55,759 nt of DNA from Catajapyx aquilonaris (taxonomy: Eukaryota). Of this stretch, positions 1-55,759 are shown in pieces. Positions within the stretch are counted from its first letter, which is position 1. Every line of letters starts with the position of its first letter. The stretch lies in contig JYFJ02000643.1 in assembly GCA_000934665.2 (NCBI GenBank), forward strand, positions 62,001-117,759, read 5' to 3'. Both the position numbers and the translations under genes were made by a program. Under the pieces are notes generated by a model. The model saw only the letters and a program-made list of their open reading frames with translations, was not told the DNA's origin and made no database searches.

Positions 1-3000
1 GGCGGGTGTAGCACAAACTGTGGTAATGAGTAGACTCGGTTATACCGCAGTAAGTTATTCATAGTATGGCATCAGCTCACAAACCAGTATTGTAATTATG
101 CGCAGTATTTCAGCGAATGGCAACGTTGTACTGTACGTGCCGTTTGAATATTCCCATGAGATATTCAGAATGTGTGTAGAGAGGTCTCTTCATCTCGTTA
201 ACATGCAGCAGAAATGGACATTGCCATCATTAGCGGATTAAAAATCTATGACATTTAATGTGCGGTACGGGGGAATAAAAATTACGCGACGTGATGTGTG
301 GGAGTTATTATAAAGCAATGTAAGGGATCCATACTGCATCGATTTTTTTGGGGAGAAGTAATGACCAAAATAGTGAGCACGTACTGTGATAATGCGAATA
401 TTATTGTCCCATAGGACACCAAAAATTAAAATGTGAATTTAATATGACCACTGCCAGTTGTGAAAGTGATTTGTCATCATATGGTTTTGTAGCAAGATTG
501 AATAAACTGTGTCATATCTGAAGTTAGGCAATACCAGGTTCATGATGACATTCGAATGTAATATTGCATTTCAAAAATAAAATCTTGTTTAATGTCTTCA
601 GAAAAAGTGACACGTATAATATTGCCCTGTATCATTTTCAGCGAAGAAAATGAGTTAAAAATGTAGTTTAACCAATAACATTTGATGGGAGTTTAGAGTG
701 AATGATGACTCCTGACTTAGCAATATCTCAACATGCTAAGTATTTTATAGACTTGCATAATTTCACGCTCTTAATTAAATATTTGAATATGTGCTTAAAT
801 TTTTTATTTAAAATGCAACAACACCTGCTTAGGGCAGAAGTAAAATGGAAAATCTTTCATCCTATAAGAAAGCTCCTTTGCATGTTTCTGCTTTTCGGAC
901 TGGCCTGAAAAGTTATAATCCGGCTCCCCATTATTTCTCTATTTATTTTGAATACATACAACTCACATGCAGATTGTAAATTACATTACTCACATTATTC
1001 TCAAAATTTTAACATGTTCGCAAAATAACAGCTACGTCGCACTTGTTGGCTGCAACAAAAAAAATCCCTTTTTCTGTCTCACCTTCGTTACTTCGTTAAC
1101 TGGATTAATGTATTCATTTCATGGCGCATTTCGAAAAACTAGCTAAAATTTGCTACCTCACCGCCCTTGCCTCATGATTAATGAGCAGAGAGCCCGGGTC
1201 GCAATTGTTGGACCGTGAAATCATCTCCCACCAGACTGACTTGATTAAAAAGAAAGGCAGACCAGTGAAGAAAACATCTGCGATATGCACATTTTTTTCC
1301 CCCTCCTTGGTTAACAAAAAAAAAAAAGCTAGTGACAGATTCCTACCGTCCTTTCAATTACCGAGATCCGTTTTTCATTGTTGCCCAGTTTTTGTGGCGT
1401 GTGTTCTGGTTGTATCAGGTGGAATGGAATGGGTTTAGAAGAAGAAAAAAAAAAAAGAGTGATTGGCCAGCAGCTAACAAAAGGAAACTTTCGCTAATTG
1501 GAGGGACAGGCCTCAAAATGAACTTTTATTTCCGCTCAATTTACCAGTTTCCAAGTGAAGCCACAAGATAAATCCAGAGTTAGCCCTGGAGTAAACAGGG
1601 GTTTATCCTTGCGATAATATGAAGAAGAAAAAAGTCGAACAGATTGACACAGTGTTATCTTTGAATGATTGGGTTGTAAGAAATCTACTTTTTTCCGTAA
1701 AATGACTGTTAAAATTTATCCACTATAAGTAAAGCAATACAGAGAAAAATTCAATCATTATTTTTCGACAACTCAACTCCAAAAGTGACGGTAAAAATCC
1801 GGAACAAGAAAATCCTACAAAACTTGGCTTGATGCGTTATAGACACTAGCGATAAAAACTTTTCTTTTTTAAAAAATATCTTTCTTCCAATAATGTAACC
1901 CAATCCTGTGCTCGATAATTCGATCGGGGTTTTAATTAAAGTTGATACTTCAGTGTTATAGTAGATCAGTGCATGATTTACACTTAATAACTCTTTACCT
2001 GCTGCGAGCAAACGCAATATTTATGTAACGCGCATATAGGGGGGATATTATTGATGGAATCAACAATAGGCCTCGAAAAGTTTGGAGGCTGTTTCAAAAA
2101 TTAATTGTTGCCCTTGGGTGAACAAACATCACTGTCGGATGATAAGCAGCGGTTTACATTATTGAATCAAAATTTCATTAAACTGCAATATCCTTCAGCC
2201 AATTATTACCTGCGGTCACGAGTGGGTTCAAATGGGAGTCGTTGTCCTTGTCGTTGGGTCGTTGAGCTTTTGAAACCACCTGTCGCTTCATACTAATTTT
2301 GGTCCGCACATTTAAACTAATTGATTAATTTTAATTACTTTTTTTTATACTTTGAATGAAAGTAAGATGGGGTCCTGATTGTTGGAGCATTGTTTCTCCA
2401 GCCAGTAGTACTTTCGACATTTTTGTCCGCACTTTTGATCTCCACGTCCCTGAAATTTTTAATTCCTATTTTTTGCTACCGAGCATTAGAGTAATGGAAC
2501 CCCATTAAATCACCATATCTGGCACGCAAAATCAACAAAGTTCGCCTTAAAAAAGTGGAGCTCATAACATGTTTCTGATAATACCCTGTCAGTAGATGGT
2601 ATAAAGCAGCAACAATGAGCCTGATTTCCAACTATTGTATAAAAAAAATTGTGCTGACCTGCGCCGCAGGGATTTTCATTTGCAAAATGCCACTCTTATC
2701 GAAAATAATAGCGGCTTTTATGACTTAACGTAGTCATTAAAACTTTGCCCGGGGAAACCGCACCGTTAAAGTTCGCAGAGGCCAATGTCAGCAATGTGCT
2801 TTTTGGTGATAGCACTCTTTGAATATCCGTTTCAAACAATGAGTGAAATTACTCCAAGTTTCTAATATTCTCAAAGACAAGTTGTATGAATTCATATTTT
2901 AAAAGCATAAAATGCACATACCGCGGATAACCGGAGGACGCATGTAATCCAATAAATTTTAATGAAGCTCTTTATCATTTCATCAGGTCAAAAAATTTAA

Positions 3001-3585
3001 TTGCAAAAACTTGGGTCCATTTCCGCAAAAGTTATCATTTTCTTCTACAAGAAAACGCACAGAAAAATCTTATCGGATTCTCTTGGCACTAGTTTTCAGA
3101 GGCAGTAAACACAATGGCGGCAAAAAAAAACGAGCCTGGAGAGCCTTGATTAGCTGAGAGCTTTCTGATCTCGGCAAGGCCTGAGGGCTCCTTCGTCCTC
3201 CAGTTCTCTTCATTGCCCATTTAATTAATCTTTCTACGCGGAATTCACTGGACAGGAACTACAGAAGATCATTCCATATATGAACCTCTCCGTTCCCCTG
3301 AAAAAAATGCTATCTGAAACTGTACTGTACAGGGACCAAATCTTCACAAAAATAAGAGCCATCATGTTGCTCGAAATTGGGTTCAGCTTAGGGCTTAACT
3401 TGGAGCTGGAACGATCGCAACCACTGTCTTAGTTGGTTGTAACGGACACGAAAATAATTATACTGTTCATCAAGATAGCCCAACACAATTCTTTCTGAGT
3501 TTAAAAAAAAATGTATACAAAAATATTGCAAATTATAATTCGAAAAATAGTTAATTTTTTTGAGAAAAAATGTTGAAAAAGGCTT

Positions 3586-3830
3586 CTACTATTTTTCGGA
3601 TAACAATGTTTCAAATAACATTTCGGATAAAATTGTTTCAAAAGCAGAAAGTTTGTTTATATGTCCGCCTGTCCGGGCTACATAACCACTTTCGGATTAC
3701 TGAGAGTGCTGAAACTTGCCACTGATCGAAAACTGCACTTTTTGAGTCTAAATGGCCTTAAAAAATATAAAAATCTACTATTTTTTGGGATATCAATGAT
3801 TCAAATAATATAAAATTGCTTGAAATAATT
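3586..3830. repeat. Diverged ~55-bp direct repeat pair around a gtccgcctgtcc motif; probable non-autonomous TE relic
   Basis: ctactatttttcggataacaatgtttcaaataa at 3586 versus ctactattttttgggatatcaatgattcaaataa at 3775. Confidence 0.5.
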
Positions 3831-6000
3831 ATTTGAATAAACGTGTCTTCTGCGACCAATAACTCGCCTTGTGCTTGTAATGTAATCATTACACCAAATA
3901 TAATGCGACATGACAATTTCAAATCCGATTAAACGACGGTTCACACCTATCGGTCAGCAGTAACCACACATTCACTTTCTCCTCGGTTTGAACCAAAGCG
4001 ACTGGAAAACCTGCTCGATTTTGACGGCCAGTCAAGCACAATCCCACTCGGAATTGCGGTTCACTTAACCGTTCCTATTTGTGCTCGCCAATCGGCCTAA
4101 ACACCGCATACAAACCCCCTACAAAGGAAGTCTATTTTCGCATGTATGTTGCTACCTGAAGAGCTCAGCAAAAATATCGGTCGAGGGACGTGAGGGACAC
4201 ATTTTGCACCACGAAACACCGAATAAGTCCCACAAACTGCGAATTAGTGCCGCCAACGAGTTTTGCGGATCGAGGGACACAGACACGCTTTGCTTTATGG
4301 ACCCCTACGAATTTTCCACCTTTTTGCAACACTGCGGGTTTTGCAGCTCCGATTGTTGCGGTGGGTGTGGGGTTAGGCCTGCTTTAACACCACCTGCTTC
4401 TCCTGGAAAAAAGGTACTCATATATTTAATTTTTACTCGTTACTTTATGATGTGAATTTCTGCAGTATCCAACAAGTACTTTTTCGAGCACTTGGAAGCA
4501 CCTGTTGCTTGGCAGCTTGGCGAGCACATGGAACTGGGATTTTACACACTTACCTGCACACCCAGTGTTGACATGTTGCAAATTTACAGCATATTTTGCT
4601 ATAATTTGCTAGATTGTGAGATGCTTAAACCAGCAAGGCTAAATTGAGCAGAAAAGCTTGCTGGAAGCATATGCTTCAACTCCAGCAGCACACGTCCTAT
4701 AAAAATCGCTCAACTTTTTTTTTACAAAAAAAACCGTGCTATCCATCAACCTTGCTGACTATCCGTGGTTGTAATTTCATCTACCCGGCACTTTATTGAT
4801 GAACCCCCATCGCCTTTTCCGAGTACACACAAAGCCTATAAAATGGACGAGACCTATCAATGTGCTTTCAAGACTGGAGCTTCTCTTCAAATCCCTCCAG
4901 CTAATGACACTTTATGCAAATGTTATGTTGTTTTCTTCCCTTCAACTCCCATCGCGTCGCTTCCATGGTAAAGCATAGCTCACATAATCAGAATTACATC
5001 TGTGGCTACAATGTTCGAGAAACTTCAACACACTTTGAGCAAAGGATGCGATTATCCGAAGTGCAAATTAGAAGTCGGAGACTGTAGCTTCAAGTTTCTT
5101 TGGAGGAATCAAAAGTTCACTGGCTTTTCAGTTTCAGGTTTCTTTTAGGTGTCAAATGTTCACATCTGTGGAGTCAAAAGACTCTGAATTACTTTAAGAG
5201 GTTTTTCACTCTTTATATTATACGCAGTGTACGTACTCAATATTTTATTCATTTTTTGGGGGATTATTTTCGTACTTCGCAGATTATGCCAAAAATCAAC
5301 ATATGTCCAATGCTCCTCTAACGACATGGCATCGCATCATCAAGTAGTGATTTATAGCCTTTTTAGTGTATATCTCTTTATACAGACGAGGTCGGTGTAG
5401 CATGCAAGTTGCTCCCAAAATTTGATTATATGGCCTGACGTCAATACCGAAATTTGCAGGGGTGAATAATGGTGTTTACTTTATCCCCCACGCTACTCGA
5501 ACTGAGCCTGAACAAATCGCTTTCTGACACTCCAGCAACGGCCATTACGGCTAATACCCTATATATTAGTTCCCCTCGTCTCTTAATCACGTTTTGCTGC
5601 TGCATCGGGCTTGTGCACAATTCAAAGTGGTTTTAATTAATTTTTTTTATTCGGGTGGGCTTGAAACACTATTAGTCACTGGGTGTCAGAAAAGATGGCG
5701 ATTGATGGCCAATTTGCACTACTGCTTTTGCAGCTCTCCAGATGAGACACTGACATGTAATCGCGTCGGGTTCGACTGATACAAATGATAGTGCGCTTCA
5801 AGACTATAAAACTAAAATCCCTAAAACACACTCATGCAAAACACTTAAAATGACGAATTAGGTGCCGACTCTGGATCCACATTTGTTCGATGCAGAAGTT
5901 TTGCAATGTGTAAAATATTTAAAATAAAATTCGAAGACAAACGGACCTATAGGAATTCATCTATCATCATCATACATAACATAATTGATGTGAAAATTTA

Positions 6001-6238
6001 CCGTCAAACGTGGTGCGATTGTGCCAGGTGGGGTGAGATTGTGCCAGCGCATTTTTTTTGACAACAGTGCGCCCTACCGAAAATTTTACTCGTCATTGCC
6101 AACCTTGACCATCCTTTAATGTAGTGAAACATGCCTAAATTCGCTAGTTTACACCTGCTGCCAGTAGGGCGCACTGTTGTCCAAAAATGCACTGGCACAA
6201 TCTCACTCCACCTGGCACAATGTCACTACGTTTGATGG
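6001..6238. mobile_element. Tc1/mariner-superfamily MITE (238 bp)
   Basis: About 75-bp imperfect TIRs (ccgtcaaacgtggtgcgattgtgccaggtgg... / ...ccacctggcacaatgtcactacgtttgatgg) flanked by TA at 5999-6000 and 6239-6240. Internal repeated attgtgccag motif. Confidence 0.85.
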
Positions 6239-6978
6239 TATCGCACAAAATTACTTTCTTGGAGCTACGTACATTTGCAGGTAGTGACCAACCCACGTCC
6301 GAACTTGTCCAGTCGAAACCTAAACTGTCCCGGACTCAATTTCCTTTGTTCGACCCAACACAAATACAACACTATAGGAAATTGGGCATTCATTTCACAT
6401 GAAGCGGAGACATTGATCAGCGGTGTCTTTTACTGATTCGAGACACGATTGTTATTTGAGGACCTTGTAAGGGAAAGGGTCTTTCAGATGATCTGCAATG
6501 GATGAGGGTTCTGCTTTTCCCTGGAGAAAGTTTGGTCTTTCAAAGAGAGCTGGTATTTAGTACGTTTTATTACATTTTCTTACGAAATAAAATTGACAAG
6601 AAGTTGTAAGCATAAAAAATAAATTCATTTATCAGCGTTGCTGGTATATTGCAAAGTTTACCTGCACCTCTTTTAAACGCAAGCGAATTATTTTTTGTAC
6701 ACGCGAATGATGTAAGCCGTAAGAAACCGGTTGTTTCCACCCCTCCGATGTAATGTTAGGGTCTCTTGACATTGGAGGATGAAGATAGAAGGGTTAATCA
6801 CTGACACATTCGTTGGAATACACAGTATTGGAACATAACACTTTGTACTACAGCTGTACAGTTATCGTATATATCTGCGATGCTTCAGCCTTCTTATGGT
6901 TCACATTACTTCACACATTACAGAGAAAACTTGTTTATTTAAGAACGTGACATTTCAGCTGGTTTTTTTGTTGGACAA

Positions 6979-7221
6979 GGTCCAATGTCTCCATGATTTA
7001 ACGTGGCGTTAAGAGCTAACAGCAGTTAGGTTAAATGGGATATAATCTCGGTTTATGCAAACGAAATTTGAAATCTGTCAATTTTGTTAATGTTCAACCA
7101 AGTTAGCCCAGTTTTACGAACTCAGATTATTTTTAAAAAAATTTCGTCCTTTGAGTTGAAACATATGATCACTTAATTATAGTTAACTCTTAACGTCGTT
7201 AAAAGTAGGAGAAATCGGGCT
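6979..7221. mobile_element. Degenerate MITE, PIF/Harbinger-like
   Basis: Diverged inverted arms ggtccaatgtctccatgatttaacgtggcgttaagagctaac / gttaactcttaacgtcgttaaaagtaggagaaatcgggct, followed by TAA. Confidence 0.5.
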
Positions 7222-8893
7222 TAAGAACAAACAAGGTACTGACATGACAAATGGGGATACCTAACAGACAACATTTGAAATATAATTATCTCTTGATTAC
7301 TTCCCAAAATATACATCTGATAATATCAATAACGATTAAGTAAGTGATAATAAATGTACATCGTTTTTAGAAAACTTAAAATAAGAGTATGTATAGTAAC
7401 ATGAGCTGTACACCTGAATGAGAAGAGTCATACACACACGTTTGGCGACAAAAAAATAATTACCCAAACAATTATTTTTTTCTCTCCGAATGAGTTCAAT
7501 TTCAGAGTATACACACAGACAAAAGCGAATCCGCTACACACTATTACAGCTCGCATATGTTCCGGCTTTGAAGTAGAGGTCTCTCTGGCTTTGAAAAAGC
7601 AAATAACCCGTGCGCACAAAACCATGCAGCCTTTATATTGGTGATTGAGCTCCACCGTAGTTGAACCAACAATAAATAAACATCCTCATTTCAATTGCAG
7701 ACCTTTTGTAATCAATGGCCAAAATCCCCGTCACATAAACGGCCACGAGCTATTTCACAGTCATACATGTATTCCCTAGGAGACAAATATTTTTTCTGGC
7801 CAATTTACACTTCGTTAATATGCGTCAGTAATTGCACCGCGCAATAATTAACACGTATAGGACATGACACAACGTAAAATAATTGAAATTATATATGTGT
7901 GGTCTCCATTCCAATTATTGTGCTCTCTGTTTTAACATAATTACATCTTTATTTGTGTTCAAAAGGGGGGCCAAATTACACCACAGAGAATTGGTGAGAA
8001 CTTTCCTTATTACAAAAGGGTTTAATTGCTACAAGTGCGATAATCTACCTTGAGAGGATTATTTTATTTCAATTCACTTCTAGCTGGAGGGCGGTTTGAA
8101 ACTCATCGTTCAATTTGCGGCTACATGCAATAACGTTTAATGTGGGTTCACAACACTTGAACGTACCAATTTTGTTGCCTCCAAGAAAAAAAACCCCGAA
8201 ATTTTAATCACATTTAGTTGGCTCAGTTTTGCTTCAAATTGACACTTTTTTTGCGAAACCTGTGAATTATTCAGCCATACCATAATTAATATTCACTGAT
8301 CATATTAGTCGCAATATTGCGCGTTATGAAGTGTTCTTTTCTGTAGCATCCAAAATAGCTAATTAAAATAACACAAACCGCTTACTGATCCGGAAACTAT
8401 GCTGAACACGTACAATTTGGACACACGTCAAAAGATCAATGCAATCTGGCAAAAATTTCTAGCTATGGATGATGGAGTGATTGATTGAGTGTGGATGTGG
8501 TTTGGGTGTATGGAAATGGAATGCGGATGAAAGGTTCGGTTTGTGTGTGTTGATTGATGAGGTAGATGGGTCAGAAGGGTTAGTCCTGCGCTAAATATCT
8601 CTCAAAAACATGGAAGTACTATTGTCCTACTATACGGAAATACACCCCCCCCCCCAAAAAAAAAAAATCAGATAACTTGGTGACACAATTTGGCACGTTC
8701 CAGTCAGGCATCTTTTTGACACTTTGCAGCAACGTTTGGACATCCATTATTTCATTGTTACTAGAGTAATCGTTTAGTAGACACAATCGACTCCAATAAA
8801 GCACAACATTCAATCGAGCCGTAAAATGGGCCAGAAACTGTTTCTAACGCTTTCATAACAGGAGACCCCGAACTTTTACCTACTTTCCCAGAC

Positions 8894-8951
8894 GTGTATC
8901 CGCTGAAGGATAGGGTGTATCCGCTGAATGATTGGTGCCTATCCGCTGGAA
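8894..8951. repeat. Three-copy ~21-bp tandem repeat (gtgtatccgctgaa core)
   Basis: Directly visible. Lies about 560 nt downstream of the B2 stop codon, in the likely 3' UTR. Confidence 0.7.
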
Positions 8952-9513
8952 AGGAAATGGGGTAGGCTGGTGCAGCGTGCTCCTACCCCTTCCACATACG
9001 GTCTCCCATTACGAAAGTACTTCCGTCTCCAACTTTACAGGTCCTTTGACGCTAAGGTTGATATACAGACGTCCACAGGTACAGTGTGTTCCATCTCAAC
9101 GATCGCGATTTTTTCACTCTAGGCCAGTGATTTTGCACAAAATTTTGTAAAAGATGTTTTAAGAGGTTATCAAAATATTTGTTTCCAAAATTAGGTAGAA
9201 TCACGGTCTGGAAACTTCCCCTCTTATCGCGTGCCCGCATCACACGTAGGGAGAGGTGTTGCCGCTTCGGAGCTGGTGTAGCTCCCAAGTGAGTGGCGAT
9301 CCTGGCGGCGGACGAAGCCTCCCAAACCGCCAATTCAAATTGGAATACGTACGATTTTGTTCGAATGTCCGAGTCCTTGCAAGAAGGTCGAATGAGTCTA
9401 ACCACTGATCTCATGTCGAGAGTTCAACAATAATTCGTGGCTTGAATTTTCTATTCATAACTAATATTTTTGGTAACCACCACAAGCCTCTTAGTGTAAT
9501 TATTAGGGGGTCA

Positions 9514-9936
9514 TCAGACCGCGACATCCGAACATGGAGATGTACTGTCCACTGGAGAGTACGGCCCGTTTTTCTTGGCGTGATACACGAGCAGTTCCGT
9601 GGCACCGTTACCGTTGACCGATGTCCTGACAAAGGAAGAGTTGGATGCCCTGCAGGAGGATAGTCTGCTGCGATTGCTGCCAGTTCGGACACTGGTGTAG
9701 GTGGTCGCAGTTTGTGTCCTGTGAAGTGACTCGGCCATCATACCCGAATGAGCCAGGTTCCTCAGGACAGGGATCTTGACCAGCACGGCCCTGAAGCCCT
9801 TCCTGAAGTTGGTGTTCATCCCGAAGTAGATGATGGGGTTGTAGCACGTGTGGGACATGGCCAGCCAGTGGCACACGCACCACACGTACATCATTCCTTC
9901 CCAGTCGTTGAAGGCGGGGTATTGGTCTAGTATTAC
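9514..9936 (-). CDS. RYa-R: Terminal exon B2 of the GPCR (ECL3-TM7-helix 8-tail; 140 aa; isoform 427 aa)
   Basis: Acceptor tcctcctgcag|GTA ATA CTA. Reads VILDQYPAFNDWEGMMYVWCVCHWLAMSHTCYNPIIYFGMNTNFRKGF with NPxxY and a Ser/Thr-rich tail. Ends in tandem TGA TGA. Continues B1 with no gap relative to module A. Confidence 0.92.
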   Translation of the reverse strand, partial: VILDQYPAFNDWEGMMYVWCVCHWLAMSHTCYNPIIYFGMNTNFRKGFRAVLVKIPVLRNLAHSGMMAESLHRTQTATTYTSVRTGSNRSRLSSCRASNSSFVRTSVNGNGATELLVYHAKKNGPYSPVDSTSPCSDVAV

Positions 9937-9960
9937 CTGCAGGAGGACGTCAGTCACCTT

Positions 9961-10965
9961 TATCGAATATCGATATCATACATACAGAATAATATTGGTC
10001 TGAGTCTGTGTCTCTTGTTTGTCCGGAGTGAGTCATCATCTCTACTCAGCTAGGTGTATGTAGTACAACTACCTCTTGTACGGGCCTGAGATAATTATAT
10101 ATAATATTGCGGAACTGAAAGGTCGAATAGGTGACGTCCCATGGACATCCAAGTATGACCTCTCATGGATATATGAATATTTCGACGTTCTCACGACGCC
10201 CCATACACGTTGATGGATATTTACACCTTTCATCGACGTCATATGGTCGTCGTGTGCTATGTGGGTATGGTACAGTACTACGTGGACGGTTTGGGGTTCA
10301 CTGAAGTTTTTTTAAGGAATGCAACTGACAGTGAGTGCGCACCACAGTTCGCGCAGTGTGCACGATTGGCATTATCAATGATAGTTGGTAGCTCTCTGTG
10401 TGTATACTGCGCTGCCCTTATTTCCAACGCTACTCTTGGGGGAAACAAAATGGCCGACATTTTCGACGTTGCCCAAGCTCTCGAACAAACCTCAGAGGCT
10501 ACGGGGGTTAAAATTTATCATTAATTAATTGTCTTAATTAATGAAAATTAAATTACCAAATTAATAACTTATTATTATTATTATTATTATTATTATATTT
10601 ATGACGTCTGGGGAGTCGTAATTAACGAAGATTAAATTATCAAATTAATACATTATAAATTATTGTTACTATTTATGGCCTCTGGGGAGTAACTCTGGCT
10701 ACGTCGTTGTCAGAACAATGGAGCTGCGCGAGTGTAGGTGCGCATTTGGTTGCGCTCGTTAAAAAAATCATATTTAGTGAACCCTGAACTGTCCATGTAG
10801 TACCCTAGACCTCACATAGATGGCGTATCATATGCACACTACCGCCACTTTAAGGGGGGTGCGAGGGGTAGTGGTACTACATGCACCTAGTAGATGATGA
10901 CTCACCCGGACAAACATAGGCACATACGCAAGCAAATTGTATGCCTATGGCATCGATATTCTATA
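9961..10965. mobile_element. Nested foldback structure (two pairs of diverged inverted repeats); probable nested non-autonomous DNA transposons
   Basis: Outer arms ~9961-10076 / ~10863-10965 (tgtttgtccggagtgagtcatcatc vs gatgatgactcacccggacaaaca). Inner arms 10275-10356 / 10724-10803 (gtactacgtggacggtttggggttcact vs agtgaaccctgaactgtccatgtagtac). The centre holds an ~85-bp duplication and a (TTA)n tract. Confidence 0.75.
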
Positions 10966-13900
10966 CAGAAATCACTATCTGCCCTTGTTCTTCCGGACAT
11001 TTGCACATGAAGCACCAAATTAACCGAAAATTAGCAGTACATGCACCTAGCATGCTAAAAAAGGGTGCACATTGAAGCAAAGCACATTTAAAAGCGAGTC
11101 ATGCCCCTGCAAAGAGTATAGAAACCTGATGAAGAGAAGTAATTGCCTAGGTTGGGTCCAAAAGCTTTCCTATCAGCACATACACACAAAAAAAAGGTTC
11201 CTATCAGATAACTCCAGTCATTTTACGACGCAAAAAAAACCCTAGAAGAATAGTGGTCTCGGACTGTGATTGTCCTCGAACAAAAACGACCGGTCCACAA
11301 AGAACTACAGGGTGAGCCAAAAATGTGACCATGTCTTTTGACACCAAATGACCTAAACATGTCCCCAATATTCTGAGTGTGGACATTATCCAGTTTTTCT
11401 TTTCTCATCACTTGGCAAATGTTGGAGTACACACTATAGATGTGCTAGACTTAAAACCGGGAGTATCTGGATGGTCTCTTCTCTCTGCAGGAGTGGCAGT
11501 TGGGACATGTACCAGTCAGTGGGACATGATGAATCGAGCCCCCCTCCCCCCCAGTTTCCTTGTGTTATAAGAAAAAGCCGGACAAGTATAGCCTACTGGT
11601 GTAGATATATCGACTTACAGCACTCACTTTAGGCCTATCATCTCTCCTGTCTGTTGCATGCAGGATGAAACATGACATTGTGTCTGGGAGTAAATATGCT
11701 CGGAATATTGGGAGCTCGACCTCTTTGCATGAATATCAATATTTGTAGCTCGGATGCAGTCACTGAATCAGATGTAATAAACGCACGATAAAAAGCGTGA
11801 TTCGAGTAGACTTTTTCTCATTGGGCAGCGGGAAATGAGTTAAAAATTACTCAAATTGGGCCGGATACCTCAGTACGTATTTGCACTTTGCAGATAAATG
11901 ACTTAAGAGTTCAATTAATGGGACTGTCCTAAATTGACTCAACTTTTTTCCACTTTTGGTCTCTCCAACTCCTGAAATTGGACAGTGAAGAGTGTCCTTG
12001 GTTGCACCAAGTTTCTTCTTAGAACTTGTCTTTTCCCACCGGCACAAGGCAATCATTCTGCAGTGTTCTAACGTTACCACCATTATTACCATAACTGCTG
12101 AGGTCTCCGATTTTAAAGACAAACGTTCAGATTCCTCAGTAAACAGTTGAGTTGGCAAGGTGCTTCTATAAGAATGACTTGAATTTTTTTTTGGAAATGG
12201 ATCGAAGGGTGATTGGCTGACGGATACTATAGGTAGTTGGGATTTAGCCACAGCCGTTTGGAGACTGTTGAATCGGGATTTCTCCAAAGGCAAACCTGAA
12301 GGTGAATCTCTCGTTTGTTCCTCTCATACTTAAACGGAAATGGTGTGTGCCAGTACTCAGGGTTAATTATAATCTATGTACAATCTACTAAATCCTCCTA
12401 TAGAAACTGTAGCTTTCAAACTATAAAGCAACGCTCAATAACCCGCTTTGATTTCAATTTCCGAAAGCCCAAAATGAATGCAAATCTCAATAGACTTAAG
12501 CTCCTCTCAAAATCCGCACAAAAAAACACAACTCCTCTAAAAGCTTCATTCACACATTTTTCCCCAACCCCAAAGTGCAATCCCAGATGCAATTATAAAA
12601 AGCTGTGGCCTTAGGGTTGTATATACGTGCACAGCTTTTCAGAAAATGTCAGGAAAAGTTTGCTCAACTTGCTTTTTCAGCAAATTCTTTTTTTTCTTCA
12701 GGTGTGGCACAATCTGAAGAAAGTTTGGCTTCAAGTTTTGGTAACGCGATCTGGACGCATTAATCTCTCCAGCAACAAACTTGGGCTTATTCCAAGCGGA
12801 AAGCTCGGTTAGATATAGGCGTCACGTAACGCATTAAACAACTTGAATCTTAATCCTCTTCCTGGAAAATGGGCAACAAGGACAAGCCCATTTCGTGGAG
12901 AGGAAGCTATTCTTCAGATTCGTTTTGCAAAACTATGTATGGTTTTTCCACCTAGGCTGAGTGCACTCAGGTTGCCAAGGTTTTGGAAACTGAGGGGGGG
13001 GGGGNGGGGGGGGGGAAAAGATGGAGATTGCATAATGCATGAGGGGACTTGATGTGAAGCAACGAGTAATGTGGACGTCCATTCTTCTCTGTGGAACGTG
13101 CTTTTGCATCTATTTACACGAAAATAGTAATGGGAGACTCCACAGAGTTCAGTCAAGAAATATGACAGTTTAAAGAGACCGCAATTTTGGACAACATTCA
13201 AAACATCGGTCGAAAACGACAAAAGTTCGTTCAATTTTCTGAAGTGTTTTGAGTGCTTTTAACTGTTACATGGACTTGAATCGCCATTTTTGTGAGTAAA
13301 AATAAATTTCTTTAGTGATATCTCAGATTGTAAAACCTAAACGATTTGAGCTAAATATTCATGAATGTAACAGCCAATAATGCACTTACAAGTACTTAAT
13401 TGCCTGATACACATATTATTAACGTCGTTACCTTCGTATAATTAATGTCCCATATTGCAATAACGCCATCATACGCACCATAATTAAGTGTTTGAACTGC
13501 CATCATAAATGTACCAACCAACAGGACTATTTAACATGCCTGAAAAACCGCCCCCAGTAATTTTAATTAGCGGTTAGTTTATAGACATCAATTTTTTAAA
13601 AAACTAGAGGTGTTAGATATTGCTGTTTTTTTGGCCCCGCATTCCTAATAAGCCGAAAGGAGCACGCATTTTTTCCCCCCATAATAGTCCATTATATACT
13701 TCACCAAACTTCGTTAACGATGCAAATTCGGGCAGCCATTGGTGTTGCAGACTCGTAGCTTCGGGAAAGGCAACTGAGCGACTACTAATAAGAAGCCCTT
13801 GCACCCTACCGACAGCAGCAGACGTCAAAGCGACAAGCCAACATTCAATTACTTTTGCTCCCTGCCCCTCGGTATAATGGATTCTTATCCCAACATCCCA

Positions 13901-14260
13901 GGTTCAGATCACGATTAGCAACAAGGGTGTCAACTGAACTTTTAGAGCATCACAGCAGGGTGTTCCGAAAAAAGTGCATCCAAAATATGGGTGTCAGAGG
14001 ATCATTTTTTTGCGTTGGTGTCTGAGTTGCCAAATAATGTCATATAAGAATTGGCTCATTACCAACGTGCATGTAGTAGTACTGTCTGCCTGAGAGGGCA
14101 GCAGTGTGCAGAGAGGGAGAATGTGCCATCTGTTAGCACGTCCAAGTGGGAGGACAGTGTTGCCAAGTTAGTATCTGTATAAATCGATCTTCTGACCCCC
14201 CAATTTTCGTGACACCCACAGCCAGACAAAAAAAAGCGATAAGTCCATGCATATACTCAC

Positions 14261-14329
14261 CACCAGGGTGTTGAAAGGAAGCCAGCAAACGGTGAAGACG
14301 ATCACGACCATCACCATCATTTTGATCAT
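14261..14329 (-). CDS. RYa-R: Alternative TM6 exon B1 of the GPCR (69 nt, MIKMMVMVVIVFTVCWLPFNTLV)
   Basis: Read manually: acceptor ttccttttgcgtttgttgcag|ATG ATC AAA ATG ATG ... TGC TGG CTT CCT TTC AAC ACC CTG GTG|gtgagt donor. Canonical FxxCWLP motif, phase 0 on both sides. Confidence 0.93.
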
Positions 14330-17300
14330 CTGCAACAAACGCAAAAGGAAATGGAGCCATAAGTTGATACAAATCTCAATTTGCGCTCAGAGCTCGGAAT
14401 ACATTTCTTAAGTGTTTCGAGCAAGTTGACGAGAGAATCTTAAGCACTCGAGTTCGCTTTTAAGTAATCGTCGTTGGCGTCTCCAAGACCATATCCTTCC
14501 AAGAACGACGCCTGTGCTTTAGTGAAAAAAAGGCAAAAAAAAAAAGTTGGAAGCTCTTGATACCCCTTCTTCAAGTTTCAAAAGAATGGGTGAGTACAAA
14601 AAAAACGAAGATACGCATCTCTTTCTTCTTTACGATGCCTAGAGCTAAGATATATAGACATGTAATTAACTGTTGCGAATCGAGCCAAGTTTCATGTTGC
14701 CCTAAAAAAGGCTTTAAGATTATTAAAAAACGAGAGCCTCATTTTTTTAAACAAAATCTGTAATATTAGCACATGATTGCACTAGTTCGAAAGTTTGAAC
14801 TATTTGATTCCATGATGTAATAACACCAATTTCTGACATATTCATAGAGATTCAAAAAAATTCCGCATCGCAATTCGGTTCAATAGGTTTTGATCAGACC
14901 CTTTGCATATAACATTTTCCAGCAGATTCGAAGAAAAATTCTGCAATAACTTCCATCTGCGGTCTAATACAACATTGATGAGGAAGATCTCTTATCCTTG
15001 ACATGAGATTGAAAATACTTATATCCTTAGGGTTATGTTTCGGCACTAAATCTCAGCTGCACTGGTAGCCAAGGCACATAAGCTCCATAAATCCTGGCCG
15101 CTTATCACTTTCTATATCCCTGTGAGAGACATTGAGTGAATCGATGATGCGGTATAAAGAATATCCGCACCCGGATTTCACCAATTTCGTCCTTTTCCCT
15201 TCCAAAAATTATGGGTTTTTTTGGGTTGACTCTGCAAACTGAATTTCATTGCATTTAGGACTGGGGGAAAAAAGTCCAATTTTTGGTTGCAGAACAAATG
15301 GTCACCTATAGTCCTTGTAGACTTTGTCTTCAGCTTGAGCATTTTGATCGTTTGTATTTTTGGAACGGGAGATCCAATAGTTTTTAATGAACTAGGAACA
15401 AACATTGGAGTTCGTAATGACAAGTCTGGTTCTAAGAAGTCGATAATTAATCAGCCACGTTCTAACTCCGAAATGAATGAGGGAATAGGAAAAACACTAT
15501 TGTAAAGACAACCTGCGTTTGCAGGGGGGAAAACAGCCACTGGCAAATATTGCCTCTCTTTTTTTCCTATAACAGCATTGGTTGAAAACACGACAAGATA
15601 TCGTTGGTGTTAACAAATGGTACAAAGAGCAGTTTGAGTGACATTAAACGTGCAAATAAATTTTTAAATTATTTTTTCATCCGATTTAGCTATTGAAAAA
15701 GCACTTTGGATTATTGTTATGTTTCGCTTTCTGAACATATACAGTCAGAAAAAAGGCCAGTTGTAAAAGTAAGACTAACTCTTGCAGAATTGATAGTCGA
15801 CTCTCTTTCATACTGAATGGTTCTGCTCATTACGGCTGTCGAATGTACGTACAACAACCGAGCAGAAAAGAAGGAACAAACATTTCAGAATCCTATCTTG
15901 TAAGTAGCCCATTTAGATGAAAATTGAGCCATAGATTTCAATTCGTACAGTTTCCACTTCAGACTTAAAAAGGCAAGCCCTATTTACACTGATACTGGAA
16001 ATACAGTCTCCCTTCGCAATGCAGAGTCTGTATAGAGCATCTGAGCAAAAGGACTCACGTATGAAAGATAAAAATAGAGTTACATGCTGCTTGTAGTCCA
16101 GTTGAAGGCAAATAAGAATGCAAAATGAGAGAAAATTCGGAATTTAACCCTGCTTCACTATTTTGATATTAAAATATTTGCACTTAGTGTAAATATTTTA
16201 AACTCAAAATACTGTCATTTTTTTCTTATAGTGTAACCTTATCTGAAATTCTAACATAGTCAAGTAGCCGAATTTTAGGCTATACCCACGCACGTTTTAA
16301 ACTCATTTTTTCATTCATTAATATTCCCAGCACTCCCGAAACCAATTAAGAATGTTAATGTTCCTCCCAAAAACTTATTACAACTCAAGACGCGTACAAT
16401 AAAGAGCTTGATCATCTGCGGAGGCGAAGAGAAAGTGAGGGGGAAAAAACATTTGCAGAAAAATCCCTGGAGAATTTTCTTCCTTTACACCCATCCTTCC
16501 GAAATATACACTACTTATAAGGAATGGATGTGGGTGGTATAGATCGAAGGGTTCACATTCGCCTTGTTGAGCCGACCTAAAGAAGCAATCTCATCATCTC
16601 GTAGGATGAAAAGCCCCTGCGGTTAAATAAGCGGCAAGATGATATATATACAGGGTATGAAAAGAGCAGCTAAAGAAGACTCTTCAGTGGGATCACTGCC
16701 ATTTCAGGTTTCTGGACTTGTGATATTGAAGGGCAAGCCACGGGCACGAAGTCTATTACATTCTTCTTTTTTTACAAGTCAGGGTATATATTGCAACCTG
16801 TACTCATAGGAACACACTTTATGTCAGGGATTATTTTTTTTTGCATTCACTTGAAATTGAAATTACACTGTAAGTATCAGAATCTTCACTGGACATTACA
16901 GAGTATTCAGATTGCCAGGAAGGTTGAAAGCAGCCAACTCTTTAATTCCAAAAATATTTTATATAGGAAGTAAATATTTAAATGAAAATAATCTGGCTAT
17001 AGGAAGTATGATGCATGTTCCTATAGAGGTGATATCCTGTAAAGAATCGAGTCCTGTTCAATGTATCTCGGTTTCCATTTGCCTATTCTCTACATGTAAA
17101 TGGCTACCAAAGATACATCGAAACTTCCTGAGTAAAAAATGAGTTTGCTAAAGGTGCACACTTTCCTACGCTACATTTGAGATGCATAGAATTCACCCAC
17201 CATTTTTTTCTACCGCTTCTTGACTCTATAAATGGAGGGGAAAGTCCCTCCTCTTCTTCTTTCAGAGAGATCGATCTGAAGTCAAATGCTTTTCTTTTAT

Positions 17301-17662
17301 CAGACCCGAATAAATCGATTCCTTCAGACATATTGGTTCCGTTTAAAGAGTGCTCCTCAGGCAGGGTGAAATATTCTGACAGGTTTTTGAATGGAAACGA
17401 TACCCCCCAACTCTCTTATTTTTTCAGAGTGTGCATGCTTCTGATGCTTCTTCCGACCAGACGAAGAGCCATCAGTGTGCGTTCTCTCGTGTTATTTTAT
17501 CTCAAATCAATATTTTCAGAACGAAGTGCAAGATATGGAAGACTGATGCATTGTCAATCCGAAAATGAAAAATAAACATGGTGAAGCACTAAACAAGAAA
17601 AAAGCGGGTCGTGACAAAATATGATTCAATTTTACATAACGTTACTGATTGTTCTGGTCCAA

Positions 17663-18127
17663 TCATTTTGAAGGAGAAAGTGGAATTTGAACTTCAATAT
17701 TGTTAGTAACATAGCAAAAAAAAAAGCGATAGGACAAGACAAGGACGTACACAGTGGATCTGTCGATGGCTGGCTCCGGGCCCTTTCGACCACTTCTGAA
17801 GGTAGATGCTGTGTTGAGATGTATGGACGTGTAGACAGAGTGCGGCGATGCCTGTCCAACTCCTGCGTACCGGTACGGCACCCGGATACACGGACAGCAA
17901 TTGAGGGCCTGGTAGAAGCCCAGTCGAAACTTGGAGTTCATCATGAAGTAGATGAGCGGGTTGTAGCAGGTGTGAGACATGGCCAGCCAGTGTACCAAGA
18001 ACCAAACCACTTTCATGTACCGGAATTGAAGGACAGCTGGGCACAAGTCCATCAGAATCAGCAGGCAGTTTAGAGGAAGCCAGGCCAAAGTGTAGGCGCA
18101 CACGCAGGCCACCATCATCTTCACCAT
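17663..18127 (-). CDS. RYa-R: Alternative terminal exon A of the GPCR (TM6-ECL3-TM7-helix 8-tail; 154 aa; isoform 418 aa)
   Basis: Long polypyrimidine tract ending gccttcag|ATG GTG AAG ATG ATG. Reads MVKMMVACVCAYTLAWLPLN...HWLAMSHTCYNPLIYFMMNSKFRLGF, continuing KRK in phase 0 and open to a stop at 17663. Confidence 0.88.
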   Translation of the reverse strand: MVKMMVACVCAYTLAWLPLNCLLILMDLCPAVLQFRYMKVVWFLVHWLAMSHTCYNPLIYFMMNSKFRLGFYQALNCCPCIRVPYRYAGVGQASPHSVYTSIHLNTASTFRSGRKGPEPAIDRSTVYVLVLSYRFFFCYVTNNIEVQIPLSPSK

Positions 18128-19732
18128 CTGAAGGCAGGGCCAAAAGGGGAAAAAGAAAGGGACAGTTTGCTGACAAGAACAGAAGATGAGGATAGAACTG
18201 GGACACGAACATGCAACACTCAAAGCAACAGGGCGTTATGTTGGACGAAATATTGCGCGAAATTCTGAATCACCCTGTAGAGCCAATTACGTCTCAAAAA
18301 CTCACATTTGTTCAGTTAAAGTCGGTTAAACCAAAGAACGGTCTGACGTCACGTTCAGCCCCCTCCTATCATGTGCGCATGCTCAGAAAACATGGCTGGT
18401 GTGACGTCAGATCGTTCTTTGCCTTACAGGACTGATCTTGACATGTACAGGTCGTGCTGTCATAGCCCCTATTGTCAAACCTAGGTGGAAAAAAAGCGGC
18501 GCGCTTTTTTAATTGCGCGAAAAAAAACGGACGTTCCGCCTCATTGTAATATGTAGATAACGCGTTGCAAATGGGATAGATTGTGCCAGTAATGGCAACA
18601 CCCACAGCGCGTGTCGGTCGGGGCCACAAACCGCTCGGGACATGCAAATGGGACATTGTTTTTGCGTTTCAAAAGAGCTCTGCACCAGTAGGGGTTGGGC
18701 ATCAGTTGATGCCCAACCCCTCTGAAGGTCAGCCTTTATCCTTACAACTATGCAATGTTACAGGCACCTTTGTAATGCAAAAAGGCCTGCACATCAGGCG
18801 CGAATAAAGCTTTAAAAATATTCGATTTTTGAGCACTAACTTTTTCTCATAAAAATCTTATGGAACGGCTCTGCGCCGTCTGTCTGTGGACAGGTATCAG
18901 GGCCTAAACGGTATGAGATAGCAACAAACAGTTTTCGGATTTTCATGGTCAACTTCCGGTGACCGGTCACTTCCGGTTTAGCGGGTTCATTTTGTTAGCC
19001 AATGTCAAATAAGTTTTCTTGGACTTCTTGGCAACGGGAAATGAGTAGAATCGCATCGTGTCGCATCGTGTCGTATCGTATCATATTCAACAAAGTTGTC
19101 CGTCTCACATCCCGCTGCCCAATGAGAAAAAGTATACTCGAATCAGCGTGACTTGCCAATCTTGTCACTTTTGAACACATTGTTTTAACGGTCTCCAATC
19201 GGGATAAACAAACAAGCAAGCAAATAAGTAAATAAACAAATTGACAATCCAAAGTAATGCAGATTAGACATTTCAGTTGGTGAATAAACAAGGGAGTTGA
19301 ACCGTCGCAAGTTTAATACATTACCTGGAAAAGCAATTCGGCGAAAAGCTTCTCTCTATCGCCAATTTTTACGAGCGTATTTCTCAGTAACCAAGGAGAT
19401 ACAACCACTGGAGGAATCCAGGGGTGTAATTGAAGGGCTTGGTATATAAAAACCAGTGTCCCCTCGGAGTCCAAAAGAGGATTCCGGAGGACTATAAACC
19501 AAGCAAATAAGCAACATGATTTAAGGTCTTGATTTCGGAAGCAAATGGCGCATTTTAAGCTGGCGGATGAAACACAAAAAAATCACCCGACAGAAACACT
19601 TAGCAATTTTTACAAACAAAAAAAAAACTGAAGAAATTTTCGCAAAAGCTAATTTGGCGAGCTCCTCACGTCGCCCGCATACAAACGGAGCAGATGCTCT
19701 GTTCTCAAACGGATTTTCGGGCCAGCAGATAT

Positions 19733-19748
19733 TCGCCCCCTGGAGGCA
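19733..19748 (-). promoter_or_regulatory. CTCF-like motif (ttgcctccagggggcga)
   Basis: Close match to the CCxCCAGGGGGCG core. Motif match only. Confidence 0.3.
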
Positions 19749-21217
19749 AAATGGGAGTCACATTTCAGATGTGAACTCTTGGAGAATGAAGAACTATTTT
19801 CTGGTGGGTGCCACTGGCATGCCCATGACCTTTTCTGACCCAACCTCGAGGCGCTAATTTGGTCCGGAGGTTTTGGAGTAGTTGAACTCGCAAAGTTATT
19901 ACGCGCATTCATGATGATTTATTAGACGTGGCCTCTACAAGAGCGAGGTGAAATTATGAGAATTCCGAGCAAGCTGGACCACAGAGGATGGCGATTCAAA
20001 TCAATAGAGATGCTAATAATGTGGCAGACTCCGGGCATGGAGTAAACAGTCTCATGTAATTAACTCAAACATACTTTCACAAATGACGAGTTGAAAATTA
20101 CGGAAAAACTATTATTAATTTTCTTCATGCAATATAAGCTCATGCATTTGGATTAAATTCCGAATTTATTAACTATTACAATACTATTACCTAACATCAT
20201 GAATAAACATTGCACACTTTCAAATATCCTGCGGCACTTTACGAAGCGGATGCATAATTCTTAGTGTGAGTTATAGTTACAAAAGGCTAACACTTGCACG
20301 CATACTAATGAACCATTTCTTTTCATTAACGCCCCCGAAACTATACATCCTGCATCAAATTTCTTAAAAAGCCATAAAAAAGTTCATAAATTATGCGCAA
20401 TTAATATGAAGATCAATTGAGACGCATTTTCCTAACCTAGATGTGTCGGATTTAGATTTGTTTAATGTTTTATATTTTTATTTTATAAACAAATGCGGCA
20501 CTAACACAATAATTAAACATCTAACATTTATCTAGTACAAGACAGTGCCATATAATTAGGCCATTAGGCATATCTGGGTTAATATTAAGCATTAGTTGTT
20601 CAATGAATTCCGATACCTACAAGTAGAAATTCCGGATTTAAATGAAGAAATTAATATCTCAATTTTGTTAACACACTTCCGGTGACATGGTTATTTTTAC
20701 ACCTATAAGCTATAACAAAGCCCACGTAAACTAGCTTCTGCCACAAACACGCTTTCATTTCCTGAAATATTAAATTTCGTATCCACGCTCTTAAACCACT
20801 TTTAGGCAAATTTCCAGGTTAGTTAACTCCCCCCTAACAATGCAACTTCCAAGCGAATTATCCCGGATTTGACCCCCTGCACAGTCTCATATCAGAACCA
20901 ATTTTCCATCCGACAAGAGCACCTTAGTCTCCCTAGTTAAATTACGCGGGACAAAATCGGGGTAGGGCGGCGTTATTTTTTAATCACACCTTATTAGCCC
21001 TTGCTAGTAAAAGGTGCTCCGATAAAAGCGGAGGGATTAAAGCGTGACATCCTCGGCTTCAAGTAGGGTCATGACGAGAGAGCTAAAACCTTTTTTACTG
21101 CCTGTAAATATTGCATCCCATGTTCCCGTGTGTCGAGTTTCATCTCACGTAGCTCACTTTGCAAGAGAATTTCTATTTCCTGCTTCAAAAATGGGAGGAT
21201 GAGGATGGTCCAAGAGA

Positions 21218-21345
21218 TCTAACCTAACCTAACATAATATAACCTAACATATCCTAAGCAGGGAGCATATACTACATGTACGTAGTATATGCTCCCTGTC
21301 CTAAGCTAACCTATCCTAACCTATCCTAACCTATCCTAACCTAAG
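21218..21345. repeat. Degenerate interstitial (CCTAA)n = (TTAGG)n tract
   Basis: ctaacctaacctaac...ctaacctatcctaacctatcctaacctaa, interrupted by a 40-bp palindromic insertion. Confidence 0.75.
21259..21298. mobile_element. 40-bp TIR-only insertion (17+6+17) with 7-bp target duplication; P-superfamily-like footprint
   Basis: cagggagcatatactac-atgtac-gtagtatatgctccctg, flanked by tcctaag at 21252-21258 and 21299-21305. Confidence 0.75.
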
Positions 21346-24315
21346 AAGTAAAATGATAGCAGACTTGTGGACAATTGATTCTTGTTCTCTGTGTCTAAAT
21401 GTCGATTCCAAATTTCCAAACACATGAGGATGATTTATTGTAAAAGGGAAGTGGAAATGACGTCCTCTAAATTTTTGAAGACGGTTGCTAAGATAAGGTG
21501 TAAATACATTTCTGTCTTTCCTAAGGCCCGGAGATTGGATTGGAAGCTGGAGTCAATATAGCGGAGATAATTAAGACGTCGAGACGTTGTTTCTCATTAC
21601 AGACAATGGCAAGGAAAAATGATCAGTAACAGGAAGAAGTTTTCCGGCCCGGTTTTTTGGACACTGTAATTTGCGAGGCTGGAGATGGAGATGGTTTTAA
21701 AATACAATGCATCTCATTTCGTCTTGAAGTCAGCAACGATGTTAATTACACATCGGGGATGTAATATATCAGAATCTTGAGCGGACTGAGAGATATTTTG
21801 ATAATTACTTATAAGAAAGATGAGATTGACATCATTTAAATATCGCATTCCACGTATTACCAGTATGTAAATTAATGCCAATATTATTTCAGAATTTTCT
21901 TACGAAAATTTGCAAATATTGAATTACGTTAGTAGTAGCCGTTATAGTATAATAAGTTACATGCTACATTACACTCTCATTACGCTTTAGACACAATAAT
22001 AGAAATGAAAAGGCGGGATCTCTTGCTTTAAAAGGGAAGGAAACTACGCAGATGCCTTTCCAGCTTCGATTCCACGTGCGCAAAAAAAAGGTATTGAAAT
22101 CGGCAAACCCAAACAAATGCTCCATTAAGAGTAGGCCTAATGCATACCCCCTGAAAGTAATGGGGTGGTGGAAGAGACAATGACTGCAGGGGACTGTCAT
22201 TGGACTGATTCAGATTTAACACGTCGAGAATTCTAACAATAACAAAAGGGAAAACCTCAAGGGAAACCCGATAGAATTCAATAGCAAGGCACTCGAAATA
22301 ATTCAGCATTGTTAGGACACGTTAGTAAAAAGTGCGAAGTTCGTTCAGAAGACAAGATTCGACATGTTGAAAAACAACTGGTATATAAACTCCTTAAGAC
22401 CAGGAGCTTTTCCTTCCAAAGTCTGCCTGTCTAATTAAGACGTAAGTCAAGAGGGATTACACCTACGCTAACGTCTTCATTACACTTTCAGTGGGCCGGG
22501 AAATTGCTTGGGGAAGATAAATTGAAATTAATTAGCAATTCTCTTTTCTCGCGTGTTCAGATGCCATGTGTTGACGCGAAAATGCTTTTCCTTCACATAA
22601 AGTGCAAGCTAAAGCCTGACGTTACATGTAATTGCAATTTCAATAGTTCAAAGCCTCGTTGGCCAAAATGCAAATTTTCCAATAGCGCTTTAGGGTTAAG
22701 AAAATTTAAAGCGGGCCGCGCAGTGCATACAAAATATTTAATTAAATGGAAGGAAGGACGGAAAGCTCGGTTCCTACTGAAGTATTCGCTTCAACGGAGA
22801 CAAAAGGGGACGAGGCACAATGAGCAGCATCAATTGGAATCTTCATGTTATACTTCTTCTTGATTCCAGATGAAGGCGCGTGCTTACACTTTTTGAGCTC
22901 TCCCAGTTTTGCAAAGAAAAATTGCATCCCTTTTGTAAATCACTGATTTGATTTCACAGACGACTAATCCGGAAAACTTGGAAGAAATTCCGGCTGGCAA
23001 ACGATGCCAATATATCTCTTTGTTCTTGTAAGCTTGTACAGTACAGTATAATTCTCGTGAAGATTGTAAGATGAATCGCAATAAAATTTCGACACCGTCT
23101 TCTAATTGTAATTGTTAACTAAAGTTAGCTGTTAGCTGATGTTAACAAGCTAGTGAAGGAATCTTGAATTGAGCTGATTATTTTTAAAGCGGTTACTGTT
23201 AGAAGCTATCAAAAATATTAAGTGGAGGATACAAAATTTCCGAGGGGAATATCTGACGTTTCTATAAATCAATTATTTGATTTCGGAACAATAATCTTTG
23301 GATGCCGTTGCTACAGGGGGGGGGGGATTCCATTTGCATATACCAGGAGGTTGAAGCTGTTGTTAATTATTCGACATCGAATTGTAGGCTACTTATTATC
23401 ACAGCTTACAAAGTGGGTTCCCCAGAATTTGCCTTAAAAGCGGCTCATGTGGGTTTCGGTATAGGATTGAATTGAGCAGTTTGTGGTGGAAGTGGAAAGC
23501 CCATCTAATTAAGCATACTTAAAGTAGGCGGGGGCTTACAGGTAATGTGATTGACACAAGGTTTAAAACCAACACTACTAGAGACGGAAGGATCGATGTT
23601 TTTGGAGGGAAGCTGCTTATTATTTCTCACCAAGCAGTGGTCGCCCTGTGCTGCATTAACAAGGAGGGGGGAGTCCAAGTTTTCTTAATAAAGCGGGCAA
23701 TAATGAATGTTGAGGTCTCTCAGCGGTCCGGATACAGTTTTAGAACTAGACGTCTGCCGCAAAACCCATCCTGGTTGAGGCCAACAACGATATTGAAATT
23801 CCTATATCCAAGCCTCTTTCCAACTGCAAGAATTTTCACGGATGATGCTGAGGAGAAACTAACTATATCACCGGACGTACGAGGCGTGGCCCTGAGAATT
23901 GCTAATTATCCCGGAGAGGACATTATGAAACGTATTTAGCGCCAGAATAGAGCGATGTATGAGAGCTGTCAGCGTGGCTCCGAAAGTCACGCAGGAACTG
24001 TGTACATTAGGTTAATCTACTCCTGATGCTTTCATTATAAACAATTATTACGAACACGAGAGGGTCTGTACTTAATTGGGTACGAGTTGTATATATACAG
24101 TGAGAGAGTTGCGCATTTTTTTGTTCCTGGTATACACTGTACAGTACAGTATCACCTCGTGCGGTTGAAACTCATGAGATATTTCATGCGACTCTGCCTT
24201 TTAATAATTTTAATTGCATTATTTATTATTTCTTGTATTATAATATTATGATATTAGTTTATTTGTCTCGTTTTATTAATTACTAATGAGCAATATTATT
24301 AATATACTATCGATA

Positions 24316-24625
24316 CTAGCTGAGGACCCGTTCTTCACACGGGGATTGATAAGGGGAGGTGGGGAGGAGAGTGGAGGACCGCCATCTGTTATGGGAGTAA
24401 AATTACCTGAGATGAATATCAAACCCGATTGTAAAACACGAAAAAAAATCATAAATTTTGGGCATCTAGACTTTTAAAAAGTGAGGTTTTCGGACTTTTC
24501 TTAAATCAGCTAAGACATCTGTTTGCCAAGTTTCAGTCCTCTTAGAGGTGTGGAAGTGGGTTAGGTAGCCGAGACATACAAACAAACAGAGAAACTTACT
24601 GCTGTATGCATAAAAATATTGTTGA
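24316..24625 (-). mobile_element. Short non-autonomous Helitron (Lep1-like architecture)
   Basis: Minus-strand 3' end cccgt-gtgaaga-acggg hairpin, then tcctcag-CTAG|T. A (ctgt/ttgt)n tract lies near the 5' end. The 5' A|TC boundary at 24625 is tentative. Confidence 0.65.
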
Positions 24626-27600
24626 TAATTTTATTTCATACTCTTATTGGTAATATTTGGTTCAGTACATGAGTTGTGCTTATTAGGCTTATTATTTTGC
24701 TGATGTTATGTTTATAATATGACTGTATTTAATAATGGCATGGCTCATGGATTGTGTGGGAGTATCTATAGCTTGGTAAAATAAAGCCAATCGAAGGTAA
24801 CCACAAAACAACAAGCTCGAAATATATTCTTTGCCGAAGCCAAATATTGAAGTAGCCTGCGGTTTCTTAACATTCTGAGACGCATGTAAACTATCCCTTC
24901 CCTTCGCCCTATCCTTGAACTCGTTTCCGTTTGATTGTAAACAAACAGCAACAAACAGATTACCCTCTTCCTGCTTCTTCTTCTCTCTGTGTATCAACTG
25001 CTTTTGTATTGTAGAAATCGTTGTCCACATTCTGCCTTTTTCTATTTCCTTGATGCCTGCTTTACTAGAAACTGGACAACAAAGGGTAATAGTTTGATTA
25101 ACAAAGGAGTGAATTTCAGATTGATACCCACATGACTGTCATCATCAAGGTCATCATTCACTGCCATAATTAGTAACAAACAGTCTTAAAAATGAACTAC
25201 TTGTAGAGCTATTGAAATAATCCGATTTCTCCATAATCAACCAAAACACATCACAAACCAGCCTTTATCAAGTGTTGGGAGATTAAGGCTAAGTACTCTC
25301 TTGTTTGAATTGCACGACTGATGCTACATATTGTGTTTCACTGAGCATTATTGCAAAGGGAAACCTGCTGCAACCTACAAAACATACGATCCGATGCTCC
25401 TTTGATCAAAGTACTTTGATGTCCTTAGAAAAGAGACCTCCGATCCCACGTAATGATCTTTCACCGGTTCAGAACCTGTCAGCCCCCGATTTTGTAGAGA
25501 TCACAATAACTAGATAAAGAAGAACAGTACGACAAAAGCATTTTACAACAATTATTTCCGCAACTGCGTAGCTTGAAGAATTCCTTCGTAACACAGTTAG
25601 AGATATAAAAATAAGGCAATCAATAATTATCTCGACCATCAACTGCAGGCGGTGGCAATGTAAATCAATTCAAATAGTTAATGAATCCAGAGCTTAAAGG
25701 GCTCCTCTTTTGACTTTCATAAGTTTGCCAAACTAATGTCATTACAATCCACAGCATTTGAAAGTGTGCAGTAAGTAAGTAAACAGTAAAACCGGCCCAA
25801 AAATTTTCGCCAATCGCACATCCGTAGAAAAGAAGTGCATTTGTTCACCGGAATAATCGACGTGAAATGTCCATTTTGCAAGCTCAGCTTATGGCACCCC
25901 AATGATTTGCAATGCGCGCTTTAATAACCCACGCATATGTGACCAATTTGCTTCTCACAACGGATGTTACGCCTTTACACTTGCCAAGCTGTATGTAAAA
26001 TGGATTTTGCAACACGCCCATCGCATGCTGCTACGGATATCCATCCAGGCTGTATTGTTGCATTATTTATCAGCTGCAAAGTGTGCACTTGTTTTTTTTT
26101 TAAAGAATATTACTATCAATATTTTTCCTTGCAATTCTGCCAACTTGAGTCAAAGTCTCAATTTATTCCGAACACGAAGCCTTCATACGAAACTTTCTCT
26201 TTGAAAACACTGATGTGAAAGGTGGCAACAAACATTGCACAGTCAACACACCCCATATGTAGTGATAACCTTCCTTTGTACAAGTCCAGAAGGATTGTTG
26301 ACAATAGTATGAGTCAACACACTGCGTCTGATTAGAACAGACAAAAAACGGATCGAAACGGATATTGTATTTGCGCTTTAATTACTACGTTGCCTCAAAG
26401 GGTGTTTAATAATTTTACAGATCGTCTTACTGTAGATAAGTAAATGCGGGCAGTCGCAACAGAAAAAAACAGCTTGAGTTACATGCAGTTGGATCCGAGA
26501 CAACAAAATATTGGAGGGGGTTTGGAAGTGGGGGACTTTTTTATAGCATCAGGGAGAGCTTGTATGGTCGCTATAAAACCTTCCTATAGCCCCGATGCTC
26601 TTCCAAACAGACTCAAGAACACCTGAGATGAGCCTAATACTGTTCTGAAGGCCTTGCAGGCCTGATGGAACAAAATCCGCTTATGTCCTGCTTCTTGCTG
26701 AATTATTTACATATTCATATGTTTGCAGTAAAAAAATATGACTTTTCATGTTATAATTCCTGGAAGCAACGTTACAGTGCAATAATTCCTTCTCAGTGAA
26801 ACACTCGTGTTGTGAAGTAAATGATGCGATCGAAGTTTGCAGCAAAAGTTGAAGGCATAAAGGGAAGTGATTATATCGTGACGTAACTGACGAGTGAGCC
26901 TTTCCATAGAGCCGGATAATATTATACTGTTTTACTTGCATAGAAAAGCAGACAAAATGTGCTTTCATTTTCCCTTTCCAGAGATATTTGCATGCATAAT
27001 GTTAGAAAATAAATTTAAGCCCTCACCTATACGTGCGGCAGCTACATTGTTGAGGATATGTTTTTGTTTATTATCAACAAGAATTTAATTTTTTATATAC
27101 AAAAAACGTAAAAGACTAACAAATGCAAAAATGTGACATAATTTGAAGCCTTGTCAAATCTGAAATCGCAATTTTTCGTAAAAATAATAATATTGGCATT
27201 CCACAATTTCTTGTGACGATCCCAAATTAATGACCCCCCATCCCAATTTGACACTTGACATTTAGCCATGTGCGTGGGCACTTTCATTCTCAACACATGA
27301 AAATCGTTTATTGCCCCTTATACATCCCCCGTTCCACCATGTATTACCTCCCTACTTACGTTTTACTGTACGCATTCTCCAGGCTTTAACCCTGACTTTA
27401 AAACCCGTACATAAAACCAGCGTCTGCTTTTATCCGGATGCGGCCTACTTTTAGAGGGCCTGGCGTTTAAAACGCGACTGAAAAAACGACGGGGGGGGGG
27501 GGGNGGTTTACAGCAACCTAAAATGTACGGACAGTAAGCCCAATGTTGTATCAGTTTTCTGGGGAAATTATTCACGTTTTAAATACAGTGGGTGGAATTT

Positions 27601-27669
27601 TTGTCCCACTGCTAGTTATTGCTAACTTAGCAGTAACTAGAAGAGTGCTAAGAGCCTCTGGTTCCTTAC

Positions 27670-28461
27670 CTTTCTCTTTGTTCGTGCCATCCTCTGGTCT
27701 CTGTTGTCCTCAGCTTCTCCTGGAGGTTTCTTTCCCCAAACCACGAAGGCAATTCGGGTATAGCTGAACACCAGGACGAACAATGGTAAGAAGTACTGAA
27801 GGCCCATCAACGCCATGCTGTAGTAATACCGTTGTTCATCTGAGTCCCATACCTCCCCGCAAATGTACCGCTCGTGATGTACGAACCACGGATCGGGTTG
27901 GTGCAGCTTGGTCACGATGGCCACTGGAAGGGCGGTCAGTATGGCCACGAGCCACACTATCAGTATGATCAGCTTGGCCTGAAGATGTGTGACCCTGTGT
28001 CTGAACGGGTACAGTATGGCCATGTACCGGTCCATACTGATAGCCACGAGTGTGTACGCGCTGACAAACACAGATACAGCCTGAGTGTACGACACAATCC
28101 GGCACATCTCCTCACCGAACAGCCAGTACTGCAGGAGAAGTATGGACACGAACGAGAACGGTACGCAAAACACAGTCATCAGTATGTCCCCAACGGCCAG
28201 GTTGACTATGAAGTAATTTGTGACTGTCCGCATTCGACTGGACGACAAAACTATGTAACACACAAGTCCGTTTCCACATAGTCCGAACACGAATATGGTG
28301 CAGTACAGCAAGTATATGGCCACCTGAAACGCTGTCGAAGCCCTCGTTGGTCCGTTCCATGGCTGCTCACACTTGCACCATCCTGTACTGTTAGTTTCGT
28401 TCCAAGTTCCATTCCAGTTCCATACCAGATCGTCACACGGACACGTCCAGTTGGTCTCCAT
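27670..28461 (-). CDS. RYa-R: RYamide/luqin-type neuropeptide GPCR, shared coding exon (N-terminus, TM1-TM5, ICL3; 264 codons)
   Basis: ORF with class A motifs GNGLV (TM1), RMRTVTNYFIVNLAVGD (ICL1/TM2), W-x-FGxxMC (ECL1/TM3), DRY, YFLPL (TM5) and ICL3 PPGEAEDNRDQRMARTKRK, typical of RYamide/luqin receptors. Start context acaagcATGG with an in-frame upstream TGA. Ends at phase-0 donor AAG|gtaagg (GT at 27669-27668). Confidence 0.93.
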
Positions 28462-28683
28462 GCTTGTTGTAAATCCGCGCCAAACAGTACGACCGTGTGT
28501 CTCCGGCAGGGGGCTAAAAGGAGGCAGGGTGGCAGCGAGTCAGCGCACAATCGATCTTCTCGGACCCAATCGGGTGGGCTGCTTGGGTACATGGGGTGTA
28601 CCCACACCACCATACCCACGTACTTTTGATCATCAATGCATCGGACGGAGACGTCATCGGGAAGTCATTAGGGACTCTCGTAC
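28462..28683 (-). other. 5' UTR part of the first coding exon (222 nt, contains six upstream ATGs)
   Basis: Strong acceptor tttttttctttttattttctttcag|G (AG at 28685-28684). GC-rich exon-like composition continues to the ATG. Implies a further upstream non-coding exon. Confidence 0.75.
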
Positions 28684-31600
28684 CTGAAAGAAAATAAAAA
28701 GAAAAAAATCGAGAAAATCCTGGATTGCTCGCTCATTTCTTGAAACACTGTTGGAAATAATGGAAGGTAAACAGGACTGAATATTATCGCTTGTTCAAGG
28801 TCACATTTGAGATGAACGATGCGTTTACATAGTAGGGTCTGGTCATGTTGCGTAATTTTTTGGCGATTCTTTAACATCCTGAATAAGATTCTTCGAGGTG
28901 CGGTTTGTATAGTGTAAAATAAAGCGCCTATTTATTTGATTCTGAGGGATACAATCCCTGACCTATCCTGCCTTCACGTTCGATATCATGTGCGTCACTC
29001 CCACAGCTCTTCCTGAGCTATTTTGGACAAAAATAACACTCTGAATAGAACACAAAATATAAGCCGGACGTCCAAGGTGTATCATAATTTTTTGACGTCA
29101 AGCATCGATGTGTTACCCCTGCCATTACCCAACCAAAATTGGCAATATGAACTGGCGACAAAACCGCGTGTGACGTCAGAAAGTGTCGATGGAGCGGTGG
29201 AAGTTACGACGTAGTTAAGGTTAAAGCCTAGGGATGAAAATCGGAGGTTTCCGACCTCTTCTTGGCCTTCAGCACACCGTTTCAGTGCAATATTTTTTGC
29301 GCAGGATGTAACACCAGCATGACGTACAGTGCAAGGAAAAATGAGCTGGATCCCTTTTCAAGTGCTTTAGTCTCCATATTTGAGTATGCATTAGGGGTAC
29401 AGGGTCAGCCAGGCTTGTATTTCCAACCCTGAAATCGCTATTTACTTGTGCAATATTTGATGCGAAATATAATAGCCTACCAGAATGACGTGGGGTGTAC
29501 AAAAAATAAGGACGATCTCCTTTTAAGTGCCACCATTAAGCTGCACTTTAAATATCGAGTGTCTGTGGGATAGAAATTTATCCACTAATATTGATCAAAT
29601 TTTGTACATAATAACATATAACGTGTAAGTTATGTAAATACGACAGAGGAGCAAAACTGGCATAAAAACTGACTCACATATCGAGAAAAAATTATTCAAA
29701 AAATTTAAAGCCTGACATCAAGTGATCTTTAAAATAATTCAAATTTAGTCGAAATCAATTCATAATAATGTATGATCTGCGTCTATGAAAGGTTAACCTT
29801 TATTATAAATCTTCATAACCATTTAAAACACAAGGATACTATGGTAATGTTCCAGATTTTACTGCAATCTGGTAATAGTGCATAAAATATTTCGATTATT
29901 TTTTGGGCTTCTTCAGCCTCTGCCAACAGCCAATTGACCAACCAAAAATACCTAAACACACGACAAAAAATACTCATACAAAATGAGTCATTGAGTTGAT
30001 CAAATATCCACAACACCTGTACGAAACAGAACAACAATATATTTTGGCTCAATTTCAATGACATTTTCTCCTTGAAATTGGACCCGGCATTGTTAGTGGT
30101 TTAAGTAGTGTAATTAGAGAGTATACATGGTAAACGGCTCTCATGTTTTCAATAGTCCTGACGCCTGTTGCCAAATTCTAACACTTAAGCGTTAAAATAA
30201 TTTAGAAAATATTGTCCCTCGCAAAATTTCAACCATTCACAACCTTTTCAAGCAGAGCCTTTTACCAGCATATCCTACCATCCTCCAGATTGCTATCTAA
30301 TTTTAAGCCCCGATTATCCACACGTTTAAATGCGTGCTTTTGACACCCAAACCCTCTCTATCTGCATGCCATATCCAGCGTTTTTGACACATTCCATTGA
30401 ACCCATCATTTGACATCCTTTTGCCATGCAGTGCCATCACCGCCCTCGGCCCCTGTCATTATCCCCACAGAATATGGCCCACGATTACTATAACTCAGAA
30501 AGAGCTCGTGTTTCATCCACTTGTGGCTCTGGCGAAATGGGCGTGATGCTGACAATCTATCCAATAAACGGCCCTCGGATCCTGCTCCCATAACCTCATC
30601 TTGTGACGGATAAGGACATTCTGCAGCCACTTTGTTTCGGACCCAGCCATCTTCAGGCAGGCTAGGACGTGGCCTGTACTGATAATGCGCACTTGGCAGG
30701 GCTCCTGGAAGCGAAATAATCTGGCTTGGCACCAGCCAATAAAAGTGATCCATAGATGGCGTTGGTGTGCATATGACGTCAGATCCAATATGGCGCCCAG
30801 TGAAGCAGCAGTGTGGCCAGATGCAGTGATTATTCTCCATACTAAAAGTGCCTAAAAGTGTTGCTAGTTCATGTTTAAAAATTAAATTCAAACTAAATAA
30901 ACATTGTATATTATTTTCTTATGAATGACTACAATGATGTCTGGGACTCGGTAGTTAATTTTTAAAGTTAAAAACACTTCACATGACAATGGTTTTGCCT
31001 GGGTTGTTCACCTCCCCCCCCCATTGGCCCCGAACCTCTTCTAGATCGCTCTACTGATGTCCCAAATTGAGTTTTAGATTACCTCCGTTGCACAAATTCC
31101 GGTGGCACAAAAACCATAGCCATTTGCCACTGCCAGACTCACGGGGGTTGCCATAGTCACCGCACCGCAAGCAATAGAAGATAGGTGCGGATGAGCACTT
31201 CGAGAGCAAACCCCCCGAAGGTTGTGATAGAAACGTTGCTTTTACCTGTTGGCAGGGGAAACAGGAAGTAATCAGGATGACCACGGGTCGCATGACAGCA
31301 ACCATTGGTCACGCCCTGTGTTGTATAGTGAACAAAAGGACCGATACAAACATATGAGCTGCTGTTTTAAAGGGGGAGTGCACGAAAGGTGATTTTTCAT
31401 GCAAAAGATGGCATTGATCACGTGAAAGTTTCCGATCCAATATGGCGGCTGAGGGATCGACAGAGTGACCAGATGCAGCCAGGGTTAAAACCAAATCGTT
31501 GATTTTGCCATTTTTGCAACACAGTTTTTGTACTATGTCATTGATCCACACCATTAGACCAGTCTCCCTCAAAGTACATACAAGCGCTAGAAAAGAGAAC

Positions 31601-33349
31601 AATCTCGATCCGATAATGTGACAGTCCTTGAAGAGTTTGACGCTAACAATGTCTCAAACGGAGCGGCTACAGCCGAACATGGAATGGGCGGAATCCTCGA
31701 ATCTGAATGGCATGCGAATTGGATCCTTTTAGTTAAAATAACAGGGGACTTGGTGGAAATCAAAAGCTATAAGTCGTGCCAATAACTGTGGGATTTTTTA
31801 AAGGGTCGGGAATATTATCTGGGTGTAACAACGTTCTAGGCTTTGAAGCAGACTCTCTCCAGCATTTAGCTACGGGAGTCCATTATTCATATCCCACCAA
31901 AAAACATCTGTCCCGAACCGAGCCGGTTTTACGGTCGAATAAAACCGCGACGGTTTTCCACATCTGAATATTAGCAGGCTAAAAAACCGAGGGAAGAAGG
32001 CAATTGGATAGAGAAAAAAAATCGAGTTTATTCCCGAGCAATAAGGTGCAGGTCGTAATTTCAGGATTAGCACCAGCAAAAGTTTAATTTACAGTTGGCG
32101 GCATTGCTACAGGTCTAGTTTTAATAATCTGCGTAAATTAGCACATTCATTGAATTCATGTACCTGATTGTAGAGGCATTTCCTTAATTTAAAGTACACT
32201 TTCGGAATTAAATTGCAAACATTCAGGTGCGCAACTTTTTTTTGAAGATAACTTATCTAGAAAATAATTAAAGAAAATGTCTCAGAGTAGTGTGGTTTTA
32301 TGAGTCGCTTCCAGGCATTTTCAGGAAAAGTCGCTTTAAATGAGCCGTCATTGCTCCTTTCCCACGTACAGAGAAAAAAGTACTGCCCATATTCCAAAAT
32401 GCTGGGTTATTCGTATGATTGCACATTACATAATAGCCGTAATTACTTCATGGCATAATTTTCTGCTTTAATTGTCGTTGCTTACACAGATATTGACATG
32501 TTTTGCAATATTGATCGCTTTAAACTGTGTTGTAATGAGAAATATGATACCATATTCATTAATCCCCATTGGAATCGATATAAACTGGACAAGGCGACAA
32601 ACCCTGGAAGTTGCAAATTGTTTCCAGTCATATTTTTCTCATTGAAACAAAATATGCCATCTACTAGCTTATGTAAGCCAGAAGGTTCCTGAAGTAACGC
32701 ATATTTTAAAACCGTTAATTGCCATTTGTATTCCCGATCCGCTCTAGATACTGGCTGCACCATATTCATTTAAGAGCTTCTCTAAGACCCAAGAAAGCAT
32801 CCGATGCCGTCACTCCTAATAAGGCTCCTCTAACGACATTTTTGCGCCTTTTATACGCGGCAGACAACTCATTTTCATAACGTCGAAGAAGCAAAGACGA
32901 GGCAAGGAGAATGGTTGCCCCCCTTAACTTCTCTCAACAAGTACCTATTAGGTACAACACGCTTTTAATCATGCAATCAGGTGCCCCTATTTATGGTAAT
33001 GCATGTTCTCTTTTGCTTCCTAAGCTTCTCCCCCACTCAGTTGCCCATCTCGCCAGACGTTCCCCTTTAACTTCATTGTAGCTCATTAATGCCTCCAGCT
33101 CGAAATTGGTCCCAGTAATCACCTCATGACTTTATGCACTTTCCACCAATTGCACGGACAACAAGCAGAATATTGTCCAGTACTCTCAGGTGACCATTTA
33201 TTTTGCATAATGATGTTGACTGCTGGAAAGAGGCGGACATCAAGGTTTATACGTATGTCAATTTATCTCATTATTGTTTTAAATAACAGCATTGAATAAT
33301 TTAGTTGCTAATGACACTTTACGTAACTTCAGTAAAAAGCAAGTATGTA

Positions 33350-33965
33350 ACAGCAAAAATAACTAATAGTAAAAATACTGGTGAGAATAACTAATAGTAA
33401 AACACTGGTAAAAATAACTAATAGTAAAAACACTGGTAAAAATAACTAACAGTAAAAACACTGGTGAAAATAACTAATAGTAAAAATACTGGTAAAATAC
33501 CTAATAGTAAAATAGTAACCAAATAAAATAATAGCAAAAATAACTAATAGTAAAATAGTAACCAAATAAAATAATAGTAAAAATAACTAATAGTAAAATA
33601 GTAACCGAATAAAATAATAGTAAAAATAACTAATAGTAAAATAGTAACCGAATAAAATAATAGTAAAAATAGAAATATAAAAAAAGTAAAAATGGTAAAA
33701 TAATAGAAAAATTGTACCACTAAAGTATTCTAATAGTAAAATAATAGTAAAAATAACTAATTGTAAAAATAACTAATTGTAAAAATAACTAATTGTAAAA
33801 ATAACTAATTGTAAAAATAACTAATAGTAAAATAACTAATAGTAAAATACCCAATTGTAAAATAGTAACCTAATAAAATAATAGTAAAAATAGAAATAGA
33901 AAAAGTAAAGTAAAAAGGGTAAAATAATAGAAAAAATAGTACCATTAAAGTGTTATAATACTAAA
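33350..33965. repeat. AT-rich minisatellite (aataactaatagtaaa core) with higher-order units
   Basis: Many copies of a 16-17-bp core, ~30- and ~44-bp composite units, and a duplicated block ending gtaccactaaagt / gtaccattaaagt. Confidence 0.9.
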
Positions 33966-34006
33966 TTAGTACAAAGTAATAAATGATAGATGATAATAAC
34001 TTAGTC

Positions 34007-34094
34007 CAGTTGAATACCGGTACGGAAATAACAGCCTCGGCTATAAGAGACTGATTTCCGAGGTCCCTTGAAGTCTGTTATATCCGGAATCAGC
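34007..34094. mobile_element. Very degenerate pogo/Tigger-like MITE relic
   Basis: cagttgaataccgg ... gttatatccggaatcagct imperfect termini. Confidence 0.3.
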
Positions 34095-34450
34095 TAATAA
34101 ATATTGTTGAGTAATTTTCCTGCTGTGAGGTCAGTTCTGTTTCAGGTTGAATGTATTACGCTACATTGTTTCCTTTTTAATTTGGCGAATGTACCACCCT
34201 GTATTGTTGTCAAGTCGAGGCCAATTACTGCACCAGTGTTAGAGCTGGCGGATTGATTTCTCATTTAAGGGCGCGGCTTGAAAGCCCGTCAATTTTTGTG
34301 GCTAATAAGCATTGAGTCAACACATTTAGCGTCAGGAGCCAGACACTCTGACGGCTAATACAGGCCGACACAAAAAAAGGTCAAACAAAGCTTATTTGAA
34401 TGTGAAGCTATTTTTTTCTTCACTTTTTTTGTTTCGAGAGAGACAGCCAG

Positions 34451-34468
34451 CTCTCCCCCTGGTGGCGA
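34451..34468 (-). promoter_or_regulatory. CTCF-like motif (tcgccaccagggggagag)
   Basis: Close match to the CCACCAGGGGG core. Motif match only. Confidence 0.3.
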
Positions 34469-36569
34469 TGACAGGACATCGGCGTCAGGAAAATCAGTCG
34501 TAAAAATGTTCGCGTGTCATCCAATAGGACTTTTTTTTTGTATAGCGTGCGTCCACACATTCAGTCCAGTTTTTGTGTGTCCAACTCCCTTTTCCAGTAG
34601 AAAGACAGACGTCCGCAACAATTCGGGTGGAATTTTGGCTGGAGAGAGTATGTCACGGGAACAAATCCCTAGCTCTCCAAAAGTCCCAACAGTATAGGGA
34701 GAGAAAAAACTCTCTTCCCAGTAGAATTGCCTTGGTAGCATTTGATGTTGGCAAATTTATTATTTAAAGGTCTTGTTCCCAGTTAGCTTCGAGGAAGAAA
34801 TGTTGCTGGAATTTAGCCAACTTTCTTGTGGTGTAATATAATACACGTCTACACAGTTGTATCTCTCGCCAACTTTTCCTTGCGCTAATATTTAATAACC
34901 ACTATATGCATTTATGAGGAGATTTATGACATAGCCGGAAGAGGCTGGGCTGAATAAAAGTGCAGTAAAGTTCAATTGAGCCAGAAATTGTAATATAAAC
35001 AAGTGCCAATAAATTACGCATAACACAATTACCTAACAATTATTGAAATTAAATCCAAATATTATTTTCATTGTCATTGTAATAAAACAATGTTCGGATA
35101 CAAAAATGAGTGTTTGAAGTTTGTGTAATAGGTGGCAAGTACTCGAAACGTACTCCATAATACGTAATTTTCTCGTAATTTCTTCACGGCATTAGTTCCC
35201 AGTGGTGTCCAGGTATTACCTGACCACCTCGTTAAGACCGACATAATGACACCTCTGGTGACTGGTCAGCAGGCTACGCAGAGTGTTAATGAAGGTGATG
35301 AAGATGATAATACACTCGACTAAATTGCATTACTTCAGCATAATTCAATGTAGCTAGATTCAATCGATATTACGACTTAACATTGCAATGCAATTCCACT
35401 CATTAAGCCCACTTCGTTAAACTCACATTATCGGGCATAAACCAGTCATGGCCGAAATTCCATCGTTACACCAAGCGGCAATATTATTTTTGATTCTTGT
35501 ATTTTGTGGCCCGTTTTAAAAATAAACTCCCAGAGTTCGCATTGTGGGGTGCTTCAGTGGGTTTCCACTAAATTATGTCCATGAATAGCAGCCATTTTGG
35601 GGGGGTTAAATCCTACAGAAAGAGGTCACGGTCACTACGCTTTCTTTCGGATTCCAAAGCACTTGAAAGTATAGAAAATTAAATCTTGGGAGGAATCCTT
35701 TCAGATCTAAAGTGCTACGTACTACGCAATAAGAAATCGAATCCTGATCAATTCAAGTAGGAAGCGACAGTATTTACAAGACCATTAATGGAACAGGTGA
35801 AATCCTCCTAAGGTAAATATTATTAAACTCCAGCTGCCGCTTCTGCTTTTTTTCTCCCTTTTCATTTAATGGACTCTTAAGGTTAAAAGTTTTCTAAAAT
35901 GAGTTACGCCACTAGCTGGATTCCCTCCTAAGCCTCCGCATGAAACACGATCCAAAAAACCCCATGTTATTTCTACCAAGTTTTTTCCCTTAGAGAATCC
36001 TCCAACTCGCAGCGGAGTCCAACTCTTGATACTCAGAATCGGGGTTAAGTGTCGACTTTAGAGTTGCTCATGTCCTGCATATTCAAGCCAGCAACTTCCG
36101 ATATTATACCAGGGACATGGTAATAGCCTTAATAGTTGCCTTGCTGTATAATCTGACCCTCTCGCCTAATTGGATACACGCCTCTTGCTTGATCGCGCCA
36201 AGAAATTTATGTTGAGTAAGCTCCTTTACTCCGCCTGGTATTAACTCTAATGAGTCCAGAATTGAAGAAAGTTTTGTAGTCTGTCCGGCCAGATATTAAA
36301 GAGTTATTTCTGTTAGATGTACGCCACAACTATAAAGTTTCATAAACATATAGCTTGGCTTTGTCCCCAGCAGTGCGTCTGGTTAACCTGCTTCTGAGAG
36401 ACATAAGGATGTGAGAGTGTATAGAAGCCGTTGTCTGTTAGCTTCCGTTGTTTATAGCATGTATTTTTACTCCCGCATAACTCATTACATAACTGAAGAG
36501 TAGGTGTGCAGACATGCAGAACATTTTTTGACCTACTGGGATATGTTCCTGAGAAATTTCAAATGACTT

Positions 36570-37441
36570 CCCTTACCGAAATTTAACCTAGCCGCGAGCT
36601 TGCCGCTAGGTCGCCAGAAGCTGGCGAGCTCGCCTCAGGATAGCCGCCACGTCGCGGGACCTCGCGGCTGTCAAAATATTCTCCTGACCTCGTCATGACG
36701 AGCTAGCCGCTACTTGGCGCCGAGCAAGTCATTCCGCGAGGTCAAGTCTCTTTTTCTGACCTCGTCATGACGAGCTAGCCGCTACTTGGCGCCGAGCAAT
36801 TTATTCGAATGTGGGGCAGCTTCCCGCTTGGAGATGGCGCTGCCGTCGGTGTATCGTTGCACCGATTTATCCCACAACAATGCGAATTAATTTTGGCCAT
36901 TACCCATGTGCAAAGGTGGCAGGCTATACTCCACTGCATGTGGCTCATTTACCCCCGAGGTACTTCATTGTGACATTAATTTGCTAGAGTCATTCGATGG
37001 CAATGCTGTTTGGTGCGAGCAGGACAATCCGCGGTATGAAAGAGCCATACAAGCCGGGCACCTCCGCACTTCCACGAAAACCAAGCAACCAACCATGCGA
37101 AGAAGAGAATAATAAAAAGCGAAAAAGCCACTTCTCCATCCCCAGTGTGACTTGCTCGGCGCCAAGTAGCGGCTAGCTCGTCATGACGAGGTCCCCTTAC
37201 CGAAATTAATTTATATATAATATCAATATAGTGGCGAGGTGGTCGCGTGGTGGGTACCTCGCGACTACCTCGGCTGGCGAGGTGGTCGCGAGGTGGCCAC
37301 CTTGCGACCACCTCGCCGACCGCCACCTCGCCGCGACTTCGCCCGCGACATAGCGAAATGAAACAACCGCTAGTATGCGGTTGGGTGGCCATAAGCTCGT
37401 CTGACGACCTCGCCGCGAGGTAGAGAAAATTTCGGTAAGGG
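36570..37441. mobile_element. Non-autonomous CMC/EnSpm-like element with subterminal repeats (composite)
   Basis: TIR cccttaccgaaatt at 36570, its reverse complement aatttcggtaaggg ending at 37441, and a second left TIR at 37194. Many cctcgc/gcgagg subterminal repeats. A 46-bp unit occurs twice direct and once inverted. No clear TSD. Confidence 0.75.
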
Positions 37442-37544
37442 ATTAGTCCTGCCAACTAATCGCAATTGTTAATTTGACATAATCTAATAACCCTTTCTAA
37501 TTACCCTGGATGACGAAACATTCAGAAGGTGAAAAATTGATTTT

Positions 37545-37890
37545 TGTCGTATCGAATCGTATCTTATTGCATATCGAATCGTATCTTATTGCATATCGAA
37601 TCGTATCTTCTTGCATATCGAATCATATCTTATTGCATATCGAATCATATCGAATCATACCTTCTTGCATATCGAATCATATCGAATCAAATTGTATAGT
37701 GTAGTATCGAATCATATCGAATCAAATTGTATAGTGTAGTATCGAATCATATCGAATCATATCTTCTTGCGTATCGAATCATATCTTATTGCATATCGAA
37801 TCATATCAAATCATATCTTCATGCGTATCGAATCATATCGAATCAAATTGTATAGTGTAGTATCGAATCGTATCGCATCGTATCGTAGAG
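37545..37890. repeat. Pentamer-derived tandem repeat (atcga/atcat/atcgt) with ~22- and ~35-bp higher-order units
   Basis: Directly visible. A related short tract lies at ~19049-19086. Confidence 0.9.
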
Positions 37891-40773
37891 TATATCGTCA
37901 AATATCGCAAAATCGAGCCTAATCAGACCATCGTAACAAGAAGAGGTGATTTGCAGGGCATGACAGCCAGAGTAAATATCGTAAGCTGCGAAATGATTCT
38001 CCATCAATGATCCAACCAGTCCAAAGGGAAATCTCGAAGCCATTTATGACTCATTTTCTTTCCAAGTCGGCCTCAATTTTCCACCTTCGGTCGATATACG
38101 TTTTTTCTTCTTCTTCTTTTAAATCGTATGAAAATTTTTGAACAAAAAATCAGTCGTCCTGTTACAGAGTTGCGGAACAGCAGAGCCATGGGAAATAAAC
38201 TCTGCTGATTATTCCAGGGACATAAACGAGCCCATGTAACGAGTGGTAACATTGGCGAGTTTGTTCATTAGCGTTGGGAGACACTACCTGCTGGGGGCTG
38301 TGAAAGGACGAGGGGCGAAAAAGCTCAAACACCTGACAAACCTCATATGAATCCCAGGAAGCTGATTAGCACTACATGGATGGTGTCAAGCTCCATGAGT
38401 CATTAAATATAAGGAGCAATTTGGGTCTCATTTGGAGGATTTCTTTTGACCAGGGAGATCTGGAATTTCATATTAGATGCGGAATAAATTCTATGGTTTT
38501 CAGCTCGATCTATTGTACTATTGAGAGCAATCGGCTCTGATTAATGGGACTATGTCCAGGAGATTAATATTCGAAGGTGTTCAGGTGTTTGATTCCGTGT
38601 CAGTGCATGTATTGTCTAATTTAGGCTAAGGTAGTCATTAGATGTTCATCAGCAAAAATCTAGGAAGTATTCAGAATTCAATTTCATTATATTAAAACGC
38701 AGTATACGCCCAACGGAAATGTCACATTTCATTAACTGGAATGTACTGTTTCAATGCGAAATGAAAGTACGAAATGCTTCTATACATTCTTCATCCGACT
38801 CTAAAATACTCCGCAATTTGCACCTCTTTTCCCTTCAGGCAAACCAGGTCGCCAACTTGATTTAGGCACCATCCCATTTAGGTTGTCAGGGACCCACAAC
38901 TAATGCATCTTCCGTGAGCCCCATGCATTTTCAACTTGACAATGTAAAGCTCCCCTAGTTGCACCACATAATTTTCTCCTGTCGTACGCGAAGAATTCCC
39001 TAGACTCACTCCAATGGAACAATGATATGGCTTTAAAACCAACAATGTGAGTTCGATCAAAATATATGTAGGTGAATTTATTATTTTAATTGCAAACTGT
39101 AACAACTATATATAGAGGGTGGTCAATATATATCTGCTTGTCCACTCATTGTGCTGATTGTGCGAAAACAACCCTGCTGGGACAGCTGAGATTGCAATTT
39201 TTTGTCTTCATTTTTTTCTGGATAGATCATCTCAATTTGGCCAGATGGACACTGCCTGACCGAATATAATGGATAGGACAGGGATTGGCCATGGCATGGT
39301 CTCCTCCTGGGTGTGGAATCCCCATCGGAAATTGATTTCTCTGAGAGTCAACAGGTGGATTTTGCTGTGGAAGCAACTCACCTAAACTAATCCAAGCCTC
39401 GCTTTGCTGCTGCCATCCACATACTGTCATCTGTTTGCACATAATTGCATATTGTCTACTCGACACTTCCCAATAACGTCGCGCACACATGGAGAGAGCC
39501 AGAGTACTTAAAAAATCGCACATCAAGCCCAAAAAAATTGGGTGCAATATCTCATGCAGCAGGTTTTGTTGACTCTTAAATATTGCGGATTTTTCAGACC
39601 TCGATGGTGCTACATTGCTATAATGTGTGGGAGGACAGAAATGGCAAACAATAATTCTAGGATGATGATGCCAATTTCCGACGCACAGATGGCATTGGAG
39701 TGCGGCAGAGGAGATTTTCCGGGGTGTTTCAGCACCATCTGCAGACAGTTTCAAGCACTAAATCAGGCTTGGAAAATCAGGCGTGGAGCACACATGCTCG
39801 GTAATAAATTAATAATATTTGGTAGCTCGAGACTGGAATGATACAAGACTGTATTCCACGGAAACACTTTTTAGTGTGGACTGGATGGATACACCAAAAA
39901 AAATTAAATGTTATTAACATACAGTGTAAAAGTGCAATTTTTCCTGTGAAATAATAATAATAAGTCGACATGAGATTCAATGATATAGTGATTATTTGAA
40001 CCTAATACATAATCAACTCAAAGGAGAATTGGAGAACACCGCTTCCAATGTAAGAACTGGTACTACGTGCAAAAAATTAATCTCTAATAATTGTATGCAC
40101 AATCTCAGTAACACTACATAATCAGATATTTTCTTAGATTAAGTTGGCGCAACTTAGATACGCTAACCACAAATACTAACATATTATTTAAAGTCTTTTA
40201 CTGCCCATTTCGCCTGCATTTTCCGACCTAATAGTTATCCAAACATATGCAATAAATTTATTTCAAGTATGTGATGTCCTGCATAGGCACCACTTTACAT
40301 TATACAACTCTATATGTGATGCAACCCACCTTCAGGCAATATGCTCGAAAAGTTTATATTATTCCAAGTTAGCAAGAGTTATATTATATTATTTCACTGT
40401 CCATGTCTTGGAGGCTTGAAAATATTCTGTACGCTTCAAACAGCGAGTCCAACATTCATGCATGATAAATGGTACCTGGCCCAAAGCCGCAGCAACAAGT
40501 TCTCTATTTAGATTGTATTATTTAAGCTATCTTGCCGCCTGCTCCGTGCATGACTTGTTTTATGTAACCTGTAAGCCGCGTCGGTCTCTGTGCATTATTC
40601 ATCCTTACTCTTCTCAAGTGGTCGCTTTATATGGGTGAAGGTTCTCTCCTTCCTCGTCACTTTGGCTGAAAGCTATTAATGGCATACAGTAATTTTGTCC
40701 AGGATGGACTAAATTCAAGTTTGTTATAACTGCCAGACACATTATTGTGGGAATCTGTATCTGCAGTAGAAAA

Positions 40774-40824
40774 AATGATTCCAGGAAGGATGACGTTTCA
40801 AACGTCATCCTTCCTGGAATCATT
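40774..40824. repeat. Perfect palindrome, 25-bp arms, 1-nt spacer
   Basis: aatgattccaggaaggatgacgttt-c-aaacgtcatccttcctggaatcatt. Confidence 0.95.
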
Positions 40825-43800
40825 ACGTTTGCAAATTGTTATGCTGTCAATATGTCTTCTTGCATTTTTTGACCAAAAAGACGCCTTGTCAGAATGTACG
40901 AAATAATGTTGTTTGACTTTTACGGTGACATGAATCATCGTTTACGCTTATAAATCTGCTCCTTACGGTCTATTTGCGTGGAATTGATTGCGTCCATATA
41001 TTACAAGTTATGAGTATATTGGAGAAATCAATGGCGTGACTGACATGCCATAAAAGGTGGGTCTCTTTGTTCGCCACTTCATAAAATAATCCTGTTAGTA
41101 TAACTTTTTTCTAATGGTACATTTTCTGCTGAAAGTGACAGCGCCCTTAGGGAGGCTTTAGAAGAAGCCATAATGGTTGATAACGTCTGGAACAAAAAAA
41201 ATAACAGTGGCATCCTTATAATTAAGGCATTTCTAAAATTTTGCATATTTTTATAGCGCAGAATGGCATATTAATTTTTGTTCAATCGGATATAAGAGCG
41301 ATTAGTATTATGACAAATATTCTCGCACTAATATTTCCTTCAATCCGAACACAAGAATCAAGAAAGCGCGTACACCTCAATCAATACACACACAAAACAG
41401 CTACATATACCTTTTCCATGTACCCAAATTAAGGGCGGAATAAACACACCCATTCTCGCTCACACACCTATCACAATCATCACCAAATGAATCACTGCGA
41501 CAAGAATCAGCAACAAGCTCGCCGTTCCCTCGATTAGGGAGGGACACGGTAGAAACTCGATACAAATCAGCATATACACTAGGGGGAAAAAAATATGTTT
41601 CCGCAGACAATTCTTCCCAAGATATATACAAGAGGCGGAGGGGTCATAACCCATTTATGGCCCATATATCACGCGAAAATCTGAGCGATTTTAAGGTGAG
41701 CCAGAAACGTGGGAATGCCACCAGGTCTCGATGTCTTTTGTCTCCAAAACCTTCAACCTCTCTATGTCTTACACAGCATGCATTGCTTCTATCCCCTGCG
41801 TCTGTAGCTCTTGGCGCTGTCTTTAGAATTTCATAATGTATAGTAAGGTGGGAGGTGGGAGGGGGAGGACCGGGTATGGTGTGTTTCTTTCACAAGAGTT
41901 TCTTCGATTGTAGTGGGAACCAGGCAGCTGGAGCCAGCTTTGTTCGGGCATTAGTATTCTATTTCTGCGGCTCAATATGGGATGTGAAGAAAGCCTTTTC
42001 CTTTTTTTCTTCTTCTTTTTTTTCTGAAGAAAGAAAAGGAGATAGGGAGAGAGGGTTGGGCGTGTTTTTGGGGGGAGAGGGTGCAAAGAACGGTATCGAC
42101 AGAATTGATTTGCAGAAGGTGCTGATGAGGAAGGCATACTGTGTGTGGTGTAAGGCCTCAAGGAATAAACATGTCCATGGCTTTTTCTTTGGTGGGGGGA
42201 CAGAGTGTGCAAGTGATTCCCACGAGCTGCCACTTTAGGAGCCAAGTTCGTATGTTACAGAAAAGTGGACTGTGGTCACCTTTTCTTGCGTGTGCACAAT
42301 TGCAAGGGTTGATGTATGTAAGGAGGGCTGAATCACGCAGGCTTTTCAGGTGATAATAAAGTCGTGATTTTTTTTTTGCGACGATTGACATTTAGCGTGT
42401 TGTAACTGAGATGTCCATTTCTGCTTTTATTGCTGAGCATACAATTTACAATATTTTTTAGCAATCACTATCGGCTTTGAAACAGCTCAGCTTTTGTCTA
42501 AAACAAACAAAACCACAACACAATTGCTGAACCATCTGCTAGAACTTCATTGGCCTCAATTTGAACATATTTAATAATCATAATAAATTCACTCTGCAAA
42601 GCCTATTTTCTCATACGCTACATAAGCACGTGTACAGCAGGTGCTCACTGTCAGTATAATCAAAAGTTGGTACAACATGCGAGCAGCGAGAGTAAATATG
42701 GTCGACTTTGCAAGCCCGATCTGCAGGTAAAACCCTGAAGGCAATTTTAGAAAAATTAATATTCTCCGCCTCCCTGTGTTTTAGTTATATTTAATACAGT
42801 ATGCTCCCCCGCCTTGAAAATGCTCGGATAATTTCGCATTTTATACTGTATGTGACGAGAGGAAAATTTTATGTGCCAGTGTTGATACAGGCAACATGTC
42901 TGGCTGCAAGAGCAAGGCATGATGCATAATGTATAAAATTCTTAATGAACACGCCGCTGCCACAATATTTCGAGGCAGGTACTTTTCCAGGGCAAAAGTC
43001 GTGGGGGGCGCTCTAATACAGCAAAATATTATTGTAAGCAAGTTTATTTTGGCCTGTTAAACACGCTTTTGAAAAGAGGAAGATCCCTCAGGGACAACAA
43101 AACTAGACGAGTGCGCCGCAGTTTTAATGTTAGAGCAAATACACAAGCCCTCCGTTTCGTGCTGGTTTTTAATTGCACGGCTGCTCACGGAATCGAGACT
43201 AATTATTGTAGCTGGGGTAAGTGAAGTGGAATTATAAGGTTGAAATAACATTCCGAATGAATAATTACTGTAGAGAAATGCGTCTAATTTTTTTTGTTTG
43301 AAAAATAGTGCAGCGGTCTGTGCTCTTGCTGAGTTGCAAGTGCAATTGCGCTGCAATGAGCAATAATCATAATAATTACAGTTTTGTTTGTGTGATTACA
43401 ATGAGCATCAGTACTGAACTGTGTTGCACTGGATTCTTTGATTAATGTTAATTATCAGCATTCCGCCATATTTGCAGACAAAATGGCATCTCTACATAAC
43501 TTTATTATTTTATTATTAATTATTATTCCCAGCAGGAGTTTGATTGATTGTGAAACAGTATGCGGTATAGGAAATGTCATGATCGCTTGATACCTACATT
43601 CTTGACTGATAACGATCAAGCGACCCTTTGAGCTATAGACGTTCAAAGTCACGATTTCAATCGCGATTGGAATTCATGGAATACAATGTGTGAATGATAC
43701 GGGATGAAAATATTATGATTTCGTCAGTCAGTTGTGTCATCCTCGACTTATTCTGACGTCTAATAGTCACACTGATGTTTGTTTAAAGGCCGGATTTACG

Positions 43801-44252
43801 TGCATTCAGATGCTGAATGTGGACATCGAAATCGTCTGACGTCAATCTGGAGTAGGCCTACTACAAAATGATAGCGATAATGGATGTATTTATTATCACA
43901 ACAAACACTGCGACTGACCTCATCCAGCACTGTCTTAATTATTTCAGCCAATCAGCAATTTTACAACTGGAATTTTTACCCGTTTCAAATACATTATGTA
44001 CGGTACTGCAACAATACATATGGACTGTAAATCATATATCTACCGTATTTAAAAATGATTGCTCATGTTTGTTAAACCTATCTAAAAAGTTCAGTTTGTT
44101 TACAAACAAATCGAGCCTACATTTCGATGAGCAAATGCAGTTACGTCAATTAAAAATATTCCCACAACGCAATTATACTTATCCTGCGCTCCACGAAACT
44201 TATGTGGCAGGAATGTTTGGCGGGTCGCCTTACGCGCAGGATTATTCTTTAT

Positions 44253-44529
44253 CAGTGGTTCCCAAACGTTTTTTGGTCATGGCCCACATCAGATAGGGAA
44301 AATGTCTCGCGGCCCACCTAATGAGCCATTTACACCTCGTCACCTCCCTTATTGAGAGCTGCAAAAATCATGCTACACAATATATGTATTTTTTTTACGT
44401 ACTGTGCTCTTGCTCCTCATTTTGCAAGATCGTTATTTCATAGTTTAAAAAAAAAATAAAGCTCGCGGCCCACTTGGAGGAGCCTCGCGGCCCACCAGTG
44501 GGCCGCGGCCCATAGTTTGGGAACCAAAG
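44253..44529. mobile_element. hAT (Charlie-like) MITE, ~277 bp
   Basis: Left end cagtggttcccaaac; right end gtttgggaacca(aag) with the last bases degenerate. Repeated gcggccca subterminal motifs. TSD not recognisable. Confidence 0.8.
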
Positions 44530-46404
44530 GGATCATGTCTCAGGTTACTCCGTGGTAGCAGTCCATGTAAATAATAATCAGAGCAAGTTTCTCTCTAGTT
44601 TCAACTGGCCGATCCGAAACATGCGCGCGCATCCCCACTCCAACAAACTCCCACCTAAGAAACACCTATCTGGTGAGAGCACGTTCAAGCAACACTCTTG
44701 AAGTCCCCTTTTCCGACCAACCCAAAGTGAAACAAAAGCATTGCCTGTCCACACCCAATTGGACGTCCCAGCTGAATGTGTGTGTAAGCAAAAGGGTCAA
44801 ATCCGCAGTGCAGAGCCAGAGTTTTTTTTTTTTTTTGAAACCATGAGAGGGGGGAAGGAGGAGAGGGGAGGGAGGGATGGGAGGATGTCGGCGACAGGTT
44901 GGAGGTAGTAAAGACATTAAAAGGGCCCTAATTGAATGTTCGTCGTGAAGGCCCGAGTTGGTGGGAACTATTGACTGGCGCGGTAGCAAGTGTGGGAACC
45001 GTGTCAGATGGGTGGGCCAGGCTCCCATCGCCCCCAGATTAATGGTGATGGCCACTAATTGATCCGATGCCGGGAGCAAGAAGAGGGTGGTACTCCGGCC
45101 CAGGGGTGGGAGGGAGGGAACAGGGGGGAAGAGGTGCTGGGGAACAAGCCACCAGGTACATATATGTTTCTCCAATCTTTTTTTGTGTGGAAGGGGTTGC
45201 TAACTGCAGTTTAAGGCTGTGGGTACGAGTTTCTTCAGGATGAAGTATTTCTTGCAAGATATTCTGCAGCTAGGAACCTACACGTGGTGACTCATCACCT
45301 AGATGCATGTTAACATATTATCTGGTAGTGACCGGTACTACGTCCATGTGGACGGTCCGGGCAGTGTTGCCAAGTTTTGACAACTACAATAGTAAGTGAT
45401 AAGTGCAGCCCCAGTATCACCCCCCTCTCACCCAATAATAACAGTGCACCTGAGTAGCACAATCGTTGGGGGAGCATAATAAAAAGGGCATAGCAGTGCC
45501 ACTGTTCCAAAAAGTGGACCCGGAGAGCTGATTCACGCCGAGGGAATCGACCACCTGCTCCTTGTATTGATAAACCATCATGGAAACAAAATCGGGGAGG
45601 CCCCTGTCTCTGAAAGCTAATAGGGTAAAGATGCACCTTAATGCACTTGCGGTTTTCGCTCTCTCAATTCAATTACAGCCTCTATATATACACATACATC
45701 AAGTAGTTTTTTTTTCCTGCAGGGTGGCCATCACTTCCTTGGATACCCAATTACAGACACGTCACAGCATGATAACTGGTATTCGCTGTCGTCGGGAAAG
45801 TGAAGGCCTCGTTTTCCATGCATGATGATTAAAATGCTTGACAAAATGTATGCGTGGCATCACGGCAGGTTGGGTCATTCGGGCGACAGGTGGAGTGGCG
45901 GTCGTGCGTGCGCCACCTGCAGTGGAACTCGGGGAACTAGCGTGAGTGTGTATAACACATGTGGGAATAAGCATATTCGGATGGGAGAGTGGGATTCATG
46001 GACCGCACGGTACTGAATGGGATATTAGGCGGATTAAAAGTGTACGAATGTATAACTATGCACGTCCGTTATGGCTACAGGGTAGCCAAAAAGATCCAAA
46101 AAGGCAAAAAAAAATTGACTTTTTCTTCATTTTTTGTAGAGTTCATTTATCAACTTATTGCAAAAATTTGCCGAATGCTACTCACAGGAAGTGAACCAAA
46201 CCAGACGAATCTTGACCTCAATTTTGAATATTTTTTCAACAGATGGCGTGCTGATCTTAAGTTGTCACGATGCACTGGTGCCATCTAGACTCAATCAGCA
46301 CGTACTAATCGTGTTGAAAACTGTTCGTTTTGTGTAGTGTGAATAAATTACAAAAATTTGCAGTCTCTGAAATTGACACCTCTGAGCCAAATTGGACAGT
46401 GTTG

Positions 46405-46550
46405 GACATTAATCGAGGTATACTGCCAGCGACATTTTCCGAAGCGGCAGAAGAAGGAATCGAAGATAAGGATACTGGAAGCCGGGGGAGCAAGATTCCT
46501 TCTTCTGCCGCTTCGGAAAATGTCGCTAGCAGTATGGCTCGATTAATGTC
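46405..46550. repeat. Near-perfect inverted repeat (57-nt arms, 3 mismatches, 32-nt loop) between ~100-bp diverged direct repeats
   Basis: gacattaatcgag...gcgacattttccgaagcggcagaagaaggaatc and its reverse complement at 46494-46550. Direct repeats at ~46204-46311 and ~46559-46660. Confidence 0.9.
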
Positions 46551-49027
46551 GAGCACTTGACAAATCTTGACACCAAGTTGGACCTTCTTCTAACAGATAG
46601 CGCGCTGATCGTACGTTAGCTCAGTGGAGCCATCTAGACCTAATCGGCAAGAACTAATGGCATTCTTTTGGCAAGTTATGAACAAAACGAAGTTTATGTT
46701 CCCTTTTCTCTAACTGAAACTCGGTTCTGGCTTCGTAGGGCGTTTCTATTGAGATTTCGTCATGCGGAGCAATGAATGCGGTCGTTGGGAGGCGTCGCGA
46801 CGAGCCACCCAAAGCACCCAGAGTTGGATTTTGCGGGGTTGTACCGCCCGAGTCCTCGTTTCTTTTCTCACGACAGCAGCACCCCCATGCCTTTCTGAAA
46901 GGTTTCGCCCTTAAAAATAGAAAATGGCATTACATTGTGCTGGCAATGGGAAAGAAATTTGCATAATTGACAAAGCCTCATTTGCATGGCGTGGGAAAGA
47001 ATAATAGAAAAGGGCAAAGCTTCTGCGTGAGTTCCCCAAGGAATAAATCTACGGTAAAGTTGAAGAGAGAAGCTTCCTCTTCCGAAACTAAAACAAAGCG
47101 GATAAAACAACACTGTCGAAGTGCTTCGATGGAATGAGAAAACTATTTAAGTAAACTCTCCGGGCGACAGGTAAGGAGGCAGGAAAATTTTGATGTGCTG
47201 AATATCTGGTCAAGAAATATTCCTCGAGTTTTTTTTTCCTTCGTTTTCTTGAAGAAGCGCTTTGAGGCAAAATGGTAGAACTTTAGGAGACTCCTATAAG
47301 TTTTCAGTTTCTGTTAAAGAAAAAAAAATGGCAACCTTTCCAATGCAAAAGCTCCCCTGCGGGCTCCCAACATGTACAGTCACAACAATAGCAATGGCTC
47401 GAATTAAATGAATGTATAAGCAACACAAGAGCGACTCCACATTAATTCTGTGAAAACAAACCGGGAACGTTTCTCCATCAACACTGCCGCTCTCTGGGGG
47501 CCCGCTTTCGAAATATTTCTGAGGGGGGGGGGGGGTAGGAAAGGGAATGGGTTTTTGGTATTTTGCGTATTGAAATGAGATTAGTAATGTCAACCCCCAC
47601 CATCGTTGCGGTGCAGATTCACAGGTCCGGATAAATTAAGCTCCGGGTTGTGTGTTCTTGCAAAAGCAAACGTTTTGCCCGCTTCGTCCTATAGGATTGA
47701 AAGAGCAGCAGGAAGTTTATATGCATGTATTATCTAATGTTGCCTTTCTGTCACCGGGGCGGTTGGGTCCTAAAAATTTGGCCAACCCTTCTGTCTAAAT
47801 CGACCAGGTCGCTAAATTATGCCTGTAATATAACGGCGAATAAATAACTGCGGTCGGAACCCGGAGTTTTATCAGGTGCAGGGAGAGAAAAATATTCATG
47901 CAGTTACGCCAGAGCATTATTCACTCCCCGTTCCAGAAATCTGGATAATGTGGCCAGCCATCTGACCATGCAGGGGAGCTCAATTATCTACCTCAGCACC
48001 GACCTAACTACAATAATTAATTTCCGGACGTTAATTTACTAATCATATTCACAGGAGCTCATTAACGCCAGGGATATACATTACAGGGTGATGCACTGCT
48101 GAAATTTGCAGTTCAAGAGGGAAGAAGAATAAGTTATTGCTCTATCCAGCAGGAGACTTAACATAGGCTACCACATAAAATAATTACAAAGAAAATATGC
48201 TACATTACAATAATGACAAATCTAGTTTCAATTGCTCTATGTAACGCAATAAATTTTTGTATATATCCTACCGGTATTATATTTTTAACCTCATATTGGA
48301 CATTTCTTCCATAAGAATTTTGCAAGCAAAAAAACTTCGGCACCAGTAAATATGTTTGAGGAGTAATGTTAATGCATCTCGGTAATTAATTAACGAGATT
48401 TATATTGTGTGAACATGGTTTTTACTTACATAATAATTATGCAATTTTAGTGTTTTCCACATCTGCGATAGTGCAACCTATTTTAAAATTGCTCACCGAG
48501 TGAAATGAAAAAGATGCTGGAGGCAACTTTGGCCATTTATTTCCATTTTTGTGGTTTGGCTCATCCGAGACATTCCCTATTACAAAAGTTATTACTTTTG
48601 AATTTTGTGTGGATGAATTCCCTTCTGGAACAATGCCTAGCAACCCGAACGAACACATACAAAGAGAACCTGTACAAAATGTAAACTCCGGTACAGTGTC
48701 AAAGTACATAAACACGTGGTATGAAAATATGTTATGATGAAATATACAAACGTGTCAAAATATACATATACACCTTTGTGGGAATAAGTCACTAATAAAA
48801 TATTCTTCCTTGAAAGGTCAGGTAATACGATATAAATCTCATATTTTCTGTGAAGGATAATTTAAATCGCAGGTGAAAACGGCAGAGGTTAAGTGGAACT
48901 AATTTAAATTTCACTTCTTTGTGCAGCATAAATAACTTTGCATTTGTTACTAAAGCAAATATGTTGTATGCCAACAAGGCACAATGCAAATATTGAAGAT
49001 GGCAGTAATTCTAACCATAATTTTAGC

Positions 49028-49292
49028 ATAATAAATTAAAATGTTACAGAAACTATATTTTCCTATATTTTCAAATATCTCTGAAGAAATATTCTTCCGC
49101 ACTGCAAGTTATATGAATTTTGCAATGTGTACTCAACATCCAGCCACATATTGCCAAATTCATATAACGTGCAGTGAGGAACAATATTTCTTCAAAGATA
49201 TTTGAAAATATTCACAAGGAAAATATAGTTACTGTAACATTTTAATGTATTATCAGTTGCTGTGTACTCAACATCCAGCCACATAGCAACTG
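49028..49292. repeat. Long imperfect palindrome (~100-bp arms) followed by an exact copy of its loop region in a second small hairpin
   Basis: Arms 49028-49130 / 49146-49253. The 25-mer tgtgtactcaacatccagccacata occurs at 49126-49150 and 49261-49285. Confidence 0.88.
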
Positions 49293-52200
49293 GTTTCAAT
49301 CTGACAGTTCTGATGAAATAATAATTGCACATGAAAATATCGCCTACCAGCTAAAATCCATCATACAGTATCCATCATACGTCATGCTAAAATTAATGCA
49401 ATTATTTTTCTTGGCACATTGATATGAACCAGACATTTTGGACTACCGCACGACACTTTCTATTGGTCATGAAAGTTCGCTAATTTCGATCAATATCAAT
49501 CGTAAACTCCTCATAAAAAATAAAAGCATGCATTCAAGTTATTGCGTACCCGGAAATGTTACTAGAACTTATTTACATGTAGAGCAAAGAAAACACCGCA
49601 TCGCCAACCAGAGGAACTCATCCGTAAAAAAATTTTAATTATAATTTACGCAACATCAAATCTTCCGCTTTTGCTAGGATTGCTTGAAATGATAATTATC
49701 CGAGCACAAAGGCAGATCGTATTCCACCCATGAAATTGCAGTTTATATTTGTACACTCTCAGTGAAAGGATGCGCTTCAACAATAACTAGGTTGCAAAAT
49801 TGGCGAAATATTACCTTGCAATAATTATGCGTCAATTTGCATTAATTATTATCCTGTAATTCGAACATAACATCACAGCACGCCATGGCTTCCCCCCTTT
49901 TAACAAGCTAAATTTTATCATCGCCATTGATAACGAGTATGTCCCCCCCACTCTCTCTATTCTCCCAGCTGCAGAATAGGTGTCGGAAAAGTGCCACATG
50001 GGGGATCCAGCAAATTGTCACCCGATTGTTTCCAGGAAGAATAGTTTGATGGTCTGCATGGCTAACGGGAAGAATATTGTGAAGCCCCACCCCACCCCCC
50101 CCCCCACCCATCAAACCCCATCGTGTTTCATGCCGCCTGGAATAAAAAATTTAATGCTTTTTTCCAGTCATTCGAACTGGAGCCAATGTTTGGCCAAGCA
50201 CACACAGAAAAAAAGGTAATGAAAAATTCACACGGAATTCTCCCGGCGTGGGAATACCTCCATGCAAATGCTCCATTATGAATTATCCGAAAGGGCATTT
50301 GCATGCTGTTTCCACGATGTCTTTCCGGGTAGCTGGACGTATATATACGGACCGATTTCATAACGATCAGCCTATTAAGTTGTCTACTTATTGTGGGTAA
50401 TATATCCGCAAAATGTACTGTACCGGTAGGTGGTGTCGCAAGTCAATGAACGTTATTGTGGCTTTACCAATGGGAGAGGTCTGCCCATTCGGACGCGCTC
50501 TCTGAACTGTCCCAAAGTAACAATGGGGTCGTATCCTACATTTTGAAAACTAATTTTGAACAGAATTTTGGTGTTTTTTGTTTGAAGAAATACCTATTAG
50601 TGTTCGAGCTATGATCGATCTTAAATCATACGGCCTCTGACGTCACTACGGTTAGCCAGCAGTCCGAATGCGCTCCTAGGCCACGCCCCGTTTTTCCCCG
50701 CCAATTTGAGAGTGACTTTTAAACCCCGGTAATTGATCGAGGAATGACATTTTGGTACTGAGAAGTAGTGGAATGCTTATTTACATGTAGCTGTTCGTGT
50801 ACTTCCCAAATCCCAGACCAAGGCTATAGGACCCCCCATTATTGTCACATAATTATACAGTAGTGGTCGGATTGTTGAAGATTGAGTGTCCCCATGGTCC
50901 AGAGTTCGAGAACCCCTGCAGCAAACAACAGAAGAGGATCGTGTCAGCAGAGGCCAGAAGTTGGTCAGGCGCAGGGTGAATTTTCGGGTTGATGTTGGTT
51001 GAGAGAGGAGATAGAAGAGGAGGGGCTTGTAATCCAAGCAAGTGGGCAAATAGAAAGAATGGAGGGGCGCAAAAGGAGCCCCCTTTTCCATTTGCTTGGG
51101 CGAGAGGGGGGCGCTCTCTATTTTTTTTCCCACACTGCTTGTTTTTGCTCTTTTCCCTATGCCCTCTCTGAGCTTATTCGGCAGTGCTGGGCTCTCCTTG
51201 CGACTACACACAAGACTGGATAAAAAAGGTGAGTTGCGGAGGAAAAGCACATTCTAGTAGTGGAGGGGGCTGCCAACAAATGGAAATAACGCTACTGGTG
51301 CATCCAGCTGGGAAGAGACCCGCATGACCATCTAGGTTCTAACCCTAAGAGTTTGAAGCCTCAACACCCATCAGTTGGTTGTGGCCATATGCTACATGCT
51401 GGTACTCGACCTCAATTTCCAGAGAGTTTGGTTTCTTTTCATATTGGCACCAGAGCGAAACAAAGCTTCTTATGTGCCCGGCTTGGAAGGAGGATTTGCT
51501 TGTCTGCATTGCGGTGTACTTTTCCGCTGATGGGAGGGTCTAAGGAAACAAAAATTTGAAGGCGATGGCGAAATAGCAACAATACATTCGTCATATAAAA
51601 GCAAAAATATACGTATAATTATGAATATATCAATATGCCCAAGTCTGTTACAAGCCATACGAAAATATGATTCTAGATTTTGTGAAGAAAATAATTCAAT
51701 GTAACACGGATGTTCATTCCTGCTTAAAAACTGTAAGTAAATTGGATCAAATTCAGCAAAGAAGCTCAAATCCGCATTTTCTCGAATTCTAAGACAATCT
51801 TCTCATCTTGCAAGACAATCTTTTGAAAAACCAGTAATGAGCTTGAAATAATCCGATTATGGTATATGGTGCGTCACTACTGGGGATTTTAATTTGTAAT
51901 ATTCGCAGAAGCGTTATAATATTCGCAGATTGCACATTTAAAAAATTCTCAGGACGTTGTATCATGCTTATACATTTAAAGCTTAAACAAATATGATCCC
52001 TATCACGTGTTCGCTTCAGCTAGAGGTTTTTCGCTCTGATCTGCTTATTGTTCACTAATTTTTGCCAACTATTTTTACAATGTCTTACAAGCTCTTGGAT
52101 CTGATATTTGTACAGCTTAGATTGAAAAAAAATTGCTATTCGAAACATGGAGCCCACTCTGAACACGTATCAAGCATATATTTCGCCAAAGAACTTCAAT

Positions 52201-52597
52201 TTGCGAATTAATGCTGTGCTGAGCCCTGCAAAAGAGTCCGGTAATGGAGGGCGGAGGTTGTGAGGGGAGAGGGGAAAAAACCCCTAGCCCTGATCGTCTC
52301 CAGCATCAATTCCGGGGCAGGAAAAATTAATTATGCCCCTTTCCGTATTCACACTCACGCTACGGATCAAATGGGGCAAAAACCTCAGGCCTAGAAATTT
52401 TTAAAACGGGAGAGAAAATGATCAGCAACATTGTCATTACTAAAATGATTCATACGTCTACGTATAGACTATTAAAAGTGAATTTTACGTATATAGATGT
52501 AATTTTCTGTCTGCAGGCTTGTTATCACAATAATTAGTGTTAATTAGTCACTTTAATTGCCATGTAATCCATCTATAATCTACGTTGTTTGTGTCAG

Positions 52598-52655
52598 GCT
52601 TCTGATTGTCCCCCATTCTGCGCCTGCGCAATGGGAGGAGGCAGCGCCTCTGGTG
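52598..52655. repeat. ~60-bp GC-rich dispersed repeat, copy 1 (inverted copy at 55105-55164)
   Basis: Its reverse complement caccagaggcgctgcctcc..tcccattgcgc..gcgcagaa.gggggacaatc.gaagc matches 55105-55164. Confidence 0.8.
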
Positions 52656-55104
52656 TAGCAATTTAAAAGGTAGTACAGAGGGATGCATATACCATCCACA
52701 CAGGTTGCCATTATCTCCTCAATGAAGCGTCAAACACAAAACGTCTCCTCTACATAAAATGATCATTACACCCTGTACAATACATGAATGGGTACTTGAT
52801 CTTTCTCTGACCAGTCTCCTCCCCCACAACACCGAATGTAATGGAAAGGATCGGGGAAGGAAAAAAGGGTAAGGGGGTGGAAAACAGGAGCAAGTGGGGT
52901 GGATCCTACTCCTTTTATTCTCCCTTCCAAGGTTTTGGGAAAATTGTGGCGATTAGCAAGATTGATGGTTCTGGAGCTCGCCGTAAACAGCCCTCGAGTT
53001 TTGCTTGGGATGAGAGCGAGTTGGGGGGGGTTGGGTTAGGACCATCCTGCCCACAGCCCAGAATCCTTACAAGTAGAGAGAGAAAGATAAGAGAGAGAGA
53101 GAGAAGAGTTGAAAAAAATCAATGGGCAAAGAGAAACGTCCGCCTTGAGTAATGCTCATGGGAACTGAAAATTGTTGGATAGCAAGCGCTTTTGCTCTGG
53201 GGCTTTGCTCTCCAATGCGTCGCTTTACTAATCGCTCCTGAGCTCTTCTCTACCCTCCTCCTCCTCCTCCCCCTTTCTTTTTCGGTCTCGTATCATGCAT
53301 ATTGAGAGTTTGCTTCTCTTTTTCCAAAAATTTCCTGATGCATGAATGACGGGTTTCAAAAGGAAGCGGGAAGTGTGTCATGTGATGGGTTCTCACGAGG
53401 TGGGACCGTCTCGACTAAATGTTTCGAAAAAGGTTTTTATTTTCAAAGGAAGTTCCGCTTGTTTGGATCGTGGCAGTGTTGTGATGGACCATAAATCTGT
53501 TAAGAATTTTAAAATATATATTGTACAGTATATTAATTAGGTTTCAAATTTGCAGACGACTAATATGTGATCGGGTAATCCTTGGTGGGTCATCTGTTCA
53601 AAATAGTGAAATATTTTTATATCAATTATGTTTCAGATTTTAGGCGAATAATATTGTGTCAGGTAGTTAAACAAATAAATCTTAGCATATGGAGTAATGG
53701 ATCAAAATGATCCAATCCCTATCAATAATTTTAATCGACCAATAATCAACAACACTTTACCTTGCAATTATTGCTACAGATCTATATGTAGTAAATGGTC
53801 TCATATTAAATATTTAGATCCATTCACTTGCACCTTTATTCTTCTTAATGATAAAAAAAGACCAGTGCATGTGAAGCAGCAGCGACCACACTCAAAATAT
53901 CGACGCACTTTTATAATGGTGTCTGAATATGCTAGCTAGACACTTTTATCGTCTGTATCTTGGCTCTAAAATAGTCTTTCCTGTGTGAACCAAGCAGCTG
54001 GTTGACATTGGTACGAGAGTTAGAAAACTATTCCGGGAAAGTTAAACGACCTACGACACGGTACAATCTTATCGCTGGAATTTTTTTTTTCTTAATTAAA
54101 ATACACATGCTCCATACTTAGTCGTATAAAAATGTACACTTTTGCCACGTCATTATGTTTGTTAAAATGCAAAGTGATTTCATGGATATGCTGTCATGTC
54201 CGGTGGTAGGGTTGGAAATATTCAAATGATTGCTTGAATGACTTTTAAAACGTCACTCTTAATTAGCTACACCCCCAGGAAGGTTCATATCGAATATGTG
54301 CCCAGAGGTATTGTGTGTCTCGAAACGAAAATAAGTGCAGGGGGGGATGGCAGGAGGAGGGGCGATTATCCGAAGAGCTTGTGTGCGAGGCCACGTGGCC
54401 CCAATATGGCACTTTCCCGGAAAATCCTCTTTGCTAGCACAATACGGGGGAGATTCTCCGGAAAGGATGAAGGGGAGAGAAGCCCCCCTCCCCCCCCCCC
54501 CCCCCCCCCCCCCCCCTCCCNCCTTCATTTTCCTGATGAAGATGTACTCTGGGCGGCATGTCAGAGATAGAAAGAGGCATAGAGAAGAAGAAGAAGCACC
54601 ATCCAACTAGGGCTATCAAAAGAAGTCTACAGGCTTTAGGGTGAAGTAGTAGGAGGGAAAGGAGGGAGGGAGAAATCGAATAAATTTTCCCCCTATAAAT
54701 GGGGTGGAAAAGATCGCTGCATTGCTGGAAGGGATAATAGTATGCCTGTCCGTATATAGGTGCTCATGTCAAAGGGCGGCTATCTACAAGAGGAAGATAC
54801 CGCCGCATAATCCGGACAATAAATCACGTGGGAGGCCTATGCGATAAGGAACTTGAACAACAAAGGTGCGAGGCCCTCCATATTCAGACGATAGCATTTT
54901 ACAGGCTTGTGGGTTCAAGGCAGTTCGGCTATAAAAGTGAGGTGATATTACCGGTATAGTTACTAAGCAAAATATTGTATACATTTTACCAGAATTACTA
55001 GAAAAACTCTCACTTAGTTCACTGGGTGTGTGGGTGGGGAGGGTGCGATATATAGGCCTACCCTCCGGCCGACAGCGAACGAATGGATGGCTCTTCCTCC
55101 CACC

Positions 55105-55164
55105 CACCAGAGGCGCTGCCTCCACTCCCATTGCGCCTGCGCAGAACGGGGGACAATCGGAAGC
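55105..55164. repeat. ~60-bp GC-rich dispersed repeat, copy 2
   Basis: Inverted match to 52598-52655. Confidence 0.8.
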
Positions 55165-55449
55165 GTCGCGGTAACACTATACCAATCAAAAGGCATAACC
55201 AATACAACATGAACAAGATTTTAATATTATAGATTGTTAATCCAATATTAGTATTAGTGGTTATCCCCCCCCCCCTCAAACAACAGCAGATTTAATAAAA
55301 TAATTGCAAATGCACCTATCGTGTTACAAAATAAAAACAGGTACGATTTAATTAAACTGATTTATACTTGATGAGTTGATAGCCAAACAAATACATACAA
55401 ATTAATCATTAAAAGTACCGTATGCTTTAAATTTTTACCTGCAGCGTTA

Positions 55450-55750
55450 TTTTTCAATTTTTAGAGATAATAATATTCAGTGGCTTATGCATACACACTG
55501 AATAATATTTTAAGTTCAAATTAGTAAAGGTAAAATCACAATTAAAGGTTAAATATCACCAGTCCAGTGTGTGTGAACCTCTGATTACCTCTAAAAATTG
55601 GAATAAAAATTTAAATTAAACATATTCAATTTCAGAGCTAATTGATGGCTCACACGTACACATTGCTTGGATGGTGATATTTTAAGTTAAAATAATTAAA
55701 CATAAAATATCACCAGTCCAGTGTGCCACTGATTATCTCTAAAAATGGGG
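55450..55750. repeat. Diverged ~155-170-bp direct/tandem repeat
   Basis: aaatatcaccagtccagtgtg...ctgatta.ctctaaaaat at 55551 and 55705, with similar upstream ttcaattt..agag.taa and atattttaagtt segments. Confidence 0.7.
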
Positions 55751-55759
55751 GGGGGGGGG

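Follow-up and report, generated by a model that had tools for sequence, protein, structure and literature searches.

In this study, we found that one gene for an RYamide-type G protein-coupled receptor carries, behind a single exon encoding TM1-TM5, two old paralogous 3' cassettes, modules A and B, and that the TM1-5 exon is very probably spliced to either of them. The splice model is very probably right because protein records of Cherax, a spider, Ixodes and a crab show the same breakpoint. Joining the donor at 27670 to module A at 18127 would give a receptor of 418 aa, and skipping A, with 27670 joined to the first exon of module B (B1, 14329) and this in turn to the second (B2, 9936), would give the canonical receptor of 427 aa. 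From the N-terminus through TM5 to the beginning of ICL3, ECL1-2 included, the predicted products would be the same; TM6 (with positions 6.47 and 6.51), ECL3, the upper end of TM7, helix 8 and the entire C-terminal tail would set them apart. An earlier note on this DNA had proposed that alternative choice of the last exon yields two pharmacologically distinct receptors from one gene. The structural part of this proposal stood, since the Cherax, Parasteatoda and Ixodes isoforms share the breakpoint, and the last-exon mode and the distinct pharmacology stay conjectural.

Shared exon and receptor family

Features of the gene are listed in Table 1 by their positions in the window, i.e. the whole stretch of 55,759 nt that was analysed. 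Each of the five splice junctions is canonical, and the phases fit together. Each 3' module has its own acceptor, frame and stop behind the shared 5' part, which is the layout of an alternative 3'-cassette design. The earlier note had described one TM1-5 exon ending in phase 0 (28461-27670) and two modules with canonical splice sites and open frames (A: 18127-17663; B: 14329-14261 + 9936-9514), and these boundaries proved exact to the base, as did its hand counts of residues and identities on recount.

Table 1. Positions of receptor gene features in the window
Feature	Positions	Strand	Description
Shared coding exon (N-terminus, TM1-TM5, start of ICL3)	27670..28461	(-)	792 nt, 264 aa, ends ...KRK; ATG at 28461, AAG/GTAAGG at 27670, phase 0 end
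GT of the sole 5' splice donor	27668..27669	(-)	AAG/GTAAGG, common to both cassettes
Intron, shared exon to module A	18128..27669	(-)	9,542 nt, GC 0.40
Module A (TM6-ECL3-TM7-H8-tail in a single exon)	17663..18127	(-)	154 aa + TGA, divergent 'A-type'; acceptor ...ccttcag/ATG at 18127; stop 17665-17663
Donor-like GTACGT in module A tail	17745..17750	(-)	AG 59 nt downstream; speculative mini-intron
Interval, module A stop to B1	14330..17662	(-)	3'UTR of A and/or intron, GC 0.37
Module B exon 1 (B1)	14261..14329	(-)	23 codons, cytoplasmic two-thirds of TM6 (to ...CWLPFNTLV), phase 0 both ends; acceptor ...tgcag/ATG at 14329, donor GTG/gtgagt at 14261
Intron within module B, TM6/ECL3 border	9937..14260	(-)	module A without intron at that point
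Module B exon 2 (B2)	9514..9936	(-)	TM6 end, ECL3, TM7, H8, tail; 140 aa + TGA; acceptor ...ctgcag/GTA at 9936; stop 9516-9514; whole module B 163 aa
Poly(A)-like hexamer cluster	7948..8208	(-)	1.3-1.6 kb past the B stop, consensus matches only; ATTAAA starts 8208, 8141, 8026; AATAAA starts 8068, 7953

By its sequence, the gene is an arthropod RYamide-type class A receptor. The shared exon matches 726 proteins at E<=1e-10, and among the best 120 of these the named ones, at 45-66% identity, are mostly called RYamide receptor(-like) or neuropeptide Y receptor by the automatic annotation of their sources. To arthropod proteins bearing the name RYamide receptor, the identity of the exon is 55-66%. 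In a tree of the TM1-5 part, the exon is placed inside the arthropod RYamide receptors. The Pfam 7tm_1 profile is matched by the shared exon at positions 1-196 (E 1.3e-49), by module A at 201-260 (E 3.8e-8), by B1 at 201-222 (E 4.8e-4) and by B2 at 240-260 (E 1.1e-3), so that the class A match extends across TM1-TM7 with either cassette. The nearest relatives with solved structures are NPY2R, NPFFR1/2, OX2R, PrRPR and NK3R. In peptide-bound class A structures, the pocket is lined by TM6, ECL3 and TM7.

When six full-length arthropod RYamide receptors were compared with the window by tblastn, the TM1-5 part was matched once (28.5-27.67 kb) and TM6-7 at two modules. No second TM1-5 match appeared on either strand of the 55.7-kb window, including 27 kb upstream, the remaining matches having E > 1, and this bore out the earlier claim that the window holds no second such exon. 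The same search found no receptor-like ORF in the intron that separates module A from the shared exon, and a cursory survey of the window gave no other recognisable gene. The only Ns in the window are three single bases (13005, 27504 and 54521), and thus the locus is free of assembly gaps. These observations bear on the possibility of two neighbouring genes, with A or B belonging to a second receptor and the TM1-5 exon of the latter situated beyond the window or dropped from the assembly. Several RYamide-receptor paralogues are present in malacostracans and chelicerates, and an A-type cassette of P. vannamei has its own annotation entry, an 'uncharacterized protein', as such an arrangement would allow. 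However, besides the lack of a second TM1-5 match and of gaps, A is flanked by the shared exon on one side and B on the other, all three on one strand, and the Cherax, Parasteatoda and Ixodes records attach both cassette types to an identical N-terminal part, so that we regard two genes as very improbable.

The position of the donor seems to be conserved as well. Among the best 120 of the 726 matches, 41 of the 51 that lack a cassette stop within 40 aa past the KRK boundary, and 28 of these 41 go on with V, as expected from read-through into a GTN intron, which argues for a conserved intron position.

Modules A and B compared

The two modules align without indels over their first 71 residues with 39 identities (41 over 80 residues). 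They keep the W-x-P motif of TM6, as AWLP in A and CWLP in B, and the NPxxY motif of TM7, as NPLIY and NPIIY, respectively. The pairwise dN/dS of 0.42, at a dS of about 1 and thus near saturation, is compatible with constraint on the sequences, albeit not decisive. The chance of a 154-codon open run such as that of module A is P = 1.9e-4 if stops occur as often as in the introns (0.054 per codon), and this, together with the motifs kept in both modules, argues that the arrangement is not a product of chance. Cassettes of the two types also differ at defined positions: Ala6.47 is found in 8/8 and Leu6.51 in 7/8 A-type cassettes, and Cys6.47 and Phe6.51 in 10/10 B-type ones; module A has both Ala6.47 and Leu6.51. 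In Ballesteros-Weinstein numbering, these two positions lie beside the toggle Trp. The short arrestin phospho-code, in the form quoted in the passages of PMC9624432 drawn on here, has three matches in the tail of B and none in that of A.

Judged by sequence, module B is the canonical cassette and module A the divergent one. All 69 matches that include a TM6-7 part, among the best 120 of the 726, score better against B than against A, and B1 is 57-80% identical to arthropod receptors by tblastn. The tail of B carries TATTYTSVR, related to NTYTTYVSVR of tick receptors. GC3 of B is 0.87 over its first 76 codons (B1 and the start of B2, TM6-H8) and 0.63 in the tail. For comparison, GC3 is 0.65 in the shared exon, and the first 76 codons of A (TM6-H8) reach 0.79, the introns having a GC content of about 0.40.

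The likeness of B to all comparable receptors raises the possibility that module A is the remnant of an ancient partial duplication, unspliced or spliced as mere noise, and that the gene makes only the B receptor. Many annotated arthropod RYamide receptors indeed show a single cassette, and no AATAAA lies within 3 kb downstream of A. Moreover, GC3 falls to 0.49 in the tail of A and the final ~30 codons are T-rich; the true C-terminus of module A is therefore uncertain, and part of the tail may be noncoding. Against this reading stand the improbable length of the open frame, the coding-type GC3 of the core, the intact motifs and the strong, pyrimidine-rich acceptor, along with the short end branch of A within a decapod clade (see below) and the joining of A-type cassettes to TM1-5 in Cherax and Eriocheir records. 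We consider a relic improbable: on the codon bias of its core and the decapod A-type clade, module A is not one.

Between the A stop and B1, poly(A)-like hexamers are limited to two copies of ATTAAA, starting at 16946 (+717) and 15388 (+2275). No convincing donor was found 3' of the stop, where a single GTRAGT at 16058 is at chance level (shuffles average 1.8). With neither AATAAA nor a convincing donor, the ending of an A transcript is unexplained. Alternatively, A may be an internal, stop-bearing exon that is included or skipped, B1-B2 then serving as 3'UTR and a single poly(A) region after B serving both forms. Every AATAAA hexamer lies downstream of B, as this variant would have it. In addition, the Dermacentor RefSeq model P0278 reads one cassette out of frame, with 36% identity to an out-of-frame translation of module A (E 5e-8), and then another in frame, so that the model transcript holds both in tandem. 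However, P0278 is a computed model, the lone GTRAGT between the A stop and B1 is 1.6 kb off, and translation stopping well ahead of the final junctions would put the transcript at risk of nonsense-mediated decay. We therefore regard this variant of the mechanism as possible but rather unlikely. Strictly mutually exclusive internal exons of the Dscam type were also considered and rejected, since there is no shared downstream exon, each module has its own stop, and A is one exon and B two.

Returning to the model of one TM1-5 exon and two alternative 3' cassettes, both junctions are presumably used in this organism, and the isoforms may be expressed in a cell-type-specific manner. It can also be speculated, from the differences at 6.47, 6.51 and ECL3 and from the phospho-code cluster confined to the B tail, that the peptides may act on them with unequal potency or selectivity and that their coupling to G proteins and handling by arrestin may not be alike.

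Cassettes in other arthropods

Joined forms of both the A-type and the B-type exist as protein records in relatives. The computed RefSeq models X1 (P0272, A-type) and X2 (P0365, B-type) of Cherax quadricarinatus come from one contig; their residues 1-298 are the same, and they diverge from TM6 onward. Likewise, the computed models X1 and X2 of Parasteatoda tepidariorum (P0072/P0071) share 283 identical residues and then diverge, and the contig protein P0274 is identical to Ixodes ricinus P0332 over residues 15-261 before diverging. Among 188 full-length proteins, 10 pairs are ≥95% identical over the 150 aa that precede the cassette and <75% within it, including Eriocheir (A-type) against four B-type contig proteins.

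In the cassette trees, module A belongs to an A-type clade of seven members (support 100/96), the other six being decapod cassettes: Cherax X1, Eriocheir, the P. vannamei 'uncharacterized protein', Petrolisthes and two contig proteins. The terminal branch of module A is short (0.16), and that of module B measures 0.66. In the free tree, module B is separate from the clade of malacostracan B cassettes; a tree constrained to group them is not rejected (p-AU 0.37). Insect cassettes in the trees are all B-like except for two psyllid cassettes of unstable placement. In the TM1-5 tree, Malacostraca (98), insects (95) and chelicerates plus myriapods (98) each form a group to which the shared exon does not belong, and thus the A/B split is older than that divergence. 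The gene belongs to an arthropod that is neither an insect nor a malacostracan, probably one of another pancrustacean lineage. The suggestion of the earlier note that both modules have been kept by selection is strongly supported by the decapod orthologues of A and by the presence of both types among the isoforms of relatives.

The chelicerate cassette pair may have arisen in the same duplication as A and B. When the A clade was constrained to group with the 21 xCV-type rows, the lnL of the tree exceeded that of the free C20 search by 3.67 (p-AU 0.62), and an LG+F+G4 search placed A beside Strigamia (UFBoot 94) within the xCV group (91); these trees rest on 76 columns with long branches and no outgroup, and the xCV group was named after seeing the data. 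We put forward only tentatively, as a doubtful reading, that the ancestor of arthropods may already have had an RYamide receptor with two cassettes, both kept in one gene for >500 million years, insects having later lost the A/xCV-type. Under such a reading, the 'A/xCV-type' comprises module A, the decapod A cassettes, the centipede cassette, tick X2, spider X2 and mites, and the 'B/TVV-type' comprises module B, insects, malacostracan B and the second cassettes of tick and spider, with an NT-x-TTY-x-SVR tail. If it were true, the notion of 'one RYamide receptor per arthropod' would miss a hidden subtype encoded by splicing, and the subtypes could suit different RYamides of one precursor, or arrestin handling, comparable to ETH1/ETH2 and ETHR-A/B.

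Comparison with known receptors

The earlier note knew of no description of such a switch in RYamide or luqin receptors. No paper on a cassette swap in these receptors was found in the literature searched, and to this extent the hint of novelty holds; computed isoforms are, however, already present in public arthropod annotation, and ETHR-A/B and OAMB-K3/AS are known analogues. Closest within the family are the pairs of Cherax, Parasteatoda and Ixodes, in which the breakpoint likewise falls right after the conserved ...KRK, where TM6 begins, and the whole TM6-TM7-tail block is swapped, the Cherax X1 cassette being the orthologue of module A. These pairs are computed models or assembled contigs from Decapoda and Chelicerata, whereas the gene described here lies outside those groups in the TM1-5 tree. 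Drosophila RYa-R, of the same family, has spliced alternative C-termini (PA/PB/PC) with differing candidate arrestin-binding sites, and the differences, as described in the parts of PMC9624432 used here, lie in the C-terminal tails.

Among other receptors, the ETH receptor gene throughout arthropods combines a common set of 5' exons with either of two 3' exons, each leading to its own C-terminus, and ETHR-A and ETHR-B form separate clades with different ligand sensitivity and occur in different neurons, according to the sections of PMC8175484 and PMC3510462 drawn upon. The swap begins at the end of TM4 in ETHR (about 60% of the protein) and at TM6 here (37-38%), and, unlike ETHR, the present gene belongs to another receptor family and has a B cassette split by an extra intron. 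The Drosophila isoforms OAMB-K3 and OAMB-AS differ in signalling, one raising Ca2+ alone and the other Ca2+ plus cAMP; OAMB is a biogenic-amine receptor described from one insect, and the portions of PMC2650798 cited here claim no deep conservation of the cassettes. The layout is thus not unique to this genome and matches the design of ETHR-A/B and OAMB-K3/AS. Taken with the crayfish, crab, spider and tick records, it looks like an old, overlooked route to two receptor subtypes from one gene.

One exon and two probably alternative cassettes

The receptor gene was described in the earlier note as a single TM1-5 exon followed by two paralogous TM6-TM7-tail modules, A and B, and on the sequence its positions, splice sites and open frames were all confirmed, while the counts of 39 identities in 71 residues and of 418 and 427 aa for the two predicted products proved exact on recount. 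An indel-free alignment of the two modules has 39 identical residues among the first 71 and 41 among the first 80, and the junctions of module B read cag/ATG, GTG/gtgagt and cag/GTA. Given the 0.054 stops per codon in the neighbouring intron, an open run of 154 codons, as in module A, has a probability of 1.9e-4. When the whole window was searched by tblastn with six full-length arthropod receptors, a single TM1-5 match and both TM6-7 modules were recovered, and no further receptor match at E < 1 was found on either strand, in line with the earlier statement that the window holds no second TM1-5 exon. We consider the structural interpretation, one front half with two alternative back halves, to be very probably right.

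Coding features of the receptor gene (window positions; a slash marks an exon-intron junction)
Feature	Position	Strand	Length	Match to Pfam 7tm_1
Exon 1 (TM1-5)	28461 (ATG) to 27670 (AAG/GTAAGG)	minus	792 nt, 264 aa, phase 0 end	profile positions 1-196, E 1.3e-49
Module A	acceptor 18127, stop 17665-17663	minus	154 aa	profile positions 201-260, E 3.8e-8
Module B	14329-14261 + 9936-9514	minus	23 codons + 140 codons plus stop	remainder of profile

The window has no gaps, and its Ns are three single bases (13005, 27504 and 54521), each within a stretch of proline or glycine codons in the ORF translations. This suggests homopolymers, and ambiguous base calls are the probable cause of all three, not gaps. 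Inspection of the ORF list recognised no conserved gene among ORFs of at least 110 aa in 1-9500 and 28600-55759, and the locus seemingly lies in gene-poor surroundings of ~40% GC. A phase-0 intron (9937-14260) splits module B at the TM6/ECL3 border; module A has no such intron, and the cassettes of ticks and those of decapods resembling module A (A-type) appear to be single unbroken ORFs. The Melipona protein P0098 lacks exactly 25 residues, the first half of TM6, that are present in P0107 of Frieseomelitta, and this difference suggests that bees share the mini-exon of module B.

A search with exon 1 returned 726 proteins at E<=1e-10. Among the best 120 of these, the named proteins are from arthropods, and most bear the name 'RYamide receptor' or 'neuropeptide Y receptor', with 45-66% identity and no match above 66%. 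A TM1-5 tree (66 rows, 244 columns, quick search) puts exon 1 in none of three supported groups, namely Malacostraca (98), insects (95), and chelicerates with myriapods (98); it stands beside an ostracod without resolution, and the gene most probably comes from a different pancrustacean lineage. The closest solved structures to the receptor are NPY2R, NPFFR1/2, OX2R, PrRPR and NK3R.

Status and age of modules A and B

Module B is the canonical cassette. A TM6-7 match is present in 69 of the best 120 exon 1 matches, and B outscores A in every one of them. Its tail motif TATTYTSVR recurs in tick and spider receptors as NTYTTYVSVR or NTYSTYTSVR.

Module A, judged by its sequence, is no relic. When it was scanned in full with HMMER, 1,603 proteins matched at E<=0.001 and 288 at E<=1e-10, but no protein reached E<=1e-30. 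Its top matches are short ORFs which start exactly at the cassette start, carry the TM6 motif typical of A (ACVxAYTLAWLPLN) and come from the decapods Petrolisthes, Penaeus vannamei, Eriocheir and Cherax quadricarinatus (isoform X1). In a cassette tree (IQ-TREE, LG+C20 PMSF, 84 rows, 76 columns), a clade supported at 100/96 unites window A with six A-type cassettes of decapods, and the end branch of window A is 0.16, whereas that of window B is 0.66. Ala6.47 is found in all eight A-type cassettes and Leu6.51 in seven of them, as against Cys6.47 and Phe6.51 in ten of ten cassettes resembling module B (B-type). Over TM6-H8, the initial 76 codons of each module, GC3 is 0.79 in A and 0.87 in B; exon 1 has 0.65, and the introns are at 0.37-0.41 GC. 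The tail of A, however, has a GC3 of 0.49 and a T-rich end, which counts against maintenance. A pairwise comparison of A with B gave a dN/dS of 0.42, which is not decisive at a dS of about 1, near saturation.

The final ~30 codons of the A frame (17663-17750) are rich in T, with one stretch of ten T, and a GTACGT...TACTAAC...AG arrangement spans 59 nt of the A tail. We make no claim for a 59-nt mini-intron here, since a frame shift would result and the TACTAAC, which resembles a branch point, is just 9 nt away from the AG. The C-terminus of the A isoform as predicted is uncertain.

The psyllid cassettes P0270 and P0128 (Cacopsylla, Cyamophila) join the A clade in the C20 tree (98/81). They nevertheless carry Cys6.47 and an H8 region like that of window B. 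The TM1-5 branch of the psyllid receptor is very long (1.31), and the grouping is doubtful and possibly long-branch attraction.

The position of exon 1 outside Malacostraca, together with the orthology of module A to the A-type of decapods, dates the A/B duplication to before the divergence from Malacostraca. A second malacostracan paralogue group has a B-like cassette which is sister to malacostracan B (96/92), and this fits a later whole-gene duplication. As for chelicerates, A stands apart in the C20 tree. Yet when A was constrained to group with the 21 rows of a chelicerate/myriapod group of cassettes, here called xCV-type, the tree exceeded that of the free search by 3.67 lnL (p-AU 0.62), and a search under LG+F+G4 placed A beside a Strigamia cassette (UFBoot 94) within the xCV group (91), these tests having 76 columns, no outgroup and a group named post hoc. 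That the chelicerate pair may stem from the same duplication as A and B is thus a lead and not a result.

The probable switch in other arthropods and in public annotation

The cassette arrangement is not peculiar to the window genome but is a conserved arthropod feature, and public annotation already encodes both cassettes as isoforms or mis-encodes them. Isoforms X1 and X2 of Cherax are computed RefSeq models from the same contig; they agree throughout residues 1-298 and then continue with an A-type and a B-type cassette, respectively. X2 came to light within the Procambarus/Homarus cluster. The Parasteatoda isoforms X1 and X2, also computed RefSeq models, share 283 identical residues and diverge at the same breakpoint. 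For Ixodes, the contig protein P0274 and P0332 of Ixodes ricinus are identical over residues 15 to 261 and divergent beyond, and Dermacentor X2 and I. ricinus show the same switch between species. A systematic scan of 188 full-length proteins, for pairs that combine 95% identity or more across the 150 residues ahead of the cassette with less than 75% within it, yielded 10 pairs. Beyond those already named, they include orb-weaver spiders and the A-type protein of Eriocheir paired with four B-type contig proteins. Where an ORF stays open through a conserved intron position, its template was presumably spliced, and the sequences accordingly speak for both joined forms as RNA, in ticks and crabs at least.

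Three proteins with tandem cassettes were rejected as evidence for insects: in Homalodisca P0005, a 'LOW QUALITY' model, the repeat is partial and near-identical, and P0193 and P0172 are other receptors or duplications. The named ones among the stand-alone xCV-type ORFs are all from mites and so do not speak for insects either.

Fifty-one of the best 120 exon 1 matches have no cassette, and 41 of these end within 40 aa of the ...KRK exon boundary; 28 of the 41 continue with V, as though reading into the intron GT. Gene predictors seem to fail where the cassette choice arises. In Penaeus vannamei, P0273 and P0390 lie on the same contig and comprise a 329-aa 'uncharacterized protein', which consists solely of the A-type cassette, and a 328-aa 'RYamide receptor'. 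The pair is probably a single gene split by annotation, which in this shrimp gives the A cassette a gene of its own.

Putative isoforms and related systems

The single donor at 27670 probably joins either the acceptor of A or that of B1, the first exon of module B. The two products would then be alike up to the start of ICL3, whereas TM6, ECL3, the outer turns of TM7, helix 8 and the tail would set them apart. Both modules retain His7.39 and an identical TM7 core, HWLAMSHTCYNP, so the amidated C-terminal end of the peptide would be expected to bind alike. From sequence and general knowledge of class A receptors, we expect differences between the isoforms in the upper pocket (6.51, 6.55, 6.58 and ECL3), at 6.47 by the toggle Trp, and in desensitisation. 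The short arrestin phospho-code, as quoted in PMC9624432, has three overlapping matches in the B tail and none in the A tail.

Alternatively, A may be an internal stop-bearing exon which is included or skipped, instead of an alternative terminal exon. This is a live alternative, and it is favoured by P0278 of Dermacentor andersoni ('uncharacterized protein isoform X1', a computed model), whose first ~250 residues are wrong-frame receptor including a first cassette. A second cassette, read in frame, comes after them, so the model transcript would carry both cassettes in tandem. In the window gene, AATAAA is absent within 3 kb after A, where only ATTAAA occurs (+717 and +2275), and no convincing donor was found after the A stop, donor-like matches being at chance level.

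If the reading of one front half with two alternative back halves is true, two receptor subtypes would be concealed in one gene in most non-insect arthropods, and they would differ exactly at the regions encoding peptide binding, the activation switch and desensitisation. Deorphanisation assays would need both isoforms cloned, and the reading of knock-downs and the annotation of gene sets, with its truncated receptors and its shrimp A cassette, would be affected. The cassette pair would also serve as a natural chimera for how TM6-TM7 tune an RF/RY-amide receptor. RYamide signalling is among the poorest-understood arthropod neuropeptide systems.

The literature covered, with subscription journals and PDF supplements (e.g. 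S4 Text of PMC9624432) outside its scope, gave no description of a TM6-TM7 switch in RYamide/luqin receptors in the parts accessible; these included a 2020 luqin review (PMC7041311), termite/locust genome mining (PMC4237046), crab and lobster surveys and a 2025 Aedes preprint (bioRxiv 10.1101/2025.10.17.683104). The abstract of the same preprint gives a single RYaR for most arthropods, a survey table has one receptor per species (PMC6158917), and a 2021 crab paper calls RYamide bioactivity in crustaceans wholly unknown (PMC8449533). For Drosophila RYa-R, three isoforms that differ at the C-terminus have been reported (PMC9624432), with nothing on TM6-7 in the accessible text.

Parallels come from two other receptors, as far as the accessible parts of the sources describe them. 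ETHR-A/B have common 5' exons and two alternative 3' exons spanning the end of TM4 to the C-terminus, are kept across arthropods, and differ in sensitivity and in the neurons expressing them (PMC8175484). In OAMB-K3/AS, the difference arises from an alternative last exon, begins at ICL3 and is accompanied by different coupling (PMC2650798). The window gene shares its overall design with ETHR-A/B and its cut point with OAMB-K3/AS.
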